A stretch of 64,000 bases of DNA, taken from contig JBAZQN010000007.1 of NCBI GenBank assembly GCA_041645165.1, forward strand, positions 8,318 to 72,317, in the 5' to 3' direction. This document shows positions 1 to 64,000 of this stretch, piece after piece. The position numbers were made by a program, and so were the translations under genes. This DNA comes from Patescibacteria group bacterium. GTDB lineage: Bacteria; Patescibacteriota; Patescibacteriia; 2-02-FULL-49-11. Positions within the stretch are counted from its first letter, which is position 1; each line of letters begins with the position of its first letter. The notes below the pieces were generated by a model that did not search any database, was not told the DNA's origin, and saw only the letters and a list, made by a program, of their open reading frames with translations.

Positions 1-650
1 TTCCCCACATCAGTGTCATATCCGCGCTCTTTGAGCACCACCCCGAGCGCATGGAATACTGCAACGCCTACCCGCACTTTCTCCCGCGCGCCTTTTCCGC
101 ACAAGGGCACTACCATGATTTCCTGCACATCAAGATTATTGTCCGCATGCGCGCCGCCGTTGAATATATTGAACATCGGCGTCGGCAGCCTGCTGATATT
201 TCGATCATTCTTCACCGGATGCTTCAGGTATAATGCGTGTAAATATGCAAAGAGCTCCATTCCCTGCGCTTGCGCCGCCGCGCGCGCGCAGGCAAAGGAC
301 ACGCCAATGGTGGCATTGCCTCCTAGGCGCGCCTTTTGGGGCGTGCCGTCAAACACGAGCATAGTCGCGTCAATGCGCTCCTGATCGCGCACATCCATGC
401 CTTTGAGGCGCGCGCCGATCTTTGCGACATTGGCGGATGCACGCAGCACTCCCTTACCCCGGTAGCGCTTCGCATCCCCGTCCCTCAATTCTACCGCCTC
501 GTGCGAGCCTGTGGACGCGCCTGAAGGCACCCCTGCCTTGGCCACAATCCCGCTCTCGAGCGCGACGGAAACCTCAAGAGTCGGGTTGCCGCGGGAATCA
601 AGTATTTCCCGGGCGCATATATTCTTTATAGAAAACTTTTTATGAATCAT
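1..650 (-). CDS. eno: enolase (phosphopyruvate hydratase), N-terminal ~216 aa; the C-terminus runs off the window edge
   Basis: Minus-strand translation from the ATG (complement of 648-650) gives MIHKKFSIKNICAREILDSRGNPTLEVSVALESGIVAKAGVPSGASTGSHEAVELRDGD..., the canonical enolase N-terminus. It was not in the ORF track because it is truncated; plus-strand ORFs 13..631 are antisense to it. Confidence 0.85.
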   Translation of the reverse strand, partial: MIHKKFSIKNICAREILDSRGNPTLEVSVALESGIVAKAGVPSGASTGSHEAVELRDGDAKRYRGKGVLRASANVAKIGARLKGMDVRDQERIDATMLVFDGTPQKARLGGNATIGVSFACARAAAQAQGMELFAYLHALYLKHPVKNDRNISRLPTPMFNIFNGGAHADNNLDVQEIMVVPLCGKGAREKVRVGVAVFHALGVVLKERGYDTDVG

Positions 651-681
651 ATCAAATTCTTAATTCTAAATTCTATATTCT

Positions 682-1944
682 TTATTCTCTCAATGGTTTT
701 AGTCCCGGCAATTCCTGTCCTGACAAAAATGCGAGCATCGCTCCTCCGCCCGTTGATACGAACCCAAACTGATCTCTCACTCCCGCCTGATCCACCAGAT
801 CCAGCGTGTCTCCACCGCCGATAACGGTAAAAGAAGGCGTTTTGACCAGATTTTTGGCAAGATCGATACTTGAACGGGCGAATAATGGCACTTCAAAATA
901 ACCAAGAGGCCCGTTCCATACCGTAAGCTTAGAGCGCGAGGCTGAAGCTACCATCGCTTTCACGGTCTGAGGCCCGATATCGTAAATAAATTCATCATCT
1001 CTTACCTCATCAACCGCACAATGGCGCAGTCCTCTTCCTTTGGCATCCTGCGCAACCGTGACATCAACCGGAAGCTGCACTTTTTCCCAACCAGGAAAAG
1101 AAAGCACCTCTTCAAATCCCTTCATGGTCATCGAAAGCCCAACGGGTTTTCCTTGGTAGGAGAGGATGGTATTGGCGGCCGCGCCACCGATAAAGAGCGC
1201 ATCCACGCGCGGCAGCATGTTTTTAATAATCGGCAGTTTCGTTTCAAGTTTCACGCCGCCTAAGATCAAGGTAAAGGGATGCGCGGGATTATCCACGAGC
1301 GTACTTAAATGCGCGACCTCGTCTATGAGAAGCGCTCCTGCAAAACTCGGTACCAGTTCGGTGATGGCGGCAACAGATGCGTGCTTCCTGTGGGAAGCGG
1401 AAAACTGGTCATTCACAAAATAATCCGCGTGGTGCGTAAGAGAGCGCGCGAACTCCGGATCATTCGCTTCCTCTTCGGGGTGGAAACGCACATTTTCAAG
1501 CAGCACGAGGTCGCCCGGCCGCGCGTGGTCTATTACTTCTTCCGTAGCAATACCTGTGCAGTCCGGTGCGCATAAAATGAGCGCCGTGCGCTTACCCTGC
1601 ACGCGAGAAGGCGGCACGGCGCCACGTTCAAAATTCGTCCATACCACTTCATTGGGAATACCCTGCTGGATAAGCAAGCCGCTCAAACAATGCGCTATGG
1701 GGCGCACACGCAGCTCTTCGCGCACCATCCCCTTTGGCCTTCCTACGTGGGTCAAGAGCACCACGACCGCGCCCTGTTCCATGAGGTAGGTAATGGTGGG
1801 CAAAGAACGTTTGATCCGCCAGCCGCCGTGCGGATCAACTTCATAACCGCCACTCAAAGGGCGCAACGGCACGTTGAAATCCACGCGGACAAGGACGCGC
1901 TTTCCCGCGAGATCTTTGACCGAACGTATGTCACGGAGTTGCAT
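682..1944 (-). CDS. pgk: phosphoglycerate kinase
   Basis: 420 aa. The N-terminus KRVLVRVDFNVPL, the length and the overall similarity are typical of PGK. It sits directly upstream of eno. Confidence 0.9.
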   Translation of the reverse strand: MQLRDIRSVKDLAGKRVLVRVDFNVPLRPLSGGYEVDPHGGWRIKRSLPTITYLMEQGAVVVLLTHVGRPKGMVREELRVRPIAHCLSGLLIQQGIPNEVVWTNFERGAVPPSRVQGKRTALILCAPDCTGIATEEVIDHARPGDLVLLENVRFHPEEEANDPEFARSLTHHADYFVNDQFSASHRKHASVAAITELVPSFAGALLIDEVAHLSTLVDNPAHPFTLILGGVKLETKLPIIKNMLPRVDALFIGGAAANTILSYQGKPVGLSMTMKGFEEVLSFPGWEKVQLPVDVTVAQDAKGRGLRHCAVDEVRDDEFIYDIGPQTVKAMVASASRSKLTVWNGPLGYFEVPLFARSSIDLAKNLVKTPSFTVIGGGDTLDLVDQAGVRDQFGFVSTGGGAMLAFLSGQELPGLKPLRE

Positions 1945-2128
1945 GAATATACTATACCAAAAAAAACCTTTAAGTTCTAGGATGGACTAAATTATAATTC
2001 CCATCTTACAATAAATTATGGAAACCGCCCCTCAAAGTCCCCTCCTTACTAAGGAGGGGATGGGGAGGTCTCCTTAGTGAGAGGGATTGAAATTCCGTTA
2101 CAATCAATTATCACCATTCTTTTCACTT

Positions 2129-2986
2129 TTACTGCGAGGTTCGTGAGGTAATCACTATTATCTTCTTCTCCCCTTCTTCTATTTTCTCCTTCTCCCCGGG
2201 AAAATCGTGAATAGCGTTCCAGATAACCTCATAAGGATAGCGATATCCTTCGCCGCGGCGCGTACCGACGTCATTAGTGATGAATTCCTGTTTCTCATCG
2301 TCAAATCCGCGGACCACTATCATATGGTACCAAGGTCCGGGCTGGCGGAAATATGGATTTTTTAAAAGCCGGCCTGCCATTGGCGCGATGACTAAATTCC
2401 CTCCTTTCAAAATCTCTTTCACCTCTTCCACCCCCTTAACCTCTTTAACCTCAACTCCGATCCCATACACCTGACGCCCGATCTCCGCGGTGCGTTCGGC
2501 ATCACTGTCGCGGTAATCGCCATACTGTTCCTTTTGGTACGACACAAGCTTTAAAATTTCATCTCGCATTTCTTCTTGGGTAAGCGTTTCCATATGGTGC
2601 GCGAAACGGTTCGCAAGCGCCAAGGCCGCCTCTTCGCACGCTTCTCCCCACGGCTCCCGCCAATCGCCAAACGGCGCCTGAGGCTGAAAAGGAACCGGCA
2701 GTACGACGTTATCCGACCTATCCTCCCTCTCAGTCTTATCTATCATATCCGCCGTATCCGACTTATTCGTTCCATCAGCCTTATCCGAATTAATATTTGC
2801 CTTATACGACCTATCGGTCTTATCCGTCCTCTTAGTCTCACCTATGATATCTAACCTATCCACTGTATGTGACTTATCCGTCCTATCAATCCTATAAAAA
2901 GAATCCTCCGGAATAGGAAGGCTTAATCGATACGCAACCACTATCCCTAATAGAATGCTAAGAGCAATGACCGCGGTCCATTTCAT
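2129..2986 (-). CDS. membrane-anchored C39-like cysteine peptidase domain protein with a D/K/T-rich repetitive linker
   Basis: N-terminal TM/signal anchor. Catalytic-Cys context WGEACEEAALALANRF and later PWYHMIVVRGFDDEKQEFITND match the Peptidase_C39-like (C39_2) Cys/His pattern. The linker (aa ~35-95) is encoded by TATCC-type DNA repeats. Confidence 0.55.
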   Translation of the reverse strand: MKWTAVIALSILLGIVVAYRLSLPIPEDSFYRIDRTDKSHTVDRLDIIGETKRTDKTDRSYKANINSDKADGTNKSDTADMIDKTEREDRSDNVVLPVPFQPQAPFGDWREPWGEACEEAALALANRFAHHMETLTQEEMRDEILKLVSYQKEQYGDYRDSDAERTAEIGRQVYGIGVEVKEVKGVEEVKEILKGGNLVIAPMAGRLLKNPYFRQPGPWYHMIVVRGFDDEKQEFITNDVGTRRGEGYRYPYEVIWNAIHDFPGEKEKIEEGEKKIIVITSRTSQ

Positions 2987-3732
2987 ATTCGCAGCACTGA
3001 CGTATAGATATCATCCCGCGGATGAATCTTCAATTTACCTCTTTCGCCTCTGGTAATAAACGTAACCGGCGCATCCTCGATGACTGCGATTGGCGTGCGC
3101 TCGTCTCCCTCGCCCATCGCAAGGACTGCCGCGCTCGCGAGGCAATCCGCGGCTGACACTTTGGTCATCCGCAAGCGCCTCCCCATTAAATCTTTTTTTC
3201 CCACGTAATTCTTTTGTCCTTCAAATCCAAAATACCCTAATGCAATGCCTATGACACCGTGCCGCAAAGGCATAGTCCATGAATCAGTAATAAGCACGCC
3301 GAGCCGTTTCACTTTGTAACGCTGTTTAAACGCATCGTGCAAACGCTTTGCGCTTTCAAAGGCATTCTTAGGCCAAAGAATAAATCCGCCAAACGCATTG
3401 GACTCGTCGATGCCTGCATTGGGAATGAGCATCCCATTCTTTAATGCAAGCCAGCAATGCTCGCTCGGCCACACCTTGTCCGCTTCCTTCCGTACTAATA
3501 TCTCTAGCTGCTTTTCTCTTTCTCTATCTGCGTGAATCTGCGTTTTAGGCAAGCGTGACGATCTGCGTATATCCGCGTCTTTGGGTATGAATCTCCCTTC
3601 GCTTAAACTTACCACTTTTGAAGTAATCGCAATCACACTGCCTTCTTTCACACGGAGAAGCGCGCGATGAATTATCTTAGTGATATCATCACCCGTTTTC
3701 ACTAACGGTGTTTTTATGGGGGTTATATGCAT
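2983..3732 (-). CDS. CofE-like protein (F420-0:gamma-glutamyl ligase family)
   Basis: 249 aa with LIPNAGIDESNA and LITDSW motifs characteristic of the CofE/F420 ligase fold. Confidence 0.55.
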   Translation of the reverse strand: MHITPIKTPLVKTGDDITKIIHRALLRVKEGSVIAITSKVVSLSEGRFIPKDADIRRSSRLPKTQIHADREREKQLEILVRKEADKVWPSEHCWLALKNGMLIPNAGIDESNAFGGFILWPKNAFESAKRLHDAFKQRYKVKRLGVLITDSWTMPLRHGVIGIALGYFGFEGQKNYVGKKDLMGRRLRMTKVSAADCLASAAVLAMGEGDERTPIAVIEDAPVTFITRGERGKLKIHPRDDIYTSVLRI

Positions 3733-3733
3733 A

Positions 3734-4627
3734 TCAGCCTGCGTCCTGCATTTTTAAAATCTTTTCAATCACCTGGACTGCGCCATCCTCCTCCACAGGT
3801 GGCGCAATATAATCAGCAATTTCTTTCAGAGAGGAAACTGCATTGCCCATCGCTACCTTGTAACCGCATGCCATGAGCAGAGGGAAATCATTCTCATCAT
3901 TCCCTACTCCCACTATATTCTGCAGCGGCACCCCAGTTACTTTGGAGAGCTCGAACACACCGTGCTGTTTGGTTGCTTGGCTATGGGTAATGTAAATACC
4001 GACCATCCCCGCGTTCCTTATTTCTTTATGCGTAGAACGTACGACCGCATACGCAATATCAGAGAATTGATGGAGTATGCGCCGCGCCTCATCAAGCGCC
4101 CCTGGCTTCAGATACCATACCAGATAGGTGAACTTCGTATAGTCGAGTGATGAATGTACTGCCGGCGTCAACACTTTTAAAGGAGTGCGCATCCGTGGTA
4201 TTCGTCCTTGTTCTAATGGCTCTTTCACTAGATTAGCGTATAGCTGCGCATACGCGGAAGAATCAAACATTATCCTGCCTGTATGGGCATAAAAGGCTGC
4301 ATTCTGCCCGAGCAAGAGAGAGATGAGTTCCTTTGCTTCCGGTGCGTTAAGATAGCAGGTCCACAAATCCTTCCTTTTTTGGGGATCATACAAACGTGCG
4401 CCTCCCGCTAATACCACGGGCGCGGTGATGCTAAGCCATTCATTGACGGATTCAAATGCGTGAATCTCCCTTCCGGTTACCACGCTTATAAATATTCCTT
4501 TCTCCTGCGCATGTTGCACGGCGTCCCGTACGCATTGCGTAGGAGGAGTACGCGCCCCTGCGATGAGAGTGCCATCAATATCAAATAAAATTGCCTGAAT
4601 ACTTTTTAAACTTTTATGAGAATACAT
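3734..4627 (-). CDS. Cof-type HAD-IIB family hydrolase
   Basis: ILFDIDGTL (HAD motif I) and GNDENDFPLLMACGYKVAMGNA (motif IV). Length 297 aa. Confidence 0.7.
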   Translation of the reverse strand: MYSHKSLKSIQAILFDIDGTLIAGARTPPTQCVRDAVQHAQEKGIFISVVTGREIHAFESVNEWLSITAPVVLAGGARLYDPQKRKDLWTCYLNAPEAKELISLLLGQNAAFYAHTGRIMFDSSAYAQLYANLVKEPLEQGRIPRMRTPLKVLTPAVHSSLDYTKFTYLVWYLKPGALDEARRILHQFSDIAYAVVRSTHKEIRNAGMVGIYITHSQATKQHGVFELSKVTGVPLQNIVGVGNDENDFPLLMACGYKVAMGNAVSSLKEIADYIAPPVEEDGAVQVIEKILKMQDAG

Positions 4628-4636
4628 ACACGAGCG

Positions 4637-5137
4637 CTAACGCGCTATGGGTATTATAAACGCCCGATTCGCCCGATACGATCCCTTTCCATATTCTGCA
4701 GCGCCGTATTCGAGGGAAAAGGCAAGTTCATAATCGCCGCATGCATCGGTGCACTCTTCCGGCAACGCGCGGAATTGGTATGAATAGTTTTGATTAATAT
4801 CCGCGGGTATGGGATTTAAAAAAACAGCTGCTCCCTCGCCGCAACTCTCGTCTGATCCGAGAAACCCTTTTTGTGCAGATCCTGCACAGAGCTGCCCGCC
4901 GCCATCCTTTCCTAAGGTGACCTGATCACCCGCGGGAAAGGATCCCTGCTGTTTGAAATATTCCTGCAATGCCACGCGAATATCTTTTATATCATCCAAT
5001 CTTCCCCTATCGCGCGCTTCCGCCTGCTTCGACCTCACCCCCATCACCACCACCGCGCCAATAAAACAAAAAATAAGGACAAGACCAAGGTATTCCAAGA
5101 GTCTTTTTCGAGGAAGAATGATTGGCATATTAGACAC
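4637..5137 (-). CDS. type IV pilin/pseudopilin-like protein with a non-canonical N-terminus
   Basis: N-terminal hydrophobic helix followed by ARDRGRLDDIKDIRVALQEYFKQQGSFPAG, the conserved segment that follows the prepilin helix in type IV pilins. It lacks a canonical G-F-T-L-I-E cleavage motif. Confidence 0.4.
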   Translation of the reverse strand: MSNMPIILPRKRLLEYLGLVLIFCFIGAVVVMGVRSKQAEARDRGRLDDIKDIRVALQEYFKQQGSFPAGDQVTLGKDGGGQLCAGSAQKGFLGSDESCGEGAAVFLNPIPADINQNYSYQFRALPEECTDACGDYELAFSLEYGAAEYGKGSYRANRAFIIPIAR

Positions 5138-5270
5138 TTCTTACCAATATCATGATATTTAAACCAAAAATCCAAAATTCAAATGCCAAATGAAGCTCAA
5201 AGCACAAATATATAAATTTTGACATTTGGATTTTGATATTCCTTTGAACTTTTGATTTTGAACTTTGACT

Positions 5271-5690
5271 TTACTCACTGCCTCGCTCTTCCCCCAGCCT
5301 TTTCGCGAGCATCCTCTGCTCTTCGAGCGTGTCAATAATGTCGCCTTCGAATCGCCAATGGGTGATCGAGTTTTTGCCGAAAGGGTTTGCATGGATATGC
5401 TCGGTCACCGCGGGGATATTGAGTTCCGCACCGCGCAGCAGCTCATGCACGACCGGCTCGCCATCGTTCCCAAACACGGTCACCATGGATTCCCCCTCGA
5501 TCTGCTTAAGCCGCTCCTCGACCGGGCGATGGTGCCTCTGCATTTCCTTTCCCGGCGGCAGTTCTAAATATCCCTCGCTCTTCGCATGGGTAGCGCTCGC
5601 GATATAGACGGTATAACCGCCGAGGTCTAACCGCTCGGCATCTTGCAATTGGGGAATGGGGGTGGACATAATATTTAAAATAATTTTCAA
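5271..5690 (-). CDS. cupin-domain protein
   Basis: PGKEMQRHHRPVEE ... VTVFGNDGEP matches the two-motif cupin signature. The start may be the internal MSTPIPQ. Confidence 0.4.
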   Translation of the reverse strand: MKIILNIMSTPIPQLQDAERLDLGGYTVYIASATHAKSEGYLELPPGKEMQRHHRPVEERLKQIEGESMVTVFGNDGEPVVHELLRGAELNIPAVTEHIHANPFGKNSITHWRFEGDIIDTLEEQRMLAKRLGEERGSE

Positions 5691-5826
5691 TTCTCAATTT
5701 TCAATTTCTCCCTCTTCGCGGGATCCCGCGTAGCGGGACAATCAATGTCGCAATGAATCAATTTTCAAACATTGCATCATTGATTCATTGAAAATTAATT
5801 GAAAATTGGTATTTGAAAATTGGAAA

Positions 5827-6783
5827 TTACTCACTGGGTTCTCCTACAATCTCCTTCCTCACCTCCTCCAAATACCCCACCACCATTTGTCGGCATAATT
5901 CCTGTTCCTCAACGCTTTCAATCGCCGCGCACTCCTCTACATTGCCCGTCACCAAGGCGCGGCAAAGCGCTTGCTGGCGTATGCTTTCAAATGCATTGCA
6001 TGACTCTGGCTGGCGCGCGTACGCGATGCAGAGGAATTTCAGCTGCGAGCTCTCAGGACTTACAGAATCACAAAAATCTGGGGGCAGCGTGTCACCCGCA
6101 CTCGCCGCGGCTATTGCCACTTGCGTAAAGCATGAATCGCGCTTGACCCCTTCTTCCTGCGTCTCGCAATAGGCAAGCGATTGGGTAAGCGCTGCGGAGA
6201 TATTCTCCTCCCCTCCCGCACCCGCAGGCGCGGACGAGTAAGTCACGTCAAGCGCCCCCCACGCCGCGATCCGCACGGCAACCAATACGCACACCGCAAC
6301 GATGAGCAATCTGCCGCTGCCTTTGTGAAAATCCTCATCTTCCTCTTGCGAAAAAAACCACTTGATTTGGAATAGCCCTATAAGCAGCACCACCAACGCC
6401 GTGATGCAGAGCAAAATGCCTGCGACAAACCCTGCGACCCACCACCTCCCCAGTTGTGAAGGCCATGAGGCCGCCGCAAAGCTCGTTCCCACTACGCTGG
6501 CCATCATGGCAACAACGACCTGCAGCACCATCAGCCCCCACCCCCACTTCTTGCGCTTCCACAGGCCCACTGCAGTAACAAGCACGAATACGCCTGCCAG
6601 AAATAATAACACCTTCAACTGCGGCGCAAGCGCCACGCTCGTGCGAACTCGCGCAAGGCTTATCACTGCCGCAGGCGCGAACGCAACCGCCAGCAGCGCT
6701 AATCCCGTCGCCGCGCGCTCGAGTGCCACTACCTTCACGCCCCATGCAATATTTAATTGTTTATGCATATCAGCGTAACACAT
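5827..6783 (-). CDS. polytopic membrane protein with a C-terminal 8-Cys domain, function unknown
   Basis: Several predicted TM helices followed by a Cys-rich tail (CETQ...CFTQ...CDSV...CIAY...CNAF...CRAL...CAAI...CRQM). The region is GC-rich, which produces long overlapping ORFs on both strands. Confidence 0.5.
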   Translation of the reverse strand: MCYADMHKQLNIAWGVKVVALERAATGLALLAVAFAPAAVISLARVRTSVALAPQLKVLLFLAGVFVLVTAVGLWKRKKWGWGLMVLQVVVAMMASVVGTSFAAASWPSQLGRWWVAGFVAGILLCITALVVLLIGLFQIKWFFSQEEDEDFHKGSGRLLIVAVCVLVAVRIAAWGALDVTYSSAPAGAGGEENISAALTQSLAYCETQEEGVKRDSCFTQVAIAAASAGDTLPPDFCDSVSPESSQLKFLCIAYARQPESCNAFESIRQQALCRALVTGNVEECAAIESVEEQELCRQMVVGYLEEVRKEIVGEPSE

Positions 6784-6834
6784 TAACCATCCAATTCTGC
6801 CACCATTTTACCATCCTTCACCCATCCGCGCCAC

Positions 6835-7045
6835 TAAATTAATCAGCCATATCCGTCTTATCCCATCCTATCCGACTTATCCGTTCCTATCCGATCCATT
6901 CCGCTTATCCGTCTTATCCCAATATCTCCGACTTATCCGTTCCTATCCGATCCATTCCGCTTATCCGTCTTATCCCACCTATCCGTCTTATCCCAACCTC
7001 TCAAATCTAATCAACCTATCAGACCTATTCTGACTTATCCGTCTT
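6835..7045. repeat. pyrimidine-rich TATCC-type repeat array phased at about 10 bp, including a ~57-bp tandem duplication
   Basis: cttatccgt / cctatccga / ccattccgc units recur roughly every 10-11 bp. gacttatccgttcctatccgatccattccgcttatccgtcttatccca occurs twice in tandem. Confidence 0.8.
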
Positions 7046-7112
7046 ATAATCCTATCCGCCACCTCTCGCCCACCTTTCAACTTCCAGCTTCTAACTTCTC
7101 CCACTTTCTCCT

Positions 7113-7141
7113 TGACACAGAGAGATAATACATGGTAAACC
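7113..7141 (+). promoter_or_regulatory. putative sigma70-like promoter for the lipoprotein gene
   Basis: TTGACA (7113-7118), a 17-nt spacer, and an extended -10 TGgTAAACC. It lies within a ~100-bp segment duplicated at 8215-8320. Confidence 0.3.
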
Positions 7142-7206
7142 AGACTAATTAAATCCATCTTAATAATTCACTAAAATCGTTTCATTAACAAGAAAGGAGG
7201 TACGCC

Positions 7207-7947
7207 ATGCGTACCCAAACAATCGTACTAGGGGTCCTGGGGATTTTTATATTCTCAATTTTTTTCATCAGCTGTGGCAAGACTCCCCCACCCCCCGGTT
7301 CTGTCCTTGCGTTCTGGGACGGCGTTAGCGGTGGGCTGGAGGATATCCTAAAAGGAGACGTCCAGGTTCTGCTCCCCCAGTCACCAGGCGATTGGGTCCT
7401 CCAGGAATCAGAAAAATCCCCGACTGACAAAGGGCTGACCGGCCTTAAGGGGGTCTATTTCTCCGGAGAAGGGGTATCACCGGCAGAATGGGGTCTTTAC
7501 CTTTGGGATGGGAAAAATTGGCAATGTTCTAATTTAATTATTATGCCATCCCCGCAACTATGGAATACCACGGGGGTCATGGCTCTGGAAACGGGCCATG
7601 CCGAATTTAAAGGTTGGTGGTGGAGACTCGTAATGAGGATCCATAGTAAGGAATTGATTTTCCTACCAGAACAGGATCACACCTTCAAGGAGGTGCTGGA
7701 TTTCCATCCAACATTTTATCGAGTAACAATAAAAGGATTTACACTCGATAAAAAAGGAAATTTTTCTAGGCAAACATTCACATCTGACCTAGAGCCTGGA
7801 TGGGGTACCGAGTATAATCCTCGCCTATGGCCGGTATCGCTGGCTAATAAAAGCGCCTACGAAGATGTTTTCAGCTTTCTCGAAGCGTTATTCAAAAACC
7901 TGGGAGGAGTTTCTCTCCAGAAAGGAGGCGCGCCCCTCGAGCCTTAA
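7207..7947 (+). CDS. putative lipoprotein, function unknown
   Basis: Signal peptide ending in a lipobox-like FFISCGK. RBS aaggagg 9 nt upstream. 246 aa. Confidence 0.5.
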   Translation: MRTQTIVLGVLGIFIFSIFFISCGKTPPPPGSVLAFWDGVSGGLEDILKGDVQVLLPQSPGDWVLQESEKSPTDKGLTGLKGVYFSGEGVSPAEWGLYLWDGKNWQCSNLIIMPSPQLWNTTGVMALETGHAEFKGWWWRLVMRIHSKELIFLPEQDHTFKEVLDFHPTFYRVTIKGFTLDKKGNFSRQTFTSDLEPGWGTEYNPRLWPVSLANKSAYEDVFSFLEALFKNLGGVSLQKGGAPLEP

Positions 7948-8039
7948 GGCTCAACACATGGCTTTATCGCAACGCTGCAAAAATCAAAGCCGCCTTGAAT
8001 TTATCGGGCGGCTTTTACGTCGTCCAGATTCAATGCGAG

Positions 8040-8240
8040 AATCCAACCACCGACTTACCCGTTCCTATTTCAACTTATCTCATCCCATCCGATCAATCCA
8101 ACTTATCCGTTCCTATCCGACCTATTCCACTTATCCAGATCTATTCCAGTCTTTGCAATCCAACCACCAACATATCCATTCCTATCCGTCCTATCCCATC
8201 CTATCCGACCTATCCACTCTTATCCGCCTTATAATCCTAT
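8040..8240. repeat. second TATCC-type phased repeat array
   Basis: ccgttcctat, cttatccgttcctatccgacctattccacttatcc and cctatccgtcctatcccatcctatccgacctatcc, homologous to 6835-7045. Confidence 0.75.
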
Positions 8241-8304
8241 CCGCCACCCCCATTCCATCCTCCAACTTCCAGCTTCTATATTCTAACTTCTCCTCTCGCT
8301 CCCT

Positions 8305-8333
8305 TTGACAAATCTCTTCCCACCCTGTATCTT
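8305..8333 (+). promoter_or_regulatory. putative promoter for the small gene at 8387
   Basis: TTGACA (8305-8310), a 17-nt spacer, and TATCTT. The surrounding ~100 bp is a diverged duplicate of 7018-7125. Confidence 0.35.
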
Positions 8334-8386
8334 ATCAACTCAACACTAAAAATTCCAAAATCGAAAAACAAAAAAGAAAGGAATTT

Positions 8387-8578
8387 ATGCTAGTAAAAAT
8401 TAATCTTCACGGGCGACTGACAATTAAAGATGCCGTCGCCCAACTCCTTCCACATCGGCATATCTATAAATTAACCTCCCTTGATGAATCAGTCCTAATA
8501 ATAAGCAGAGGTACTGATGCCGACATAGACACGCTTCGAGCGAAAGGACTGGAAGCGGAAAAAGTGGAAGGAAAATAA
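8387..8578 (+). CDS. small hypothetical protein (63 aa)
   Basis: It has its own promoter-like element, RBS (aaagaaagga) and a downstream intrinsic terminator. No recognisable family. Confidence 0.4.
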   Translation: MLVKINLHGRLTIKDAVAQLLPHRHIYKLTSLDESVLIISRGTDADIDTLRAKGLEAEKVEGK

Positions 8579-8585
8579 CCTTAAA

Positions 8586-8618
8586 AAAGCCGCGACTCTT
8601 GTCCGGCTTTTGCTTTTA
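8586..8618 (+). terminator. rho-independent terminator
   Basis: agccgcgactcttgtccggct hairpin followed by TTTTGCTTTT. Confidence 0.5.
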
Positions 8619-8817
8619 TAAAGCTTCAATTCAAAATCAATTACTCACTTCAATCTTCTAACTCCTATCTTCCATCTTCCAGCTTCTAAATTCTATCTTC
8701 AAGATTCCAACTTCCATCTTCCAACTTCCCTTTCCTCCACAACTCATCAACTCAAAAACTCACAAACTAACTAATTGACTGATCAACTGATAAACCGACC
8801 AACTGACAAACTGAAAA

Positions 8818-9477
8818 CTACTCCCTCACTCTCGGCACGAGCACGTTCCTCCGCCAGAGCTTGATGCCGCCCCAGCCGAACGCAAACCCGCCGATGTGGG
8901 CAAAAAATGCCACGCCGCCGCCCACGATGCCGAGGCTGCCGATGCCGGAGATAAATTGGAAAAAAATCCAGTACAGGAGCATCATGCGCGCGGGCACGGT
9001 TTCCCGCGACAGCATGAATCCCCATGTCCAGAGCACGTCAATCCGCTCATGGGGAAATAACACAAGATAGCCTCCCATCACGCCCGCGATCGCGCCCGAG
9101 GCGCCGAGCATTGGAATCGTGGAAGCAGGGCCCATGACGATTTGGAGCGCGCTCCCCGCAACACCTGCGGCCAAATAAAATATCAGGTACTTTACATGCC
9201 CCAACCGGTCTTCGAGGTTGTCCCCGAAAATGTTTAAAAACAGCATATTGCCGATGATGTGAGCAAATCCTCCGTGGAGAAACAGGGATGTGAAAAGGCT
9301 CACTAAATTCACGCCGCGGATAATGTCATAAGGCGTCACCGCATACCTTCCCACAAACGCCTCAAGCCCGCTGCCCAATGAGAGCATATACGCAAACACG
9401 GCCACATTCGCGCCGATGATGCCGTAAGTCACGTAAGGGAATTTGCCCGAAGGGGTATGATCGCGGATAGGAATCAT
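8818..9477 (-). CDS. rhomboid-family intramembrane serine protease
   Basis: Six TM segments, GASGAIAGVMG (GxSG catalytic Ser) and a C-terminal AHIGGFAFG catalytic His context. Confidence 0.8.
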   Translation of the reverse strand: MIPIRDHTPSGKFPYVTYGIIGANVAVFAYMLSLGSGLEAFVGRYAVTPYDIIRGVNLVSLFTSLFLHGGFAHIIGNMLFLNIFGDNLEDRLGHVKYLIFYLAAGVAGSALQIVMGPASTIPMLGASGAIAGVMGGYLVLFPHERIDVLWTWGFMLSRETVPARMMLLYWIFFQFISGIGSLGIVGGGVAFFAHIGGFAFGWGGIKLWRRNVLVPRVRE

Positions 9478-9493
9478 ACATCAGCAATAAATC

Positions 9494-9925
9494 CTAAACA
9501 GGATTTAGAATTTTTTCACTCACCTTTCTCCAACGAGCGCAATATTCATTTACCGGAATATAGGTGATGCCCAGCTTCGGGTACACATCTTCCGCATCCT
9601 GCACACGGTCGTCAATGGCGAAAGAGATACCTTCAGGCAATTTCGCTTTGTATCCCCCTACCACAAGTTCGCCTTCCGGAAACCCGTGCTTTTGAAGCCA
9701 CTCCTGATACACGCCGCGCTGGTCTTCACCGCGGTGTCCGAGATAGACGAGGCTGAACCGCTCATGCATGACCTTGCAGAATTCAACCGCGCCCTCAACC
9801 GGCAAAGATTCTATTAAACGCCGCAGGTAGCCTGAATCGTGTTTGGTGACCTTAAGATAAAGAATGGCCCGATCGTCCAGAATCGTGCCTTCGAGATAAA
9901 TAAGAAGTTTTGGTTTAATTATCAT
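9494..9925 (-). CDS. HAD-like hydrolase-fold protein with a degenerate motif I
   Basis: LLIYLEGTILDD resembles the DxDGT motif I with E in place of the first Asp. C-terminal AIDDRVQDAE resembles motif IV. Confidence 0.35.
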   Translation of the reverse strand: MIIKPKLLIYLEGTILDDRAILYLKVTKHDSGYLRRLIESLPVEGAVEFCKVMHERFSLVYLGHRGEDQRGVYQEWLQKHGFPEGELVVGGYKAKLPEGISFAIDDRVQDAEDVYPKLGITYIPVNEYCARWRKVSEKILNPV

Positions 9926-10110
9926 AATTATGACATGAAGATTCTAGATTATTACCAATCTGTCTTTGCTCTCCCCCTTAAGATAAGGGGGACTTAAAAG
10001 GGAGTTATGAAAACTTGCTAAAATTTCTATTACCTCTATCCTACCACATTCCCCGCCACTTAAGCAAAAACACCCTTTGAGGATTTTCGCGATCAATCAA
10101 CCGCATTGTC

Positions 10111-10130
10111 ATTCCCGCGAAGGCGGGAAT
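10111..10130. repeat. attcccgcgaaggcgggaat hairpin, a member of the TCCCGC-N3/4-GCGGGA hairpin family
   Basis: Perfect 8-bp stem with a 4-nt loop. Related hairpins occur at 5720-5762 and 22621-22665. Confidence 0.6.
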
Positions 10131-10290
10131 CCAGAAATCACCATACTCACGTAATCACTCAACCTACAAGCTTCCTCACCCTCACCTTTGTACTACCATC
10201 ACTAGGTCTCAAATCTTTCATCTACCTCTCTGTCCTATTCAAAATGACCAAATATCAATTATCAATAATAAAACTTATGCTGGATACAAG

Positions 10291-10324
10291 GACAATTAAT
10301 CTCACGATCGTGAAAATAATTGTT
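10291..10324. repeat. 34-bp palindrome family, copy A (GACAATTAATCTCACGATCGTGAAAATAATTGT)
   Basis: Perfect CACGATCGTG core flanked by inverted AT-rich arms. See copies at 13947, 14266, 14368, 14632 and 15342. Confidence 0.85.
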
Positions 10325-10770
10325 CTCTCTTCTCTAAAATAACTGCTTATTGAGTACTACTCTTGCGCAACCCTCTGCACTCAACTCCTTCAGTGAGGTT
10401 GCCTGCAAAAAAGTGTCTCGGAGGATTTGCGGGCACGGTCTCCGACCTCACGTCGGAGGAGCAAATCCGAGAGTCAAGTGGCCAACTCCTCGCAGGGGAA
10501 TTGGACCGCGTCTTTTTCTGCAGGCAATCCGAACGCTAGCCCCCATTGCTCCATTGCCAATTATGAATCGGGACGCACTCCAAAATCCTCCCCCTATGGC
10601 TTCGCCATATCTTGATGATAAAAAGAGGGAGGTTAGGTGAGGGTGTCTGTCGCAAATAAGTATATGCCACTTTTCCCATTGCCCACACCATAATTTTCTG
10701 TTAAGGTAACTTAATCCAAAAACTTAATAAACAGTGAACTTTTAAAATTTATCCAAAGAAAGGACGGTGT

Positions 10771-11046
10771 GTGATGACAAGGGTATATGTCGTTAAAAGC
10801 GACCACTCATTGGCTCAACTTGTCTTCCCTCCAAGACAAGGGAGAAATAATACCCTGCGGAAACGTGTCAGTGGTATAGTCAAGACCGCAGAGTTCCGCG
10901 GGATATTTTCAGGAGGGGAATATGGAGTTTTTCGTCAAAATGATGGGCAGTACATCGGACGGGCTCAACATGACTACGTAAAATTAATCGAATTCTGTAC
11001 CAAACACAATGGAGGTAAGGCACCGAAAAGTATTTATGTAGTGTAG
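10771..11046 (+). CDS. hypothetical small protein
   Basis: 91-aa ORF with an RBS-like aaagaaaggacgg upstream. It sits immediately upstream of purB. No family recognised. Confidence 0.3.
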   Translation: MMTRVYVVKSDHSLAQLVFPPRQGRNNTLRKRVSGIVKTAEFRGIFSGGEYGVFRQNDGQYIGRAQHDYVKLIEFCTKHNGGKAPKSIYVV

Positions 11047-11084
11047 TAAAACAAATAACCTTTTTAAAAGAAAGGAGGGATCAA

Positions 11085-12380
11085 ATGATCCCACGTTATA
11101 CGCGGCCAGAAATGGGGGCGATCTGGGACGACATATATAGATTCCGCACATGGCTCAAAGTGGAGCTTGCGGCCTGTGAAGCATGGGCCGAACTTGGCCA
11201 CATACCCGAAGATGACTTGGAGGAAATCAGGACCAAGGCTCGGTTTGATGTGGAGCGGATTGCGAAAATCGAGAATGAAGTCAAACACGACGTCATCGCT
11301 TTCTTGACTAATGTGGCGGAGTATGTCGGCCCTTCGTCCCGATTCATCCATCTTGGTATGACCTCTTCCGATCTGCTGGATACCGCTCTGGCTTTGCAGA
11401 TGAAAGAGGCTGGAGAAATAATTGAGCAAGACATTCTCACTCTACGGAAGGTGTTGCGTGCGCAAGCGATTGCGCATAAAAACACAATCTGCATCGGGCG
11501 CTCTCACGGCATTCATGCAGAACCTACTTCTTTCGGCCTCAAGTTCGTTCTATGGCATGATGAGATGGATCGTAACCTTGATAGGTTACAACGTGCCATC
11601 GAAACCATATCCGTTGGGATGATGTCGGGAGCGGTCGGCACGTATGCTTTTTTGGATCCCCGGGTGGAGGAAATAGTCTGCCAGAAGCTTGGACTGAAGC
11701 CTGCCCGTATTTCCACCCAAATTATTCAACGTGACGTGCACGCCGAGTTCATGACGACGTTAGCCTTACTCGGCTGCAGCGTAGAAAAGATCGCGGTTGA
11801 GATACGCCACCTGCAAAGAACAGAAGTTTTGGAAGCCGAAGAGCCTTTTGCGAAGGGTCAGAAAGGGTCTTCGGCCATGCCGCATAAGCGCAATCCCATT
11901 GGCTGCGAAAATATTTCCGGTTTAGCCAGATTGCTGAGAACCAATGCTTTGGCAGCCATGGAAAACGTCGCGCTCTGGCACGAACGGGACATCAGCCATT
12001 CTTCGGTGGAGCGAGTCATTCTGCCAGATAGTTGTATTCTGGCAGATTACATGCTGGCACGGATGACCAAGATTCTCGAGAATCTGGTCGTCTACCCGGA
12101 TAATATGCTGGCAAACTTAAGATTGACGCGAGGCTTGATTTTTTCACAACCTGTTCTCTTGGCTTTGACACAAGCAGGAATGAGTCGTGAGGAGGCGTAT
12201 CAAATCGTGCAGACACACACAATGGCCTGCTGGCAAGAACGGAGCGATTTCAAGGCGGTCATTTTGGCCGATCGACGCATTACAAAATTGCTAAAGCACG
12301 ATACAATTGAAGCCTGCTTTGATGAGACCATTGGTCTCAAGCATGTCGATTACATCTATAAAAAGGTCGGCCTTTTATAG
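11085..12380 (+). CDS. purB: adenylosuccinate lyase
   Basis: 431 aa. The N-terminus MIPRYTRPEMGAIW and a length near 430 aa are typical of PurB. Strong RBS aaaggaggga. Confidence 0.9.
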   Translation: MIPRYTRPEMGAIWDDIYRFRTWLKVELAACEAWAELGHIPEDDLEEIRTKARFDVERIAKIENEVKHDVIAFLTNVAEYVGPSSRFIHLGMTSSDLLDTALALQMKEAGEIIEQDILTLRKVLRAQAIAHKNTICIGRSHGIHAEPTSFGLKFVLWHDEMDRNLDRLQRAIETISVGMMSGAVGTYAFLDPRVEEIVCQKLGLKPARISTQIIQRDVHAEFMTTLALLGCSVEKIAVEIRHLQRTEVLEAEEPFAKGQKGSSAMPHKRNPIGCENISGLARLLRTNALAAMENVALWHERDISHSSVERVILPDSCILADYMLARMTKILENLVVYPDNMLANLRLTRGLIFSQPVLLALTQAGMSREEAYQIVQTHTMACWQERSDFKAVILADRRITKLLKHDTIEACFDETIGLKHVDYIYKKVGLL

Positions 12381-12471
12381 GCGCGACTGCATTTAGGGAG
12401 GTGATAAGAAAAATAAAAACTCAAAACCCGGGGGATTTTCAAGTCATGACAAGTAACTGGGAGATAGTAAA

Positions 12472-13785
12472 ATGAACCCATTCGAAAAAGATACAATGAT
12501 AATCGAGGGTAAGACTAAGAAGGTTTATTACGTCAAAGGCAACGAACACCTTGCCATTTTTGAAAATAAACCAGACGTCACAGCCTTCGATGATCCCAAA
12601 TTCACTAAACAATTCGAAGCAAAGGCCACATACGCCACGACCACAACCTGCCGCGTATTCGAGCTATTGAAAGATGCTGGCATCCCTGTAGCATACAAGC
12701 AACGACTATCTGCTTCTGAGTTTCTTGCCTTACGTTGTAATATGATCCCATTAGAAGTGGTTGGCCGTCGACTTGCAGTGGGTAGTTATCTTAAGAGACA
12801 TCCAGAGCTGGCACTTGATGGCGCCTTACCACCTCATCGTTTCCACCGTCTTGTTGCAGAATTCTTTTTAAAAACTACTGGCGGCAAGTTAATTGGACGA
12901 GATGGCGAAATTCTTATTGAAGGATTGGATCCGTCAAAAGGGGAAGAGGATCCGTTTATACCCAATCCGTTCGAACCGGTATGGCAACTCTTCCACTCCA
13001 AAAAGCCAACTTGGGACAATTCTGCCAACCTTGAGCGTACCCTAAGATGCGATTCCGTTGCAGGGACGAGCATGATGCAAGAGATGGAAAAAATTCTCCG
13101 CCGGGTTTTTTTCGTCCTTGAAGGAGCATGGAATACACTTGGTTATCGTTTAGTTGATCTGAAAATTGAATTCGGTATCACAACTGACGGAAATTGCCTC
13201 GTTGTTGCCGATGTAATTGACAACGATAGCTGGCGTCTTCGCGATGCAACCTGGCAAGAGTTAAGCAAACAGCTCTTTAGGGAAGGAGCAGCCTTGGACG
13301 AAGTTGAAGAAAAGTATGGCTTTGTAGCGAGCCTGGTTGAACGATTTCGAATTCCTAAACAAGTCATGGTTTTATGGCGTGCCTCAACGAAAGATGATTT
13401 CCCAATAACTGGAATCCTACCAGGAGTCGAAGTTCAACAGATAACTTTGTCTGGACACAAATACCCGCAAGTATGCTTAGACAAGTTAGAGGAAATAATG
13501 CGTAATTACCCAGACGGTGGAGCTATCGTAGTAAAAGTGGGAATGAGTAATGGACTGGGACCAATGTTGGCCGCACGTACAACCTGGCCAGTTATTACCA
13601 TTCCCGCATCCACAAAGGATGCCCCAAGCGATGTGTGGAGCTCTTTGCATCTGCCATCACTTGTTCCGATGGCAACCATCCTATCTGATAAAAATGCGTT
13701 TGATTTTGCTCTTAATGTACTGTCTGCTAAAAATCCTGCGGTGTATATGCATCGTCAATTCGCAAATGAACAACTCGATAAATAG
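12472..13785 (+). CDS. purC: SAICAR synthetase (PurC) fused to a PurE-like AIR carboxylase/mutase domain
   Basis: The N-terminal ~300 aa are PurC-like (KKVYYVKGNEHLAIFENKPDVTAFD..., a long SAICAR-synthetase fold). The C-terminal ~140 aa (VMVLWRASTKDDFPITG...GGAIVVKVGMSNGLGPMLAARTTWPVITIPAS) resemble the PurE Rossmann core (GS-D, AG-AAHLPG-A-T--PVIGVP). Confidence 0.55.
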   Translation: MNPFEKDTMIIEGKTKKVYYVKGNEHLAIFENKPDVTAFDDPKFTKQFEAKATYATTTTCRVFELLKDAGIPVAYKQRLSASEFLALRCNMIPLEVVGRRLAVGSYLKRHPELALDGALPPHRFHRLVAEFFLKTTGGKLIGRDGEILIEGLDPSKGEEDPFIPNPFEPVWQLFHSKKPTWDNSANLERTLRCDSVAGTSMMQEMEKILRRVFFVLEGAWNTLGYRLVDLKIEFGITTDGNCLVVADVIDNDSWRLRDATWQELSKQLFREGAALDEVEEKYGFVASLVERFRIPKQVMVLWRASTKDDFPITGILPGVEVQQITLSGHKYPQVCLDKLEEIMRNYPDGGAIVVKVGMSNGLGPMLAARTTWPVITIPASTKDAPSDVWSSLHLPSLVPMATILSDKNAFDFALNVLSAKNPAVYMHRQFANEQLDK

Positions 13786-13793
13786 AAGAAAAA

Positions 13794-13836
13794 AGGCGGA
13801 CACGGAGTGAGGAACCTTGTCCGCTTTGCCATTTTT
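13794..13836 (+). terminator. putative intrinsic terminator after purC-purE
   Basis: gcggacacgg...ccttgtccgc hairpin followed by TTTGCCATTTTT. Confidence 0.4.
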
Positions 13837-13946
13837 AAGCCCCCATTTCACCCTCTCCAATATCTTCTTTCTTCCCCTCTACCGCTTTCGTCCGCTTTCG
13901 TCCGTCTCAACCAGCACTAAAATCTAAACCAACACTAAAAACGAAA

Positions 13947-13980
13947 GACAATTAATCTCACGATCGTGAGGATAATGTCC
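13947..13980. repeat. 34-bp palindrome family, copy B
   Basis: gacaattaatctcacgatcgtgaggataatgtcc. Confidence 0.85.
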
Positions 13981-14045
13981 CTTCCTGTACATTACCTCTC
14001 TCGACAATATCACATTTCCATAAAATTTTCTGTCCATATTCATAT

Positions 14046-14215
14046 GAAGCTCCGCGGGCTTACACCCGCGGTGTCTTCCTCAACAGGAGATCCGGCGGAA
14101 TCCGCTTTAAGCTGCCTGCCGCCTTCGTCCCGACATGTTGGGACTTCGGCGGGTCCGCAATCCCGCATTCATCCGCGTATCTTACGCCCGCGGTTTTTTG
14201 CGGAGGCGGATAAAG
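14046..14215. repeat. ~170-nt hairpin-rich element, copy 1 of a two-copy family (candidate ncRNA or MITE)
   Basis: gaagctccgcgggcttacacccgcggtg ... cccgcattcatccgcgtatcttacgcccgcgg ttttttgcggaggcggataaa. It is homologous to 50570-50722, and the stems differ by paired, stem-preserving substitutions. Confidence 0.6.
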
Positions 14216-14265
14216 TGAAAACATCAATGATTATAAGTATTCAGAAATGAATTTCAATGAATGCC

Positions 14266-14304
14266 GACGACAATTAAAAATACGATCGTGACAATAATGT
14301 CCCC
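14266..14304. repeat. 34-bp palindrome family, copy C
   Basis: gacgacaattaaaaatacgatcgtgacaataatgtcccc. Confidence 0.8.
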
Positions 14305-14367
14305 TTGTCTTTCCCCACTTCCCGAATATGCCATCTTCCTACTTCTATTATTGCCTTTTTCAAGAGA

Positions 14368-14546
14368 GCAATTAATTCTACGATTCAGCCGACTGAAGCC
14401 ACAAGGCCACTATGGCGAAATTGGCTCACCCGCCTGCCAACGCCTGTCAGCAATGAACGGTGACATTCATCACGTTGTTATTATCCCTGACCAACATAAC
14501 GTTCCCCGGGAAAGGCAGATGGCGGGCAGGTGACAATAATGTCCCT
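14368..14546. repeat. 34-bp palindrome, copy D, split at its centre by two nested insertions
   Basis: Left half gcaattaattctacga and right half gtgacaataatgtccc are separated by a ~44-bp insert (ttcagccgac...ctatggcgaaattggctc, 14384-14427). A ~100-bp MITE-like element (cccgcctgcc...ggcgggcagg, 14429-14530) follows. Confidence 0.7.
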
Positions 14547-14631
14547 CCTATTTCCCCTTCATCGCCAGTTCTTTCCATTTCTCGTATCTCACCTCTTCCC
14601 TCCACGCCCAATATTCTATACTATAAAGAGC

Positions 14632-14666
14632 GCAATTATTTTCACGATCGTGAAAATAATGTCCCT
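14632..14666. repeat. 34-bp palindrome family, copy E
   Basis: gcaattattttcacgatcgtgaaaataatgtccc, immediately 3' of the PaaX-like gene. Confidence 0.85.
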
Positions 14667-14698
14667 TCACCTTTTTCTATTTTCCTTGCGTCGCATTA

Positions 14699-15250
14699 TT
14701 ACAGCCCAAACATCTTTTCCGCCTGCGCCATACCGTCAAAGTAGTCTGCCCGAATGTAACGGACATACTTCCCCACCTTGTAGTACGCCGTGGTCGCATT
14801 AATCTCGTCCTGACATTCATACGGATAAGCCCACACGCTTAAATTCACGTAACGGAATCCGAGATCACGGAGTTTTTTCCGGAATGCATCGCGCGCGCGG
14901 CGAAAATCTTCAGGAATATCAAACACGACTATACGCCATTTCCCGTCCCAGTGGGGAGGTTTCATTATGGTAATCGAATCGATCGCTCTTCCTTTCAATA
15001 CCTCCTTCCCCCTCTGGGTGAGCCGATACTCCCATGCGGTACGTTTACTGCTCACCCGCTCCACATACCCTTGTCGCTCGAATCTCCGCAGCGTGCGGCG
15101 CAGCGGTTTGCGCGGAATCGAATAGCGATTCGCACCCATGCCGAAGAGCTGCACTGCATTGGGCGCCATAACAGCCACGGTGAGCATTCCAATGCCCTCA
15201 AGAATTTTCCAAATGGTATCAGCGTACGCTTTTCCTTTCTTGGGTCTCAT
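14699..15250 (-). CDS. PaaX-like transcriptional regulator (wHTH N-terminal domain plus PaaX_C-like C-terminal domain)
   Basis: WDGKWRIVVFDIPE matches the PaaX hallmark WDGKWLLLL-E. The C-terminal RRARDAFRKKLRDLGFRYVNLSVWAY also has a Cas2-like character. Confidence 0.45.
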   Translation of the reverse strand: MRPKKGKAYADTIWKILEGIGMLTVAVMAPNAVQLFGMGANRYSIPRKPLRRTLRRFERQGYVERVSSKRTAWEYRLTQRGKEVLKGRAIDSITIMKPPHWDGKWRIVVFDIPEDFRRARDAFRKKLRDLGFRYVNLSVWAYPYECQDEINATTAYYKVGKYVRYIRADYFDGMAQAEKMFGL

Positions 15251-15341
15251 AAAAGTTGTAAATAAGTTACATTTTCATTCCCTAAAAAGAAGCGGCAAGA
15301 ATAAGAGCGATATGGTAATATTACTACGATATTATTTAAAA

Positions 15342-15415
15342 GACAATTAATGTCACGAGCCAACTTCGCCATAGTAGCCGATGGCTACGTCGGCTGAATC
15401 GTGAAAATAATTGTC
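15342..15415. repeat. 34-bp palindrome, copy F, with a ~41-bp central insertion
   Basis: agacaattaatgtcacga | gccaacttcgccatagtagccgatggctacgtcggctgaat | cgtgaaaataattgtc. The insert is the reverse complement of the one in copy D (14384-14427). It lies in the divergent PaaX-like / ECF sigma promoter region. Confidence 0.75.
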
Positions 15416-15512
15416 TTCTTGCCAGTCTCTCTTTTATGGTATTTATGGTATAGTGAAATCCCAGATTGTAATGATTCTAGCCTTTTTTCGACTACTGATA
15501 ACGTAAAAAAAC

Positions 15513-16058
15513 ATGCCTCCCGAACCAATACCAACTCGCGACAAGGAACTTGAGGAGCGTTTTTTGGCTGCGTATGACGCCCAGGTGAAATCCATTTTCC
15601 GCTACATCTACTACCGCACTGGCCAGGAAAAAGAGGAAACGCAAGAGCTCACGCAGGAAGTATTCATGCGCACATGGGCGTACCTGCAAGAAAATAAGCG
15701 CCCCATCGACGACATCCGCGCTTTCCTCTTTCAAGTGGCCCGCCATGTCATCGCGGACCGGTGGCGCAAACACAAACCTGCGCTTTCCCTCGAAGAGTTA
15801 TCTCCTCAAGAAGAGCCTGCCACCCCGCCGCTCCCGCACGCATCCCTCGACCTTCTCATCCTTGAACAGCACCTTTTGAAGCTCCCCGTACGCCACAGGG
15901 AAATATTAACGCTGCGCTTTATCAGCGACCTCTCGACTGAAGAAACAGGGCGCGTTCTCGGCATTAGCGCGAATAATGTGGCAGTACTCACCAATAGGGC
16001 GATTAAAAAATTAAGAAAATTACTTCCCACTACCATGCATGATGTATTGGATGCATAA
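15513..16058 (+). CDS. RNA polymerase sigma-70 factor, ECF subfamily
   Basis: 181 aa. Region 2 (QELTQEVFMRTWAY) and a region-4 HTH (LTLRFISDLSTEETGRVLGISANNVAVLTNRAIKKLR). Confidence 0.8.
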   Translation: MPPEPIPTRDKELEERFLAAYDAQVKSIFRYIYYRTGQEKEETQELTQEVFMRTWAYLQENKRPIDDIRAFLFQVARHVIADRWRKHKPALSLEELSPQEEPATPPLPHASLDLLILEQHLLKLPVRHREILTLRFISDLSTEETGRVLGISANNVAVLTNRAIKKLRKLLPTTMHDVLDA

Positions 16059-16107
16059 TTTACCGCATTAAATTATAACAAATTTTCAATTTTCAAATAC
16101 CAATTTT

Positions 16108-16207
16108 CCCGCCTGCCAACGCCTGTCAAGGGGGACGGTAACATTCTTAAGGTAAAAATTCTCCCTCATATACGGCACGTTCCCGGGGGAAGGCTGTGGC
16201 GGGCAGG
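16108..16207. repeat. ~100-bp MITE-like element, copy 2 (cccgcctgccaacgcctgtca...ggc-gtggcgggcagg)
   Basis: It shares both ends and ~70% of its interior with 14429-14530. A truncated third copy is at 37928-37975. Confidence 0.65.
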
Positions 16208-16302
16208 CAATTAATTTTCAATATCACAATGTTTGAACATTAGGTCATTGGGATTTATTTGAAAATTGAGAATTGAAAATTGAGAATTGAAAATTACACA
16301 TT

Positions 16303-17451
16303 ATGGATCCTCTCGAACAACAACTTAAATCCCTGAATTCCTCGCCTGCGAGCGAGCCTGATCCGCAGTGGGTGGCGAGCGCGCGCACGAAACTTGCGTG
16401 GACGATGGAATATCCAGTACAAGGAGCGCTACCGCGCGCCACTCCCCTGCCGCGCCTGCGCTTCGGGCTGCGCAGAATATGGATGACGGTTTCAATATCG
16501 CTCCTCGTGGTGCTCCTCCTAGGGTCAGGCATCACGTACGCGGCGCAGGGCGTCATGCCGGATAACATCCTCTATCCGGTAAAAATTGCAAGCGAAGAAG
16601 TTCTCCTTGGCGTCACCAAAGATCCCGTACAACGCACCAACCTTGAACTGCGGCTTGCCAACCGCCGCGTTGACGAACTCCAAGCACTCTCGCAATCGGA
16701 AACATTAGACGCAGACATTGCAGCAGAACTGCACGCGCGTTACCAAAAGCATATCACTGAAGTCCTGCAGGCACTTCCCACCATACCCCAAGACAAAGTG
16801 CAAACGGTCACGGAAACGCTTTCCCAAGATACAGAAGAGCACGCGCGCATTACGCAAGAGCTGGATGTGCGCGCCTCATCCGAGATCAAAGGAGAAATCA
16901 AAGCATCGGTAAAGGCATCACTTGAGCAGATGCGGCAATTCACCGAAGAAACCTCGCGCGCCGCTCACTACTTGAAAGAAAAGAGCAACCGGCCTACGAA
17001 ATGGAAGGTGAAGGTTGAGACGAACACGACAGGCGAAGCCCATGTAAAAGTTGAGACCGAAATGGGGAATAATGAAAAAAAGGAAAAACGCGAAATAGAG
17101 TTTCGTGCCACGCCGGGAGTGCCGCTCACCGTGACCTCAACCTGGCCCATGATAAAGGAGCGGCGCGAGAAAAAAAATGACGAGGAAACTGAAGATCAAG
17201 AGCCCTCACGCGTGCGCGCCACCACAACGATAATATTTGACCTTGACCAAGCGACCACCACCGTGCCTTCAAACACCATTGAACAGCTTGAAAAGATGAA
17301 ACGTATCCTCAATAAAGGATCCTTCTTCCAGTTCCAGTCCGATATGAGCGCGGAGGGCGGCAGCGTCGAACAGCGCGTGGAAACCGATATTAAAGGACAA
17401 TCACACATCCGCGTTGATTCACAGGAGGATTCTCAAGAGGACGATGATTGA
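16303..17451 (+). CDS. putative anti-sigma factor (N-terminal anti-sigma region, single TM, periplasmic DUF5667-like domain)
   Basis: Immediately downstream of the ECF sigma gene. TM segment ISLLVVLLLGSGITYAA, then a coiled, charged periplasmic region with a pattern typical of DUF5667. Confidence 0.45.
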   Translation: MDPLEQQLKSLNSSPASEPDPQWVASARTKLAWTMEYPVQGALPRATPLPRLRFGLRRIWMTVSISLLVVLLLGSGITYAAQGVMPDNILYPVKIASEEVLLGVTKDPVQRTNLELRLANRRVDELQALSQSETLDADIAAELHARYQKHITEVLQALPTIPQDKVQTVTETLSQDTEEHARITQELDVRASSEIKGEIKASVKASLEQMRQFTEETSRAAHYLKEKSNRPTKWKVKVETNTTGEAHVKVETEMGNNEKKEKREIEFRATPGVPLTVTSTWPMIKERREKKNDEETEDQEPSRVRATTTIIFDLDQATTTVPSNTIEQLEKMKRILNKGSFFQFQSDMSAEGGSVEQRVETDIKGQSHIRVDSQEDSQEDDD

Positions 17452-17485
17452 ATTAAAAACCGTTATCATTAATCCAGGTTCAGCA

Positions 17486-17511
17486 CTGTAGCGTGGCAGT
17501 TTATCTGCCAC
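17486..17511. repeat. 26-bp element ctgtagcgtggcagtttatctgccac; its exact reverse complement is at 37879-37904
   Basis: Verified by reverse-complementing. It lies within a three-hairpin region (17486-17545). Confidence 0.8.
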
Positions 17512-17569
17512 AGAGGTGGTCGGAGACAAGCTCCGACGCTACAAAATGATCCAATACAATATAACAACA

Positions 17570-17630
17570 GCACCCCGCATTTGCGGGGTGCTGCCTGTTT
17601 ACCGCGGTACCGCGGCTTTCTTTCTTTTCT
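17570..17630. terminator. putative bidirectional terminator between the anti-sigma operon and the HU gene
   Basis: gcaccccgcatttgcggggtgc hairpin plus ccgcggtaccgcgg followed by CTTTCTTTCTTTTCT on the plus strand. A T-rich run follows the first hairpin on the minus strand. Confidence 0.4.
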
Positions 17631-17697
17631 CACACGGATTCCTCTACTTTCTAGGAATCCCTTGTGGTTAAAGGATATGTTCGCTTCACGCATTGTC

Positions 17698-17988
17698 CTA
17701 CTCTCCGAGGATGGAATCTTTTGCCGCTTTCGCGACCCGGAACTTCACCACGGTCTTTGCTTTGATCTGGATCTGCTCGCCGGTCGCGGGATTCCTTCCC
17801 ATGCGCGCGGGGCGGAATTTCTTCATGAGCTTGCCGACTCCCGGCAGGGTGACCTCTCCGGCCTTCTTCACCTCACCATACATGAGGCCCACGAGCGCGT
17901 CTACCACATTAGCTGCCTCTTTCTTGGTGTGCCCTGTCTTCTCCGCGAGCGCTTGAAGAAACTGAGTCTTCGTCATTGATTTACCCAT
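17698..17988 (-). CDS. hup: HU family DNA-binding protein
   Basis: 96 aa. GEVTLPGVGKL...RMGRNPATGEQIQI beta-arm signature. Confidence 0.85.
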   Translation of the reverse strand: MGKSMTKTQFLQALAEKTGHTKKEAANVVDALVGLMYGEVKKAGEVTLPGVGKLMKKFRPARMGRNPATGEQIQIKAKTVVKFRVAKAAKDSILGE

Positions 17989-18595
17989 AGTAGTATATGT
18001 TAACGATTGGTAATCCCAATCCTATTTTAAGAAGACCTTTGAGGTGCCTTCCGCCTATAACCCCGCAGAAGGGTGGGGATAAAATTATCTCGTACGTGGT
18101 TGAGTATAGCCCAAATGACAAATAATGTGAATATAACACAAGACAATTACCCGCTTTCGTGCGTGATAAAGGTCGCGTTTCGTAGCCAATTCCGCTAATA
18201 TTTTAGTGTACAAAAGCTCCATTTTCTGTTAAAATATACCCCGTTACATCCAATATCCAGGCTTTTAATAGTATACCTAATATGCCGCTTTCTACCCTTT
18301 ATTATAGAATATTAATAAATTTTAGGTAACGGGGTAAATAAGATTATTTCTCTTAAACAAGCCTAATTTATGCCCAGCTATACAACATCCAAGAGGGAGG
18401 AAGATATCTTTGGCTAAAGAATTACTATGATATATAAGAGAACCTATGGAGAACGTTAAGAAACGCTTATTGCCTCCCTCACCGACCGCCACACCAGCAC
18501 TTAACCTTATTATAAACATTCCATAATAATCGCATTCATTAACCACAAACATGCAACGTCATCCGTGTGTGGCGTTGGATGTTGATATACTGGGT

Positions 18596-20359
18596 ATGAA
18601 AAGAAAGGCTAAAATTATAACCACGATAATCATAATTGCGGCAGTCGGAAGCGCGGTAGGCATCTCTCTTGCAAGGCGCAAGAGCGCAGTCCCCTATCTC
18701 ACCGAAAAGGCATCAAGGGACAGCCTTGCGCAAACCGTATCCGCATCGGGAAAGGTGAAATCATCCACCGATGTGCTGCTTTCATTTTCGCAAAGCGGAC
18801 GCGTGGCGTCGATCAAAGTAAAAGAGGGAGACAGGGTGGAGGAAGGGCAGCTGCTCCTGGCCTTAGACCCTTCAGAGGCTGAAGCGCGGGTAGACGAGTC
18901 CTTAGCGTCAGTGGCCGCCGCACGCGCTGACTATGACAAATTAATGGCAGGCGCATCACTCACCGAACGGTACCTTGCATCTGTCGCCGAAAAAAACACG
19001 CGCAACAACCTCGCGCAGGCGCGCATCCGCACGGAGGCGGATATCGCAAAAGCGGCTCAAGCGCTTGAAGAGGCGCGTACTGCCGTGAGCGCGTCAGAGA
19101 CAAACCTTCAGGAAGACCTTGCGGCGAAACTCACCGATGCGAAAACCGCGGCCGATACTGCGGAAAAAAAGACGCAGGGAGCCATGAACACCCTCGAGGA
19201 AATATATGACTCCGGAAATGATTTTAATTCTTACTTCACCATAAATAATACGGAAGCAAAAGAGAACGCGAAAAGCGCGAAAAGCGCTGCAGACAGCGCA
19301 TGGAGCCGATTCTCCTCTTCCCTTTCTTTGTTCCGCAACGCGCCCACGGAAGTGGCGGTCCACCAGTGGTTCCCCCGCTTAATTGAAGACCTCTCAATAA
19401 TGCGGATCTCCGTCTCCAAAACAAGTCTGGCGCTCAACGACGCCACGGTGAGCTCAAGCGCGCCAAAAACACTCACCACCTACCGCGCGGATATTGCGAG
19501 CGCCTGGACTGACCTCAACGCCTCCATCGCGGACCTCAATGACGCGGACATCGACCTTACCACCGCGCGCTTGAACGGCGAAGCTGCTTTAAAACTCAAA
19601 AAAGCGGCAGCCTCCACCGCGGAAGAAACACTTCAAGTGACCAAGGCGCAGGCGCAAACCACCCTTACCCAGGCAGAGGGAGATTTAAGAACTGCGGAAG
19701 CACAAAACCAGAAAACCATTGCGCCGCCCACCAAAGAGGAATCTGCGCTCTTAATCGCGCGGCTCGGGGAAGCGCAAGCATCCCTTGCCACGACGCAGGA
19801 TGCCCTTGAAAAAACGACAATGAAGAGCCCCCTAAAAGGCATTATTACCAATGTGGAAGTAAAAGTAGGCGAAACCGTATCGCCCGCCGTGACGGTCATC
19901 CGCCTCCTCACGGAAAACGCCCTTGAAATTTCCGTACAAACGCCGGAGTCGGACATCCCAAAATTGCAGATGAATGATAAGGCCGATATCACCCTTGACG
20001 CGTTTGGCAGCGCTACTGTCTTCGCGGGAAAAATCCGCTTTATCAATCCGGCAGAAACCATCATCGAAGGCGTGGTGTACTATGAAGTAACCGTCGCGTT
20101 TGATAACGCTGTTCCTGAAATCAAGCCGGGCATGAGCGCAGATGTTATCATGCATACTGATGAACGCAATAATGTCCTCACGGTTCCCTTGCGCGCCGTG
20201 AAGGAAAAAGACGGCATAAACTTCGTGGAAATACTCAATGGCGCATCCCTCGAGCAGAGAGAGGTTTCACTCGGCTTGCGCGGCGACGGCGGAAGGGTCG
20301 AGATCGCCAGCGGCCTCAAGGAAGGAGAGCTCGTGATCATTGGAACCAAAAAGAAATAA
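18596..20359 (+). CDS. HlyD/MacA-type periplasmic adaptor (membrane fusion protein) with an extended coiled-coil
   Basis: N-terminal TM anchor (MKRKAKIITTIIIIAAV), a biotinyl-lipoyl-like segment (GKVKSSTDVLLSFSQSGRVASIKVKEGDRVEEGQLLLALD), a very long Ala/Glu-rich coiled-coil, and a C-terminal beta-barrel. The ORF could instead start at 18551. Confidence 0.7.
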   Translation: MKRKAKIITTIIIIAAVGSAVGISLARRKSAVPYLTEKASRDSLAQTVSASGKVKSSTDVLLSFSQSGRVASIKVKEGDRVEEGQLLLALDPSEAEARVDESLASVAAARADYDKLMAGASLTERYLASVAEKNTRNNLAQARIRTEADIAKAAQALEEARTAVSASETNLQEDLAAKLTDAKTAADTAEKKTQGAMNTLEEIYDSGNDFNSYFTINNTEAKENAKSAKSAADSAWSRFSSSLSLFRNAPTEVAVHQWFPRLIEDLSIMRISVSKTSLALNDATVSSSAPKTLTTYRADIASAWTDLNASIADLNDADIDLTTARLNGEAALKLKKAAASTAEETLQVTKAQAQTTLTQAEGDLRTAEAQNQKTIAPPTKEESALLIARLGEAQASLATTQDALEKTTMKSPLKGIITNVEVKVGETVSPAVTVIRLLTENALEISVQTPESDIPKLQMNDKADITLDAFGSATVFAGKIRFINPAETIIEGVVYYEVTVAFDNAVPEIKPGMSADVIMHTDERNNVLTVPLRAVKEKDGINFVEILNGASLEQREVSLGLRGDGGRVEIASGLKEGELVIIGTKKK

Positions 20360-20488
20360 CCAAGTGCATAAATCCCAAATCCCAATTTCCAATGACCAAT
20401 AAAATCCCAATGTTTCAATGATCAAGTTTGGACATTTGGATTTTGAGCTTTATTGGGAATTGGGATTTGGACATTGGGATTTTCTCTT

Positions 20489-21196
20489 ATGCTCATTGAT
20501 GTCCGTAATCTCTCTAAAACTTACGTGAACGACGAAGTGGAAACTCCCGTCCTCTTCAACCTCTCCTTTTCAATTCAGAACGGAGAGTTTGTGGCTATTA
20601 TGGGGCCTTCAGGCTCCGGCAAATCCACGCTTATGCACATCCTCGGGTTCCTTGACCGCCCCACCAAGGGCACCTATTCGTTTCTCGGCGAGAATACGGC
20701 GCAATTCAGCGACACGGATCTCGCGGCATTGAGGAACAAAAAAATTGGCTTCGTGTTCCAGTCATTCAATCTTCTGCCACGCACCAAGGTGCTTGAGAAC
20801 GTCATCCTCCCTCTTGAATATACGAACCGCAAGGATAAAATAGAAGCTTCTCAAAACGCCCTCCGCGCAGTCGGGCTCGAGCACCGTATGGGGCACTACT
20901 CCAACCAGCTCTCGGGCGGCGAGAAGCAGCGGGTGGCGATCGCGCGGGCCTTGGTCAATGATCCTGACATTATTTTTGCCGACGAGCCGACCGGCAACCT
21001 GGATTCAAAATCAGGCCAACAAGTGATGGAAATCCTCCAAAAACTGAATGAACGAGGCAAAACCATCATACTGGTCACCCATGAACAGTACACCGCGGGA
21101 ATGGCCAAAAGGATCATAAAGATGCACGATGGCGCGATCATCGCCGATGAACAGGTGGAGCAGCGGCTGATGGCGGCAGACGGACTCATCAAATGA
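20489..21196 (+). CDS. ABC transporter ATP-binding protein (MacB/LolD type)
   Basis: Walker [10 protein letters not shown], signature [15 protein letters not shown] and Walker [13 protein letters not shown]. Confidence 0.85.
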
Positions 21197-21334
21197 GAAA
21201 TCCCAAACCCCAATGTCCAATTCCCAATAAAATCCCAACTCCAAAAATCCCAATTTGGCATTTGTCATTTAATCATTATTGGTCATTGGTCATTCATTTG
21301 ACATTGGGATTTTGACATTTGGATTTCTATTTCT

Positions 21335-22564
21335 ATGTTTTTCTCCCCCATTAAATCCTCTATTAAAATCCTCCGAAAGAGCCGCAACCGGACTTTTTTA
21401 TCCATACTCGGGATTGTCATCGGCATTGCCGCCGTCATTATTATCATGTCCGTGGGCGCGGGCGCGCAAAGCCTCATCTTCAACCAAATCACGTCCGTCG
21501 GATCCAATCTCATCGGGGTGCTGCCCGGCTACAGCGACGAAGAAGGGCCGCCCGCGTCAATCATGGGCATCGCGGTGACCACCCTCAAACATGAGGACGC
21601 ACTGGCGCTAAAAAAAATTACGGGAGTGGAGGCGGTGACGAGCTACGTGCGCGGCATTGAGAGCATCCAGTGGCAGAACCAAACAACGGACGCCACCTAC
21701 ATCGGCACTACTGCCGAATACCCGCAGGTGGAATCGGCTGATATGGAGATAGGCGATTTCTTTGACGCATCAAGCGAAACCGGCATCGCGCGCGTCGCAG
21801 TCCTCGGCTGGCAAGTCTGGCAGGAACTCTTCGGCGACCAAAGCCCCGTAGGAGAAACCATACGGATAAAAAGCGAACAGTTTCGCGTCATCGGCGTGAT
21901 AGAGAAAAAAGGGGTGCAGGGATTTGAAAACAAAGATATGCAAGTGTTTATTCCCCTCGAGACTGCGCAAAAACTCATGCTGGGGATCCGCCATGTCAAT
22001 ATGATTCGCATCAAGGTGGTGAGCGATGAAATGGTGTCCACCGCACTCGACCAGACCAAAGCAATCCTAAGAGAGCGCCACCGCCTCACCGGCACGATGC
22101 CTGACGACTTCACGGCGCGCGCGGCAACCCAAGCGCTTGATTCGCTCGGCCAGATCACCAATGCGTTGAAATTTTTCCTGGCGGGGATCGCCGCCATCTC
22201 CCTTTTGGTGGGCGGCGTAGGCATAATGAATATCATGCTGATTGCCGTCAATGAGCGGATGAGGGAAATCGGACTTCGCAAAGCAGTAGGCGCCACCAAT
22301 AGCAACATCCAGACACAATTTTTATCGGAAGCCTTGGTGCTCACGGTAGTGGGTGGTGTCATTGGCATTATCGTGGGCGCCGCGGTGTCCGCGCTCGTGG
22401 CGCTCGTGGCAAATTACCTTGGCTACCAATGGCAATATGTGGTCACCCTCTCATCGATTGTGCTTGGTGTTGGCTTTTCCGGCATGGTGGGCATCGTGTT
22501 CGGCTGGTATCCTGCCCGACGGGCATCAAAACTCGAACCCGTGGAAGCGCTGAGATATGAATAA
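21335..22564 (+). CDS. ABC transporter permease, FtsX/MacB family
   Basis: N-terminal TM, a large periplasmic domain, and a C-terminal FtsX 4-TM domain (GIRKAVGATNSNI...). Confidence 0.8.
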   Translation: MFFSPIKSSIKILRKSRNRTFLSILGIVIGIAAVIIIMSVGAGAQSLIFNQITSVGSNLIGVLPGYSDEEGPPASIMGIAVTTLKHEDALALKKITGVEAVTSYVRGIESIQWQNQTTDATYIGTTAEYPQVESADMEIGDFFDASSETGIARVAVLGWQVWQELFGDQSPVGETIRIKSEQFRVIGVIEKKGVQGFENKDMQVFIPLETAQKLMLGIRHVNMIRIKVVSDEMVSTALDQTKAILRERHRLTGTMPDDFTARAATQALDSLGQITNALKFFLAGIAAISLLVGGVGIMNIMLIAVNERMREIGLRKAVGATNSNIQTQFLSEALVLTVVGGVIGIIVGAAVSALVALVANYLGYQWQYVVTLSSIVLGVGFSGMVGIVFGWYPARRASKLEPVEALRYE

Positions 22565-22796
22565 TTCAAATCCATAATTTTCAAGGTTCAATTTTGCAAT
22601 TTTTCCCCCGACTTGTCGGGGGATCCCGCTGCGGCGGGACAATCAATGTTACAATGATCCAATTTTCCAATGTTTGAAAATTGTCGCATTGAAAATTATT
22701 TGAAAATTGAGCACTGGGAATTGAAAATTATCAAGGTTGGGATTTATTTGGACACTGGACATTGGAATTTGGAAATTGAAATACACTCATTACTTT

Positions 22797-24047
22797 ATGA
22801 CTCTCCTCTCTCCCCTCTCCATCTCCTACCGCACCTTGAAGGCCCACAAAGTGAGATCGCTGCTCACGGTACTTGGCCTCATGATCGGTGTCATGTCAAT
22901 CATTCTCGTCATGAACATGGGGCAGGGCATCAAGCATTTCGTATTAAGCGAAGCATCGGCCTTTGGTACCGATTTTATCCAAATTGAAATCAAGGTGCCT
23001 TCCACGAAACATACCTCCAGCGAAAACGCCATGGGGCTCGCCCAGGGCATTACCATCACGACGCTGAAGATAAAAGACGCGGAACAGATAGCGAAACACC
23101 CTAATATCAAAGGCTATTACGCGAACCAAATGGGTCAGGAGATTGTGAGCACTGACATGGATGATAAAACGGCGATGCTCTGGGGTGTGTCAGCGCAGTT
23201 TTTTGGCCTGTATCAAGCGCAGGTGGCAGAAGGCCGCCCTTTTACCGATGAAGAAGACAAATCCCAGGAACAAGTGGCGGTCATCGGCACCGCTTTAAAA
23301 AAAACATTATTCAATGATGATGCCGCGCTCGGCAAGAAGATAAAAGTGGGAACGACGAAATTTACCGTCATCGGCGTCATGGAGGAGCAAGGAAGCTACT
23401 TTGGGTTCCTTGATATGGATAATATAGTCTTCTTGCCAGTGAGAACCCTGCAGAAAAAAATTATGGGCATTGACCACCTCCAGTCCATCACCGCATATTT
23501 GAAAGACCCTAATCTCGCGCATGCCACCGCAGAAGACATAACCGGCATCCTGCGTGAACAGCACGCGATTACTGATCCTAAAAAGGACGACTTTTCGGTC
23601 ACCACCATGGATGATGCGCTTGCCATGATCAACACCATCAGCGGCGGCATCACGCTCTTGCTTGTCGCGATCGCCGCCATCTCCCTTTTGGTGGGCGGCG
23701 TGGGCATCATGAACGTGATGTATGTGTCGGTGTCAGAGCGCACGTATGAAATAGGGCTGCGCAAGGCGGTGGGAGCGACAGAAAAAGCAATCCTTTGGCA
23801 ATTTTTATGGGAAGCGATTTTCTTGACATTTTCCGGAGGGCTTGTCGGCGTGACCTTAGGCACGCTCCAAAGTTTCGCCGTCACCTATGCGGCAAGGTAT
23901 GCAGGAATTGACTGGGGCTTCCAATTTTCCTGGGGAGGCGTGGCGCTCGCGGTATGTTTTTCCGTGGTGGTCGGCCTCATCTTCGGCATTTATCCCGCGC
24001 GCAAAGCATCCCGCATGCAGCCAGTCGAAGCCCTAAGGCAAGAATAA
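22797..24047 (+). CDS. second ABC transporter permease, FtsX/MacB family
   Basis: Same architecture (GLRKAVGATEKAI...). The internal ATG at 22797 is preferred because the annotated upstream region lies in a repeat. Confidence 0.8.
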   Translation: MTLLSPLSISYRTLKAHKVRSLLTVLGLMIGVMSIILVMNMGQGIKHFVLSEASAFGTDFIQIEIKVPSTKHTSSENAMGLAQGITITTLKIKDAEQIAKHPNIKGYYANQMGQEIVSTDMDDKTAMLWGVSAQFFGLYQAQVAEGRPFTDEEDKSQEQVAVIGTALKKTLFNDDAALGKKIKVGTTKFTVIGVMEEQGSYFGFLDMDNIVFLPVRTLQKKIMGIDHLQSITAYLKDPNLAHATAEDITGILREQHAITDPKKDDFSVTTMDDALAMINTISGGITLLLVAIAAISLLVGGVGIMNVMYVSVSERTYEIGLRKAVGATEKAILWQFLWEAIFLTFSGGLVGVTLGTLQSFAVTYAARYAGIDWGFQFSWGGVALAVCFSVVVGLIFGIYPARKASRMQPVEALRQE

Positions 24048-24107
24048 TTTTCAAGGCAAAAATAAAAACCATATCATACCCTGATATGGCATCTTGTTCC
24101 GTTAAAA

Positions 24108-24202
24108 CTATTCACCTATTTCCGCCATAGGCGGACAAGCGCGCCTGCCCCGCTCGCCACGTTGCATAACTGTGGCCGCATGGCTGGGGCGAATTAGAGA
24201 AG
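24108..24202. repeat. ~95-bp direct repeat, copy 1 (ctattcacctatttccgccataggcggac...ggctggggcgaattagagaag)
   Basis: About 95% identical to 26699-26792. It contains the hairpins ccgccataggcgg and gcccc..gccac..gtggc..ggggc. Confidence 0.85.
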
Positions 24203-24222
24203 GTAAATGAAATAATTCGTGT

Positions 24223-24990
24223 TTATTTGGTTTTCTCATCCCTTCCCAGCGATTCCCACAGTGACCAAAATAAGAAACACAAAATTTGCGCAATTGGTAC
24301 ACTCTCAATCACTATCGCTTGTGGTACTTTCTCAAACGAGACCAGGACAATTTTATCACCACAGAGACAGAAGATGGAATTGAACGTAATTGGTTTAGAC
24401 AAAAAGCGATACTCGCGGAATAACGTGTCGCCTTCCTGAAACCGTTTCTCACTAATCAAATTACGATCGGTAATCGCATAGAGCTTTGACCCACCAATCT
24501 GGCGGCGTTTTTTTGTAAATTTTTTAAGGATCTGCGCCAACGTCGTGTGTGCAAGTACTGTATTTCCCGAGTACACAAAAAGAAGATCATGCCGATCATG
24601 GAGGAGCTCGCTCCCCAGTTTCCACAGAGACATCACGCCTTCATATATTCTCACGTGCGGCATCGTCGCCGGAGACGCGGCAGCGAGTGCTTGCAATCGC
24701 GGCAAAGCTTTCATAAGGCTATTTTCTTTTGCTTCAATTTCAGCCTTCTGCGCGCGGACAAGTTTTAACAATTCTTCCGGATCGACCGCGCTGTAAGCTT
24801 TCTTGCCCTTTTTAACGCTCACTTCGATAACCCCAAGCTTAATGAGTCGCTCCAAGCAAAAATACACAGTGGGACGTTTAATACCCGAAATTTGGCTGAT
24901 TTCCCTAACTTCACTCGCTCCAAGCTTAAGCAAGGTGGTAAAGATACTTGCCTCTTTCTGTGATAATCCCAATTTTTCTAGAATTTTCAT
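24223..24990 (-). CDS. TrmB-family transcriptional regulator
   Basis: N-terminal wHTH (LSQKEASIFTTLLKLGASEVREISQISGIKRPTVYFCLERLIKLGVI) and a TrmB-like C-terminal domain. The annotated ORF begins at a TTG (25017); the first ATG (24990) is preferred. Confidence 0.6.
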   Translation of the reverse strand: MKILEKLGLSQKEASIFTTLLKLGASEVREISQISGIKRPTVYFCLERLIKLGVIEVSVKKGKKAYSAVDPEELLKLVRAQKAEIEAKENSLMKALPRLQALAAASPATMPHVRIYEGVMSLWKLGSELLHDRHDLLFVYSGNTVLAHTTLAQILKKFTKKRRQIGGSKLYAITDRNLISEKRFQEGDTLFREYRFLSKPITFNSIFCLCGDKIVLVSFEKVPQAIVIESVPIAQILCFLFWSLWESLGRDEKTK

Positions 24991-25225
24991 ATTTCTGTTA
25001 GTAACCGCTGACAACATTGATATCTTATTCTTTTGCTTAAATTAGTCAAATTTTCCGTGCCTTGTCCATGTAATGAAAAAATATTTCAGTACCTATTGTT
25101 AATAGAGCAGCAATGGAAGAAGCTGATAGTGATAAATTCACAACATTCTGTCATTCCGGACCTGATCCGGAGAATCCAGAAAAACAAATCACGTCAAATG
25201 AACCTTAACAAAAGGAGATGAGAAA

Positions 25226-26593
25226 ATGAAAAAGAGAGTATTGTTTTTGCAATTCACGATCGGTACACTAGACCGTGGATATTGGAATCCTCTTGGTTTG
25301 GCTCCGCATGATTATTTCTACGCGGAGCCAGGTGTCGCTTGGGTGGCACAAGCGATCGCGGCCGACCACGAAGTCCAAGTGATCGACTGCGACTTCTTGA
25401 ACGATGAGGAAGTGTTGTCCTCAATCGCCCAATTTGGTCCCAATATCGTCGGATTTTCCTGCTTCACCGCAGGATATCCACGAGCACAGAGGATTACCTG
25501 GTTAATTAATTCGGCAATTGTGAAACTTTGGGGCGGTTGGCACGCATCAATGATCTCGGCGCAAGTGCTCGCGGAGAACCCAAATTCTATCGTAGTCAAG
25601 GGAAGAGGCGAGGGAGTTATTCGAGATATCGTGAATTCGCCCCGGCACTACACCGGAACAATTATCGATGGGAACGCGATTCCAGCGCCGCGACATTATC
25701 CCTTCTCCGTGGTTACGCGGACGCCGTATTTTAAATTCTTCGGCGTTCCACCGGAACAAAAAACAGCTTCTGTCGTTATTTGCGGAGGCTGCACTTTAGG
25801 GTGCAGCTATTGCCCATCGGCCAGATCTGGTCTCGGGTTTATGCGATCCCCTGAAGATATCATTCACGAAGTAATACAGCTCGAAGAACGAGGAGTCAAC
25901 TTTATCTTTGTTCGAGATGAAAATCCCTTCCTCCTCAAGTTTCGACCATGGTTGCTCCGCTTCTGTGATCTCGCCGAACGAACAATTCGTGGACGGGTTC
26001 AATTCCATTCATTCGGCGACGCACGCTTTGTCGACACAGAACTCGTTCAAGCACTGGCAGGAGCAGGATGGAGCGGTTTGGATATCGGGATAGAACACAT
26101 CACCGCTGCGGGTCGCAAACGCTTAGGAAGAAAACAGGACTGGTGGAAAACCGTCGAGGCGTTCGAAATGATGAAGAATAAGGGTTTATTTTTGACCGCA
26201 AATTTCATTGTCTGGGCTCCTGGAGATACTCTTAAAACATTTAACCAAACACTACTGGGTCTTAAGGAACTCCGACCTGACGAATTACTGCCGCTATTTT
26301 TCACTCCTTTACCAGGATTGGCCGATGGCAAGTTTGACAGTCTTCCAAGGCGAACCCAACGATTGGAGGATTTTCATTTTTTAAAACCAATTCTGGTAAA
26401 TGACGCACAAGTAACCGATGAGGAGCTCATCGTACAGAGGAAACTCCTCATGCGAAATTATTACTCTTCATCTGAATATATAGCTTTAATGAAATTCCGA
26501 AGACGACAATTCGGAGACCAGCGGTTCAAGAATCTCACCGCCATCCGCCGGCAAAGGTTCTTGAAATACGGCATTGATCTATGGAACCTTTAG
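25226..26593 (+). CDS. B12-binding-domain radical SAM enzyme (class B rSAM family)
   Basis: N-terminal cobalamin-binding Rossmann-like domain and the CxxxCxxC motif CTLGCSYC in the radical SAM core. Strong RBS aaaaggag. Confidence 0.7.
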   Translation: MKKRVLFLQFTIGTLDRGYWNPLGLAPHDYFYAEPGVAWVAQAIAADHEVQVIDCDFLNDEEVLSSIAQFGPNIVGFSCFTAGYPRAQRITWLINSAIVKLWGGWHASMISAQVLAENPNSIVVKGRGEGVIRDIVNSPRHYTGTIIDGNAIPAPRHYPFSVVTRTPYFKFFGVPPEQKTASVVICGGCTLGCSYCPSARSGLGFMRSPEDIIHEVIQLEERGVNFIFVRDENPFLLKFRPWLLRFCDLAERTIRGRVQFHSFGDARFVDTELVQALAGAGWSGLDIGIEHITAAGRKRLGRKQDWWKTVEAFEMMKNKGLFLTANFIVWAPGDTLKTFNQTLLGLKELRPDELLPLFFTPLPGLADGKFDSLPRRTQRLEDFHFLKPILVNDAQVTDEELIVQRKLLMRNYYSSSEYIALMKFRRRQFGDQRFKNLTAIRRQRFLKYGIDLWNL

Positions 26594-26602
26594 TAAAAAA
26601 CG

Positions 26603-26636
26603 TCCGCATATAGTACGATCGTATTATAGACGGACG
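26603..26636. repeat. near-perfect 34-bp palindrome gtccgcatatagtacgatcgtattatagacggac, sharing the ACGATCGT core
   Basis: Its reverse complement differs at a few positions. It has the same architecture as the CACGATCGTG family (GC-rich outer arms, AT-rich inner arms). Confidence 0.6.
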
Positions 26637-26650
26637 TTTCCTAAACAGCA

Positions 26651-26688
26651 AAGACCGCTACAATATACGCAGCGGTCTTATTTTTTAC
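26651..26688 (+). terminator. intrinsic terminator after the rSAM gene
   Basis: agaccgctacaatatacgcagcggtct hairpin followed by TATTTTTT. Confidence 0.55.
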
Positions 26689-26698
26689 ACTATTCCCC

Positions 26699-26792
26699 TA
26701 TTCCCCTATTTCCGCCATAGGCGGACATGCGCGCTCGCCCCGCTCGCCACGTTGCATAACTGTGGCCGAATGGCTGGGGCGAATTAGAGAAG
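26699..26792. repeat. ~95-bp direct repeat, copy 2
   Basis: ctattcccctatttccgccataggcggacatgcgcgctcgccccgctcgccacgttgcataactgtggccgaatggctggggcgaattagagaag. Confidence 0.85.
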
Positions 26793-26829
26793 TATGTGAT
26801 GTATAATTTTCCTATAATCCTTTAAAAAA

Positions 26830-27360
26830 CTATGGTGAGAATCCCGCATCAATGATGCGCTTGGCTTCAGTGAGAAACGCCAGTTCCCGCGCGTGGATGA
26901 ATATGCCAAAATAATTGTCCACTTTCTCACCGCGTATCACATTGATGGCTTCCTCAAGCCCCATCCACTGGATTTCAAGCCCTTTCTCTTTCTCATCCTG
27001 GGTAAGCTGCGGCTCTTGTAGCTCGCCCACCGACCGCGCTATCCAACAATACGAATCCCTCATTTGCCGCGCGCGATCGCGATACTCGATGACGCGCCCC
27101 ACTTCATGGAGCAGAGTGACTTCACAGCCCACTTCCTCGCGCAACTCCCTCTTCAGCGACGCGGCAATTGATTCGCCGTCTTCCACGCCGCCGCCCGGCA
27201 GCTTGTGGTAACCGCGGTTTTTAATGTACACAAGCGCAATCTTTTGCACGGAATTAATCACGACCGCACGCACCGAGAGCTTACGATCATTATATATTCC
27301 ATGCCGCGTATCAGCGTCTTTCAACAAATCACGATCATGAATCTCTTGCAGTAGCTTCAT
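26830..27360 (-). CDS. NUDIX hydrolase
   Basis: Nudix box GGGVEDGESIAASLKRELREEVG. Confidence 0.8.
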   Translation of the reverse strand: MKLLQEIHDRDLLKDADTRHGIYNDRKLSVRAVVINSVQKIALVYIKNRGYHKLPGGGVEDGESIAASLKRELREEVGCEVTLLHEVGRVIEYRDRARQMRDSYCWIARSVGELQEPQLTQDEKEKGLEIQWMGLEEAINVIRGEKVDNYFGIFIHARELAFLTEAKRIIDAGFSP

Positions 27361-27376
27361 GAGGATTATGGCATAT

Positions 27377-27724
27377 TTATAATTTTGTATATTTTGTATT
27401 CTTCCCCTTTGATTTCTCTATGGGATATTTCGCTTCGTTTTTCCTGATTTTTTTCTGCGCGGCGGTGATCAGGTCAATGCCGAGCTTATCGCTCAACATT
27501 AGCAGGTAAACCAGCACATCTGAAAGTTCATCGCTCACTTCGCCCTTCTGGGCATCGAGGTATAGAGCGAGCTCTTCTCCATTTTTCCATTGAAAATGCT
27601 CTAGGACTTCAGCAGCCTCCAACACAAGCGAAATGGCAAGATCTTTGGGATTATGGTACTGATCCCAATCCCGGGCATTGGTAAATGCGCGTATTTTATT
27701 AAGAAGAGTCTCTATTGAGTCCAT
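27377..27724 (-). CDS. MazG-like nucleotide pyrophosphohydrolase (single-domain)
   Basis: 115-aa all-alpha protein with EAAEVLEHFQWK and DELSDVLVYLLMLSDKLGIDL motifs typical of the MazG/dCTPase family. Confidence 0.6.
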   Translation of the reverse strand: MDSIETLLNKIRAFTNARDWDQYHNPKDLAISLVLEAAEVLEHFQWKNGEELALYLDAQKGEVSDELSDVLVYLLMLSDKLGIDLITAAQKKIRKNEAKYPIEKSKGKNTKYTKL

Positions 27725-27831
27725 AAAATTACCATAAAATTACGATATTGACAGTATAATACTCAGCGCCTTTAGTATCAAATGAGTGTTACACGCACAC
27801 AGGATATCACGCGTCGTTTATATGAAAAATT

Positions 27832-28950
27832 TCATGCAAGCACTGCATTACGCGATAAAACATTTACGATGCCGTGATCCGCGTCAACCTCGACCAAATC
27901 TCCCTGTTGCAGTATGGAGGTTGCGTTCTGTGTGCCGACAATGCACGGTTTCTTCAATTCCCGGCAAATAATCGCCGCATGGGTGAGTACGCCGCCAAGA
28001 TCAGTCACTACCGCGATTGCCTGCGTGATGAGGGTGATGTACTCTGGCGTGGTCATAGTGCACACCAACACTTCATTCTCTTTAAATATTCCTTCCTGCA
28101 CGCGCGCTTCAGGCACGATGCGCACGCGGCCTTGCACGACCCCTCCATGCCCTATGTGGCCCTTGAGTGTAGCTTTAACCCCTACGTCAACATGATGGTG
28201 CAGAATCTGGAATTCGCTGTAGAGCGATCCCAACAGCCTATTATAATCAAGAAACCATATCCCGGATTCCTCCACGGTCACGGTTTCAAAATAACCCTGC
28301 AAATAATTATTTGAAAATAAAGCTCCCAATTTCTGTTGCAGCACATCCTGGATATGCCTCTCTTCTACCAAAAGGTGCTTCATGATAGCCAGCAAATGCT
28401 GCTGCGCCTCCTGATCATCTCCGCTTAATGTCCACTCACGCCAATCAAAAGAGAATGTGAGAGGCACCTGTTCAGCGTAAAACCCCTGCGTGAGCTGATA
28501 GTGGCCTCCGCGAATGATTTCTCCGCAAATACCATATGCATTGACGACGAAAATGGTTGACCACAGCGTGGTTTTATGGGAAACAAAATCTGCCCTGTAG
28601 TTCACCGGTTCAATCTGCTGCGCATGGAACCATGCCACGGCCTCTTTTACCGTATGCCCCCGCATGCGCAGCTTAGGCAAAGAAGGGTCAAGGGGAATGA
28701 GCCTTAACGCGCATAGTTCGTCACCCCGCGCGGCAAAGAATTCCTGAAATAGGGCGCTCTGCGAAGCAATATCCATTGCCGAAAATTGCACAGGCCTGTC
28801 AAAGGGAAGCCCGATCACTTCATTGAGCACCTTCATCCGTTCACGCTTTTCATTGTCTTCCTCGCGGAAAGCCCTTGCCTTTTCATGGCCGATTTTCTCC
28901 AGCCATTCCGTCAAAGAAATCTGCGTCTGGTAAAGTTTCGTAATATCCAT
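27832..28950 (-). CDS. PEP-utilizing-enzyme mobile (swivel) domain protein
   Basis: C-terminal VVTDLGGVLTHAAIICRELKKPCIVGTQNA is the phosphohistidine swivel-domain signature. The N-terminal ~250 aa are unassigned. Confidence 0.5.
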   Translation of the reverse strand: MDITKLYQTQISLTEWLEKIGHEKARAFREEDNEKRERMKVLNEVIGLPFDRPVQFSAMDIASQSALFQEFFAARGDELCALRLIPLDPSLPKLRMRGHTVKEAVAWFHAQQIEPVNYRADFVSHKTTLWSTIFVVNAYGICGEIIRGGHYQLTQGFYAEQVPLTFSFDWREWTLSGDDQEAQQHLLAIMKHLLVEERHIQDVLQQKLGALFSNNYLQGYFETVTVEESGIWFLDYNRLLGSLYSEFQILHHHVDVGVKATLKGHIGHGGVVQGRVRIVPEARVQEGIFKENEVLVCTMTTPEYITLITQAIAVVTDLGGVLTHAAIICRELKKPCIVGTQNATSILQQGDLVEVDADHGIVNVLSRNAVLA

Positions 28951-29063
28951 ATAGCCTTATGCCTATCTTCTCTAATTCATTTTACCTCCAATGATAAAGT
29001 CTTGACAAGAAAATATACAGCCGCTATACTTGTGCTACTGTGCTAATACAGTGAAACACTACT

Positions 29064-29348
29064 ATGGAACAACAGCTCTCGACAAAACAGGCCAATGACC
29101 TTTTTGACGCAATATTATCGCTCAAATCAGCCAAAGAATGCAAAGCATTTCTTAGGGATCTCTGCACTCTGTCTGAAATTGAGGCGATGATAGAACGTTT
29201 ACATGTTGCCAAAATGGTTAAAAGTGACATACCATACCGTGAAATTAGCGCTAAAACCGGTTCAAGTACCGCTACCGTCACCCGTGTGGCCCATTGGTTT
29301 CATCATGGGATGGGTGGCTATGGGCTTGTGCTTGACCGCGTGAAATAA
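29064..29348 (+). CDS. YerC/YecD (TrpR-like) family DNA-binding protein
   Basis: LSEIEAMIERLHVAKMV ... ISAKTGSSTATVTRVAHWF matches the Trp-repressor-like YerC/YecD family. A paralog is at 48979-49293. Confidence 0.7.
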   Translation: MEQQLSTKQANDLFDAILSLKSAKECKAFLRDLCTLSEIEAMIERLHVAKMVKSDIPYREISAKTGSSTATVTRVAHWFHHGMGGYGLVLDRVK

Positions 29349-29374
29349 ACTGCATCAAACACTTGCGTCCAGTC

Positions 29375-29408
29375 ACCCGTTTAAAAAACGGGTTTTTTAT
29401 TTTATTCA
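29375..29408 (+). terminator. intrinsic terminator
   Basis: acccgtttaaaaaacgggt hairpin followed by TTTTTTATTTTATT. Confidence 0.55.
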
Positions 29409-29423
29409 CCTAATTTTTGCCTT

Positions 29424-30713
29424 ATGAACAAAATCCAACCAACGATTCTCAAAGGAACCCGCGATGTGCTCCCTCCGCAAATGATACAGCGCAATGCGGT
29501 CATGGAAACCATGCGTAAGACTTTTGAAAGTTTCGGATATGCACCGATTGAAACGCCGATAATTTGCCCTGCGGAGACCATTTTGGGCAAATATGGCGAA
29601 GAAGGAGACCGGCTCACCTATTCATTCAAAGACCGAGGGGGAAGGCTCATCGCGTTGCCATATGATTTGACGGTGCCCTTCGCGCGTTTTTTCGCGGCAA
29701 ATTATCAAAAATTGCCTTTTCCTTTCAAGCGCTACCAAATGCAGCGTGTGTGGAGAGCGGAAAAACCGCAAAAAGGTCGCCTGCGCGAATTTTACCAGTG
29801 CGATATTGACATCATCGGATCAAAAAGCCTGATCTGTGAAGCAGAAATTGTCAAAATTATCGCGGTAGTATTTGAAAAACTGGGAATTCGAAACATCGTG
29901 ATCAAGGCGAACTCAAGACGGCTGATGAATGCAATATTGCAGTCTTATGGCATTGATCAAGACAATGCGGTATCAGTCATTCGCATAATCGACAAAATGA
30001 CAAAAATCGGGAAGGATTCTGTAATATCAGAATTGAAAAAAATGGGGGTAAACGACGCCGAAAAAATAATCAAAACGCTTTCTCCTGAAGATACAAACGC
30101 AAACACGCTGAAAAAACTAGCCGCGTACGACAGCTCCTCTTTGGAAGAATTTTTAGCTTACTGTAATACCCTTGGCGTACCTGAAAAATGCCTCCAAATT
30201 GATCCGACGCTGGCGAGAGGGCTCGATTACTATACTGGGCTTACCTTTGAGGCGGTGAGCGAGAATACGGATTTCGGATCAATATGCGCCGGCGGCCGTT
30301 ATGACGATCTCTGCGGCATTTTCTCTGATAAAAACTTTTCCGGAGTCGGCGTCGCGTTCGGTTTTGAACGGATCATGCTATTGCTCGAACAACTGCGGCT
30401 TTTACCCAACGGCAGCGCACCGTCGCAAGTTCTCGTGACTATTTTTGATAAAAATTCAATCCAAGAAGCGCTGCAGATTTATAACAGGCTCATTGAAGCC
30501 GGCGTCGCGGCGGAAATTTACTTTGAACCTGAAAAGCTGTCAAAACAATTCAAATTCGCGGATAAAAAACAAATTCCGTTTGTGCTTATTCAGGGGCCTG
30601 ATGAGAGGGGAAAAAGTGAAATTACCGTCAAACGAATGCAAAACGGAAAACAGAAAACTTTGCCGGTAAGCCAATTAATTTCCTATCTAGGAAATTTCTA
30701 TGAAACGAAATAA
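29424..30713 (+). CDS. hisS: histidyl-tRNA synthetase-like protein (HisRS motifs plus an anticodon-binding domain) at the head of the his operon; possibly doubles as HisZ
   Basis: Motif 2 WRAEKPQKGRLREFYQCD, motif 3 GGRYDDL, and a C-terminal anticodon-binding-like domain. Its 14-nt overlap with the short-form hisG is the position HisZ normally occupies. Confidence 0.6.
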   Translation: MNKIQPTILKGTRDVLPPQMIQRNAVMETMRKTFESFGYAPIETPIICPAETILGKYGEEGDRLTYSFKDRGGRLIALPYDLTVPFARFFAANYQKLPFPFKRYQMQRVWRAEKPQKGRLREFYQCDIDIIGSKSLICEAEIVKIIAVVFEKLGIRNIVIKANSRRLMNAILQSYGIDQDNAVSVIRIIDKMTKIGKDSVISELKKMGVNDAEKIIKTLSPEDTNANTLKKLAAYDSSSLEEFLAYCNTLGVPEKCLQIDPTLARGLDYYTGLTFEAVSENTDFGSICAGGRYDDLCGIFSDKNFSGVGVAFGFERIMLLLEQLRLLPNGSAPSQVLVTIFDKNSIQEALQIYNRLIEAGVAAEIYFEPEKLSKQFKFADKKQIPFVLIQGPDERGKSEITVKRMQNGKQKTLPVSQLISYLGNFYETK

Positions 30714-31320
30714 TATCAGGATCGCAATTCAGAAAGAAGGGCGGCTTAAAAACCCGAGTCTTGAGTTTCTTGAATCTTTAGGCCTTCAATTTTCCAAAGC
30801 CAGCGGCAGAACGCTTGTCGTGCCCTGCGAGAACGTTGATGTCGAAATTTTGTATGTGCGACACAGCGATATACCGCAGTATCTCCAGAGCGGAGCGGCT
30901 GATTTTGCCGTTGTCGGCGGCAATGTGCTGTATGAAAATAATTTTAACATAAGAGAAATAAAACAACTGGATTTTGGCATATGCAGTTTGGTGATCGCCA
31001 TACCAATCGACTCTCCCATTCAAAAAACACAGGAGCTTGAAGGAGAACGTATCGCAACGTCTTATCCAAACAGCTTGCGCAAATTTTTACAAAAACAAAA
31101 AATCAATGCGTCCATCATTGAAATAACGGGCTCCGTTGAAGTTGCGCCCGCGTTGGGGCTTGCAGATGCGATTTGCGATCTTACACAGACAGGGAATACG
31201 CTCAAAGAAAACGCTCTGAAACCGATAGAAACATTATTTGATTCTATGGCTGTATTCATTGCGTCGCCGTTTGAAAGCAGGCAGAAGAGTGGATTTATCA
31301 ATAAATTTTTAACCCAATAA
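30700..31320 (+). CDS. hisG: ATP phosphoribosyltransferase, short form
   Basis: 206 aa (HisG_S length). MKRNNIRIAIQKEGRL...DLTQTGNTLKENAL. Confidence 0.85.
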   Translation: MKRNNIRIAIQKEGRLKNPSLEFLESLGLQFSKASGRTLVVPCENVDVEILYVRHSDIPQYLQSGAADFAVVGGNVLYENNFNIREIKQLDFGICSLVIAIPIDSPIQKTQELEGERIATSYPNSLRKFLQKQKINASIIEITGSVEVAPALGLADAICDLTQTGNTLKENALKPIETLFDSMAVFIASPFESRQKSGFINKFLTQ

Positions 31321-31322
31321 AT

Positions 31323-31577
31323 ATGATTGAACTAATTGGATACACAGCAGCATTTCTTACGGCATCTGTTATGATACCTCAAATTGCTAGATCAATTCGC
31401 ACGAAAAGCGTTGGAGATATCTCGTTTATGATGTTGGCTTTATACATTACAAATACAGGATTATGGGTAACTTATGGCGTTCTCATAGGGGCTGGACCTG
31501 TTGTCGTAGCAGATAGTTTTGCTTGCTGTGCTGGAATTACACAATTAATTATAAAATTAAAATACAATAAATTATGA
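31323..31577 (+). CDS. SemiSWEET / PQ-loop small membrane transporter
   Basis: 84 aa, three predicted TM helices, PQ motif (MIPQIARSIRTKS) in TM1. It is embedded between hisG and hisD with 2-nt gaps. Confidence 0.55.
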   Translation: MIELIGYTAAFLTASVMIPQIARSIRTKSVGDISFMMLALYITNTGLWVTYGVLIGAGPVVVADSFACCAGITQLIIKLKYNKL

Positions 31578-32860
31578 AAAAATATTACTTCAAGCAACTT
31601 GACGACGTCTTATTAAAAAACCTTTGCGAAAGAAAGGCAATCCGTTTTGATGACGTTTTGCCCGTTGTTAAAAACATACTGGATAAAGTAAAAAATAATG
31701 GCGATGAAGCTGTGGGTGAATTTACGCAAAAATTCGACAAAGTTCACCTTTCGTCTCTCGCCGTAACTCAACAGGAAATTGATCGGGCTTGCAAGCGCAT
31801 TCCGACAAACATTCAAAATGCTTTCGCACAAGCGGCGCGTAATATTGAGAAATTTCACAAATCACAATTGGTTAAACGGATAAAAGTGGAAACAGCAGCG
31901 GGGGTTACCTGTTTTACAGAGACGAGGCCGATTGAAAAAGTCGGATTATACATTCCGGGCGGCACCGCTTCCCTGCCTTCCACAGTGCTCATGCTTGCAA
32001 TTCCTGCAAAGCTGGCGGGATGCGGGGAAATCGTGCTGGTGACCCCGCCCGCTAAAGACGGAAACGTCCCCGATGTTATATTATTCGCCGCCACGCTATG
32101 CGGAATTGCGCGAATCTATAAAATTGGCGGCGCACAAGCTATTGCGGCGCTTGCGTTCGGCACGGAAAGTATACCAAAGGTGTACAAAATTTTCGGTCCT
32201 GGCAATCAGTACGTCACCGCTGCAAAGATGCTTGTTTCCATCGATCCTGAAGGCGCTGCTATTGATATGCCCGCGGGCCCGACGGAGGTGCTGGTGATTG
32301 CCGATGAAAGCGCGCGAGCCGATTTTGTGGCAGGCGATCTTTTGGCGCAAGCGGAGCACGGTGCTGATTCGCAGGCGATACTCATTGCCACTTCCGACAA
32401 GAAAGCTGACGAGGTTTCAGATGAAGCGTATCGGCAACTACAAACCCTGCCGCGAAAAGAGACTGCTCAAAAATCTTTGAAAAACAGCTTCGCCATCATT
32501 GTCAATTCTATGAATGAGGCCCTTGCATTCTCCAACAGATATGCGCCGGAACACCTTATCTTGAATGTGAAAAACGCCTTCAGGTACGTGCCAAAAGTGG
32601 AAAGCGCCGGTTCCGTATTTTTAGGTCCGTACTCCTGTGAATCAGCCGGGGATTATGCAAGCGGTGCCAATCACACGTTGCCGACGTATGCGCGAGCCCG
32701 CGCCTCCGGAGGCGTCTCGGTAAGTAGTTTTCAAAAACAAATAACCTTTCAAAAAGTGACGAAGCAAGGCGCGAAAAATATAAACCCTCTCGTGTCCACC
32801 ATGGCCGGTCAAGAATCGCTTGAGGGGCACAAAAGAGCCATGCAATTGCGTTTAGAATGA
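31574..32860 (+). CDS. hisD: histidinol dehydrogenase
   Basis: 428 aa. The HisD length plus motifs IGGAQAIAALAFGTESIPKVYKIFGPGNQYV and EHGADSQ. Confidence 0.9.
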   Translation: MKKYYFKQLDDVLLKNLCERKAIRFDDVLPVVKNILDKVKNNGDEAVGEFTQKFDKVHLSSLAVTQQEIDRACKRIPTNIQNAFAQAARNIEKFHKSQLVKRIKVETAAGVTCFTETRPIEKVGLYIPGGTASLPSTVLMLAIPAKLAGCGEIVLVTPPAKDGNVPDVILFAATLCGIARIYKIGGAQAIAALAFGTESIPKVYKIFGPGNQYVTAAKMLVSIDPEGAAIDMPAGPTEVLVIADESARADFVAGDLLAQAEHGADSQAILIATSDKKADEVSDEAYRQLQTLPRKETAQKSLKNSFAIIVNSMNEALAFSNRYAPEHLILNVKNAFRYVPKVESAGSVFLGPYSCESAGDYASGANHTLPTYARARASGGVSVSSFQKQITFQKVTKQGAKNINPLVSTMAGQESLEGHKRAMQLRLE

Positions 32861-32870
32861 CTGTTATAAT

Positions 32871-34436
32871 ATGAGGAATCTCGCACTGGATAGAATCCGA
32901 AAGATGAAACCGTATATACCACCATTAGACGGCCGATTTATGTATGGTGGAATGCTGCTGGATTTCAGTGAGAACACATTATCATCCCGAAGTAAGGTCG
33001 CTCAAGCACTGAATAAATTTGTGAAGGAGAGAAAACTGCATATCTATCCCGAGTATTATAATTTGGAAGAAATAATCGCAAACTACGCGGGAGTGAATGC
33101 AAATCAGATAATGATCACCAACGGTTCCGACCAAGGAATTGACGTTATCTTTCGCACATTCACCGATAAGGGGAGCAAGGTCATCATTCCGCGCCCCAGC
33201 TTCGCCATGTTTTACCAATGCGCCCAAGTGGTCGGTAATGAAGTGGTGCGCCCCGCATATCGAGAGGAAGATCTTTCATTTCCGTTGGATGAAGTGCTTA
33301 ATTCGATTGATGACGAGGTAAGGCTCGTGGTGGTGTGCAATCCCAACAATCCTACGGGTACCGCCGTATCCGTTGCCGACATTGCAAAAATCGCACGTAA
33401 GGCGAAGGAGGCGATCATTTACGTCGATGAGGCATATTTTGAATTTTCAAAGATCACCGCTCTGCCACTCATTAATAGATTTCCTAACATCGTCATCACG
33501 AGGACTTTTTCGAAAGCATTCGGTCTCGCCTCCATGAGAATCGGCTACGTCATTGCAAGAAAAGAATATATATCCGAAATGCTGAAAGTGCGCGGTCCTT
33601 TTGATATCAATATGGCCGCGTACTATACCGCCAGTGCCGCACTTGAGGAGAAACAAAATATGCAACGTTACGTTGATGAAGTCATGCAGCGCGCAAAACC
33701 GTTTGTGGAAAAATTCTTTTCCCAAAATGCCATACCATATTTCTCCTCTTGTGCAAATTTTATTCTGTTTCGTCCAGACAATCCCGCCCGCGTCATGACA
33801 CAACTTCGTAGGGGCGGTGCGCTGGTGAGACCGCAAACTCAAAAAGGGGTGGAAAACACTTTACGGGTAAGCATTGGCACCGCTGATCAAATGCAGAAAT
33901 TCGTGGAGATTTATAAAAAATTCGTTCTGAGCAACTCTCAACAAAAATATGCATTTCTTGATCGTGACGGCACACTGATATATGAACCACAAACCACGTA
34001 TCAAATCGACAGTGTAAGGAAACTAAAAATCCTTGACGGCGCGATAAAAGGACTGCAAGAACTGCAAAAAAGGGGTTATTCATTAATAATGATTTCCAAC
34101 CAGGACGGCTTGGGCACCTCGTCATTCCCTCGTAAGAATTTTAAAGCTCCACAAGAGAAGATGCTGAATATTTTCCGCAAAAAGGGAATAACTTTTGAAC
34201 GGATATTCATCTGCCCTCACCTGCCGCATGAGGCGTGTACTTGCCGGAAACCAAAAATGGGACTGGTGGATGCGTATTTGAGGAACTCAAATTTTGATAA
34301 AAACCTGTCATTGGTGTGCGGAGACAGAAAAAGCGACCGGCAGTTCGCAAAAAATATCGGCCTTACATTCGTCTTTATGGAGACGAACGGCAATTTTTAC
34401 GAAGCAATTAAATCAGTGCTAACCGAATCTCTATGA
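32871..34436 (+). CDS. hisC: histidinol-phosphate aminotransferase fused to a HAD-type histidinol-phosphatase domain (HisC-HisN/HisB-N fusion)
   Basis: The N-terminal ~350 aa are a class-II aminotransferase (TRTFSKAFGLASMRIGY). The C-terminal ~165 aa have HAD motifs FLDRDGTL, ISNQDG and GDRKSD, as in the HisB N-terminal phosphatase. Confidence 0.75.
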   Translation: MRNLALDRIRKMKPYIPPLDGRFMYGGMLLDFSENTLSSRSKVAQALNKFVKERKLHIYPEYYNLEEIIANYAGVNANQIMITNGSDQGIDVIFRTFTDKGSKVIIPRPSFAMFYQCAQVVGNEVVRPAYREEDLSFPLDEVLNSIDDEVRLVVVCNPNNPTGTAVSVADIAKIARKAKEAIIYVDEAYFEFSKITALPLINRFPNIVITRTFSKAFGLASMRIGYVIARKEYISEMLKVRGPFDINMAAYYTASAALEEKQNMQRYVDEVMQRAKPFVEKFFSQNAIPYFSSCANFILFRPDNPARVMTQLRRGGALVRPQTQKGVENTLRVSIGTADQMQKFVEIYKKFVLSNSQQKYAFLDRDGTLIYEPQTTYQIDSVRKLKILDGAIKGLQELQKRGYSLIMISNQDGLGTSSFPRKNFKAPQEKMLNIFRKKGITFERIFICPHLPHEACTCRKPKMGLVDAYLRNSNFDKNLSLVCGDRKSDRQFAKNIGLTFVFMETNGNFYEAIKSVLTESL

Positions 34437-35023
34437 AATCAAGAACGGCAACAATCAGGCGCAAGACGATGGAAACGGATATAACTGTAAATGTGAATCT
34501 CGACGGTACGGGCAAATACCGGGTGGATACCGGCATCGGCTTCCTGAATCACATGCTGGAGCTTTTTTCCAAGCATTCATTGATAGATCTCACCCTGAAA
34601 GCGAAAGGCGATGCGAAGGTGGATGAACACCACACTATTGAGGACGTCGGCATCTGTCTCGGCAAGGCGCTGCGCAAGGCTTTAGGGGATAAGAAAGGCA
34701 TTGAGCGGTATGGATTTCTGCTGCCGATGGACGAAGCTCTGACCGAAGCCGCAATTGATTTGGGCGGAAGGCCTTATCTTGTGTGGAACGTTTCTTTTAA
34801 GCGGGAAATGATCGGAGACATGCCGACAGAGCTTTTCGAGGATTTCTTCAAGGCAGTGGCCGATAACCTTCAAGCGAATATCCACCTCAATGTAAAATAC
34901 GGCAGGAATGAACACCACATCGCGGAAAGCGTCTTTAAGGCGCTCGCAAGATGCTTGAGGTCTGCAGTGAGCCGCCAAACTCGCACGAAAAAACTATTAC
35001 CCTCTACCAAAGGAAAACTATGA
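34433..35023 (+). CDS. hisB: imidazoleglycerol-phosphate dehydratase
   Basis: 196 aa with the IGPD conserved His/Glu clusters (DEHHTIED, HHIAES). Confidence 0.85.
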   Translation: MKSRTATIRRKTMETDITVNVNLDGTGKYRVDTGIGFLNHMLELFSKHSLIDLTLKAKGDAKVDEHHTIEDVGICLGKALRKALGDKKGIERYGFLLPMDEALTEAAIDLGGRPYLVWNVSFKREMIGDMPTELFEDFFKAVADNLQANIHLNVKYGRNEHHIAESVFKALARCLRSAVSRQTRTKKLLPSTKGKL

Positions 35024-35610
35024 TTGCCATAATCAATTACAAGGCCGGCAATGTCGCGTCAGTGAAAAATGCGCTGGAACGGCTGGGGAGCGCGTGCACC
35101 GTCACATCCGATCCGGAGGAAATTCTATCCGCTGATGGCGTGATTTTCCCTGGCCAAGGCAGGGCAGGCGCCGCTCTGTCAGAACTGCAAAAGGCACGCA
35201 TTGATACCGTTATCCCTCGAATCACCAAGCCGTTTTTAGGCATTTGTTTAGGGATGCAGCTCCTTGGACGCTTTTCCGAAGAAGATAACACAAAATGTCT
35301 CGAGGTGTTTCAGGGTATAAGTCGCAAGTTTCCGCCGACGCTCAAAACCCCGCACCTCGGCTGGAATAAAGCAGAACTCACGAAAAAATCCCCCCTCACG
35401 GCGGGTATCACGAACGGATCGTACTTTTATTTCGTGCACTCATATTACATGGATGCTACGGAGGATCAAACGGCGGGGACAACGAGTTATGGTTTTGATT
35501 TCACTTCAATCATGCAAAAAGACAACTTTTTTGCCGTCCAGTTCCACCCAGAAAAATCCGGCGCGCAGGGCTTGCGATTGCTTACTAATTTTTACGAATT
35601 ATGCTTGTAA
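35020..35610 (+). CDS. hisH: imidazole glycerol phosphate synthase, glutamine amidotransferase subunit
   Basis: MIAIINYKAGN start and GICLGMQLL nucleophile-Cys context. It overlaps the hisB stop (ATGA). Confidence 0.8.
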   Translation: MIAIINYKAGNVASVKNALERLGSACTVTSDPEEILSADGVIFPGQGRAGAALSELQKARIDTVIPRITKPFLGICLGMQLLGRFSEEDNTKCLEVFQGISRKFPPTLKTPHLGWNKAELTKKSPLTAGITNGSYFYFVHSYYMDATEDQTAGTTSYGFDFTSIMQKDNFFAVQFHPEKSGAQGLRLLTNFYELCL

Positions 35611-37076
35611 TACCAGCCATTGATATTGTCGGCGGCAAATGCGTGCGCCTCACGCAGGGCGATTTTGCCAAAAGCACCCTCTACAGCGCGAATCCGGCTG
35701 ATGTCGCGAAAGATTTTGAACGTCAGGGTACGCGATTTCTGCATGTCGTGGATTTGGACGGCGCCAGAACAGGTTTTCCGGTGAATTCGGAAACAATTCT
35801 TTCCATCGCAAAATCGGTCGGCATTCCGATCCAAATCGGAGGAGGAATCCGCTCCTACGATCAGGCACGCGGGTATCTTGAGGGCGGCGTCTCGAAAATC
35901 GTTTTAGGCACCGCGGTTATTGAGAATCCAAAAATGCTAGAGCGCGTGTCCAGGGATTTTGGTAAGTCGCGTGTTACGGTCTCTGTCGACATAAAAGATG
36001 GAAACGCTGCCACTTGCGGGTGGCTGAAAAAGAGCACTGAAACCGCTCCTGCACTCATTGCCGCTCTCAAAAAAATAGGTATTGCGTCCGTGATAGTAAC
36101 CGACACTTCAAAAGACGGCCTGCTCCAGGGTCCGAATTTTGGTTTGACAAAGCTGTTTATTGATGAAGGTTTTGAGACTATCGCGGCCGGAGGCGTGACC
36201 TCTTTATCCGATATTAGGGAGTTTACCAAACTTGGCGCGTATGGCGTTATCGTGGGGAAAGCGATCTATGAAAATAAGATTGATATGCGAAACGCGCAGC
36301 GCGAAGCGGCGTACAAAAGCAGCTTGGCAAAAAGAATAATCCCGTGTTTGGATGTAAAAAATGGACGCGTGGTAAAGGGCACTTATTTTACGAATCTGCG
36401 CGATGCCGGCGATCCCGTTGCATTGGGAAAAAAATATTGCCAGCAAGGAGCCGATGAGCTCATTTTATTGGATATTGCGGCAACGTTAGAAAGCCGCAAA
36501 ACGTTTTGCGATCTGGTATCGGCAATAGCGCGTGAGATAAGCATACCATTTACCGTAGGCGGCGGGATCACCACCATAGAAGACATTCGTAAACTGCTGA
36601 GTGTCGGGGCAGACAAAGTTTCCATCGGGACCGCGGCAGTGAGAAATCCCCGTTTTATCAAAGATGCGGCCGCATATTTTGGTTCGCAATGCATTGTTAT
36701 TTCAATTGACGCAAAAAGGCAGAATGAAGACTTCATAATTTACATAAAGGGCGGGACGGAAAAAACAGAGATGGACGCCGTGGCTTTTTCCAAACAAATG
36801 GCGCAGTATGGCGCCGGCGAGCTTCTGGTAAATAGTTTGGATCGCGACGGGACCCAAAAAGGATTTGATGTTGAGCTGTTAAAAAGAGTTACCGACAGCG
36901 TATCCATACCGGTGATTGCTTCAAGCGGCGCAGGCTCAATGAGGGATTTCTTGACGGTCTTTGAAAAAACAAACGTAGATGCGGCTCTTGGCGCGAGCAT
37001 TTTTCATTCTCAAGAGAAGAGCATCATGGAACTTAAAAGGTTTTTATCCAGCAATAACATACCTATACGCCTATGA
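35601..37076 (+). CDS. hisA: HisA-HisF fusion (ProFAR isomerase plus IGP synthase cyclase subunit)
   Basis: The N-terminal half is HisA-like (LVIPAIDIVGGKCVRL). The C-terminal half is HisF-like (RIIPCLDVKNGRVVKG...). Both are (beta/alpha)8 barrels in one 491-aa ORF. Confidence 0.8.
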   Translation: MLVIPAIDIVGGKCVRLTQGDFAKSTLYSANPADVAKDFERQGTRFLHVVDLDGARTGFPVNSETILSIAKSVGIPIQIGGGIRSYDQARGYLEGGVSKIVLGTAVIENPKMLERVSRDFGKSRVTVSVDIKDGNAATCGWLKKSTETAPALIAALKKIGIASVIVTDTSKDGLLQGPNFGLTKLFIDEGFETIAAGGVTSLSDIREFTKLGAYGVIVGKAIYENKIDMRNAQREAAYKSSLAKRIIPCLDVKNGRVVKGTYFTNLRDAGDPVALGKKYCQQGADELILLDIAATLESRKTFCDLVSAIAREISIPFTVGGGITTIEDIRKLLSVGADKVSIGTAAVRNPRFIKDAAAYFGSQCIVISIDAKRQNEDFIIYIKGGTEKTEMDAVAFSKQMAQYGAGELLVNSLDRDGTQKGFDVELLKRVTDSVSIPVIASSGAGSMRDFLTVFEKTNVDAALGASIFHSQEKSIMELKRFLSSNNIPIRL

Positions 37077-37756
37077 ATACCGTTAAAAATGCGAAAAAAA
37101 ACGTACTAAAACCTGTTCAGGTTAATATCTCTCATGGGGTAGATAAACTCAACACCGAACGATTGGATTTCGAGAAACTTAGCGGGATCATACCTGCTAT
37201 CATTCAAGATGCCGACACCAAGCTCGTGCTTATGCTGGGTTTTATGAATAAAGACGCACTGAACAAAACAATAAAAAACAGAAAGGTGACTTTTTGGAGT
37301 AGGACAAAAAAACGGCTATGGGAAAAAGGGAAATCTTCTGGCAATACGCTTAAGGTGCTCTCCATTGCCACAGATTGCGACCACGACACGCTTTTGATTT
37401 TAACAAAGCCGCAAGGGCCTGTCTGCCACACCGGTGCCTATTCTTGTTTTGGAGTAAAAAAACAAGAGCGATCTGATTTTTTGAAGGAACTCTATGACCT
37501 GATCGCCACAAGGAAAAAAGAATTGCCGATACGTTCTTACACCACCTCTCTTTTTAACCAAGGGCTGGGTAAAATACTGAAAAAGGTTAAGGAAGAATCC
37601 GGTGAAGTAATACAGGCTGCGAAAAAAGAGTCAAAAACACGGCTCATCGAAGAAAGTGCCGATCTCGTCTATCACTTATGGGTGCTGTTGGCTGAAAAAA
37701 ACATCTCAATCTGCGATCTCCTTACTGAACTCAAACGCAGAAGAAAAGGCGGTTAA
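37073..37756 (+). CDS. hisI: bifunctional phosphoribosyl-AMP cyclohydrolase / phosphoribosyl-ATP pyrophosphatase
   Basis: HisI core (TFWSRTKKRLWEKGKSSGNTLKV...CDHDTLL) plus a C-terminal HisE/MazG-like domain (KILKKVKEESGEVIQAAK). Confidence 0.8.
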   Translation: MNTVKNAKKNVLKPVQVNISHGVDKLNTERLDFEKLSGIIPAIIQDADTKLVLMLGFMNKDALNKTIKNRKVTFWSRTKKRLWEKGKSSGNTLKVLSIATDCDHDTLLILTKPQGPVCHTGAYSCFGVKKQERSDFLKELYDLIATRKKELPIRSYTTSLFNQGLGKILKKVKEESGEVIQAAKKESKTRLIEESADLVYHLWVLLAEKNISICDLLTELKRRRKGG

Positions 37757-37878
37757 ACCCGTTCCCGCTCCCCTACCACCATATAAAAGAGCGTCGGGAT
37801 GATAAAGAGCGTGAAAAAGGAATAAAACAAAAATCCTATCTCAAAGGACAGGGTGATTTCAAATATGGAAGCGACGTG

Positions 37879-37904
37879 GTGGCAGATAAACTGCCACGCT
37901 ACAG
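37879..37904. repeat. inverted copy of the 26-bp element at 17486-17511
   Basis: gtggcagataaactgccacgctacag. Confidence 0.8.
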
Positions 37905-37927
37905 TCGATTGCATTTCTCGCCGTATG

Positions 37928-37975
37928 CCCGCCTGCCAACCCGCCCACAGATACGCAGTTGCTGGCGGGGGCAGG
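37928..37975. repeat. truncated third copy of the MITE-like element (cccgcctgccaacccgcccacag...gctggcgggggcagg)
   Basis: It shares both terminal motifs with 14429-14530 and 16108-16207 but has a much shorter interior. Confidence 0.5.
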
Positions 37976-38111
37976 TAGCTTCGGAACTTGTCTCCGACTT
38001 CACGTTCGTAGCGTCAGAGCTAGTCTCTGACTTCGTGTGGCAGGCATCCCAGTCATTCGACGGGACAAGAGCTGCCACACTACATTGTCCGTGTGCGTCA
38101 GCGTTTGTGTA

Positions 38112-40871
38112 TCAGGCGGCGCTCATTTTCGCAAATGCGATAAACAAAAGCGTGAACACGGCGGTCATAATAAAGGGCGCAAAATCGGAGAGATAGTCGC
38201 GCCGTGCTAATTGAAACCGTTTCAAAAGGAGCGAATTGGTAACGACCGAAACCGAGCTTAATGCCATCGCAAGGCCCGCAAGCTCCGGCTTGAGCGACAA
38301 GCCGATCCCTATGAATATCCGCGCCGCAACGGGAATACCGATGACGTTATAAAACAGGGCGAAGAACATGTTCTGTTTTACCTTGCTCATGGTCACGCGG
38401 CTTAAACGGATGGCATGCGCCACATCTTGCAGGTCATTCTTGATAATCACGACGCCGCCCGCTTCCATCGCCACATCAGTGCCGCTCCCCATGGCAATGC
38501 CCACATCCGCCTGTGCGAGCGCGGGCGAGTCATTGATGCCGTCGCCCACCATGGCGACCCTGCTCGCGCGCACGCGCCCCCGCCGATCCGTCTGGGGCAC
38601 GAGTTGGAGCTTCTTCACTGCTTCTGCTTTTTCGTGCGGCAATACCTCCGCTAAAATATTCTGTTCGGGAATGCCGAGTTGTTTGCCTATTGCCAAGGCA
38701 GTACGGCGATTGTCTCCCGTTATCATATAAATGGAAATCTTTGCATCTTTAAGCATGGACAGTGCGGCAAGCGACGTATCTTTGATCGTATCGGATACCG
38801 CAATAATGCCCAGCACTTTGTCTCTGCGCGCGAGCAGCATCGCGGTTTTGCCCGCAGTCTCAAGGCGCTCTACTCTGCGGCTAATTATTTCTAAGTTATG
38901 CCCCAACCCTGCCATAAGCGCGCGATTGCCAAAGAAATATTCTTGGCCTGCCACAGACCCTGAAACGCCCTTGCCGGGAATCGCTTTAAAATTCTCGACT
39001 TCTTGCATCTGCGCGCGTTCGGCTTCCGCGTAGGCGGTAATGCTCTCTGCAAGCGAGTGTTCAGAGCCTTTTTCAAGGCTGCCGGCAATCCCCAACAGTT
39101 CGTCTTCCCCTATCTCGCTTACTGAGACAAGGTCAGTTACTTCAGGAGTTCCTTTCGTGAGCGTGCCTGTTTTATCAAAGAGCACCGCATCAATTTTTGA
39201 AAGCGCTTCCAAGGGCTCCCCTCCTTTAATCAGTATGCCGAACTCCGCGCCCTTGCCGGTCCCCACCATCACCGCCGTCGGCGTGCCAAGGCCGAGCGCG
39301 CAGGGACACGCAATCACAATCACTGACACGAAGGTAAGGAGCGCGAACGTGAGAGAGGCACCTAGGGCAAAATACCATACCAGGAAAGAGAGGAGCGCCA
39401 AACCGATCACCGCAGGGACAAACCATGCGGAAATCCGGTCTGCATACGCCTGGATCGGCGCCTTTGACCCTTGCGCGTCTTCAATAAGCTGGATGATGTG
39501 TGAAAGAACCGTATCCGCGCCCACTTTCGAAGCGCGAAATTCAAAACTGCCGAGCTTGTTCATGGTCGCGCCGATGACCGTATCGCCCTCTTTCTTTTCC
39601 ACCGGCATGCTTTCGCCCGTGAGCATGGACTCGTCAACGGCAGAATACCCTTTGGTGATCACGCCATCGACAGGAATCTTCTCGCCCGGGCGCACCACCA
39701 CCGTATCGCCTGCCACGACCTCTTCCACGGGAATGTCCATAGCGGTTCCTTGGCGCAATACCCGGGCGGTTTTCGCCTGTAATCCCATGAGTTTCTTGAT
39801 CGCATCGCTGGTGCGGCCTTTCGCGCGCGCTTCCAGCCACTTCCCCATGAGCACGAAGGTAATGAGCAACACGCCGATTTCGAAATAGAGATTAGGAATC
39901 TTCTCGCCCAAAAGCGCCCACACAGAACCCGTGGCGAGCCAAAAGCGGACAAACTCGTAAAGGCTGTAGAAAAATGCGGTGCTCGTGCCGATCGCGATGA
40001 GGCTGTCCATGTTAAACGTGCCCATGCGCAGGCTAGACCACATGCCGCGGTAAAAACCCGCGCCGAGGATGAATTGCGCCGGCAGCGCCAGCATGAGAGA
40101 AATGGCGCCAATGGCAGGAAGGATCTGCTCACGGAAGGGAAGGCGGGAAGAAAAATCAAGCGCCATGAAATAGACGAGCGGCACGCTCAATATCACGCCA
40201 AAGATAAACTTGTCACGGTACGCGCGAATTTCCTTCTCGCGCTTTTTCCTATCAAATTCCTGGTCTTTGGGATTGCTTATCTCCGCCTTATATCCCGCGG
40301 CCTTCACCGCATCCTTTATCTTCTCCTCATTGAGCTTCCCCGCATCAAACACCACGCGCGCTTTTTCGGCGCCATAATTCACATGCGCCTCCCTGACCCC
40401 GGGAACTTTCCTTAATTTGCGCTCAATAAGATTCGCGCAGCTTGTGCAGTGCATGCCATAGATATTGAAACTTGCGCGCCTCTCTCCCTGTGCTCCTGCT
40501 GCCTGCGGCGCAGCCTGTGCGGGCTCTCCTTGCTCGCCTTCGCCTAAAGGCTTCGGCGAAGCAGGCCCGCCTTGCGGCAGGCCCGGCGAAGCAGGCTCAT
40601 ACGCGCTTAATCGTTCCAAAAGGGAGCTCATGGGCCGCAGCGTCTTCTGCAAAAATGAAGCAAATTCCTCTGCGTCCTGCTTGCCTTCCGGAAACTCTAT
40701 GGAACCATTTTTTTGCACCTCAATTTTCCCCACGAACTGGGGCGACTGGTCCTCTGAATGCCGTAAATTCCCTTCAGCGTGAATCGTGCTCTCAATGTGG
40801 AGCTTGAACGCGTGCGGGTCTTTTTGCGGCTTTAAATCCATGGGATGAGCCGCGCCATTTGAGGTATCCAT
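38112..40871 (-). CDS. copA: copper-translocating P1B-type ATPase
   Basis: HMA domain ([12 protein letters not shown]), CPC in TM6 ([15 protein letters not shown]), DKTGTLT, and the [10 protein letters not shown] hinge. The internal ATG (MDTSNG) is preferred so that it does not overlap copZ. Confidence 0.85.
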
Positions 40872-40878
40872 ATATTTA

Positions 40879-41097
40879 TTATGATAAAACGCCTTCGAGC
40901 GTATACGCGCCGAGCGATTCAATCTCTTTCTTTAAACGCTGCCAATCCAGATTCTCTTCGTGTTCAACCACCGTCTTCCCGGTGATAAAATCCACGGTGC
41001 ACGCGCGCACCCCCGGCACGTCGCGGCAGGCATCTTCGATGAGCGCTTTGCACGATGCGCAATGTGTCCCTTTGATGGTAATGGTCGAGGTAGCCAT
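40879..41097 (-). CDS. copZ: copper chaperone CopZ-like HMA domain protein
   Basis: 72 aa. [12 protein letters not shown] (MxCxxC). Confidence 0.7.
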
Positions 41098-41139
41098 ACT
41101 TGATTTATTAAAGTTGCTAAATAAATTATGTTAAGTCTC

Positions 41140-41808
41140 TCATTTTATAAGCCATACAATAAGCAAAAGGCCAGAAATAATCATGGAGAGCGCCATGATG
41201 AGCTTCACCGACGAAAAGGTGCGGGTATGCAGCTGTTGGCAGTACTGGAAAACAGCCTTGTTGCTCACCGAAACAAACAGCACGACGAGCGGAAGGACAA
41301 ACATGAAATTATACACAAGCAAATACCCCACTCCGCGCCAAAACGTCTCCTTGATGCTCAACAGGCTCACCGTGGCCAGATACACGCCGCCAGAACAGGG
41401 AAATTCACAGATACCCACCAACACCCCCAAGGTGATCGCTGACATGATGGTAATCTCCGGTTTCCATTTTGGAATTCGGCAGCGATTGAAGAACGAGGAG
41501 AGAAACGGTATCCGCACACGCGGCCATACATACTCCTTAAGGTGGAAAATCCCCAACGCGAGTATGAGGATCGCGGCTGCCCAGCCGAAGAAATCATGAA
41601 CGCCGAAGAGGTGCGCTACTTTCAGGATCCCCAGCCCTATGAGGAAATAGGTGACATAGGTGGCGGCGATATAGAAGAGGCCGAAACTTATAAAAAGCCT
41701 TTTCTCCAGCTTCAAGGAAAGCATCATCGCCAAATAGAACAGGAGCACGCCCACTGCGCAGGGATTGAATGAATCTATAAGGCCATTTATTAAAACAAGA
41801 GGAAGCAT
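41140..41808 (-). CDS. ccdA: CcdA/DsbD-family thiol-disulfide transporter (cytochrome c biogenesis protein transmembrane region)
   Basis: Six TM helices. DSFNPCAVGVL and CEFPCSGG Cys motifs. Confidence 0.7.
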   Translation of the reverse strand: MLPLVLINGLIDSFNPCAVGVLLFYLAMMLSLKLEKRLFISFGLFYIAATYVTYFLIGLGILKVAHLFGVHDFFGWAAAILILALGIFHLKEYVWPRVRIPFLSSFFNRCRIPKWKPEITIMSAITLGVLVGICEFPCSGGVYLATVSLLSIKETFWRGVGYLLVYNFMFVLPLVVLFVSVSNKAVFQYCQQLHTRTFSSVKLIMALSMIISGLLLIVWLIK

Positions 41809-41941
41809 ACATTAAGATAAGCATTTCGTGGCGTATACTGGCGTTATGCTGGCGTAAACTGGCTTCTATACCCCATAGATGCGGAAGAACGCAGATAATT
41901 ACGCAGAATAACGCAGAAATTAAAAACTCCGGTACGATAAA

Positions 41942-42439
41942 TTATTCGACATCTGCGGTGAATTTCAGGTTCACCAAGGGTCTCAAAGGGTCATTCGTCC
42001 TGAAAACCACCTCCCGCGTGACACGACCTTTTACCGGCATGATCGAAGGCTGATAGGTGACTCTTACCACTGCTTCGCCGCGAGGCGATATTTCCCCGCG
42101 CCATTGCGGGTTGCGATGCATGGAAAACCGAGGGCTTTCCCTCCCGCCGATGATAAACTGCGCAAACGTGCAATCGCATGAGGTGATCACATCATTGATG
42201 ACGAGCGGCTTCTCGCCCCGATTTGTTAATCGTATCTCTTTGACTTTTGTTTCTTCCAATTTCATGGTACCAAAATCAAATACGGTTTCATCTATGAGCA
42301 AGCGGGGAGCGGGGCTCTCTTGGGTTGTGTACTGGGGAATAGGGGCTCCCCGCTGGCTGAGCGCTGCAGCGAGCACGCCGCCCATGACCATAATAATCAA
42401 TATGATAATGCCGGCCATGATAGGATCAATCTTCTTCAT
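41942..42439 (-). CDS. DUF1573 domain protein (membrane-anchored)
   Basis: PLVINDVITSCDCTFA matches the DUF1573 SCGCT-type motif. Start taken at the internal MKKIDP. Confidence 0.55.
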   Translation of the reverse strand: MKKIDPIMAGIIILIIMVMGGVLAAALSQRGAPIPQYTTQESPAPRLLIDETVFDFGTMKLEETKVKEIRLTNRGEKPLVINDVITSCDCTFAQFIIGGRESPRFSMHRNPQWRGEISPRGEAVVRVTYQPSIMPVKGRVTREVVFRTNDPLRPLVNLKFTADVE

Positions 42440-42440
42440 A

Positions 42441-43472
42441 TCACTCTTTCTTAAGCAGGCCATCAATAATTTGCTGGAACGCCTCATAGGGAAGGGCGCC
42501 GCTTACCAGCTGGCCGTTCACAAACGTCGCGGGAGTGCCGTTCACCCCTTTGCGCTGCCCTTCATCAAAATCACTCTGGACCTTTGATGCGTATTTTCCC
42601 GCATCGAGACAGCTATTAAATTGCGCTGCGTTAAGCCCCGTATCTTGCGCCCATTTCTTAAATTTATCCAGGCTGTAACCGCTTGGCTGGTTTTCGAAAA
42701 GGATGTCGTGATACTCCCAAAATTTCCCTTGCTCGTCGGCGCACTCTGACGCTTCAGCGGCCTTCTGCGCATTGGGATGGAAACTTAAGGGAAAGTGCTT
42801 ATATACAAGCCTTACTTTTCCCGCATAATCGCTTAATATCTTTTTCAGGGTGGGATAATGCCGCTCGCAAAAAGGGCATTCAAAATCAGAAAACTCAACA
42901 AACGTAATAGGCGCGTCGAACTCTCCCCGCACATGATTATCCTCTGCGACCTCAAACGTCTGCAGGGGAAGCGGATTATTCGCGGGCGCGGGGGCAGGCG
43001 GAAGGATGGCGCCTGCCGCTTGCTTATTTTGCGCCTGTACGGCTTTTTGTCCCTGCGCTGTGTCATTTGTCCGCGATGCGCGGAGAAGCTTTACTCCCAA
43101 TACCACATTGAGAGACAGAGAAAGCAGAGAGACGCCCGTGAGAAAACCAAGGAGGAATGGCGCTTTCCCATTACGCGCGGGGATAAACACGCGCTGCGAG
43201 GGCGCAGATTTTGTCTCTTTCATTTCTTCCTTCACTTCCCTTATCATCTCCACCGCATAATCCCCCGCTCCCCTTACCGTTTTTTCAATATCCTGTTCGC
43301 TGATTTTGCTCTCGTCATACACCACCGCAAGCTTCTGGGATTCGTGGTTCGCTTTCGCTCTTACGACCCCTTCCTTTTTCCCTAAAAGATCCTCGAGAGC
43401 GTCAGCGTTCGCGCTCCCGCGCATGCCTGCCTGTGCAGACAGGCCTTTGATATGGAATGTTGCTTTTTTCAT
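42441..43472 (-). CDS. DsbA-family thiol:disulfide oxidoreductase with an N-terminal HMA-like (Cys-less) domain
   Basis: The N-terminal ferredoxin-like ATFHIKGLSAQAGMRGSANADALEDL segment lacks CxxC. It is followed by a TM segment and a thioredoxin-fold domain with CPFC. Confidence 0.6.
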   Translation of the reverse strand: MKKATFHIKGLSAQAGMRGSANADALEDLLGKKEGVVRAKANHESQKLAVVYDESKISEQDIEKTVRGAGDYAVEMIREVKEEMKETKSAPSQRVFIPARNGKAPFLLGFLTGVSLLSLSLNVVLGVKLLRASRTNDTAQGQKAVQAQNKQAAGAILPPAPAPANNPLPLQTFEVAEDNHVRGEFDAPITFVEFSDFECPFCERHYPTLKKILSDYAGKVRLVYKHFPLSFHPNAQKAAEASECADEQGKFWEYHDILFENQPSGYSLDKFKKWAQDTGLNAAQFNSCLDAGKYASKVQSDFDEGQRKGVNGTPATFVNGQLVSGALPYEAFQQIIDGLLKKE

Positions 43473-43695
43473 AGGTGGAATATAAACATGATAATTGTAT
43501 TCATTCGCGAGGGCGTGTCACAGTTCGCCGTGAGGATTGTCTGAGGCAGTCCCGATAAGCTATTGACTGATGAGGATTGGAGGCTTATCGGGACGGTCTC
43601 CCGACCGCGTCGGGAGAGCCGAGTTCCGCAACAAGAACTGGGGTGCGCTCGAGCAGAATAGTACCAATTCATAGTGTAAAATTAATATTAATCTT

Positions 43696-45432
43696 CTATT
43701 GAGGGACCCCGCAGCTGCCGCTTCCCCCGCCTCCGCAGCCGCATCCGCTCGCGCCTGAAGGCACCGGGGAATTATCGCTCAAAGCCGCGCCAGAAAGAGT
43801 GGGGGCGTCCGCGCGGTCAGCGCTCACCGCTTCGATAACGCCAGAAATCATGCCCATCCAGCAGCTGAATTTATATTTCCCGGCTTTGGGCACCGTGAAT
43901 TCCTTAACCGATGTCGTGCCGGGAGTAAGGTCTATCTGCCCGCTAAACAAGCCGCGCGCGAGCACCGCATTGGTGCAGCCGCTGGTGCCCGTATCAGTAA
44001 TCTCCCACCTCACGGGCACGCCTGCCCTCACCTTGAAATAGTTAGGCTTATACCCTTGCGAGGACGCTTCCATCTTGATAACCTGCACGCCGTTTACCAT
44101 GGCGGGAAGGTCTTTATCGTCTGTCTTCGCGGCGCCGTTCGTAGCGGAAGTGGCCGCTTTAAGCGAGAAATTACTTAATGAGGGAGCTCCCAGCGCGTTT
44201 AACTGCGAATTAATATTGAAGAGAGCGAAAAAGAGCACCACCACTCCCGCGACCTTAAGGAAGGAGCTCGACAGATGCGGCCTTGAAGCAAATGTGACGC
44301 TCGAGAGGCCAATCATGAGGAGAGGCAGTGCGGTGCCCAAGGCAAACGAGAACATGATAAGCCCGCCTTGAAGAGCGCTGCCGGAGAGGAGCGCCAATCC
44401 CTGCGCGGTGATGGTAAATCCGCAGGGAAGGAAAAAAGTAAACGCGCCCATCAAGGATGGGAGGAAACGCCCTTTAAATTTCGATTCGTCCGCAATGCGC
44501 CGGGTAATGGATTTTGGCAAAGTAAACTGGAATTTCTGAAATGCCTTGACTCCCAGCATTTGGAGGCCCAAAAGCAGCATGAATCCTGAAACGCCAATCA
44601 CGAGCAAGGAGCTAAAGGTTAAGGAAATTCTCAACTGGCTCCCCACGGCCCCGAGCACCGCGCCGAAAAAGGCGTAGGAAGCCATCCGTCCCGCGTTGAA
44701 AAGGAGATGCGGCTGGAGTTTAGAGATGAGCGTTGCCTCGCGCGCGTAAAGCTCATGCCACTGTTTCGACATTGACAGGATGATGCCGCCTACCAAGGCC
44801 GCGCAGGTGGAAAGGCCCGCAAGCAACCCGAGGAGAAAAAAAGAAGGCAGGGATGAACGCGCGCTCACATTGACGAGGGCGCCGATACCTAACTTATTAA
44901 ACAGTATGAAAACGGCAATAATGGCAAGAGAAATGCCGATAACCGCACCCGCATTGCTCTTCTTTTGAACCTCGGCTTCGCGGGTTGGATGGTTAAAAAA
45001 CCGATATCCATCTTGCTTAAATAATTGATCCAACTCTGCGATATTTGGTTTTTTGTCTCGGTATTCTATTACTACCTCTCCCTTATTGGTTGAGGCTTCG
45101 ACTGATCGTATGCCATCCAATTTAAGCAGCTTTTTTTCTATAAGCACTTCGCAGCTCGCGCAGTGCATGCCTTTAACATAATAGGTGTGCTCTTGCGTTA
45201 GTTGAGCGCTCTGCGCAGGGTCTGCTATGACGCGGTAGCCAAGGCTCCTCAAAGCCTGAATAATTTCATCCTGCGCGATACTCTCTTTGTCAAATTCGAC
45301 AGACGCCTCTCCTGTCTGCTCATTGACGAGTACGCTCTGCACGCCTGCCAGCACCTCAATTTCTGTTTCAATGCGTATTTTATCATCAATGGATTCCACG
45401 CCCTCAAGATGAACCTTTATAGTATGGAACAT
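43696..45432 (-). CDS. two HMA domains, a DsbD_2-type transmembrane domain and a C-terminal cupredoxin-like domain with a Gly/Cys-rich tail
   Basis: YYVKGMHCASCEVLIE (MxCxxC), membrane Cys motifs LAGLSTCAAL and FFLPCGFT, the C-terminal beta-sandwich FKVRAGVPVRWEITDTGTSGCTNA...FSCWMGMISGVIE, and the tail GCGCGGGGSGSCG. Confidence 0.55.
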   Translation of the reverse strand: MFHTIKVHLEGVESIDDKIRIETEIEVLAGVQSVLVNEQTGEASVEFDKESIAQDEIIQALRSLGYRVIADPAQSAQLTQEHTYYVKGMHCASCEVLIEKKLLKLDGIRSVEASTNKGEVVIEYRDKKPNIAELDQLFKQDGYRFFNHPTREAEVQKKSNAGAVIGISLAIIAVFILFNKLGIGALVNVSARSSLPSFFLLGLLAGLSTCAALVGGIILSMSKQWHELYAREATLISKLQPHLLFNAGRMASYAFFGAVLGAVGSQLRISLTFSSLLVIGVSGFMLLLGLQMLGVKAFQKFQFTLPKSITRRIADESKFKGRFLPSLMGAFTFFLPCGFTITAQGLALLSGSALQGGLIMFSFALGTALPLLMIGLSSVTFASRPHLSSSFLKVAGVVVLFFALFNINSQLNALGAPSLSNFSLKAATSATNGAAKTDDKDLPAMVNGVQVIKMEASSQGYKPNYFKVRAGVPVRWEITDTGTSGCTNAVLARGLFSGQIDLTPGTTSVKEFTVPKAGKYKFSCWMGMISGVIEAVSADRADAPTLSGAALSDNSPVPSGASGCGCGGGGSGSCGVPQ

Positions 45433-45470
45433 AAGATTATGGTATCCCGCGCGATATGCGCGGGTGCAGT

Positions 45471-45785
45471 TTATTTGTTAAACAACTTGGTCACCTTTAA
45501 TATTTCCTGGGTCATCTCCTGCTTCCTCTTCTCGTTTTTTGTCACCATCGCGGTCTTAAAACAAGAGTTGAGATGATTCTCCATCAGCATCTGGTGGGCG
45601 GACTTTAAAAGCCCCACCACCGCTAAATTCTGCTGCATGACGTCGATGCAGTAATGGTTGCCCTCGACCATCTGGATGATCTTTGATAAAAGGCTGTGGG
45701 CTTTTTTGAAATTAATCAGGGTCTTCTCTTTGTGGCTTTTCATAGGTGTAGCGATTACGTGGGTATATAGAGTATTAAAAGGCAA
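45471..45785 (-). CDS. csoR: CsoR/RcnR-family metal-sensing transcriptional repressor
   Basis: HYCIDVMQQ...HQ...HL...C residues in the CsoR W-X-Y-Z positions. Confidence 0.7.
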   Translation of the reverse strand: MPFNTLYTHVIATPMKSHKEKTLINFKKAHSLLSKIIQMVEGNHYCIDVMQQNLAVVGLLKSAHQMLMENHLNSCFKTAMVTKNEKRKQEMTQEILKVTKLFNK

Positions 45786-45875
45786 ATGCTATACCTATAC
45801 CCCAGGTATAGGTCTATCCCACAGGATAGCAAATCACCGTAGTGCTGTCAATAACCCACAAAGGAGAACACGAGA

Positions 45876-46154
45876 TTAATGGCAACAGCCGGAATCGCCT
45901 TTCCCCTCGCTGCCTGATTTCGGCCTTTCGTCCTCTTTGCGCGTGCCATGCGCGCCATGCCTCCGCATCCTGCCGAGATGGAAGGCGATGAGAACAATCG
46001 CGGGAATGAACCATACCCAGCTTCTCTCTCCGCCGGACGTGTTGATCCGGCCGCTAAAGAGCACGAGGAACATGGGCAGGAGAATGCACCCTGCCATCAT
46101 CCACCACATGTGTTTTGAATCATGGTTATTGTGATCGGAGTGCGACATACACAT
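45876..46154 (-). CDS. small His/Cys-rich membrane protein (DUF2933-like)
   Basis: MSHSDHNNHDSKHMWWMM..., a TM helix, and a C-terminal CCH. Confidence 0.35.
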   Translation of the reverse strand: MCMSHSDHNNHDSKHMWWMMAGCILLPMFLVLFSGRINTSGGERSWVWFIPAIVLIAFHLGRMRRHGAHGTRKEDERPKSGSEGKGDSGCCH

Positions 46155-46171
46155 AAATAAAAAGATAAATT

Positions 46172-46885
46172 TTATCTACTGCTAAATAGAGAACTTTTTA
46201 GTTCTGGTTTCCGTTGGGGAACCCATGCGGGCGTTGTTCGCGCGTAGGTTCCCCACGCTTCGCCGAACGTCAATCGTGCTTCTTCCTCTTCCTTTTTCGC
46301 CAAGCGCACATACCTCCAGGTCAGGATGGGAAACATGATCAACGTAAGAATCGTCGGCCATTGCAGGAGGAATCCCACCATAATCAAAATGAATGCGGTA
46401 TATTGAGGATGGCGTATGCGCGCGTACGGACCGGTCATTGCCAGCGCGTGTTCACGCTGCGCCTGATAGAGCACCTTCCACGCATCCGAGAGAAGACCGA
46501 AACCGATGAAGATGAGTATAATACTCACGATATGGAATGGTCCTATGTGAGGATTCGCGCGCCAGCCGAAGAGCGTTTCCAGGAGATGGCCTGAGTCGTG
46601 GGAAAAGAAGTTGACGCCAGGGAACCTGCTCGTGAGCCACCCTGAGAACAAGTAGATCGTGAGAGGAAAGCCGTACATCTCCGTAAACAGCGCGACGATG
46701 AATGCCGCGAATCCTCCCAAGGTGCGCCAGTCTCGCGAAGTTTTCGGTTTCACGAAACTCGCCGCGAAGGCAATCAGCAGGACGGAGGCGATGATAACGA
46801 GCGGCCATCTGCCATAGTCCTCGAATAGTGTATTCATGTGGGTTGAGATTATGTGTGTGGTTGCCGCGATAATGTCGACTCGCAT
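46172..46885 (-). CDS. ICMT/PEMT-family membrane methyltransferase
   Basis: RIRHPQYTAFILIMVGFLLQWPTIL and the C-terminal E...W pattern of isoprenylcysteine carboxyl methyltransferase-like proteins. Confidence 0.55.
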   Translation of the reverse strand: MRVDIIAATTHIISTHMNTLFEDYGRWPLVIIASVLLIAFAASFVKPKTSRDWRTLGGFAAFIVALFTEMYGFPLTIYLFSGWLTSRFPGVNFFSHDSGHLLETLFGWRANPHIGPFHIVSIILIFIGFGLLSDAWKVLYQAQREHALAMTGPYARIRHPQYTAFILIMVGFLLQWPTILTLIMFPILTWRYVRLAKKEEEEARLTFGEAWGTYARTTPAWVPQRKPELKSSLFSSR

Positions 46886-46923
46886 CGCCGCATAAATTCA
46901 GTGTTGATTTTTTAACTCAACGT

Positions 46924-47640
46924 CTACGAATAGAGATATTTGTACAAGAGCTGTGCTTGGTCAACGATTGCCTGAAATACGCTTACTTCATCTCCCAGAT
47001 CAGAATTCATCGTCTTCGGGAACACCAGATATCCTTGCACCGGCATCTCCTGATCGGTGGTGGGGATTACGCAGAGTTCGCCAATCTCGCGAACGTTCTT
47101 TTTTTGTTCTCTTGTCTGGATAAGTTCCCGATTGGAGACGCTTGTTTTGAGGAGCAGAAAATGTCGCGACGTATACACGAATTCTTTCACGGTTTGCTCG
47201 TGCGCGCTCTCCACAAACCTGAACATCCCCCACTCGGCCTTAGCGACCGACGTGACAGCTACGGCGAGCAACCGCTGAAACATGTCTTTTCGAGCCTTCT
47301 CGCTCCCTTTCTCGGTCGCAAGGAGATCGCTCGTGAGTTTCTTGAGAAGCGGCAGTCTGCGGTTCACCACGCCGATGTACTCAAACGCGTCAATGAGCTT
47401 TTCTTGGGTGATACGCCCCTCGTGCTCGATCTGCCGCACATGTTCTTCTTTTCGTTTCACATCGCGCCGATGGAGCACATATACTCCATAGGCGAGACCG
47501 AATGCCAGCAAGGACACGACTGACTCTGCGTATTCTTCTGGAAGGGCAAACACATGGCCGGTAATCACATGCGGCTCTCCCAAAATCACCAGAAACAATA
47601 TGAAAAATGCCATTTTCATGGTAAGAGTCATGGCCGTCAA
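46924..47640 (-). CDS. hypothetical membrane-anchored protein
   Basis: N-terminal TM followed by a soluble domain with no recognised motifs. Confidence 0.35.
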   Translation of the reverse strand: MTAMTLTMKMAFFILFLVILGEPHVITGHVFALPEEYAESVVSLLAFGLAYGVYVLHRRDVKRKEEHVRQIEHEGRITQEKLIDAFEYIGVVNRRLPLLKKLTSDLLATEKGSEKARKDMFQRLLAVAVTSVAKAEWGMFRFVESAHEQTVKEFVYTSRHFLLLKTSVSNRELIQTREQKKNVREIGELCVIPTTDQEMPVQGYLVFPKTMNSDLGDEVSVFQAIVDQAQLLYKYLYS

Positions 47641-47642
47641 TA

Positions 47643-48032
47643 TTAAAGAGCGTCAATCACACCCTTGAGGATCGTCTCAACTTCTTGGGCAAGCGGCTCC
47701 AGCGATACATTGTTAATAACGCTAAACGCAATAGTCGGACGCTGTGCAGATACGACCACTGAACCATCATCCCGTTCATAGACGATCACGTTGCAGGGCA
47801 GGAGCAGTCCGATTTCTTCTTCCCTCTGCAGCGCCTTATATGCCCTAGGCGGATTGCATGCGCCCAAGATGCGATAGCGCCTAAACTCAACGCCAAGTTT
47901 TTCCTTTAAGGTCTTCTGCACGTCAATGTCCGTGAGTATGCCGAATCCTTGCGCCTTGAGCGCCGTGACTGTTTTCTCAACCGCTTCCTCAAAAGGAATG
48001 GTAAGGTGCTTTGAGTATCCGTAAGTAGACAT
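47643..48032 (-). CDS. DUF302 domain protein
   Basis: GFGILTDIDVQKTLKEKLG...YRILGACNPPRAY fits the DUF302 consensus. Confidence 0.65.
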   Translation of the reverse strand: MSTYGYSKHLTIPFEEAVEKTVTALKAQGFGILTDIDVQKTLKEKLGVEFRRYRILGACNPPRAYKALQREEEIGLLLPCNVIVYERDDGSVVVSAQRPTIAFSVINNVSLEPLAQEVETILKGVIDAL

Positions 48033-48039
48033 AGGATTA

Positions 48040-48264
48040 TTAGTTAATCTCTTTCTTTATTTTCTCGAATTCCTCTCTTGTGATTTCTCCCTTTGCATAC
48101 CGCTCTTTCAGAATATCAAGCGCTGGTTTCCCTTGCGGCTGACCCCTTCCGCTCATCTCACGGATAAGCCAGGCAATCAGGAGAACCACCCCTCCCCAGA
48201 AGAGGAGCATCATGACGCCGCCCATAAACCACCCAAACATATTACCGGCTGCATAGTTCCACAT
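48040..48264 (-). CDS. SHOCT-domain small membrane protein
   Basis: TM helix plus C-terminal LKERYAKGEITREEFEKIKKEI (SHOCT motif). Confidence 0.6.
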   Translation of the reverse strand: MWNYAAGNMFGWFMGGVMMLLFWGGVVLLIAWLIREMSGRGQPQGKPALDILKERYAKGEITREEFEKIKKEIN

Positions 48265-48352
48265 AAGAAATTGAATAAATTAAATAAAACAAAAATACGC
48301 CTCTATAACTGCGAGGGCAAAGCCTTTCTATAAACTTATAGAAAGGTTGCCT

Positions 48353-48784
48353 CTATATGGAAGCGTATACGCGGGGATTGAGCACCCCGCCGGCATAAGC
48401 GCGCACGAGATACGAATACCACTTGGAGTCTCTCACGAAACGTTCATAGAGCAAGAACCGCCTACTAGGAGGGCTCTCCGCAACCATCGGCGTAAGGTGC
48501 CACACGACGATTGCGATGAACATGGTGAGGCTCATCAAGAGCAGGGTCACCCACAGAGGGGCGCTCGCGAATAACGCGCGCCACTCCATGAGGTGGCTGC
48601 CCACATTCATGGGACAGAAAGATGACTTATGCTGCGGCGCAAAGGGGCACCCTGACATGCCCTGCTCGTCCATGCGCATGGTGAGATTTGCTCCTACGGA
48701 AACCAACACAAGCGCCAGCGCCGCTCCCGCAACCAACAGGCGAAATGCACTGTGTTTTTGAACCGATAATTTCATAATCCTCAT
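48353..48784 (-). CDS. hypothetical membrane protein
   Basis: Signal/TM segments. Paired Cys (CPFAPQHKSSFCPM). No family assignment. Confidence 0.35.
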   Translation of the reverse strand: MRIMKLSVQKHSAFRLLVAGAALALVLVSVGANLTMRMDEQGMSGCPFAPQHKSSFCPMNVGSHLMEWRALFASAPLWVTLLLMSLTMFIAIVVWHLTPMVAESPPSRRFLLYERFVRDSKWYSYLVRAYAGGVLNPRVYASI

Positions 48785-48978
48785 TGTGTAACAATTTGGC
48801 AGTTTAACAGTTTAGCAGTTTAAACAACTTAGGGCGCTTAAAAAAATAACATTTCTATTAACTACAAGGTTTGGCCTTGTTTTCCGGAACTATAATGTCA
48901 ATAGGTTGGATATGTTATTTTTTTACGGCGCCTTAGCCATTTAACCATTAATATTAAACAACAATTAAAGTGCAGAAA

Positions 48979-49293
48979 TTATAGCACAGTTCTCTTTTTC
49001 TTGCCAACACCCATGCGCGTAAGCATAGCGCGGTAACCACCCATCCCACTTTTTAGCCAGTGCGCCACGCGCACCACCGTGGAGGTAGACAGTCCTGTCT
49101 TTTTCGCCACCTCGCGGTAGGTCTCCCCTTCTGCCAGCAGATTCACCGCCTGCCAGCGCTTGCTGAATTCCCTGATTTCTTCAAGGGTCAGAAGGTCCCT
49201 GAAAAAACGTTCGGCTTCGCTCAAGTCTTTGAGCTTCAGCACTGCCCTGCACAGGGATCTGGTATGTTCATTCGTCCATGGATACGGAGCCAT
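48979..49293 (-). CDS. YerC/YecD (TrpR-like) family protein, second paralog
   Basis: LTLEEIREFSKRWQAVNLL...VAKKTGLSTSTVVRVAHWL, closely parallel to 29064-29348. Confidence 0.65.
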   Translation of the reverse strand: MAPYPWTNEHTRSLCRAVLKLKDLSEAERFFRDLLTLEEIREFSKRWQAVNLLAEGETYREVAKKTGLSTSTVVRVAHWLKSGMGGYRAMLTRMGVGKKKRTVL

Positions 49294-49329
49294 AAAACAG
49301 CTAACTATAGAATATATGTCGTTTGAAAA

Positions 49330-50523
49330 TCAATCAAATGTAGCCAGAACTTGAGGCCAATCGCGCCAGCCGAGCACGGAAGCGGCCTGGCGCTTCTGCG
49401 TTTGTTCTCCCCCATACACAATATACGACGAAGCGGCCTGCTTGGATATGGCACGGTAATACGCAATCCCGTCAAAAAATTCTGATGCTACGGTCTGGCC
49501 GGATTTGATTTCAATCGGCAGTAACCCTCCATGACGCTCAATAACCAGGTCAACTTCGTGGCCGGTTTTGTCCCTCCAAAAAAACGCCCGAGGCACAAGC
49601 CCGCGGTGAAAACGGTGCTTTAACCACTCCGCGATCACCATTGATTCAAAAATCCCTCCTCTCAAGTAATGGCTTTTGAGTTGACTGGCCTGTGTAATAT
49701 GGAGAAGGGCGCACAACACGCCCGTATCATAAAAATAAATTTTTGGCGTTTTCACCACCCGTTTATTAAAATTCCTGTGATGCGGCTGCAATAAGAAAAT
49801 AATGAAGCTCGCTTCCAGGATGGAGAGCCACGCCTTCACGGTTGCCTGATTAATGCCGCAATCGTTGCCAAGCGAGGTGATATTAAGGAGTTGGCCAACC
49901 CGTGCCGCTACGAGCTGTAAAAATTTTCTAAAAGTGCTGAGGTTTTCGATATTTTTAATCAGCCGCACGTCGCGCTCCACATAGGTCTGAATATAATTTT
50001 GGTAATAACTGGATGCGTCCATCTTTTGATCAAATAGCTTAGGGTAGAATCCCTTCAATAGTACTTCCTCAATCGTTATCCGAGTAAACCCCTTATACGC
50101 TTCGGCCAATTCTTCAAGCGCAAGCGGCAGCAAATGCGCGATGGCAACCCGGCCGGCAAGCGACTGGGTAATGCCTTCCAGCAATAAAAAATTCTGTGAG
50201 CCGGTCAAAATATACTGGCCGTTCTTGCGTGTTTCGTCCGCGATTGTTTGCAAGAGGGAAAAAAGCTTAGGCACCCGCTGCGCTTCATCAATCACCGCCC
50301 CGTCCGCATACTGGCCAAGCAGGCCTTTCGGATCCTTTTCAGCAAACTCCCTCGTTTCCAGATCTTCAAGGTTGAGGTAAGGTTTAGTGGGGAAAAGGGA
50401 TCTGACGAGGGTAGTTTTGCCAGACTGTCGAGGACCTGTCACGGCAACGACCGGATAGTGTCGAGTGTATTCTTTAATTTTTTTCGCTAGGGTTCTCTTA
50501 ATCATGTTATTATGATACTCCAC
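49330..50523 (-). CDS. AAA+ ATPase (AAA_14 plus DUF4143 family)
   Basis: Walker A GPRQSGKTT, Walker B AVIDEAQ, and a C-terminal DUF4143-like region. Confidence 0.75.
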   Translation of the reverse strand: MEYHNNMIKRTLAKKIKEYTRHYPVVAVTGPRQSGKTTLVRSLFPTKPYLNLEDLETREFAEKDPKGLLGQYADGAVIDEAQRVPKLFSLLQTIADETRKNGQYILTGSQNFLLLEGITQSLAGRVAIAHLLPLALEELAEAYKGFTRITIEEVLLKGFYPKLFDQKMDASSYYQNYIQTYVERDVRLIKNIENLSTFRKFLQLVAARVGQLLNITSLGNDCGINQATVKAWLSILEASFIIFLLQPHHRNFNKRVVKTPKIYFYDTGVLCALLHITQASQLKSHYLRGGIFESMVIAEWLKHRFHRGLVPRAFFWRDKTGHEVDLVIERHGGLLPIEIKSGQTVASEFFDGIAYYRAISKQAASSYIVYGGEQTQKRQAASVLGWRDWPQVLATFD

Positions 50524-50569
50524 TTGGACAAATCTGTCAATTGAGTATAAGATTTGTCAAAACGCACGT

Positions 50570-50722
50570 GAAGCTCCACGGCTTTACCGCCGTGGCATCT
50601 TCACGTTCTTCGGCGGAACCCGCCGAAGCGTATCCGCCTTCGCTTGAAGGCTACGGCGGATTACCCGCATCGCATTCATCCACCCCGCCATGGCGGGGTG
50701 GCTTTCTGCGGAGGCGGGTAAA
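50570..50722. repeat. ~155-nt hairpin-rich element, copy 2 of the family seen at 14046-14215 (candidate ncRNA or MITE)
   Basis: gaagctccacggctttaccgccgtgg ... cccgcatcgcattcatccaccccgccatggcggggtgg ctttctgcggaggcgggtaaa. Every stem is complementary within the copy, and the stems differ from copy 1 by paired changes. Confidence 0.6.
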
Positions 50723-50907
50723 ATTTACCATCAGAGGCCTTCATTTTCAGTTGGTCACATTTTGTGACTAGTGCCGTAACAATTTAATTATGCCATATCA
50801 CTGGCGTGTTTTGAGCAGTATTTACAGGGAGATTTGGCACTATGCATGTTGCGAAACTTAATTGTTACGGTACTAGGCCGCAAACCGCGGCGCCCTCCCC
50901 TTTCTCG

Positions 50908-51639
50908 CTATTTTTCCCCAAGAAAGCTTACGATTTTCTGCTCAAGGATTTTACGGAAATCTTTAAGATGCATGACATGGCTTGCGGGTAAAAATTCCCG
51001 AAGTTCGCCGCGGAAATTGATCTTGGATTTCTTCAATAAAGCAAGAACTTGAGTGAGATCGTCTTTTTCCTTCACCAATGGATAGTTTCCCGAAAGCAAA
51101 AAGAAATAATCGTAAAAATCCCTTGGTTTATGACGATTGATAAGTGCTTTCATTTTACCTTTAATGATTTCTTCTTTCGGTAAATGGACAAGGGTATAGG
51201 GCTGAATATAGTCATTTTCAATCAGCGTTCTGACGCCCCTAATCCAATTGTCATTGCGCAGAGAAACCTCAAAATAAATTTCAGTGATTTTATCGTAGGC
51301 GCTAAATTCAAATATGCCCAAGTATCCTCCGGTTGTGTATTTCCCTTCTTTGAGGGAAACGTGGATACCGGTCTTCTCGATATTGGCCAAGGTATTGATA
51401 AAAAGTTTCTCAACTTTATGTTTGGCAATTTTCACACCGGTAAAATCAAGATCTTCTGAAAAACGAGGACTATGGAAAACAATCCGCAAAGCTGTGCCGC
51501 CCTTGAAGAGCAGACGATCCGCATCGGGCAATTGGTAAAGATACGACAAAAACAAGTGCTGGCAATATTCTCGAACGACATTTCCGAGTTTAGTTTGCGT
51601 GTGATCAGTAAATTTTTGGAGGTTTGCGCGTGTCAACAT
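50908..51639 (-). CDS. AbiEii/AbiGii-family nucleotidyltransferase toxin (type IV TA)
   Basis: GGTALRIVFHSPRFSEDLDFT is the DUF1814/AbiEii signature. Confidence 0.7.
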   Translation of the reverse strand: MLTRANLQKFTDHTQTKLGNVVREYCQHLFLSYLYQLPDADRLLFKGGTALRIVFHSPRFSEDLDFTGVKIAKHKVEKLFINTLANIEKTGIHVSLKEGKYTTGGYLGIFEFSAYDKITEIYFEVSLRNDNWIRGVRTLIENDYIQPYTLVHLPKEEIIKGKMKALINRHKPRDFYDYFFLLSGNYPLVKEKDDLTQVLALLKKSKINFRGELREFLPASHVMHLKDFRKILEQKIVSFLGEK

Positions 51640-52231
51640 ACATTTGCTTGATACGCTTTAACATACCCGGCCTCTTGAACAGTTTTGCATATTCAATCAG
51701 TTTCGGCCTGTCAATGTTCCGCAGTTTCAAACGATCATTCAGGGACACTTTTTTGAGATCAACAAAATACAGATAATCAGCCAGCGCCTTTTCCGGCTCG
51801 GCAATCAAAACTTTATAACGATCGACTTCCCGTAATTCATAACCGGTGAATGCCTCGGTTTTAATATGACGATAAGTGAAATTCCCGATTGGCGTTTCAA
51901 ATTCCCTGGAAGTTTTAGTGGTTATTGAAGTATTTCCATACACCACTTCTGGAATAATTTTATAATAAGATAGCGCCGTTTCCAGCGAGACATAAGATGG
52001 CTGATAAAGCTTGTTCGCGATAAAAAAGTAATCCGGGTGGCTGTCTTTAATTGTATAAAAATTATTGCGCAACTTTACAAAAAGACCGCTCGTTAAATTC
52101 GAGGAAATAAAATTAGCCGCTCTTTTCAAGGACACATTGAAAACGCCCTTGAATTCTTGTGGAGTAAACACCTCTAATCCTATTTTTTTAAGTTTTTCTT
52201 CCACTTCTATACGTTTCAGTTTTAGTGCCAT
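51605..52231 (-). CDS. AbiEi-like antitoxin / transcriptional regulator
   Basis: It is immediately upstream of and overlaps the AbiEii gene. Length and composition are typical of AbiEi. Confidence 0.6.
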   Translation of the reverse strand: MALKLKRIEVEEKLKKIGLEVFTPQEFKGVFNVSLKRAANFISSNLTSGLFVKLRNNFYTIKDSHPDYFFIANKLYQPSYVSLETALSYYKIIPEVVYGNTSITTKTSREFETPIGNFTYRHIKTEAFTGYELREVDRYKVLIAEPEKALADYLYFVDLKKVSLNDRLKLRNIDRPKLIEYAKLFKRPGMLKRIKQMYVDTRKPPKIY

Positions 52232-52760
52232 ATACCAGTAAAAATGAATTGACTACCTTCATTGTAGTCTATGGCGAAATCCATGTCAAACATATATAGA
52301 GGAGTGGCGCGGAATGCACCCCTCTCACACACTCCTGCTTATTATATTTTAATTCGCGCGAATTAGAATATATAAGAATGGTCCCATTTATATCAGTTTT
52401 CTCGTGTAGCCTGTAAGAATGTTCAAAAAAACAAAACGGGCGATAATAGCTCTATGAGCATATTCCGCCCGTTGCCGCAAATAGTATTTACTATTAAAAC
52501 TGGAAGTGAAGACCCAGCTGCTGCTGATAACCAGCGATTCTTGCGCTCAATGCAACGAATCGCCCCAGAAGTGAGTTCATGTTCGGCATGATGATAACGC
52601 CGGCTAAGAGGATGACGATCAAATATTTTTTCATAAGAGTCTGCGCCTTGTGGGGAATACCTCGACCTTTGATCCCCTCCATTGATTCCATTACACCATA
52701 CCGCGGCAATTCCGCATCAGGGGGAAAACTGACTCAATTCCTCCCTGCAAAAAGGATCTG

Positions 52761-55136
52761 TCAGAGTTTCTCAAAATCCTTTTCCGAAATTCCGAGCCCG
52801 AGATTCCTCATCACGCTATAGGCGTCTGCGGCGCGGCCGAGGAAATAGCGCTTACCGTCTTTGGGGTTGATATACCACGCCTCTCCCCTGCTCTCTACCT
52901 GCAGAAATATCTTGCCCTTATGCTTATTGGCAAACGCGATATCAGTGCGCACCTTAGCGGTGCCATGCACCGTGGGCGCGCTTCCTTGCTCGATCTCTTG
53001 CTTATCGCCCATGCCGTCGCCATCCGTATCGGCTTTCGCCTTATCCGTTCCCAGCGCGTCTTCGAGCAGATCCGACAATCCATCTTTATCTGCATCCTCC
53101 CCTGCCATCTGCACGAGCCCCACGGGAATTTTTGACAAATCAACTGTCTTTACGCCAACCCCCTGCTGGCGCATAATCGCATACGCATCATCCGCACGGC
53201 CTAAGTAATACGCGGTCGTGTCCCGCACGCTAAAATACCAGGCTTCACCATGTTTCTCGACCTGGAGAACAATTCTCCCCAAAAGCGACCTCCCCTTGCT
53301 GCTGGAAATTTTCTTTGAGGACAAGGGCGCAGAAGACGATTGAGGCTGGAGGTTCTGCGACAGTGATGGCGCGGGTGACGGAGCGGCTGAAGAGGAGGGG
53401 GTCGCCGCAGGAGGAGCAGCTACCGGCCTGCCGAGCGAGAGCCCGGCAAGCACCTCACGCTCAAACTGCGCGACAAGATCGTCAAATTTCTTCTGATCGC
53501 TGCCGTACCACTCAAACATGACAACCATCACGCGATCCTTCTCTCGTATGCGATAACCGGCGCCAAACCATTCAGCGGTGTTCCCCGTTTCTTCATTTTC
53601 GAAACGGTATCGGTAGTGGATGCCATCCGGCACCTCGCCGTTCACACGGTAATGAAATGATGACTGATAACGTTTGGGAGTGTAGAGAGACGCGACGGTA
53701 AAATCGCTGGCAATGATATTCTTAATAGAATCAAAATACTGTTCATTTGTCGCGTTTTCTACGCTTGAGGTTTGTTCCACAAGATACACGCCCCAGCCTA
53801 ACTCCGGTATGTCCTGATTTTGGCCGCTCGCCGGATGGCCGGAATGGTTAAGCGGCTTGAGCACCCATGGCTTGGGTACGGTAATCGTAAAGTGAGGTTT
53901 CGCGTGTTCGTAATACCGCTGTTCTGTAAAAGGAGCGCCATCATCCTTCAACACAAGCGTTTTGAACATGCTGTCAATCTTGTCTTTATCTTTCTTGTTT
54001 TTGCCTTCATACCAGGTGAGCGTGACAATGTATTGCTTACTTGGGAATAGGGCGGTATATAACTCCCCTTCCGACACTTGTTTTGCGAAACGTTTGCCGG
54101 TCTTTCCGCTCACCACCATATCCCCCTGTTGAATAAGAGAAGAGATCTTCTGGAGTATGTTAGCACTTACTTCCAGGATATGCGGCGTGATGAGAAGCTC
54201 CGTAGGCGCCCAAGATGCACTCAAAAATCCACCGTCGGGATCGTCATTTTCCACGCCTATGGCGTTCTCGTCATCGTGAAAAAATTTCCAGCCATCCGGT
54301 TTCGTCATCTTAAGATAAGGGATAGTGCTGGTAAACACGTTGATATTTTTCAGCCCCACTTGCTCCCTGATAAGCGCATCTATCCTGCCCTGCAAAGGTG
54401 AAACGCTTGTGGACTTCTGGTATGCCTTCAAGAGCCACGGTTCTACCGTTGCCATGCTAATGGCGTATCCAAGGCTTCCCGTGTAATCAGAATGCGCTTC
54501 CGAAGTGATGCCGATAAGTTCTCCGCTCACATTCACGAGTGCGCCGCCGGATGATCCAAAGGAAATCACGGCGCCGGTTTTTATCCACGATTTTTGATAT
54601 TTTTCTAACGTGCCCGCGACCGTATCCACGCTTGCGGTAATGGTCTTCCCTCCAATGCTGGGGTACCCGAGCGCGAGCACCTCGTCGCCGGTTTTCACTG
54701 ACGCGTGCGTGCCGCGATTATAATAATCAAACTGGGTGATGCGGCTAAGACCCTCCACGTTGCGGATTTTCAAGAGCGCGAGATCAAGCTCCTTATTTTT
54801 GTCGATCACGTGGGCGGAATAACTGCAGTCCGGCTCCTCGGTGAGCGATGTGGTAAGGCATACGATGTACGCGGTTGCGAGGGGCTCCCGGAACCGATCC
54901 TCGCTGTGGATGACGTGGTAATTGGTGAGCATGTCGCCCTGGTTATTGATGATAACTCCCGAACCATAGCCCACGAGGACGAGATTGCGATAATTATCCT
55001 CAATGTAAGTCTTGATTTTTACCACAGCCTTATGCGCGTCATCCGCGTTCACCGCCGCGCGTGCGGGCATAGCGGTGCTGACAACAAACAAGATTGCAGC
55101 CATGATAATGACAAATGTTCGGGAAATGGTATACAT
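52761..55136 (-). CDS. secreted trypsin-like (S1C/HtrA-family) serine protease with a Pro/Ser-rich linker, TSP3-like calcium-binding repeats and two ~45-aa C-terminal modules
   Basis: Catalytic triad contexts TNYHVI, D, GSSGGALVN. DTDGDGMGD / DADKDGLSD repeats. The duplicated LQVE(K/S)(H/R)GEAWY...YFLGRA(D/A)DAY modules. Confidence 0.7.
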   Translation of the reverse strand: MYTISRTFVIIMAAILFVVSTAMPARAAVNADDAHKAVVKIKTYIEDNYRNLVLVGYGSGVIINNQGDMLTNYHVIHSEDRFREPLATAYIVCLTTSLTEEPDCSYSAHVIDKNKELDLALLKIRNVEGLSRITQFDYYNRGTHASVKTGDEVLALGYPSIGGKTITASVDTVAGTLEKYQKSWIKTGAVISFGSSGGALVNVSGELIGITSEAHSDYTGSLGYAISMATVEPWLLKAYQKSTSVSPLQGRIDALIREQVGLKNINVFTSTIPYLKMTKPDGWKFFHDDENAIGVENDDPDGGFLSASWAPTELLITPHILEVSANILQKISSLIQQGDMVVSGKTGKRFAKQVSEGELYTALFPSKQYIVTLTWYEGKNKKDKDKIDSMFKTLVLKDDGAPFTEQRYYEHAKPHFTITVPKPWVLKPLNHSGHPASGQNQDIPELGWGVYLVEQTSSVENATNEQYFDSIKNIIASDFTVASLYTPKRYQSSFHYRVNGEVPDGIHYRYRFENEETGNTAEWFGAGYRIREKDRVMVVMFEWYGSDQKKFDDLVAQFEREVLAGLSLGRPVAAPPAATPSSSAAPSPAPSLSQNLQPQSSSAPLSSKKISSSKGRSLLGRIVLQVEKHGEAWYFSVRDTTAYYLGRADDAYAIMRQQGVGVKTVDLSKIPVGLVQMAGEDADKDGLSDLLEDALGTDKAKADTDGDGMGDKQEIEQGSAPTVHGTAKVRTDIAFANKHKGKIFLQVESRGEAWYINPKDGKRYFLGRAADAYSVMRNLGLGISEKDFEKL

Positions 55137-55232
55137 AAAATTCGCGATTAATAATAAAGCCCCTATGCTTAAAATGTTCAGATCGACGTGTCAAGTGTCC
55201 GTAGACTTGGCATCTATGAAATTATAATAAAC

Positions 55233-56036
55233 TTACTTTGAGACCTCATTTGAAGGCGCGCCCTTTATTGTATTTAATTCTTTATACTGCAAATACGTGT
55301 AGGCGATGAATACAGGAGTGATGATGCTGGTGATAATTTGTATGATGTTTTGCCATACTGCGCTGAAGATCTTGTCGCCTGTGAACATTTTCACGGGAAT
55401 GGAGAGGATGACGTAGATCAAGACTGAGATAACGAGGACAAACAGCGACCTTCCAAATATCGCCCACCAATATCCTGTTATTATTTCCTTACTTCGCTTC
55501 AATGACGCGCGGATTCCCGAATTTTCGAAAACCACCACAAATAACGCAAACGAATAATACACCCAATAGATAATGCCAGGTACGATGAGGAGAAGGGACA
55601 ACAACACAATTAACAATCCGTACAGAAAGCCCGCACCTACCACTTTCCACCAATAGCGCTGCGCGCGTTTGAATGTCTCTCGCACCGATTCGGAGGGCAG
55701 TGACTGCATGCGGAGACATATCGCCGTAGAGGTAAGAATGCTGAGGTAAACAAGCAGAAGAAGCCACACGATACCGAAGATGCCCAGAATAATATTCACA
55801 ATCGCCTCCTCTCTTGCGCTCCCCTTATGAAGTACCATGATTATCACATTAAGAAGCAGCAATACACGGGGGAGCAATCCTACGAGGATTATCAATGCGT
55901 AAGGCTTGAGCTGTGAAAGGACGAGCTCAACCGCCTGTTTGAATAGGTCGGGAGGACTGCTAAGTGTGGGTCGTTGAATTGTAAGTGGTTGCATATCATT
56001 GGTCATACGTGATGGAGTGAGATTTAATGCCAACAT
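55233..56036 (-). CDS. polytopic membrane protein, function unknown (DUF975-like)
   Basis: Six or more predicted TM helices, no motifs. Confidence 0.4.
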   Translation of the reverse strand: MLALNLTPSRMTNDMQPLTIQRPTLSSPPDLFKQAVELVLSQLKPYALIILVGLLPRVLLLLNVIIMVLHKGSAREEAIVNIILGIFGIVWLLLLVYLSILTSTAICLRMQSLPSESVRETFKRAQRYWWKVVGAGFLYGLLIVLLSLLLIVPGIIYWVYYSFALFVVVFENSGIRASLKRSKEIITGYWWAIFGRSLFVLVISVLIYVILSIPVKMFTGDKIFSAVWQNIIQIITSIITPVFIAYTYLQYKELNTIKGAPSNEVSK

Positions 56037-56899
56037 AGTGAAGGTTTTTCACCGATGATTTTCTCCAAGTAGGTGATTGCGTCCCGCTGGTCTCCCAAAC
56101 GGTCTGCCAAGCCCACATCCAATGCGCGTTTACCCAACATGGTTGATCCATCGGCAAGGTTCTTGATAGCCGCTTCATCAAGTCCTCTATTGACCGCCAC
56201 ATCTTGGACGAACATATCGTGGAGCGCCACGATGTCCCGCATCATGAGCTGTCTTTCCTCATTTGTTAGTGGCTTATTTGAGTTTCCAATATCTTTGTAT
56301 TGTGCGGATACTAAGCGTTCGTATACGAGCCCTTCACGATTATTTTTTCCTGTTTCCTCAAGAAAAGACCAGTTGACGCCTATCCCACCTACATCAGATG
56401 TAGGTGAAACGAAAATCGTATCGGCGCCGCTCGCGGCTAAATATGCGGACGAAGTACCGCTGCTTCGTATGACCGCAACCGTCGGCTTCTGCACCCGCTT
56501 GAACGCGTCGGCAATTTCTTTCCCCGCAGTGAGGGAACCGCCGTATGAATCAAACTCGAGCAACACCGCCTTGACGCGATCCAGTCCTTCAGCCTGCTCA
56601 AGGTAGTGAATGATCCTGTCCGACGATACCCTGCTCTCTCGCTCCTCATTTTCATCTGATTTATCATCACCAGAGTTCGACTCATTCGGTATATAAGTTA
56701 AGATGGTTCCATGCACCTCGATGCCCATTACATTGCCGTCTGGACAGATTTCTGACGATACACTCATCTCCCCACGAGTCGAATCTTTTCCAAAATGGTT
56801 CTGATAATTCAACGTCCAATACGAAACCAACGTTCCGACAACGAGGAAGTAAAAAAGTACTTTCAACGATCTCATTGTGCTTTCAAATGCTGGGGACAT
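56024..56899 (-). CDS. sppA: signal peptide peptidase SppA (S49 family)
   Basis: VAVIRSSGTSSAYLAASGADTIFVSPTSDVGGIGV is the S49 catalytic-Ser region. Confidence 0.7.
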   Translation of the reverse strand: MSPAFESTMRSLKVLFYFLVVGTLVSYWTLNYQNHFGKDSTRGEMSVSSEICPDGNVMGIEVHGTILTYIPNESNSGDDKSDENEERESRVSSDRIIHYLEQAEGLDRVKAVLLEFDSYGGSLTAGKEIADAFKRVQKPTVAVIRSSGTSSAYLAASGADTIFVSPTSDVGGIGVNWSFLEETGKNNREGLVYERLVSAQYKDIGNSNKPLTNEERQLMMRDIVALHDMFVQDVAVNRGLDEAAIKNLADGSTMLGKRALDVGLADRLGDQRDAITYLEKIIGEKPSLCWH

Positions 56900-57022
56900 A
56901 GTATTATGTTGATCGCTTCAGCCAATTATATCATCCAACTCCTATGTTGGCTAACAGTCAAATGCAAATATTGCTCAATATTAAGCTCTGTGTGTGAGTA
57001 CAAATCAACGTACTTTTATTAT

Positions 57023-57268
57023 TTAATTACCTATAAAATTCAATACGACACCCATAATTATCAAACAAATTCCCAAAAGCGTAAACGGAATTTTTATCAG
57101 GATTCGAGTTTGCTCATTTTTATCCTGAAATAATTCCCTGAATCTACCATAGCCGGGGAAGATAGTAAATAAATAGTATATCTTACCCAATGCTGAAATA
57201 ATGATGGGGAACTGCATTAATGCTATTATGACAAAACCAAATATAATCAGACGTATTGCTGTACTCAT
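57023..57268 (-). CDS. small two-TM membrane protein (possible immunity or orphan)
   Basis: 81 aa, hydrophobic, immediately downstream of the RHS remnant. Confidence 0.3.
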   Translation of the reverse strand: MSTAIRLIIFGFVIIALMQFPIIISALGKIYYLFTIFPGYGRFRELFQDKNEQTRILIKIPFTLLGICLIIMGVVLNFIGN

Positions 57269-57279
57269 AGACTAAGCTA

Positions 57280-58085
57280 TTATTCACTACTCTGGGTCTT
57301 TTCTAATCCAACCGCCAAGAAAACCGAATCCTGTCTTAAGAACTGACCAATATTCTGCTTGTAGTACCTGGCGTTCGCATACGTCAAACTGGTGTCCCTG
57401 TCATACATGTGCCCTGTAAACTTCCTCTGTTCGTCGAAGGAGCCTGATTTCCAGTCAATCCTCATTGATCCGTAGGGGTAGTAGTCCAATAATTGTACCA
57501 TGCCTCCGGTGCTATTCGTAGCGACGTTAGAACCCGTCAGATGATCCGTGTGGATGTATTGGAGGGTTGAGCCTTCCACTGTGGCAACCAGCTGGCTTCC
57601 TGCGTAGATATGCTTACTATTCTTCGTCCCATCGCTATTATACAGCTTATTCGCATACCGCGTCGTCACGCTTCCTGAAACCAGTTTCGTCCTCTGGCCT
57701 GTATGGTCGTACTGATAGGTGACGGTGGAACCTGTTTTCTGGGATTGGGTCAGCTGGTTGGCGTAGTTCCATGAGTGAGTCCAGGTGGAATCAGAGGTCA
57801 GGTTGCCGTTGTTATCATACGCGTAGGTCACGCCGTTGACCGACGTTGCCGCATGGGGGTTCGCGTAATTGGTGCCTTGGTAGAGGTAAGCCCCGACATC
57901 TGACTTGTTAGAGATGTTGCCGATGGCGTCGTAGGAATACGTTTGCGTGAAGTTTCCTGGACTGGTGGATGTGGCGTTGGTGGCGATAGCGGAGGTAAGG
58001 CGATGCAGATCATCATAGGCATGGGTGATGGTATCCGCGTCTGGCTCTGCATTTGGCGCGATTGCGGGGGCTATTTCGTCGAATA
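57280..58085 (-). pseudogene. RHS/YD-repeat C-terminal fragment, truncated and frameshifted remnant
   Basis: 57280-57831 encodes YDHTGQRTK...YANARYYKQNIGQFLRQD but stops right after the RHS core. 57828-58052 continues in another frame. The DNA is near-identical to 59200-59640 and 61590-62040. Confidence 0.55.
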
Positions 58086-58129
58086 AATCTTATTAAGGTA
58101 TTTGCCCCCTTATCTATACTCAACTTCAC

Positions 58130-58417
58130 TCAATCAATCATAATGCCTATATTATGCAATTGTTTCTTTGGGTCCCAATTTTCTGGTTCATTGTCTATCT
58201 TATCTCTCCATGGCATTCCCTCCTCTATCCACTTTTTACGCAATTCCAAATGCCGTTTCTCGCGCTCTTGCGCAGTCTTACCGAAATCATGATATCCATA
58301 TTGTATATGACAACATGGGCAAATATTATCGGACTGACTGTCTCCCTTCCATGCAGGCTCATGATAAACCGAATATATATCGTACCCGCATACCGGGCAA
58401 TAAGAATCGTTAGTCAT
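58130..58417 (-). CDS. small Cys-rich (zinc-ribbon-like) protein, candidate immunity protein
   Basis: CPVCG...CPCC. Its start is 3 nt after the stop of the upstream RHS-CT cassette. Confidence 0.4.
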   Translation of the reverse strand: MTNDSYCPVCGYDIYSVYHEPAWKGDSQSDNICPCCHIQYGYHDFGKTAQEREKRHLELRKKWIEEGMPWRDKIDNEPENWDPKKQLHNIGIMID

Positions 58418-58420
58418 ATC

Positions 58421-59656
58421 TCATTCCTTAATAACGTTATCAACTTTATTCCAATCAACCAACTCGCCTTGTTGGTTATTCCAATAATCCAGATTTGTTC
58501 CTTGTCCATGAACGGCAGGGTCTGGTTTGAAGAACGTCCTGATAGTGCCGTCCGGATTGTAGGAACCGAGCGTGTTCGCTGCTTCGTCATAGACTCTGAC
58601 AATGCCATCTTTATCAATCTTAGTCGGCAACTTATCGCTCTGTGCTCTCTGAAGAAAGTCGCGAGCCAAATCTGTATATTCGTCAGCGCTCCGAGCGCCG
58701 AATTCGCTAGCATGGTCCAAGTAATGTTCTTTATATTTTGTAGGGCTGGCCCACGCCTTAGCTCCTTTCAACCCTTTCGACGCATCCGCCACATTATCGA
58801 AGTGGCCCGCAACGAGTCTCGCTGCCTTACCGTATCCGCCTCCAACGGATAGAAGCCCAATGCCTACGCCTGCAAGAGTAATACTCTTCTGAATTTTGGT
58901 CGAGTTTGGATTAAGCCAAGTCTTTACGAGATCATAGACGTCCCAGACCGTAAAACCCGCTTCAACTGCAAGGTACATTAATCCTGCGATACTGAATGTA
59001 ACCGGTTCAGTGCCGAACGGGTCAATATATTTCATCGGATTATTATTCGCGTATGCATAGCTGTTCAATCCTTGTGGATTGCTCAACAGTGCTGCCGACT
59101 GCGCTCCATCTCGAACACCAATAGTAAGATACACGGGATCCTGTGATAAGAACCGTCCAATCCCCTGCTTGTAATACCTCGCATTGGCATACGTTAAACT
59201 GGTATCCCTATCAAACTCATGCCCCGTGAACTTCCTCTGTTCGTCGAAGGAGCCTGACTTCCAGTCAATCCTCATTGATCCGTAGGGATAGTAGTCCAAT
59301 AATTGTACCATGCCTCCACTACTGTTCGTAGCGGCGTTCGAGCCGGTGAGGTGGTCGGTATGGAGGTATTGAAGTGTCGTACCCTCGACTGTTCCTATGA
59401 GCTGGCTTCCTGCGTAGATATGCTTGGTTGCCGTGGTTTGCTTGATATTGTAGAGCTTGTTGGGATAGTGGCGGGCATAGCCGCTCACGCCGTCATAGTA
59501 CTTGGTCCTTTGCCCTGTGTGGTCGTATTGGTAGGTGACGGTGGAGCCTGTTTTCTGGGACTGGGTAAGCTGGTTAGCGTAGTTCCAAGTGTGAGTCCAC
59601 GTCGAATCTGACGTGAGATTGCCGTTGTTGTCATACGCGTAGGTCACGCCACCCAC
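58421..59656 (-). CDS. orphan RHS C-terminal cassette: RHS core plus a distinct C-terminal toxin domain of unknown type
   Basis: YDHTGQRTKYYDG...DRDTSLTYANARYYKQGIGRFLSQDPV (RHS repeat-associated core), then a ~230-aa unrelated C-terminal domain ending HGQGTNLDYWNNQ. Confidence 0.6.
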   Translation of the reverse strand: MGGVTYAYDNNGNLTSDSTWTHTWNYANQLTQSQKTGSTVTYQYDHTGQRTKYYDGVSGYARHYPNKLYNIKQTTATKHIYAGSQLIGTVEGTTLQYLHTDHLTGSNAATNSSGGMVQLLDYYPYGSMRIDWKSGSFDEQRKFTGHEFDRDTSLTYANARYYKQGIGRFLSQDPVYLTIGVRDGAQSAALLSNPQGLNSYAYANNNPMKYIDPFGTEPVTFSIAGLMYLAVEAGFTVWDVYDLVKTWLNPNSTKIQKSITLAGVGIGLLSVGGGYGKAARLVAGHFDNVADASKGLKGAKAWASPTKYKEHYLDHASEFGARSADEYTDLARDFLQRAQSDKLPTKIDKDGIVRVYDEAANTLGSYNPDGTIRTFFKPDPAVHGQGTNLDYWNNQQGELVDWNKVDNVIKE

Positions 59657-59696
59657 TGACGTTGCCGCGTGGGGATTGGCGGTTTCAGTGTCGGAA

Positions 59697-60233
59697 TCAA
59701 TTTTCGGTGCTTGTTATTGTATTATTCGGATTAAAGTATTTTTTATTCTTAAACAGTCCTATTAATAACACAATAAAGACTAAGAAATAAATGCCAAAAT
59801 TTACCGCCATGCCCACCGGAGAAAAAGTAAAATCAAGCGCTTCCTGACGTACCGCAAGTCCACGCGCCTCACGACTTATAATATATGCGTCCTTTGCCAA
59901 ATCGACATGAGTGAATGAAATGACAAACATGACTACCGTAAAGAATAAATAAAGAACAATACCCGCCACAGCTATTGGGAAGGCTCGTGGATATTGTTTA
60001 AATACAAAGACCGCTGCACTACCCGTAACAATCAATACCGCGAGAGCAAAGACTATATACAATACACCGAATCCAAAATTATTTAGTATATTGTAGTCGG
60101 ATACCGTTTGATAGCGGAGAAGATCGAAAAGTGTGCGTACGAACAACCAAACTAATACGATTATAAGAATCGTGATAATTTTGGGCCGTTTTGACTGCGT
60201 ACTGACCTGTGAATTTGTGACCGTTTGTTCCAT
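59697..60233 (-). CDS. four-TM membrane protein, function unknown
   Basis: Hydrophobic segments only. Confidence 0.4.
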   Translation of the reverse strand: MEQTVTNSQVSTQSKRPKIITILIIVLVWLFVRTLFDLLRYQTVSDYNILNNFGFGVLYIVFALAVLIVTGSAAVFVFKQYPRAFPIAVAGIVLYLFFTVVMFVISFTHVDLAKDAYIISREARGLAVRQEALDFTFSPVGMAVNFGIYFLVFIVLLIGLFKNKKYFNPNNTITSTEN

Positions 60234-60248
60234 ATGATTTTTTGTAGA

Positions 60249-60842
60249 TTACCACATCCGTTCGAATTCGGTGGATTTTATCAATTCTAAATTGGTGAGC
60301 TTAGCGCTTTCGAGCGCCTCTGCAACACGTTCTGTGACGAATCTTACACCTGTACCTTCCGCAAGGAAAATATCGCTTCCGTCCCACATTTTGAGATCGA
60401 AGTAATATCCATATCGTGCACGATATGATCCGTACTTCTCACTTGCAGGTACCTGCACCCACTCACTTTTACTATCATCAATGGGTCCACACTTACCCGT
60501 CACTACAAGCCCGCTATATCCTGACACTTCCTCTCTTTTTTTATTAAAAACTCTTGCCGGGAAAGTTGACCAGCCGGTGAACCTTCCCTTCTTCAACACT
60601 TCGACTACTCTATCGCTGATTAGGAGAATGGGAGGGTTTGCCGACATGAAGTCCTTTGGCCGTGTGCCGCCATTATGACCGAAGATCACGGGCTTTGCTG
60701 AACCTTCCTTTCCAGCAAGCAAGTCGAAGTCGTATTGTACCTTATCTTTGACTCTTTCAGGATACTCCTTAACATATTGGCTCATCGCGCCATATTCTAT
60801 CCCCGCTCCTAGAAGGTAAAATTGGTCTGGAGTGTATGCCAT
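60249..60842 (-). CDS. candidate immunity protein for the AHH toxin
   Basis: Its start codon is 1 nt after the toxin stop. The longer annotated ORF (to 61133) would overlap the toxin by 290 nt, so the internal MAYTPDQF start is preferred. Confidence 0.45.
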   Translation of the reverse strand: MAYTPDQFYLLGAGIEYGAMSQYVKEYPERVKDKVQYDFDLLAGKEGSAKPVIFGHNGGTRPKDFMSANPPILLISDRVVEVLKKGRFTGWSTFPARVFNKKREEVSGYSGLVVTGKCGPIDDSKSEWVQVPASEKYGSYRARYGYYFDLKMWDGSDIFLAEGTGVRFVTERVAEALESAKLTNLELIKSTEFERMW

Positions 60843-60843
60843 A

Positions 60844-62451
60844 TTATTCAATCTTAAAATCAATCCTATACTTCTCGGCTGTTTCATTCGCAAAATTATG
60901 TATCTGCTCTTGCGAAGCGTTTGGATTTTTACTGATAAACTTCTCCCACCTTGCATTATACTCGTTTGATAACTTCTGATGTGTCCCATCCGGTCCCTTC
61001 TGCCACCATGAACCGTACTTGGGATCATGGACATTAATACCGGCTCGCTCAAAGAATCCTCTAAAATTTTCCGTTTGCGGCAACATATGGTGCGCGTCGA
61101 ACCCGCTCCCCGGATTCTTTCCAGTGAGTTCAATTAAGTTACCCCTGAAATGCCCTGAGGTAAAACTCTTAAAGTTCATCGCTCTGTCGACCGCTTTTGC
61201 TGCGTCACTCGCCTTATCCGCAACCCTCGTCACCCGTGCCGCTGCTCCCAACCCGGTCGCGAAAGGAATAGCGGCGCCGCCAATATCAAGCCCCAGGCTC
61301 AACATTTCTCCCTTCACGTCTCCTCCATGAGCAATCGCACCACCTAATTTGTAAAGATCGTACGCGATGAAGCCGATATCAATAAAGGTATCAAGAAACT
61401 CACCTCCCTTGTCAACATACTTGAGAGGATTGTTGGTGACGTAAGAGTAAGAATTGAGGTATTGAGGATTGGAGAGATACTCTCGCATCCTCATGTTCGT
61501 TCCTTGTTGGATTGCCTGCTCGTCCCCGATAGAGAGGAATACGGGATCCTGCGACAGGAAACGCCCTATGTTCTGCTTATAATACCTCGCATTGGCGTAG
61601 GTAAGACTGGTGTCTCTATCGAACTCATGCCCCGTGAACTTCCTCTGCTCGTCGAAAGAGCCTGATTTCCAGTCTATCCTCATGCTGCCATACGGGTAGT
61701 AGTCCAATAATTGTACCATGCCTCCACTGCTGTTCGTAGCGACGTTCGAGCCAGTGAGGTGGTCGGTATGGAGGTATTGGAGGGTTGAGCCTTCCACGGT
61801 GGCAATCAGTTGACTTCCGGCGTAGATGTGCTTGGTTGCCGTGGTTTGCTTGATATTGTAGAGCTTGTTGGGATAGTGGCGGGCATAGCCGCTCACGCCG
61901 TCATAGTACTTGGTCCTTTGCCCTGTGTGGTCGTATTGGTAGGTCACGGTGGAGCCGCCTGTGGATTGGGTAAGCTGGTTAGCGTAGTTCCAAGTGTGAG
62001 TCCACGTCGAATCTGACGTGAGATTGCCGTTGTTGTCATACGCATACACGGCAGAGCCGACTTTTGTCACTGCATGAGGGTTGGCGTAATTGGTGCCTTC
62101 ATAGAGATACGTGCCTTGGTCAGATGCCGTGAGAATATTCCCAATCGCGCTGTAGGTGTACGTTCTTCCGGTGTTATCGCCATTCGCCGCGCCGGTAATT
62201 GAAGAGGTCAAAAGCCTATGCAAATCGTCGTAGGTATAGGTGATGGTCTTGCCTGCGTTGGTGCTGGACGCTTCTACGATCTGAGTGATATTCCCCACCT
62301 GGTCGTATGACCATTCTTGAGGTATCACATTTTTACGATCGTTAGCTTTTGATACCTCTGCATCATCACTTGCAATCCACCCCCTATCAATAACGATCGC
62401 TATATATTGGAAGTGGATATGAACGAGTATTGAACGCCATAATGCTCTCAC
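60844..62451 (-). CDS. RHS/YD-repeat protein (C-terminal portion) with an AHH-family HNH-like nuclease toxin domain
   Basis: YD repeats (TYTYDDLHRL, YAYDNNGNLT, YQYDHTGQRT), the RHS core (DRDTSLTYANARYYKQNIGRFLSQDPV) and C-terminal GSGFDAHHMLPQ (the AHH motif). Confidence 0.6.
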   Translation of the reverse strand: MRALWRSILVHIHFQYIAIVIDRGWIASDDAEVSKANDRKNVIPQEWSYDQVGNITQIVEASSTNAGKTITYTYDDLHRLLTSSITGAANGDNTGRTYTYSAIGNILTASDQGTYLYEGTNYANPHAVTKVGSAVYAYDNNGNLTSDSTWTHTWNYANQLTQSTGGSTVTYQYDHTGQRTKYYDGVSGYARHYPNKLYNIKQTTATKHIYAGSQLIATVEGSTLQYLHTDHLTGSNVATNSSGGMVQLLDYYPYGSMRIDWKSGSFDEQRKFTGHEFDRDTSLTYANARYYKQNIGRFLSQDPVFLSIGDEQAIQQGTNMRMREYLSNPQYLNSYSYVTNNPLKYVDKGGEFLDTFIDIGFIAYDLYKLGGAIAHGGDVKGEMLSLGLDIGGAAIPFATGLGAAARVTRVADKASDAAKAVDRAMNFKSFTSGHFRGNLIELTGKNPGSGFDAHHMLPQTENFRGFFERAGINVHDPKYGSWWQKGPDGTHQKLSNEYNARWEKFISKNPNASQEQIHNFANETAEKYRIDFKIE

Positions 62452-62893
62452 CGGATGCTTTTAGAGATTTTCAAGGTGCTTTGCGGTTACTATGCCCACC
62501 TCTGGAGGGTCTACTGGACTTCCCCTACCCCTGCGGCATCATTGTCCTGTAATGAAGTATATCACGGAGGAAATCGAACGAAAAAATCCATGGAAGCCGT
62601 CTTTCTGATACGGTGATAAAGGGGATGTTTGATCGAAATTCTCTCTCCTTGAATAGGGGGAAAGGTGCCCGCGTCACGAAATATCGGAGTGCGATCAGCA
62701 GCGGCTTCGCTTCAATGTGAGCAACAAATTGAGTATGCCCGCCCAAGGCTAGACTCCACCGACGTACATCCCCTACCCATGGGAGCAAAATCGTCTATTC
62801 ATTGAAGAACTAAGTGTTAAGAAGAGAGGAGAAAATAACATACGTATCCTCTTTATCTTATACTACAAATAGGATAGGGAAATCATTCAAATA

Positions 62894-63718
62894 TTACTTA
62901 GGTATTAACACTTCTATATCCAGAAGCTGATATAAATAATATTTAGTTTTTTCTATTACCTTATTGGTTAAACCATAAATTTGTTGATAATTATATTTGG
63001 CATTTTCTGACCACCAATTTTTTCCTTCTTCAATTGATTCTGTTAAATTTTTCTTCACCTCAACTACCCCTTTTTCTGTTAACCTACTGAATAATTCTTC
63101 CTGATTAAGTATTGTTTCGGCCATATACGCTTTTGAAATATAGGGGTCAACGAATCTATAATTTCCATGACGAAGATCTCCCCTTAATTTTGAACTACCA
63201 AAAACTCGTGATATATCTTTCACCCATTGCTTCAATGCTTCGTCGACTTCTTTTTTATTTATAGCAACTTTTTTAATATCGTTTTTCATTTCAGTTATAT
63301 AACGTACTATTTTATTTTTTACCGTCTCCATATCTTCTAGATAAGCGTATATATGATGTTCTAAAGCTTCATGGTTTGAAACTTTTTCATTACTTGTATA
63401 AAATTCGTTAAAATAAAGCGGGTATTTGCTTATTTTTTTTACAAACCAATCAATTGCTGTCAGTAATTTCCAATATTTTTCTACGATATCCCTATTAAAA
63501 CTTGATCCTTTTTTCGTATCGTCTGCTAAAGAAGGAGAAAAATACTCTGGATTAAGATAAATCAACAAATTGGATAATAGATTTTCTATTTCATTTTGTC
63601 TACTAGGAGTACTCATACTTGCTTCTTCAATTCTACATCTCCAGTCGAGAAAACAGTACTTTGTTGATAGCCGACTGAAAGAGTGGGGTGCAGGCGGCCG
63701 GAACGCTGAAGTCTTCAA
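62894..63718 (-). CDS. hypothetical protein encoded in a strongly AT-rich segment
   Basis: 274 aa, K/E/N/Y-rich. Local composition is far more AT-rich than the flanks. Confidence 0.4.
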   Translation of the reverse strand: MKTSAFRPPAPHSFSRLSTKYCFLDWRCRIEEASMSTPSRQNEIENLLSNLLIYLNPEYFSPSLADDTKKGSSFNRDIVEKYWKLLTAIDWFVKKISKYPLYFNEFYTSNEKVSNHEALEHHIYAYLEDMETVKNKIVRYITEMKNDIKKVAINKKEVDEALKQWVKDISRVFGSSKLRGDLRHGNYRFVDPYISKAYMAETILNQEELFSRLTEKGVVEVKKNLTESIEEGKNWWSENAKYNYQQIYGLTNKVIEKTKYYLYQLLDIEVLIPK

Positions 63719-64000
63719 GACTCGGATGAAAGAGCTACAGACTCCGCAAGCTCGAGCATCCCAAACCTCGCAACAGCTTCTTCCTGCATAACATACTCAA
63801 CAACAATTATGCGACTCAGCTCCGCAGAGTTATTTTATTTCTCCTCATGTAAATAAATTGGAGAGGGTTCTTGAAACCGCTATTCGCTCTTACCCACTAA
63901 GCAGGACCATTCAAGACATACCGGCCATTGTGCCAGGTCACCAATAAAACGTATAAGTAATTTCTTTATACGTTTGCATTCTTTTTTTCAACAACCAACC

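Follow-up and report, generated by a model that had tools for sequence, protein, structure and literature searches.

Direct repeats around a TrmB–radical SAM gene pair in a Patescibacteria group bacterium are probably copies of a small palindromic element

Two 95-nt direct repeats, R1 and R2, bracket a divergent pair of genes for a TrmB-family regulator and a cobalamin-domain radical SAM (rSAM) enzyme within the window, by which we mean the whole 64,000-nt stretch of DNA analysed here. We hold, with a probability of about 60%, that these repeats are copies of a low-copy, MITE/REPIN-like palindromic element and that the TrmB–rSAM pair is a separately variable accessory module. Comparison of relatives that carry or lack the gene pair shows that the indel to which it belongs does not have its boundaries at the repeats.

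Two copies of a double-hairpin repeat

R1 (24108–24202) and R2 (26698–26792) are identical at 90 of 95 positions and start 2,590 nt apart, in agreement with the two nearly identical, hairpin-containing direct repeats of ~95 bp, 2.6 kb apart, described in the first-pass annotation. A 29-mer taken from their core is present at exactly two places in the window (0 expected from shuffles), and neither nhmmer nor blastn-short located a third copy in ~72 kb of the source contig (the window plus L086). Each copy is composed of a 6-bp hairpin, TCCGCC-ATA-GGCGGA (hairpin 1), and a longer imperfect hairpin, GCCCCGC...GCTGGGGC (hairpin 2). In our alignment of the family (A2), R1 divides into a conserved 5′ module (24108–24147) that includes hairpin 1 at 24121–24135, the long, lineage-specific hairpin 2 (approximately 24147–24191) and a conserved 3′ module, AATTAGAGAAG (24192–24202). 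The corresponding parts of R2 are hairpin 1 at 26711–26725, hairpin 2 at approximately 26737–26781 and the 3′ module at 26782–26792; its left edge bears one additional 8-nt unit, CTATTCCC, at 26690–26697. Both copies lie in convergent intergenic gaps, R1 between FtsX2 and TrmB and R2 between rSAM and a NUDIX hydrolase gene.

An independent Logan assembly of another sequencing run (L002, 2,618 nt) consists of exactly the block, and both of its ends break inside the repeat; a repeat collapsed at the k-mer level gives such breaks. We considered and rejected the idea that this contig is an excised circle; its ends are as expected of a de Bruijn assembler that meets an exact repeat of 32 nt. R1 and R2 differ from each other at 5 of 95 positions within the genome, versus 9 of 88 for the comparison with the orthologue in the related locus L090. 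These figures hint at gene conversion between the copies, but the numbers are too small for that conclusion.

The enclosed genes and neighbouring hairpins

The regulator (264 aa; 24223–25017, minus strand) matches Pfam PF01978 with an E-value of 2.5e-18. Only its N-terminal DNA-binding domain is recognised, and none of the NCBIfam TrmB equivalogs comes anywhere near its cutoff (25–40 bits for TrmB and TrmBL1 vs cutoffs of 600–650). The enzyme (455 aa; 25226–26593, plus strand) matches PF02310 (E=4e-12) and PF04055 (E=9e-20), and its cluster motif, read from the sequence as CTLGCSYC, fits CxxxCxxC; with a B12-binding domain and a radical SAM core of this kind, it is a class-B radical SAM enzyme. 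The identities originally given to the divergent pair are thereby borne out. The N-terminal B12-binding domain followed by the rSAM core is shared with the class-B enzymes BchE, HpnR, PhpK and AprD4; unlike BchE, HpnR, PhpK and the other curated families, however, the window enzyme falls far below every NCBIfam cutoff, the best being BchE with 74.9 bits vs a cutoff of 481 and all others scoring lower. Its best match in the PDB is AprD4 (E=4e-7), and at E≤1e-30 it retrieved only 8 of 1.84 billion cluster representatives. Judged by these similarity searches, the enzyme falls within an orphan clade of class-B enzymes that has very few members.

The two genes diverge from a 209-nt gap, in which TrmB probably regulates the rSAM promoter. 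A composition profile did not set the TrmB–rSAM block apart from its surroundings. On the left, the block is flanked by the gene for FtsX2, a MacB-type ABC permease (416 aa in the public annotation; 22797–24047, plus strand), and on the right by that for the NUDIX hydrolase (26830–27360, minus strand); both flanks are conserved and served as synteny anchors. Three hairpins accompany these genes. T1 (24069–24089), between the FtsX2 stop and R1 and conserved in L089, is likely the terminator of TrmB, since a T-run follows it on the minus strand. By the same token H (26598–26639), directly after the rSAM stop, is likely the NUDIX terminator, since the T-run next to it is also on the minus strand. 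T2 (26651–26687, plus strand), a terminator-like hairpin with a T-run, is predicted as the likely terminator of rSAM. Thus the gene pair does lie inside the repeats, as first described, but the repeats do not enclose exactly that pair, for H and T2 also stand between the rSAM stop and R2.

Relatives with and without the gene block

Presence or absence of the 2.6-kb block was indeed found to be polymorphic among syntenic relatives: the window, L089 and L090 carry it, and the close relatives L091 and L097 do not. In the latter two, FtsX2 lies directly beside NUDIX, with spacers of 196 nt and 103 nt, respectively. The first-pass annotation had expected a single repeat copy at such an empty site; this expectation fails, as neither L091 nor L097 has any. 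The only trace of block or repeat in the L091 spacer is one common 9-mer, CCCCGCTCG, with an E-value of 1.7. L097 keeps hairpin H, and because H lies inside the R1–R2 span in the window, the boundaries of the indel do not coincide with the repeats. T2 is missing from L097 along with R2, and the two form a separate indel between this relative and the window.

Among the carriers, L090 keeps H and has an orthologous R2 copy with a 7-nt deletion, while in L089, whose FtsX2 is 96% identical, just the left 48 nt of R1 are present at the same site. When the window is compared with L090, the rSAM and NUDIX genes are about equally diverged (~81–88% nucleotide identity), and the repeat element is more conserved than the adjoining spacer. 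In a further organism, L003, a TrmB homologue (60% identical) adjoins an rSAM homologue, and the 91 nt after this rSAM gene contain no repeat. GTDB loci anchored on HisS (n=80) were of no use for the empty-site comparison; the nearest relative among them was 63% identical, and the only synteny kept was TrpR-HisS-HisG. The spacer between FtsX2 and NUDIX emerges as a hot spot of strain-level gene-content change, and replacement of this spacer as a whole is the probable route by which the TrmB–rSAM module was gained or lost. In L088, a C-terminal remnant of an IS200/IS605 TnpA follows FtsX2, and its hairpins are unrelated to the repeat. A possible link of rSAM with a nearby PEP-utilizers protein, raised by L004 and L005 and by a PEPut remnant in L091, was weakened by L097, which keeps PEPut without the block.

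Related elements at unrelated loci

Scanning metagenomes with a pattern of 24 specified bases from the 5′ module retrieved the known orthologue (L095, on the same contig as L090) and three unrelated loci, L093, L094 and L096, with one match per contig. Members of the family are detected by nhmmer with E-values of 2e-14 to 1e-13, and the three loci have no genes in common with the window, which places the element at non-homologous sites. Dispersal of the repeat over many unrelated sites had been named at the outset as the observation that would speak against a special tie to the block; three such metagenome loci bear this out in part. An exact 20-mer of the repeat core had no match in GTDB species genomes, JGI metagenomes or IMG/VR, collections that do not include the source genome, so that this result says little on dispersal. 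The family pattern gave no match in viral contigs.

The 44 invariant columns of alignment A2 cover the 5′ module and the 3′ AATTAGAGA, and between the conserved modules lies a hairpin that differs in sequence and length in each lineage. All six full copies end in TATTCNCCTATTT and AATTAGAGAAG. The short form of the element is a near-perfect palindrome of ~66 nt centred on GCGCGC, each arm holding one short hairpin (TCCGCC-NNN-GGCGGA), with the ends TATTCNCCTATTT... and ...AATTAGAGAA. In L094 and L096 the full-length element folds into one long hairpin and is matched by nhmmer on both strands. Terminal inverted repeats are present, the 8 terminal positions pairing (TTCNC/GAGAA, ATT/AAT) in 90% of cells. 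As to target-site duplication, a TA may be discerned to the left and right of several copies, in flanks that are AT-rich and at a position that is not constant. The 5′ modules differ at just 1–9 of 46 positions even though the GC content of the host contigs spans 37 to 52%, and the central 12-bp near-palindrome and the stem of hairpin 1 are invariant across these genomes.

The element is found between two same-strand genes in L093 and in a 1-kb divergent gap in L094. In L096 it lies inside the miaA ORF, antisense and in frame, and the MiaA sequence on both sides of it still aligns to MiaA from the PDB. The same gene contains a second, unrelated, hairpin-forming in-frame insertion of 84 nt. An exact look-up of this MiaA for an insertion-free allele returned nothing, the protein not being in the collection. 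An association with DNA methylases was also considered, as both L093 and L094 have an adjoining methylase (PF01555), and was dropped since the two proteins are unrelated.

Alternative explanations

The repeat could instead be a functional structured RNA, that is, a small RNA or a 3′-UTR stabiliser or terminator read from the minus strand downstream of TrmB and of NUDIX, whose hairpin 2 would keep its structure but not its sequence. Consistent with this, both copies begin on the minus strand 20–37 nt past a stop codon (of TrmB and of NUDIX) and ahead of a T-run hairpin (T1 and H), and the element is better conserved than its surroundings in L090. Hairpin 2 always forms a hairpin despite its lineage-different sequence, a pattern that is however equally expected from a DNA palindrome. 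Searches of Rfam 15 gave nothing at the gathering threshold in the window, nothing at E≤10 over copy 1 and nothing at E≤1 over seven related loci, and the fold energy of the repeat is only 1.3–2.1 standard deviations better than that of shuffled sequences (z −1.3 to −2.1). No covariation was found in the conserved helices: in a weak test on six sequences only, no pair has changed at both of its positions, 12 of the 14 pairs are invariant, and the terminal stem has one variable position, which is unpaired in 4 of the 6. The substitutions in L090, as we read the alignment, break pairs instead of compensating. The settings of the element, moreover, are convergent, tandem, divergent and intragenic antisense; in L093, L094 and L096 it stands upstream of genes, in a divergent gap and antisense within coding sequence, respectively. 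Nor can R1 and R2, being direct repeats, act in the same sense as 3′ elements for TrmB and for rSAM alike. We therefore regard an RNA function as unlikely, and the proposal that each of the enclosed genes carries a small structured RNA at its 3′ end is not supported. An immobile site bound by protein (a nucleoid or insulator protein, or a regulatory dimer on the CARGCGCGCYTG palindrome) would account for the invariance of the central near-palindrome and hairpin-1 stem across differing GC content, and for the low apparent copy number per genome. Against it stand the copy within the coding sequence of miaA, the lack of any common neighbour gene (the methylases beside the L093 and L094 copies being unrelated) and the absence of TrmB from the other loci, which leaves no tie to this regulator; we think such a site quite improbable.

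The bracketing of a gene pair by direct repeats is what had suggested a duplicated att-like site or a cassette boundary, with the 2.6-kb block integrated at a resident repeat, or forming a composite bounded by two MITEs. The polymorphism of the block among close relatives and the homologous TrmB–rSAM module in L003 would fit this reading as well. Both empty sites, however, are devoid of the repeat; retention of H in L097 calls for at least two separate indels whose ends are not the repeats; and the equal divergence of rSAM and NUDIX from L090 fits vertical co-inheritance, not recent insertion. The same element also occurs elsewhere without the TrmB–rSAM genes, and the L003 module has no repeat where it could be read past rSAM. 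No site-specific recombinase is present in the public annotation of window positions 1–11.9 kb and 15.2–36.6 kb or among ORFs of at least 140 aa at 36–64 kb, and the initial remark that no integrase is present is upheld for these stretches. Taken together, these results make it very improbable that the repeats serve as att-like sites or mark the boundaries of a cassette.

Discussion

In the reading that we favour, R1 and R2 both belong to a family of small palindromic elements that form two hairpins and do not code for protein; these are probably selfish or dispersed DNA, and they also occupy unrelated loci of other uncultured groundwater and environmental bacteria. The window lineage carries a subfamily in which a longer hairpin has taken the place of the one in the right arm. 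We infer that the element spreads, or once spread, by mobilisation in trans through a transposase recognising its inverted ends or hairpins, and that R1 and R2 arose by local duplication or have been kept alike by gene conversion. Several observations weigh against this reading. The apparent copy number is low (2 in the ~72 kb of source contig, 1 per metagenome contig), whereas classical REP and MITE families reach tens to hundreds of copies. No two sites were found that differ cleanly by the element alone, filled in one and empty in the other, R2 being gone from L097 together with T2; the TA beside several copies is possible but, in AT-rich flanks, not convincing as a target-site duplication; and the window yielded neither a transposase nor a RAYT gene. 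Furthermore, two random placements in 72 kb would fall only 2.6 kb apart with a chance of ~7% by rough estimate, so a local, non-random relation of the repeats to the block may exist.

REPINs are doublets of REP sequences that form hairpins and are mobilised by RAYT Y1 transposases. Like MITEs and REPINs, the family described here is short (66–95 nt) and non-coding, with GC-rich hairpins and a palindromic structure or terminal inverted repeats, and most of its copies lie between genes, close to terminators, with different genomes having it at unrelated loci. It differs from them in its very low apparent copy number, in having no demonstrated target-site duplication, no cognate transposase or RAYT found and no GTAG-type REP head, and in the lost symmetry of the right arm in the window subfamily. 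Rickettsia palindromic elements (RPEs), selfish palindromic DNA of 100–150 bp with tens of copies per genome, are found in frame inside protein-coding genes. The L096 copy resembles them in lying within an apparently intact miaA ORF, the frame unbroken; the host phylum is different, however, there is no sequence relation, and a single intragenic copy was seen. With integron attC sites and CALIN arrays the repeats share imperfect palindromes, conserved ends, a centre of variable length and a position on the 3′ side of genes. Unlike attC sites, their ends lack the RYYYAAC and GTTRRRY core sites in all six full copies, and there is no IntI; unlike such arrays, there are two sites only, the enclosed unit is a divergent gene pair with its own promoters, and the empty sites are without a site.

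If our reading is correct, a small selfish repeat has come to bracket the gene pair either by coincidence of position or by local duplication; the repeats are then not a new recombination system, and the finding is a fairly ordinary one. It would nevertheless add an apparently unreported family of palindromic elements, with one in-frame miaA copy, in uncultured bacteria with reduced genomes: the family has no Rfam match, and full-text searches of the literature on CPR/Patescibacteria brought up no relevant report of MITEs or palindromic elements. A broader view, which we put forward as possible rather than probable, is that these are undescribed mobile elements, palindromic and with two hairpins each, which belong to ultra-small (Patescibacteria/CPR-type) bacteria, cross between genomes that differ widely in GC content and can settle in frame in essential genes, miaA among them, much like RPEs in Rickettsia; a flanking pair of them might then promote gain and loss of the TrmB–rSAM module. 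As for the enclosed genes, an orphan clade of cobalamin-type rSAM enzymes travels with a TrmB-type regulator, which may help a later search for the substrate. In one relative, this rSAM clade is also found alongside a type III PKS/KAS III-like gene.

Repeat pair and gene layout

Two 95-nt direct repeats, R1 (24108-24202) and R2 (26698-26792), are spaced 2,590 nt apart and are identical at 90 of 95 positions, confirming the near-identical copies around a gene pair described in the first-pass annotation. Pfam likewise bears out the enclosed genes as a TrmB-type wHTH regulator (24223-25017, minus strand) and a B12-binding radical SAM protein (rSAM; 25226-26593, plus strand), which are divergent and separated by a 209-nt gap. 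The left flank is a MacB/FtsX permease gene (FtsX2, plus strand, ending at 24047) and the right flank a NUDIX hydrolase gene (minus strand, ending at 26830); because of these orientations, both R1 and R2 lie in convergent intergenic gaps. Additional hairpins are found between the FtsX2 stop and R1 (T1, 24069-24089), 3' of the rSAM stop (H, 26598-26639) and between H and R2 (T2, 26651-26687). One 29-mer of the repeat core occurs exactly twice in the window against zero expected from shuffles, and neither nhmmer --max nor blastn-short retrieved a third copy, whole or partial, from the window or from 8 kb more of its contig (L086); the apparent copy number over this stretch is low, at two. Another run yielded a Logan contig (L002) that corresponds exactly to the TrmB-rSAM block, with both ends breaking within the repeat. 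We considered an excised circle and rejected it, the break pattern being that of a collapsed repeat.

No curated family fits the rSAM (top match BchE, 75 bits, where the cutoff is 481), its closest solved relative is AprD4 (E=4e-7), and at E≤1e-30 it is matched by just 8 of 1.84 billion cluster representatives. The enzyme is of class B and forms an orphan clade. L003, the only closer homologue locus with context, retains the TrmB-rSAM pairing (47% identity for rSAM, 60% for TrmB), with a DpgA/type III PKS-like KAS III gene (L003:542-1477) lying between the two. At two other homologue loci, L004 (11836-14347) and L005, the rSAM adjoins a split PEP-utilizers/PPDK_N phosphotransferase. These neighbours possibly hint at a pathway. 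The link to PEP-utilizers proteins, drawn from L004, L005 and a window gene at 27832-28950, is weak, because one relative (L097) keeps the PEP-utilizers gene without the TrmB-rSAM block.

Filled and empty sites in relatives

Contigs of relatives were recovered with the flanking proteins FtsX2 and NUDIX as anchors. In L089 (FtsX2 96% identical in amino acids), FtsX2 and T1 are followed by R1 sequence limited to its left 48 nt (~87% identical) and then by the 3' end of TrmB; the missing right half of R1 includes hairpin 2. L090 (NUDIX 88%) carries the rSAM 3' end, H, T2 and a copy of R2 with a 7-nt deletion within hairpin 2 and 9 substitutions, and then NUDIX. In L091 (FtsX2 93%, NUDIX 86%) the two flanking genes are directly convergent across a 196-nt spacer with neither the repeat nor any trace of the TrmB-rSAM block. 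They are also convergent in L097 (FtsX2 94%, NUDIX 89%), where the 103-nt spacer is essentially hairpin H (90% identity to window 26594-26643), without the repeat, T2 or the block. Comparison of these four sites shows that congeners are polymorphic for the presence of the TrmB-rSAM block. The rSAM fragment and NUDIX have diverged to a similar extent between the window and L090 (81-88% at the nucleotide level), which fits co-inheritance rather than recent insertion.

The arrangement had at first been interpreted as an att-like site or cassette boundary, or else as paired structured RNAs at the 3' ends of both genes. This interpretation is partly supported, because the block does vary between relatives; the boundary itself is not. 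A single repeat copy was sought at the empty sites L091 and L097, and both have zero copies. Hairpin H lies within the R1-R2 span, yet it is what L097 has kept, and the filled and empty states are separated by at least two distinct indels, T1-R1-TrmB-rSAM on the left side of H and T2-R2 on the right side, whose end points do not coincide with the repeats. The paired-RNA alternative fares no better. R1 and R2 fold only 1.3-2.1 sd better than shuffles, and covariation is absent from the conserved helices of six full copies of the repeat family; the sole variable terminal-stem position is unpaired in four of the six, and by our own inspection the substitutions in the L090 copy disrupt pairs without compensation. 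There was no Rfam match over the window at the gathering threshold, for copy 1 at E≤10 or for seven related loci at E≤1. With Rfam empty and no tRNA found by ARAGORN, a known RNA or tRNA fragment was rejected as the identity of the repeat.

The spacer between FtsX2 and NUDIX is a hot spot for change. A more distant relative (FtsX2 86%), a single MAG represented by L088 and L092, has a different arrangement again: FtsX2 is directly followed by a C-terminal remnant of IS200/IS605 TnpA (L088:11324-11530, minus strand, containing …FWSRGYFVRTVGIDEETVKRYI…), ahead of which are two GC-rich hairpins with no relation to the R1/R2 repeat, and NUDIX adjoins a zinc-finger-rich gene that reads from its sequence as topA-like. 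Several strain-specific indels are also concentrated in a 5-kb stretch containing MazG-like and PEP-utilizers genes. The MazG-like gene (27377-27724), between NUDIX and the PEP-utilizers gene, is found only in the window strain and is missing in L090, L091 and L097; the PEP-utilizers gene of L091 is reduced to a 46-codon N-terminal remnant.

A palindromic repeat family at unrelated loci

The positions common to R1, R2, L089 and L090 gave the pattern CCTATTTN{0,1}CGCCNNAGGCGGACANGCGC, with which JGI metagenome contigs were scanned. Four loci matched: a positive control on the same contig as L090 (L095), and L093, L094 and L096, which have no genes in common with the window. Alignment of all six full copies leaves 44 columns without variation. 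A 5' module, TATTC-N-CCTATTTCCGCC-NNN-GGCGGACA-R-GCGCGC-YTG, and a 3' module, AATTAGAGAA, enclose a second hairpin whose sequence and length vary by lineage, with stems CCTGCC/GGCAGG in L094, ACCGCC/GGCGGT in L096, another in L093, and, in the window and L090, a long GCCCCGC...GCTGGGGC hairpin. Although GC content ranges from 37 to 52% among the host contigs, their 5' modules are separated by just 1-9 differences over 46 positions. The complete element of L094 and L096, ~66 nt long, forms a near-perfect palindrome around a GCGCGC centre; it folds into a single long hairpin and is matched by nhmmer on both strands. Because these elements are palindromic over their full length, the window copies constitute a subfamily with a replaced right arm.

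The unrelated copies occupy varied contexts. That of L093 lies between same-strand genes for a DNA methylase and a PG-binding/Ig-domain protein, that of L094 within the 1 kb that separates the divergent genes for a LexA-S24-methylase fusion and TspO, and that of L096, a groundwater contig, within the miaA ORF (186-1247), antisense and in frame. L096 MiaA aligns with solved MiaA structures on either side of the copy (797-864), with a net gain of 11 residues there. The ORF has a second in-frame, hairpin-forming insertion (353-436; 84 nt, ~27-29 residues), an imperfect palindrome rich in CGAAT motifs and unrelated to the repeat family. This double insertion resembles Rickettsia palindromic elements (RPE). 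A PF01555 DNA methylase neighbours the element in two of the three unrelated loci (L093:1463-2335; L094:1477-2937, where it is joined to LexA and S24 peptidase domains); the adjacency is probably coincidence, since the two methylases are unrelated beyond the motif.

The best-supported reading of R1 and R2 is a small palindromic non-coding repeat, MITE/REPIN-like and probably mobilised in trans, with one RPE-like family member in frame within a gene (L096). On this reading, two copies happen to occupy the adjacent convergent gaps flanking TrmB-rSAM. The occurrence of the family at unrelated loci, its palindromic design, the repeat-free empty sites and the disagreement between repeats and indel ends are observed directly, whereas we infer the mobility of the repeat, its mechanism and the origin of the pair. 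The pair may have arisen by local duplication, or its similarity may be maintained by gene conversion; there are 5 differences in 95 positions between R1 and R2, and 9 in 88 between each of them and the L090 orthologue, numbers too small to decide. No clean empty site for the element alone was found among the relatives' loci compared, no clear target duplication at the copies, and no transposase in the parts of the window covered by annotation or ORF scans. The element adds to an already known type of small palindromic repeats.

Other repeats and genes in the window

Many intergenic regions of the window contain short low-complexity sequence repeated with periods of 7-9, 14, 19 and 28 nt (TATCCGTCT and TTGAAAATTGAGAA are examples), with tracts at 6850-6999, 8071-8243, 8648-8729, 16259-16295, 20377-20425 and 22660-22790. 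Comparable tracts are seen in relatives, such as GTAGAGAATAGAGAAT in the L091 spacer, and the studied repeat has a 5' end (CTATTCNC CTATTTCC) of the same flavour. A 36-nt motif, CAATTAATCTCACGATCGTGA..ATAATG, which includes the palindrome TCACGATCGTGA, occurs four times (10293-10328, 13949-13984, 14271-14306 and 14633-14668) and resembles an operator or promoter element present in several copies. ORFs with RHS repeats at 57280-62451 contain three repeat families, of 300 nt and 180 nt, with 81-85% identity; they look like a series of RHS C-terminal (toxin-tip) cassettes. The window also encodes a DUF4143 ATPase (49330-50523) and an AbiEii toxin (50908-51639).

Patescibacteria are usually without amino-acid biosynthesis. 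A complete-looking histidine biosynthesis operon (hisS, hisG, hisD, hisC/B, IGPD, hisH, hisA/F and hisIE) is present at 29424-37756 in this genome, which is labelled Patescibacteria. The closest GTDB relatives of its HisS are Peribacteria/Gracilibacteria MAGs (~60% identity), whereas the relatives of FtsX2 carry the labels Kuenenbacteria/Falkowbacteria.

Follow-up and report, generated by a model that had tools for sequence, protein, structure and literature searches.

The window, the 64-kb stretch of Patescibacteria (CPR) DNA analysed here, carries a complete, tightly packed his operon on the plus strand at 29064–37756. With moderate confidence it is read as a CPR histidine regulon held in one transcriptional array, controlled by HisR, with a working HisRS, a HisZ-free HisG derived from the long form and a SemiSWEET gene as passenger. 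The pathway itself is well known, and the operon represents an unusual variant of it rather than a new system.

Gene order is hisR, terminator-like hairpin, hisS, hisG, SemiSWEET, hisD, hisC::HolPase, hisB, hisH, hisA::hisF and hisIE. The array begins upstream of hisS, with a YerC/HisR-family regulator (29064–29348), its promoter and a hairpin (29375–29393). In the profile search every his gene scored above its curated NCBIfam cut-off. The nine plus-strand open reading frames of the earlier note, its gene order and its three fusions are all borne out by these models. hisD (31574–32860, +) encodes histidinol dehydrogenase of 428 aa (TIGR00069, 522.8 bits; PF00815, 548 bits). hisB (34433–35023, +) encodes imidazoleglycerol-phosphate dehydratase of 196 aa (NF002109, 289.7 bits, cut-off 278); the alignment begins at residue 3, which supports the start at 34433. 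hisH (35020–35610, +) encodes the glutamine amidotransferase subunit, 196 aa (TIGR01855, 210 bits). The model aligns from residue 25 of a longer reading frame, so the start is placed at the ATG at 35020, not at 34951; this ATG overlaps the hisB stop, and the 196-aa product is also what other gene callers predict. hisIE (37073–37756, +) encodes PRA-CH plus PRA-PH, 227 aa (NF002747, 263.8 bits, cut-off 187; PF01502 and PF01503). Junctions from hisS through hisIE are, in order, −14, +2, −4, +10, −4, −4, −10 and −4 nt. The claim that almost every junction overlaps by 2–14 nt was slightly overstated: six of eight overlap, by 4–14 nt, and two are small gaps. The contig was recovered again in independent assemblies, and the layout starting hisR-hisS-hisG is found in about 25 related metagenome or MAG loci, labelled mostly Patescibacteria (L003–L006, L009, L011, L013, L090–L102). 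The arrangement is therefore neither an assembly artefact nor chance. Gene identities and conservation of layout are directly supported.

The hisC::hisN fusion (32871–34436, +; 521 aa) consists of a histidinol-phosphate aminotransferase part (~32889–33920, +; residues 7–350; TIGR01141, 292.6 bits, cut-off 276.55) and a HAD-IIIA histidinol-phosphatase part (~33942–34391, +; residues 358–507; TIGR01261 hisB_Nterm, 189.2 bits, cut-off 140). By its model match the phosphatase is assigned to the HAD-IIIA 'HisB N-terminal' type, hisN in Fani nomenclature, and not to the actinobacterial IMPase-type HisN. The hisA::hisF fusion (35601–37076, +; 491 aa) consists of HisA (~35607–36293, +; residues 3–231; TIGR00007, 384.6 bits, cut-off 228.95) and HisF (~36324–37070, +; residues 242–490; TIGR00735, 402.8 bits, cut-off 294.55). 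Both fusions had been called uncommon. The term needs qualification. HisA-HisF is fused in 12 of 12 related loci checked and in at least 120 full-length metagenomic clusters, down to 51% identity. HisC-HolPase is rarer: it is fused in eight close relatives (one subclade only) and split in the deeper relatives L006, L013 and L102, and among the top 150 representatives at 50% identity about 10 are full-length fusions. The fusions unite enzymes that act one after the other in the pathway (HisA with HisF, HisC with HolPase, HisI with HisE), as known his fusions do (hisIE, hisNB, eukaryotic HIS7 = hisH-hisF, HIS4). Fusion partners in reviews are hisD, N, B, H, F, I and E only (PMC1963479, PMC10138114); hisA-hisF and hisC-hisN are missing from these lists, though numerous in metagenomic protein sets.

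The enterobacterial operon (E. coli/Salmonella hisGDCBHAFI) shares with that of the window the order G-D-C-(N)-B-H-A-F-IE, overlapping junctions, a fused hisIE and a HAD-type HolPase between hisC and the dehydratase (hisB-N position). In sequence type the E. coli HisG core agrees with that of the window (1h3d, 178 bits against the lineage profile). Unlike in enterobacteria, hisN is joined to hisC instead of hisB, hisA and hisF form one gene, HisG is without the C-terminal regulatory domain, hisR and hisS precede the operon, and a transporter gene is included. No leader-peptide attenuator was found at the window operon (no Rfam match).

The first his-operon gene, hisS (29424–30713, +), encodes a histidine-tRNA ligase of 429 aa with catalytic and anticodon-binding domains (PF13393 and PF03129), assigned as a true HisRS and not HisZ. 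The product passes the hisS equivalog (TIGR00442, 403.3 bits, cut-off 286.75) and fails the hisZ model (178.1 bits, cut-off 271.65). An ordinary CPR HisRS (L028) scores likewise, 426 bits for hisS and 197 bits for hisZ. The best PDB match is HisRS 6nhi (E = 4e-95); HisZ structures reach 62–85 bits. Motif 2, motif 3, HisA and HisB residues are invariant among 27 clade members. The intact catalytic motifs and the anticodon-binding domain reported earlier are confirmed. The clade is monophyletic, without a long branch. Orthologues without adjacent hisG occur at L010, L012 and L014; in the tree L010 and L012 are nested among hisG-linked members, and L014 is basal. The hisR-hisS pair also occurs in relatives without adjacent hisG. 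Integrity of the HisRS is observed directly. The scores, the invariant motifs and the unlinked orthologues agree with the previous suggestion that the operon has taken in the sole HisRS. No second HisRS-like gene or HisZ was found in the 64-kb window or in about 400 kb of related loci, and the operon hisS is probably the only HisRS of the genome.

hisG (30700–31320, +) overlaps hisS by 14 nt and encodes ATP phosphoribosyltransferase of 206 aa, catalytic core only (TIGR00070, 196 bits). The HisG C-terminal domain (TIGR03455) was not found in this protein. Short in length, HisG is of long-form type in sequence affinity, as measured by similarity scores to solved structures. In the PDB it is matched best by long-form cores: 7dah (145 bits; about 44% identity across all 206 aa), C. 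jejuni (141–142), E. coli (137) and 2vd3 (133), against 84–99 bits for short-form structures. With the lineage profile, long-form cores (C. jejuni, E. coli, M. thermautotrophicus) score 170–193 bits and solved HisZ-dependent short forms 109–124 bits; the lower range becomes 109–128 bits when the M. tuberculosis type is counted with the short forms. This affinity is a direct observation. HisG looks like a long form that has lost its C-terminal regulatory domain, and the premise that a short-form HisG normally needs HisZ is thereby weakened. The best lineage-profile match, at 193 bits, is the engineered C. jejuni catalytic core (PDB 5ub9), likewise a long-type core without regulatory tail; it is a laboratory truncation, whereas the window HisG is a natural gene conserved across the lineage and known here from sequence. 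The C. jejuni core is reportedly an active dimer, insensitive to histidine. HisG of the window would most likely be a stand-alone catalytic dimer, without HisZ and without allosteric feedback. According to published work, HisGS on its own has activity, though it is slow and does not respond to histidine (PMC10795190). HisZ-HisGS hetero-octamers (L. lactis, T. maritima, P. arcticus, A. baumannii) also have a HisG of about 200 aa without regulatory domain, with hisG adjoining a gene of HisRS fold. Unlike in those systems, the HisRS-fold protein is here a complete HisRS that has intact catalytic motifs and fails HisZ models, and HisG is markedly less similar to HisGS than to long forms.

Placement of hisS in the array is proposed to reflect membership of the same histidine-responsive regulon. 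Coupling like this 14-nt overlap typically links the genes of complex partners, and would fit physical association of HisRS with HisG equally well. Such a HisRS would both charge tRNA-His and bind the domain-less HisG, supplying the histidine sensing and activation of HisZ or of the lost C-terminal domain. This is fairly unlikely. The adjacency and overlap of hisS and hisG are conserved while HisRS of the lineage diverged to about 50% identity; the remaining operon junctions, however, are also conserved and overlapping, which leaves adjacency without specific value as evidence of binding, and in L008 a methyltransferase-like gene lies between hisS and hisG. HisG is without any allosteric domain, and neither the window nor any related locus examined contains a HisZ, but by similarity HisG falls in the long-form group, for which no dependence on HisZ is known. 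HisZ descended from HisRS and binds histidine (PMC9437257), and Geobacteraceae have HisZ proteins that carry anticodon-binding domains (PMC2923632). Against this, the protein scores no better with the HisZ model than ordinary CPR HisRS, and no indel or residue that distinguishes hisG-linked from unlinked HisRS was found in the clade comparison.

The SemiSWEET/PQ-loop transporter gene (31323–31577, +; 84 aa) matches PF04193 (34.6 bits) and PF03083 (32.2 bits) and scores 65.9 with NF037968, below the cut-off of 80. GC content is 35.3% and GC3 23.5%, against GC3 of 43–57% in the his genes; the foreign composition is directly supported. The gene is present in one of about 25 operons and absent from all related ones. 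Direct repeat CAATAAAT(T)ATG flanks it (31315–31325 and 31565–31576). Homologues look native only in low-GC CPR contigs. Earlier left unexplained, the gene is now partly explained: its GC3 and its absence from other operons mark it as a recent, horizontally acquired insertion, unique to the species. It would be a passenger, set exactly at the hisG/hisD junction with translational coupling kept. Solved SemiSWEET sugar carriers (LbSemiSWEET; 4qnc, 4rng, 4x5m) are likewise of about 85 aa, with three helices and a PQ motif. Alignment with LbSemiSWEET is ungapped over residues 2–75. Of the pocket residues (as in PMC5972207), T13 and W48 are retained; in eight of eight homologues, throughout the subfamily, Asp replaces the sugar-pocket Asn64. 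The window protein differs from the solved carriers also in falling below the NCBIfam SemiSWEET cut-off and in having amino-acid, not carbohydrate, genes as neighbours.

It is unlikely that this SemiSWEET is instead a functional member of the histidine regulon, a PQ-loop half-transporter that carries histidine, histidinol or some other cationic compound, and not a sugar carrier that landed by chance. The seamless insertion (+2 and −4 nt) and the Asp substitution with T13 and W48 retained agree with such a role, but the gene occurs in a single operon and other homologues (L107, L110) have unrelated gene neighbourhoods. Basic amino acids are transported by PQ-loop relatives, PQLC2 among them; no SemiSWEET is known to be an amino-acid carrier. 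A 75%-identical Berkelbacteria homologue adjoins a TrpR/YerC-type regulator gene and has palindrome GCTTTAACACAGTAAAGC 570 nt upstream; YerC-like genes, however, are frequent in these genomes (two in the window), and the palindrome scan at that locus was not above chance. Histidine transporters belong to HisR regulons elsewhere (PMC9413887). The passenger reading is preferred.

Partnership of HisG with a separate hisZ outside the window, with hisS in the operon for co-regulation only, is improbable. Genomes with short hisG carry hisZ as a rule (PMC8305728, PMC3896937), in some bacteria, e.g. Geobacter, hisZ lies apart from hisG (PMC2923632), and the visible DNA is part of the genome only. HisG is by similarity not of the HisZ-dependent type, the window and about 400 kb of related loci hold no second HisRS-like gene, and all other pathway genes lie inside the operon. 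CPR genomes are small and seldom keep paralogues. That the operon gene is functionally HisZ, with tRNA charged by a different gene, is very improbable: it lies directly 5' of short hisG, the classic hisZ position in Firmicutes, and Geobacter HisZ retains the anticodon-binding domain, but the protein passes the hisS cut-off, fails all HisZ models, is far more similar to solved HisRS than to solved HisZ, keeps adenylation and histidine-binding motifs invariant across deep divergence, and has orthologues at loci without adjacent hisG.

At the head of the array, hisR (29064–29348, +) encodes a YerC/YecD (HisR) TrpR-family regulator of 94 aa (TIGR02531, 94 bits, cut-off 42.2; PF01371) that matches the E. 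eligens HisR structure 3g1c (E = 2e-18). It sits 5' of hisS in nearly all related loci. A sigma-70-like promoter (29002–29030, +; TTGACA-17-TATACT, 11 of 12 consensus positions) precedes hisR, and the TTGACA...TATACT/TATAAT arrangement is kept in most related loci. Directly 3' of the −10 box lies a degenerate HisR-operator-like palindrome, GTGCTAATACAGTGAAAC (29040–29057, +; three mismatches). GTTTTA-N6-TAAAAC stands at the equivalent place in 11 of 14 related loci; its core, TTTA-N6-TAAA, is that of the published HisR consensus cacTTTAnnnnnnTAAAgtg (PMC9413887). In a scan of the whole window with three mismatches permitted, matches were not above chance and the motif was not enriched, so support for the operator is positional and comparative. 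Between hisR and hisS lies an intrinsic-terminator-like hairpin with T-run (29375–29403, +; 8-bp stem, 3-nt loop), present with different stem sequence at the equivalent position in 12 of 14 related loci and ending about 20–30 nt 5' of the hisS ATG. Conservation of promoter, palindrome and hairpin is directly supported. No separate hisS promoter was seen in the window; in L102 promoter and operator occur again directly 5' of hisS. The hairpin may be a leaky terminator or attenuator. As in the HisR (YerC) regulon of Firmicutes, Actinobacteria and Synergistetes (PMC9413887), a regulator of about 95 aa heads the his operon, with a 20-bp palindrome of the same core at its own promoter, which implies autoregulation. 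Published HisR regulons comprise his biosynthesis genes and histidine transporters, and the paper nowhere mentions hisS (PMC9413887); here, unlike there, hisS comes first among the regulated genes, set off from hisR by a terminator-like hairpin.

HisR with histidine would bind the palindrome overlapping the start of its own promoter, and the array would be off when histidine is plentiful. Transcripts reading through the hairpin would express hisS, encoding the working histidyl-tRNA synthetase of the cell, together with the whole pathway. Control of the pathway would rest on transcription and, probably, on inhibition by AMP/ADP.

The array lies on the + strand and comprises hisS (29424–30713), hisG (30700–31320, 206 aa), a gene for a PQ-loop/SemiSWEET protein (31323–31577, 84 aa), hisD (31574–32860), a fusion of hisC with a histidinol-phosphatase gene (32871–34436, 521 aa), hisB (34433–35023), hisH (real start at 35020), a hisA–hisF fusion (35601–37076, 491 aa) and hisIE (37073–37756). 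All genes named in the earlier note are present at these positions, as found by ORF listing and curated profile searches. Junction spacings from hisS to hisIE are −14, +2, −4, +10, −4, −4, −10 and −4 nt. The gene content reported earlier stands, but the reported start does not. The unit begins further 5′, with a near-consensus promoter (29002–29030, +; sequence inspection) and hisR (29064–29348, +), encoding a TrpR-like regulator of the YerC/HisR family; a hairpin with T-run follows hisR (29375–29403, +; sequence inspection and folding). The whole is probably a HisR-governed regulon uniting a housekeeping hisS, a HisZ-free long-type HisG that has lost a domain, a fusion-compacted pathway and a recent transporter insertion.

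The source is a metagenome contig, recovered independently in ENA, Logan and NCBI assemblies and named by NCBI as a Patescibacteria group MAG. Flanking genes are purB, a purC–purE fusion, pgk and many genes for hypothetical proteins, compatible with a small CPR-type genome. The PurC–PurE fusion (12472–13785, +, 437 aa) adjoins purB and carries SAICAR synthetase, then AIR carboxylase domains, an order identical to that of animal PAICS; it is another consecutive-step fusion in the same genome. RHS/YD-repeat toxin-like genes with small downstream ORFs lie at about 55000–62500 (−), an AbiEii toxin-family gene at 50908–51639 (−).

About 25 related loci, from GTDB genomes and from metagenomes, share the order hisR-hisS-hisG-hisD-hisC-hisN-hisB-hisH-hisAF-hisI(E); their HisRS is from 85% down to about 50% identical to the window protein. 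hisS stands immediately 5′ of hisG in every informative locus except L008, with one gene inserted between the two, and L106, with an inverted hisR-hisS pair. The 14-nt hisS/hisG overlap of the window is found also in the related loci L003 and L006. HisA-HisF is fused in 12/12 loci checked (ORF continuity verified). Eight close relatives have HisC and the phosphatase fused; in L006, L013 and L102 the two are encoded separately. Among the related loci, SemiSWEET is present in the his operon of this species only. By these distributions, the HisA-HisF fusion is the oldest event, the HisC-phosphatase fusion younger and the SemiSWEET insertion the youngest.

Local variants of the array are as follows. 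The guest gene of L008 (1312–2202) is a methyltransferase-like ORF; another guest, a HAD-like hydrolase gene, lies between hisB and hisH in L013 (15352–16101). In L011 (13186–15083) genes for an unknown 417-aa protein and a HAD hydrolase replace hisC, hisN and hisB. No hisH is present between hisB and hisAF in L097 (9432–10741), and hisH directly follows hisG in L105. The hisS of L099 (4711–5980) changes frame around residue 380, within the anticodon-binding domain, with the remaining operon intact; the break reflects either a sequencing error or decay of the gene. NCBI labels of the related loci (L003–L014 included), which form one coherent HisRS/his-operon clade, are Peribacteria, Gracilibacteria, Paceibacterota, Saccharimonadales and Delta-/Gammaproteobacteria. 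Given such inconsistent labels, the taxonomy of these MAGs is unreliable. A literature search for histidine biosynthesis in Patescibacteria or Peribacteria returned nothing relevant.

The hisR product scores 94 bits on TIGR02531 (YerC/YecD, TrpR-related; cut-off 42.2) and matches the HisR structure PDB 3g1c with E = 2e-18. In 11/14 loci TTGACA-17-TATA(C/A)T is located 5′ of hisR, followed immediately by the palindrome GTTTTA-N6-TAAAAC, the core of which, TTTA-N6-TAAA, coincides with the consensus validated for HisR in Ruminococcus gnavus (PMC9413887). The window copy is degenerate, with 3 mismatches: GTGCTAATACAGTGAAAC. A scan of the window and of the Berkelbacteria locus L108 with the operator consensus (3 mismatches allowed) gave counts equal to chance and no window-wide enrichment; the putative operator is therefore called by position and conservation only. 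A G+C-rich hairpin, then a T-run, separates hisR from hisS in 12/14 loci, with differing stem sequences. It ends about 20–30 nt 5′ of the hisS start codon, so in most loci there is no room for a separate hisS promoter. L102 has a longer hisR-hisS spacer, and in it the promoter and operator block is repeated directly 5′ of hisS. Housekeeping hisS would be part of a HisR-governed histidine regulon, in which histidine-bound HisR would repress the array and read-through of the hairpin would set the ratio of regulator to pathway. In Firmicutes hisS is under T-box control, which is mirrored by the predicted histidine repression of hisS here. Rfam searches at the gathering threshold and scans for tRNAs detected no T-box, his leader or tRNA-His in the window. 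In the published HisR regulons hisS goes unmentioned (PMC9413887).

The hisR-hisS hairpin gives no support to an attenuator model: its fold has a z-score of only −1.4, and the window contains no leader ORF. L010 (9700–10000) is a clade locus in which hisG is not next to hisS. There hisS has a separate TTGACA promoter with the palindrome TGTAGTACTACA (12 bp, perfect), a short ORF (MTITFNISHHRLFSR, with two His codons in tandem) and, just 5′ of the start codon, a second terminator-like hairpin; short ORF and hairpin could be a leader-peptide attenuator. A second YerC/TrpR-family paralogue (49012–49275, −), 42% identical to the operon HisR, adjoins a gene for an AAA_14/DUF4143 ATPase; none of its neighbours is obviously related to his genes. 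It is the sole extra match in the window in tblastn of all operon proteins, which found neither a second hisS nor a hisZ.

By literature rule, short HisG needs HisZ (PMC8305728, PMC3896937), and the earlier note started from the premise that short-form HisG normally does so. That premise is weakened for this operon: HisG is short in length only, and its sequence matches long-form cores better. It is 206 aa long (194–209 aa in lineage homologues), without a match to TIGR03455, the C-terminal histidine-binding regulatory domain. Length and domain content are those of the short form, HisGS (about 200–230 aa, no regulatory domain), but sequence affiliation is not. Catalytic domains I and II of the long form, HisGL (E. 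coli/C. jejuni type), are present, but not the HisGL regulatory domain. In a single-sequence search of solved structures, long-form cores (7dah, C. jejuni 4yb5/5ub9, E. coli 1h3d, M. thermautotrophicus 2vd3) score 133–145 bits versus 84–99 bits for HisZ-dependent short forms. A profile built from six members of the lineage widens the gap, to 170–193 bits for long-form cores versus 109–124 bits for HisGS structures; the M. tuberculosis long type has 128 bits. HisG ends 1–2 residues past the aligned core, where the regulatory domain of long forms begins, and 2 nt separate hisG from the next gene. The best match to the profile is 5ub9, the engineered C. jejuni HisG core without the regulatory tail. 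That core, in work of Mittelstädt et al. 2018, is reportedly an active, histidine-insensitive dimer. The enterobacterial compact operon has the same order, G-D-C-N-B-H-A-F-IE, and the phosphatase here occupies its hisNB position. From the long-form scores, the C-terminal end point, the 5ub9 match and this gene order, HisG is read as a long-form enzyme minus its allosteric domain, for which no HisZ would be expected and which would work without one. Canonical HisGS alone is active, though slow and histidine-insensitive (PMC10795190).

The hisS product scores 403.3 bits on the hisS equivalog TIGR00442 (cut-off 286.75) and 178.1 bits on the hisZ equivalog TIGR00443 (cut-off 271.65), thus passing the first and failing the second. 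All long HisZ models are far below cut-off, the best being NF008942 (137.7 bits versus 643). An ordinary HisRS from L028, an unrelated CPR locus, gives a near-identical pair of scores (426 bits on the hisS model, 197 bits on the hisZ model), so the window protein is no more HisZ-like than any HisRS. In a PDB search solved HisRS reach E = 4e-95 and HisZ structures 62–85 bits. Invariant in an alignment of 27 clade members are R111, R119, R121–D127, R265–G272, G290–Y293 and G307–R316. These blocks cover the motif 2 arginines, the histidine-binding motifs HisA (RGLDYY) and HisB (GGRYD) and the motif 3 arginine, and are identical to those of the solved HisRS 6nhi. All catalytic residues are kept, without the HisZ-type loss of adenylation/aminoacylation residues. 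The C-terminal anticodon-binding domain is present (PF03129, 56.8 bits, residues 335–422). By every sequence test available the operon gene is a bona fide HisRS. The HisRS clade is monophyletic, with no accelerated branch in the tree. Its members without adjacent hisG are L010 and L012, nested among linked ones, and L014, which is basal; no indels or residues separating linked from unlinked HisRS were found in the clade alignment, and one 9-residue deletion is common to the whole clade. L010 retains a hisR-like gene 5′ of hisS; in L012 a PRPP-synthetase-like gene and a TrpR-like gene are downstream of hisS. The simplest reading is that the lineage has a native hisR-hisS module, with hisS as the working synthetase and the biosynthetic genes attached to it. 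L028 (3360–6178; Candidatus Moranbacteria UBA2206) has hisS, a gap of about 500 nt, then a lone long-form hisG (323 aa, with C-terminal regulatory domain), and no further his genes within 8 kb: a hisS-hisG neighbourhood in an unrelated CPR lineage seemingly without the pathway.

A moonlighting HisRS that regulates HisG is an unlikely explanation. What is observed with regard to a HisRS-HisG complex is the adjacency of hisS and hisG and the 14-nt overlap. In the fullest, likewise improbable version, a fully functional HisRS would double as the histidine-sensing, activating partner of a HisG that lost its own regulatory domain, as an independent re-run or a living intermediate of HisZ origin. 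Less likely than moonlighting are the two other explanations. A hisZ hidden elsewhere in the genome, as the rule for short HisG would have it, is doubtful: HisZ is absent from the window and from every related locus fetched, and a HisG of domain-loss long form would have no call for it. A non-catalytic HisRS look-alike is highly improbable, with all catalytic residues kept.

In both fusions each half scores above its own cut-off within one uninterrupted ORF: HisA-HisF with 384.6 bits (TIGR00007) and 402.8 bits (TIGR00735), HisC-phosphatase with 292.6 bits (TIGR01141) and 189.2 bits (TIGR01261). An IMPase-type phosphatase is ruled out; the domain is of the HAD-IIIA ‘HisB N-terminal’ type (189 bits, cut-off 140), which is hisN in the Fani nomenclature. 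Reviews of his fusions list as partners only hisD, N, B, H, F, I and E (PMC1963479, PMC10138114). Clustering at 90% identity gives at least 120 groups of HisA-HisF proteins (about 491 aa), every one full length, with identity to the window protein reaching down to 51%. Full-length HisC-phosphatase fusions number about 10 among the best 150 representatives (50% identity). The earlier description of both fusions as uncommon should be qualified, HisC-phosphatase being the rarer one. Both are genuine, poorly covered in the literature and also found outside the window. Some HisA-HisF proteins also carry HisH (P0214, 710 aa; HisH-HisA-HisF, about 705 aa), and a HisD-HisC fusion has 783 aa. A larger set consists of HisC-HAD_2 fusions, many of 560–590 aa. 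One HisC-phosphatase protein (729 aa) has a 230-aa tail of no assigned family. These additional his fusions are from public protein sets (proteins P0214, P0234, P0236, P0256, P0250 and P0278).

The SemiSWEET gene has a GC content of 35.3% and a GC3 of 23.5% (neighbouring his genes, GC3 43–57%). The direct repeat CAATAAAT(T)ATG stands on both sides of the gene, and the insertion is at the exact site of the hisG/hisD ATGA overlap of relatives. The product matches PF04193 (34.6 bits, cut-off 22) and PF03083 (32.2 bits, cut-off 23.7); on the NCBIfam SemiSWEET subfamily NF037968 it scores 65.9 bits, below the cut-off of 80. It has the size (about 85–100 aa) and the single MtN3/PQ-loop triple-helix unit of a SemiSWEET, with invariant P19 and Q20. 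Alignment to LbSemiSWEET is gap-free. Of the pocket residues, Thr13 and Trp48 are retained, and the conserved Asn64 is replaced by Asp in 8/8 homologues, the only eight retrievable, so the sugar pocket is incomplete. Homologues match their surroundings in low-GC CPR contigs (Berkelbacteria, 34% GC; L110, 31% GC), and that in L107, a second 50%-GC contig, is again anomalously AT-rich. Because homologues fit low-GC contigs and stand out as AT-rich in 50%-GC contigs, transfer from a low-GC CPR donor is indicated. The Berkelbacteria homologue (75% identical; L108 4415–5622 and L109) has a tRNA_SAD (AlaX-like) gene on one side and a TrpR/YerC-like gene on the other. In these Candidatus Berkelbacteria loci a perfect palindrome GCTTTAACACAGTAAAGC is located 5′ of the AlaX-like gene, and a TTTA...TAAA element overlaps the promoter of the TrpR/YerC-like regulator. 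By default SemiSWEET is regarded as a recently acquired passenger. The data allow, and do not establish, a non-sugar, possibly cationic substrate tied to amino-acid regulons. A secondary possibility is HisR-type control of the Asp64 subfamily, with histidine or some other cationic compound as the transported substrate.

CPR bacteria are commonly portrayed as lacking amino-acid synthesis; in this lineage the full histidine pathway is retained, packed into nine genes. The operon would break the textbook rule by which short HisG implies HisZ, and in an unexpected manner, since its HisG resembles a natural counterpart of the engineered long-form ‘catalytic core’. With such a HisG one can ask whether the first step of the pathway proceeds in the absence of allosteric feedback. 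Natural HisA-HisF and HisC-phosphatase fusions, absent from the standard his-fusion reviews, are ready-made material for the study of substrate channelling, in the former case between two paralogous barrels. A housekeeping HisRS translationally coupled to HisG is the arrangement expected just before a HisZ-like regulator evolves. Moonlighting of HisRS, if true, would be the interesting outcome; if HisRS is merely co-regulated, the operon would be a tidy, modest case of operon compaction.

Follow-up and report, generated by a model that had tools for sequence, protein, structure and literature searches.

A probable copper-detoxification operon of a Patescibacteria bacterium encodes a widespread membrane protein with predicted copper domains on both faces

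We annotated the 38-50 kb part of a window of 64 kb, the whole stretch of Patescibacteria DNA under analysis, in which positions 38112-46154 hold eight ORFs, all real and all on the minus strand (Table 1). An earlier reading of the letters, the first-pass annotation, had described eight minus-strand genes here that join copper sensing (CsoR), chaperoning (CopZ) and export (CopA) to an extracytoplasmic thiol-redox cassette; both the gene count and this overall picture are borne out, and most of its domain calls stand. The order csoR, HMA-DsbD_2-cupredoxin, DsbA, DUF1573, CcdA-like, CopA is repeated in related loci on independent contigs, so the arrangement is not a chance juxtaposition. Judged from homologue lengths and ATG positions, the likely true starts are 45743 for csoR (90 aa, as are the CsoR homologues in related loci; the listed ORF begins at TTG 45785), 42439 for the DUF1573 gene (165 aa) and 40874 for copA.

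Table 1. Features of the copper locus and its flank, in window coordinates
Feature	Position	Strand	Basis
Genes for ICMT-like methyltransferase, unknown 238-aa protein, DUF302, SHOCT and unknown 143-aa Cys-motif membrane protein	46172..48784	-	
92-aa His-rich two-helix membrane protein ending CCH	45876..46154	-	ORF; upstream of csoR promoter
csoR promoter-like site and putative CsoR operator	45789..45851	-	promoter scan and sequence
Palindrome (putative CsoR operator)	45789-45811		
csoR, Cu(I)-sensing repressor, 90 aa	45471..45743	-	PF02583; ATG 45743
578-aa membrane protein	43696..45432	-	Pfam, 46-sequence alignment, AF2
HMA-like domain 1, residues 1-70, Cys-less, predicted cytoplasmic	45223..45432	-	Pfam, alignment, AF2
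HMA domain 2, residues 80-146, GMHCASC, predicted cytoplasmic	44995..45195	-	Pfam, NCBIfam, alignment
Membrane region, residues 157-413	44194..44964	-	PF13386, AF2 helices, K/R counts
CupA-type cupredoxin, residues 446-536, predicted extracytoplasmic	43825..44097	-	phmmer, Foldseek
C-terminal Gly/Cys tail (GCGCGGGGSGSCG)	43699..43761	-	near-invariant C564, C566, C574
Structured intergenic element, two tandem hairpins, no U-tract	43530..43630	-	folding
343-aa HMA–DsbA protein	42441..43472	-	Pfam, NCBIfam, PDB matches
Membrane-anchored DUF1573 protein, 165 aa, TSCDCT motif	41942..42439	-	PF07610
CcdA-like six-helix membrane protein, 222 aa, NPC and CEFPCSGG	41140..41808	-	relatives, AF2, Foldseek
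copZ, 72-aa HMA chaperone (GTHCASC)	40879..41097	-	HMA E 1.5e-10 (Pfam)
copA, Cu(I)-exporting ATPase, P1B-1 motifs	38112..40874	-	TIGR01511, TIGR01525

CsoR matches PF02583 (E 6e-14) and aligns with M. tuberculosis CsoR 2HH7 (E 1.4e-10), with the motifs YC(I/V)DVM and NHL-x-x-CF (Cys-His-Cys) conserved between them. A promoter scan placed a promoter-like site ahead of the gene (TTGACA, 17 nt, TATCCT with a TG), followed by the inverted repeat CTATACCTGGGGTATAGGTATAG. The pattern ATACC-N3-GGTAT occurs once in the whole 64-kb window against 0.12 expected, and 30 of 46 related loci have a TACC..GGTA palindrome upstream of csoR. By alignment, CsoR carries the Cu(I) ligand triad, and the palindrome at its own promoter is a conserved putative operator; from this repressor and its operator alone we infer that expression of the operon is copper-responsive. 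CopA scores well above threshold for TIGR01511 (594 bits, cut-off 397), reaches 638 bits for TIGR01525, and has a single HMA domain, an N-terminal extension of ~135 aa, and the motifs CPC, YN, MALSS and DKTGT in its translation.

The His-rich 92-aa gene, previously grouped with csoR, lies upstream of the csoR promoter and operator and is thus probably outside the csoR transcription unit. Its product has no Pfam or NCBIfam match and only six homologous clusters, and the genes of relatives adjoin those for ICMT, YHS, DUF5676 and CsoR; the closest relative of the locus, L090, has a 70% identical copy at the same position. The same-strand genes beyond it probably belong to a wider metal island. 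L090 keeps the 143-aa protein and SHOCT beside the 92-aa gene and csoR, with no DUF302, 238-aa or ICMT gene in the corresponding region, and SHOCT genes occur in seven related loci.

The 578-aa protein combines a Cys-less HMA, a CopZ-type HMA, seven TM helices, a CupA-type cupredoxin and a Cys/Gly tail. Domain annotation, the check proposed for this gene, matched HMA in two stretches, DsbD_2 (PF13386, E 2e-30, residues 198-404) and Cupredoxin_1 (PF13473, E 8e-8, 32.7 bits, cut-off 27); the core matches DsbD_TM as well. The protein had been credited with two MxCxxC domains, wrongly: the motif is present in the second HMA only, and the first HMA-like domain, missing from some family members, has no cysteines in any member that has it. 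In a 46-sequence alignment, C91, C94 (the MxCxxC pair), C210, C337, C486, C524, M526 and M528 are invariant and C564, C566 and C574 nearly so. Related loci encode an unrelated small membrane protein (cluster c58) whose tail is similar to the Gly/Cys tail that holds these last three. The membrane region consists of TM0 and a DsbD_2 core of six helices. Each three-helix half of the core has one invariant cysteine (Cys210 in STCAAL, Cys337 in LPCGFT), and many polar or Met positions of the core helices are invariant as well (N246, Q291, M292, T340, T342, Q344, N406, N408 and Q410). The AF2 model is of moderate confidence (pLDDT 70). Seven predicted TM helices and a K/R count of 16 inside against 3 outside place the HMA inside and the cupredoxin outside, across the two-cysteine core, a predicted topology that agrees with the one suggested at first pass. 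Downstream of the gene, a 223-nt spacer contains the hairpin element (folding energy -39.7 kcal/mol, z -4.5); the corresponding spacer in L090 is 20 nt.

The best sequence and structure matches of the cupredoxin are CupA and the metal-binding domain (MBD) of pneumococcal CopA. Its ligands, C486, C524, M526 and M528, align in phmmer with those of CupA 2MRY/4F2E (E 3e-5) and of the CopA MBD 4F2F (E 4e-5), Foldseek matches it to 4F2E with a target-normalised TM-score of 0.88 (rmsd 1.2 Å, 28% identity), and 144 of the 149 best representatives retain the CxMxM motif. The first-pass annotation had allowed that copper ligands might be missing from this region; the Cys2/Met2 metal ligands are kept. 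A blue-copper electron-transfer site was considered and rejected, as the ligand set is the Cys2/Met2 of CupA and includes no His, which favours Cu(I) handling. By its aligned ligands, the domain is a CupA-type Cu(I) domain with a complete Cys2/Met2 binuclear set.

Both HMA fusions, described earlier as unusual, turn out to be recurrent families in Patescibacteria. With more than 2,286 clusters of homologous proteins, the architecture of the 578-aa protein is not rare; it occurs in at least 551 species, mostly Patescibacteria. Among 80 related loci, many of them interrupted by contig ends, CsoR adjoins the gene in 46 and CopA in 63, and a BlaI/CopY-type repressor replaces CsoR in about nine. 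A separate CopZ occurs in just two of the 80, so the fused HMA usually substitutes for it; in addition, a split form, in which a DsbD_2-cupredoxin gene has an adjoining 73-aa HMA gene, speaks for a working partnership between HMA and DsbD_2 core. As judged from sequence comparison, regulator–X–CopA is a conserved operon order with the 578-aa family as X, and two accessory modules between CsoR and CopZ/CopA recur in such operons across Patescibacteria. A literature search found no paper on the family, which NCBI and JGI label 'sulfite exporter TauE/SafE family protein'. If that name were apt, the protein would export sulfite or an organosulfonate and its neighbourhood would be incidental. We give this almost no credence: the Pfam match is DsbD_2 with no TauE family listed, the two flanking copper-binding domains have invariant ligands, and the slot between copper repressor and CopA is conserved in dozens of species, a context that contradicts the name.

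The residues at the three stations of the protein (HMA, membrane core and cupredoxin) include invariant Cys or Met at each, which supports a candidate Cu(I) relay, and the LysE superfamily, to which DsbD belongs, consists chiefly of metal-ion exporters (PMC4608589). Passage of Cu(I) itself through the DsbD_2 core is plausible, yet we hold it to be somewhat doubtful: the TM cysteines occupy the CcdA redox-pair position, which is just as compatible with electron transfer, no energy source is evident for a passive relay, and the predicted outward cupredoxin departs from the cytoplasm-facing CupA, its only characterised relative. To our knowledge, the DsbD/CcdA family carries electrons, not ions, and we know of no DsbD_2 protein shown to transport copper. 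A serious possibility, though one we rate as rather doubtful, is that electrons from cytoplasmic thioredoxin or the HMA CxxC travel via Cys210/Cys337 and reach the CupA-like Cys pair and the tail on the outside; kept reduced, these outward cysteines would capture the Cu(I) that CopA expels, or reduce Cu(II), and the cytoplasmic HMA would be a separate membrane-tethered chaperone for CopA. This would in effect be a CueP/ScsB-like pair in one fused chain. It accommodates the DsbD_2 and DsbD_TM matches and the cysteine in each three-helix half; every characterised DsbD-family protein is a two-electron carrier that reduces an extracytoplasmic domain, either fused to it or belonging to a partner (PMC4608589, PMC3322552), an externally exposed bis-thiolate site would require reduction, and the CupA S1 cysteines reduce Cu(II) in vitro (PMC7558416). 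However, a CopZ-type HMA, unneeded in any known DsbD pathway, is invariably fused or adjoining, the invariant Met ligands suggest Cu(I) binding over redox chemistry, several conserved polar residues of the core helices are of a kind more usual in ion pathways, and the operon already contains a separate CcdA-like carrier.

The same three-station thiol layout resembles that of MerP, MerT and the N-terminal HMA of MerA, whose mercury relay is established, and could in principle serve copper import: the cupredoxin would capture Cu(I) and the TM cysteines would pass it inward to the HMA and on to CopZ/CopA or a cytoplasmic sink, clearing copper from the cell surface or supplying cuproproteins. We consider import improbable. 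The gene is co-regulated with an exporter by a repressor that excess Cu(I) would free, taking up a toxic metal already in excess would amount to a futile cycle, the neighbourhood encodes no detoxifying enzyme of the cytoplasm, and the membrane core is not homologous to MerT; weak NCBIfam MerTP matches of the protein owe to its HMA alone.

The second set of accessory genes points to thiol chemistry. The 343-aa protein has a cytoplasmic HMA that is degenerate and Cys-less, a single TM helix and, on the extracytoplasmic side, a DsbA/ScsC-like thioredoxin fold (CPFC). Its Thioredoxin_4/DSBA match is strong (E 2e-31), its HMA match weak (E 1e-3, below the Pfam cut-off), and its PDB matches are actinobacterial DsbA 4PWP (E 3e-21), BdbD (E 4e-17) and ScsC 4GXZ (E 2e-11). 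Of the earlier view that a Cys-less HMA–DsbA protein is atypical, the fusion part falls, as it recurs; the HMA here has indeed lost its CxxC, whereas most long (≥ 295 aa) relatives retain G(M/I)(H/Y/N)CxxC. The proposal of an oxidation module is unsupported: no DsbB or VKOR partner is encoded within the annotated 38-50 kb and a CcdA-like reductant carrier is present, so by analogy the DsbA-like protein is more likely kept reduced, as is ScsC. The DUF1573 protein matches its family with E 6e-13, with TSC-x-CT, Met107 and Trp113 invariant (alignment A3); some DUF1573 proteins are selenoproteins with a U-G-C motif (PMC9312934). The gene first called ccdA lacks a significant Pfam DsbD match of its own (only SfLAP, E 3e-4), and its identity stands as CcdA-like because several of its 413 homologues are named CcdA by their sources, 9 of 31 relatives match DsbD_TM, and the top Foldseek match of its AF2 model (pLDDT 81) is the CcdA structure 5VKV (probability 0.99, E 0.026). 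C17, C110, C134 and C138 are invariant in its alignment. Between the two local DsbD-superfamily proteins (578 and 222 aa), hhalign gave a probability of 2.4%, with no detectable profile-level kinship. In every context examined, DUF1573 lies directly upstream of the CcdA-like gene in a CsoR/P-type ATPase operon; by this gene context the pair is a conserved two-gene module inside CsoR/P1B-ATPase operons. We are confident, if short of certain, that this is an operon for copper detoxification and that it includes an envelope thiol module; it probably detoxifies silver as well as copper.

Taken as a whole, our model is a copper-efflux operon that is derepressed through CsoR and includes a two-sided Cu(I) relay and an Scs-like thiol cassette; we offer it tentatively, at just short of an even chance. 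A rise in Cu(I) would release CsoR from DNA. The 578-aa protein would then relay Cu(I) across the membrane from one face to the other, its HMA drawing on cytosolic Cu(I) that it could exchange with CopZ and CopA. Cu(I) would move to the Cys210/Cys337 pair by thiolate ligand exchange, the pair would alternate its access across the membrane in CcdA fashion, and the metal would then reach the outward CupA-like site and tail, kept from exposed envelope thiols. The CcdA-like carrier would export reducing equivalents to the DUF1573 C-x-C protein and the DsbA/ScsC-like protein, which may maintain reduced exofacial thiols or re-shuffle copper-catalysed disulfides. ScsB keeps ScsC reduced and the Scs system gives copper tolerance (PMC3322552); by analogy, we infer an Scs-like thiol-maintenance role for the cassette. 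The central protein, very widespread and with copper domains predicted on both membrane faces, may represent an undescribed way to move copper, or hold it, outside the cell.

The operon shares with canonical csoR-copZ-copA systems (Bacillus subtilis, Mycobacterium tuberculosis cso) a Cys-His-Cys CsoR, a GC-centred palindromic operator, CopZ and a P1B-1-type CopA, but has four additional genes between csoR and copZ, and most of its relatives have no separate copZ, a fused HMA replacing it. The S. pneumoniae copY-cupA-copA operon follows the same logic, from repressor to membrane-attached cupredoxin Cu(I) protein to CopA, and pneumococcal CupA (4F2E, 2MRY) and the CopA MBD (4F2F) have an identical ligand set (Cys...Cys-x-Met-x-Met) and a matching fold. 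However, pneumococcal CupA has one N-terminal anchor and faces the cytoplasm, whereas here the cupredoxin is C-terminal on a seven-helix DsbD_2 protein and predicted to face outward; the metal-binding domain of the local CopA is an HMA rather than a cupredoxin; and the usual repressor in related loci is CsoR, the BlaI/CopY type being confined to the minority noted above.

With DsbD/CcdA transporters, the 578-aa core shares its DsbD_2/DsbD_TM matches and one conserved cysteine per three-helix repeat, and the 222-aa protein its top structural match (CcdA 5VKV), but the domains flanking the 578-aa core are an HMA and a CupA-like cupredoxin, not redox domains of the thioredoxin-like or Ig-like kind. 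The annotated part of the window showed no genes for cytochrome c maturation. As in the Scs copper-tolerance locus, a DsbD-superfamily reductant carrier is paired with a DsbA-fold protein; here, in contrast, the carrier is CcdA-like and minimal, lacking the alpha and gamma domains of ScsB, the DsbA-like protein is nearer to Gram-positive DsbA/BdbD than to ScsC and bears a cytoplasmic HMA and a TM anchor, and the constant partner of the carrier is a DUF1573 C-x-C protein that has no counterpart in Scs systems. Finally, under the Cu(I) relay that we favour, the 578-aa protein would resemble MerP/MerT/MerA in passing metal from one cysteine pair to another, with pairs in a soluble outer domain, in two membrane helices and in an HMA on the cytoplasmic side, although its membrane part is not MerT-homologous, a cupredoxin stands in place of the outer HMA, and the metal, copper, presumably travels outward.

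All eight minus-strand ORFs that the first-pass annotation had read from the sequence are present, and scans against Pfam and NCBIfam give them a domain content mostly as described there. The operon is one for copper resistance, and all of its component domains are of known types. CopA scores far above the cut-offs of two NCBIfam models (TIGR01511, 593.9 against 397; TIGR01525, 638.4 against 346) and its translation carries the P1B-1 motifs CPC (ACPCALG, TM4), YN (FYNVIG, TM5) and M-x-x-SS (MALSSVS, TM6) as well as DKTGT (FDKTGTLT); in the Pfam scan its only metal-binding domain is HMA. Ahead of this single HMA domain lies an N-terminal extension of ~135 aa with several His and a Pro/Gly/Gln-rich linker, which matches no family. 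Taken as a whole, the operon is very probably a Cu(I)-derepressed export system combined with protection of envelope thiols. On the other side of copA, a hisB-hisH-hisAF-hisIE cluster converges on it; this includes an ORF with two His_biosynth (PF00977) domains, an apparent HisA-HisF fusion.

Features of the copper operon and its surroundings
Feature	Position	Strand	Remarks
Apparent hisA-hisF fusion	35601-37076	+	491 aa
copA	38112-40922	-	true start likely 40874
copZ		-	72 aa
CcdA-like gene	41140-41808	-	222 aa
DUF1573 gene	41942-42439	-	true start likely 42439; 165 aa
HMA-TM-DsbA-like gene	42441-43472	-	343 aa
Spacer	43473-43695		223 nt
Promoter-like site	43494-43521		just downstream of the hairpins
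Tandem hairpins in spacer	43530-43630	-	no U-tract
HMA-HMA-DsbD_2-cupredoxin gene	43696-45432	-	578 aa
csoR		-	true start likely 45743; 90 aa, as in homologues
DUF302, 238-aa and ICMT-like methyltransferase genes	46172-48032	-	absent from the closest related locus
Two-helix membrane protein gene	48353-48784	-	143 aa

The regulator at the head of the operon belongs to the CsoR family (PF02583, 52.6 bits against a cut-off of 22.8). In M. tuberculosis CsoR, Cu(I) is bound by Cys36, His61 and Cys65, and alignment to that structure (2HH7) shows the Cys-His-Cys triad to be kept (YC(I)DVM; NHL-N-S-CF). Upstream of csoR is a near-consensus promoter followed by the inverted repeat CTATACCTGGGGTATAGGTATAG, a putative operator. 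Its ATACC-N3-GGTAT core, just past the csoR -10 element, is the only one in the 64-kb window, in which a motif search turned up no other CsoR operator; of 46 related loci, 30 have a similar palindrome ahead of csoR. Copper-dependent derepression by CsoR is thus predicted by analogy, and the analogy is well founded. About nine of the 80 related loci gathered around homologues of the 578-aa protein have, in place of CsoR and directly upstream of that homologue, a BlaI/CopY-type repressor (PF03965) with a BlaR1-like membrane partner (L002, L003, L007, L010, L014, L065, L070, L076 and L078); here the same cargo is placed under a different regulator class.

The His-rich 92-aa gene ends upstream of the csoR promoter and is probably outside the csoR transcript, within a wider metal neighbourhood. 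Its product matches no family and has six relatives only. In the closest related locus (L090) the gene occupies the same place, after an SHOCT gene and a 143-aa membrane protein with Cys motifs, and its other relatives adjoin ICMT, YHS, DUF5676 and CsoR genes; ICMT-like genes are also next to relatives in L088 and L089. The window's own 143-aa protein, with two membrane helices, GCPF...FCPMN motifs and no Pfam family, is 73% identical to the copy in the same position in L090 and may add another metal-binding protein to the island. The block of DUF302, 238-aa and ICMT-like methyltransferase genes, between the SHOCT and 92-aa genes, is an indel within the island. A second difference from L090 lies in the spacer between the genes for the 578-aa and DsbA-like proteins, where two stable hairpins stand in tandem (folding energy -39.7 kcal/mol, z -4.5): the arms of one measure 18 nt and its loop 22 nt, whereas the other has a stem of 9 bp and a loop of 3 nt. 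Because the same junction in L090 spans only 20 nt, the hairpins are a local insertion, which may be a small repeat or may serve RNA stability. An Rfam scan of the whole window gave no match.

To describe the 578-aa protein, we judged residue conservation on an alignment of 46 family sequences, in which four metal or redox layers are conserved: the second HMA domain, the membrane helices, the cupredoxin and the Gly/Cys tail. Specifically, C91 and C94 of the second HMA domain (GMHCASC) are invariant, as are the membrane cysteines C210 (STCAAL) and C337 (LPCGFT) on the first and fourth helices of the core, and C564, C566 and C574 of the tail are nearly so. No family member has a cysteine in the first HMA domain, and some lack the domain altogether, at odds with the two MxCxxC domains first proposed. 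The membrane domain is of the DsbD type (PF13386, 106.7 bits against 24.9, E 2e-30; PF02683, 44 bits against 27.1), and the AlphaFold model (pLDDT 70) contains seven membrane helices, one extra helix and then the six-helix DsbD_2 core. Because the proposed inner loops of this model hold 16 K/R and the outer loops 3, the HMA domains are predicted to be cytoplasmic and the cupredoxin and tail extracytoplasmic, in agreement with the outward-facing cupredoxin of the first-pass annotation.

Names attached to this protein and its domains point in other directions. An NCBI entry from a Patescibacteria MAG has exactly the same sequence (100% identity), which places the window in an uncultured CPR bacterium. 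The entry is named 'sulfite exporter TauE/SafE family protein', as is the family in databases, and the label would make the protein an exporter of sulfite. Pfam and NCBIfam scans found no TauE family at E up to 0.01, and the protein's co-regulation with CopA and its domain content make this function extremely improbable. InterPro labels PF13386 a 'UreH-like' domain, after a putative nickel transporter, a label taken here as no more than a lead. UreH is a nickel-transporter family (PMC2667541). A mercury system was also considered and rejected: the NCBIfam matches to MerTP, MerP and MerA rest on the HMA domain only and fall far below their cut-offs. Import of copper by the 578-aa protein in the manner of MerT is unlikely, given the same co-regulation and domain content.

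The outer fused domain is a cupredoxin and not a thioredoxin fold. It matches Cupredoxin_1 (PF13473) above the Pfam cut-off, and its only significant matches among PDB sequences are pneumococcal CupA (E 3e-5) and the metal-binding cupredoxin of pneumococcal CopA (4e-5). Aligned with CupA, SGC (C486) corresponds to Cys74, and SCWMGM (C524, M526, M528) to Cys111-x-Met113-x-Met115; all four residues, the latter three in a C524-W-M526-G-M528 run, are invariant in the 46 sequences. In Foldseek the best cupredoxin match of the model is CupA 4F2E (target-normalised TM-score 0.88, rmsd 1.2 A over 94 columns). CupA uses these ligands for a binuclear Cu(I) cluster, in which one site is bis-thiolate and of high affinity and the other is rich in Met (PMC7558416). 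Because both ligands and fold match this cluster in alignment and model, the domain is predicted to be a Cu(I)-handling module and not a blue-copper carrier. Among the His, Cys and Met residues to which the first-pass annotation had looked for copper ligands, two Cys and two Met are present, but no His. A blue-copper or CuA electron-transfer site was rejected on this lack of His ligands and on the best matches, which are not plastocyanin or CuA.

Domains of this kind are widespread. A full-library search with the cupredoxin alone retrieved 1,614 representatives (E 1e-3 or lower); among the best 149 of these, C-x-M-x-M is present in 144 and the PCGF membrane motif also in 85. In some members of the 578-aa family the CupA-like domain is repeated two or three times in tandem, and every copy has a C...CWMGM set (P0086, P0097, P0118, P0353 and P0390). 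Related loci also encode free-standing CupA-like cupredoxins of ~145 aa with an N-terminal anchor and GC...SCSMGM (cluster c60; L065, L071 and L076), and a polytopic protein of ~140-180 aa ends in a CGCGC...GGSCG tail like that of the 578-aa protein (cluster c58; L042, L067 and L073).

At 90% identity, proteins with the complete architecture fall into more than 2,286 clusters. Among GTDB species representatives, at least 551 have it; most are Patescibacteria, and the others include some Actinomycetota and a Thermodesulfovibrionales MAG. In the 80 related loci, many of which end at contig edges, the homologue is accompanied by csoR in 46 and by copA in 63, usually in the order csoR, 578-aa homologue, copA, with a separate copZ in only two; in one lineage it is split into a DsbD_2-cupredoxin protein and an adjoining 73-aa HMA gene. 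Between the homologue and CopA, FtrD-like (PF10080) membrane proteins (cluster c4, 17 loci) and small Cys-rich anchored proteins without a Pfam match (cluster c9, 9 loci) recur, as listed at L002, L007, L010, L015, L017, L019, L025, L030, L034, L036, L038, L042, L043, L047, L071 and L080. Patescibacteria-style cop operons are also found under 'uncultured Gammaproteobacteria' or 'Pseudomonadales bacterium' titles (L006, L008, L020, L037, L044, L056, L066, L078 and L080), which may reflect taxonomic mislabelling of MAGs.

The thiol cassette next to this gene has its own family of fusions. The DsbA-like protein has a weak N-terminal HMA domain, one TM helix and a DsbA/Thioredoxin_4 domain with a CPFC active site; the nearest solved relatives of this domain are actinobacterial DsbA and B. 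subtilis BdbD, and ScsC structures are less close (E 2e-11 to 8e-11). Its HMA domain carries an insertion and no cysteines, but most long relatives in the related loci keep G(M/I)(H/Y/N)CxxC; the HMA-TM-DsbA fusion is therefore a recurrent family and the Cys-less state a local loss. The Cys-less domain noted at first is therefore real in this copy but not a mark of the fusion, and neither HMA fusion of the operon can be called unusual. The DUF1573 protein (PF07610, 49 bits against 26.1) belongs to a family in which TSC-x-CT, a C-x-C motif, is invariant; selenoprotein forms of DUF1573 bear a U-G-C motif (PMC9312934).

The 222-aa protein, with six helices and no soluble domains, is a member of a CPR family that several sources name CcdA, and its Pro-Cys motifs NPC (C17) and FPC (C138) are invariant in that family. 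Its own Pfam match is SfLAP only (E 3e-4); the DsbD_TM model is matched by 9 of 31 relatives (best E 2e-6), and the top Foldseek match of its confident model is CcdA 5VKV, at a probability of 0.99 but weak (E 0.026, TM-score 0.42). A profile search of PDB sequences with the family gave no match, and its comparison with the DsbD_2 core of the 578-aa protein was not significant (hhalign probability 2.4%). In every context examined the DUF1573 gene is immediately upstream of the 222-aa family gene, inside a CsoR/P-type ATPase operon, and the whole local gene order is reproduced on three contigs. The first-pass annotation had read a disulfide-reduction and oxidation module here. Because the annotated 38-50 kb stretch of the window contains no DsbB or VKOR oxidant, the cassette most likely sends reducing power outward, by analogy with ScsB, which supplies reducing power to ScsC (PMC3322552), instead of forming disulfides.

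For the 578-aa protein itself we favour, tentatively and at somewhat short of even confidence, a two-sided Cu(I) relay. We favour it because the two soluble domains are Cu(I) modules, their invariant ligands including methionines, because the protein usually takes the place of CopZ, because the core helices are rich in invariant Asn, Gln, Thr and Met residues, and because the DsbD family has been placed within the LysE superfamily of metal-ion exporters (PMC4608589). Alternatively, the core may carry electrons and so keep the outward cysteines reduced to capture copper expelled by CopA. This would be the same job as that of every characterised DsbD or CcdA, and we consider it possible with rather more doubt than belief; an HMA domain is always fused or adjoining and DsbD pathways need none, which favours the Cu(I) relay. 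A more specific proposal, which we make with reserve and would not call probable, is that the DsbD_2 core does translocate Cu(I), with an alternating-access Cys pair, a fused CopZ-like donor and an outward CupA-like binuclear acceptor, and that DUF1573 proteins are dedicated extracytoplasmic clients of the CcdA-like carrier in copper defence. If true, this would define a class of copper transporters unrelated to P-type ATPases, RND pumps or CopB/CopD, common in Patescibacteria and found in some Actinomycetota; it would show the electron-carrying DsbD fold re-used for metal transport, and would give a first role to DUF1573, a large domain of unknown function.

Our literature searches (DsbD_2 with cupredoxin, PF13386, DUF1573 with copper, and Patescibacteria with CsoR) returned no description of the 578-aa family. 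Nor did the literature searched mention a CupA-type site beyond streptococci that faces outward and is fused to a DsbD-type core, how large the family is and how its place in the operon is conserved, or a DUF1573-CcdA-like module in copper operons. Many Patescibacteria retain this gene next to CopA despite their tiny genomes, so it probably matters for survival in the presence of copper. The family poses the question of whether a DsbD-type two-cysteine core can carry a metal ion instead of electrons, and the strict pairing of DUF1573 with the CcdA-like gene in copper operons offers a first functional handle on DUF1573.

To our knowledge, the CupA-type copper site has been thought limited to a few streptococci, and with the CupA-like outer domain its range grows to hundreds of species, in which it would lie on the other side of the membrane. 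The thiol cassette differs from Scs in its carrier: ScsB has alpha, beta and gamma domains, whereas the 222-aa protein is a six-helix protein without soluble domains. The closest parallel to the operon is pneumococcal copY-cupA-copA, which follows the same operon logic, here built around a far larger protein; the cupredoxin fold is closest to that of CupA and all four binuclear ligands are kept. However, CupA has a single N-terminal anchor and a cytoplasmic domain, whereas in the 578-aa protein seven TM helices precede the domain, which is predicted to be extracytoplasmic, and the cognate pneumococcal CopA has a matching cupredoxin domain, whereas the local CopA has none.
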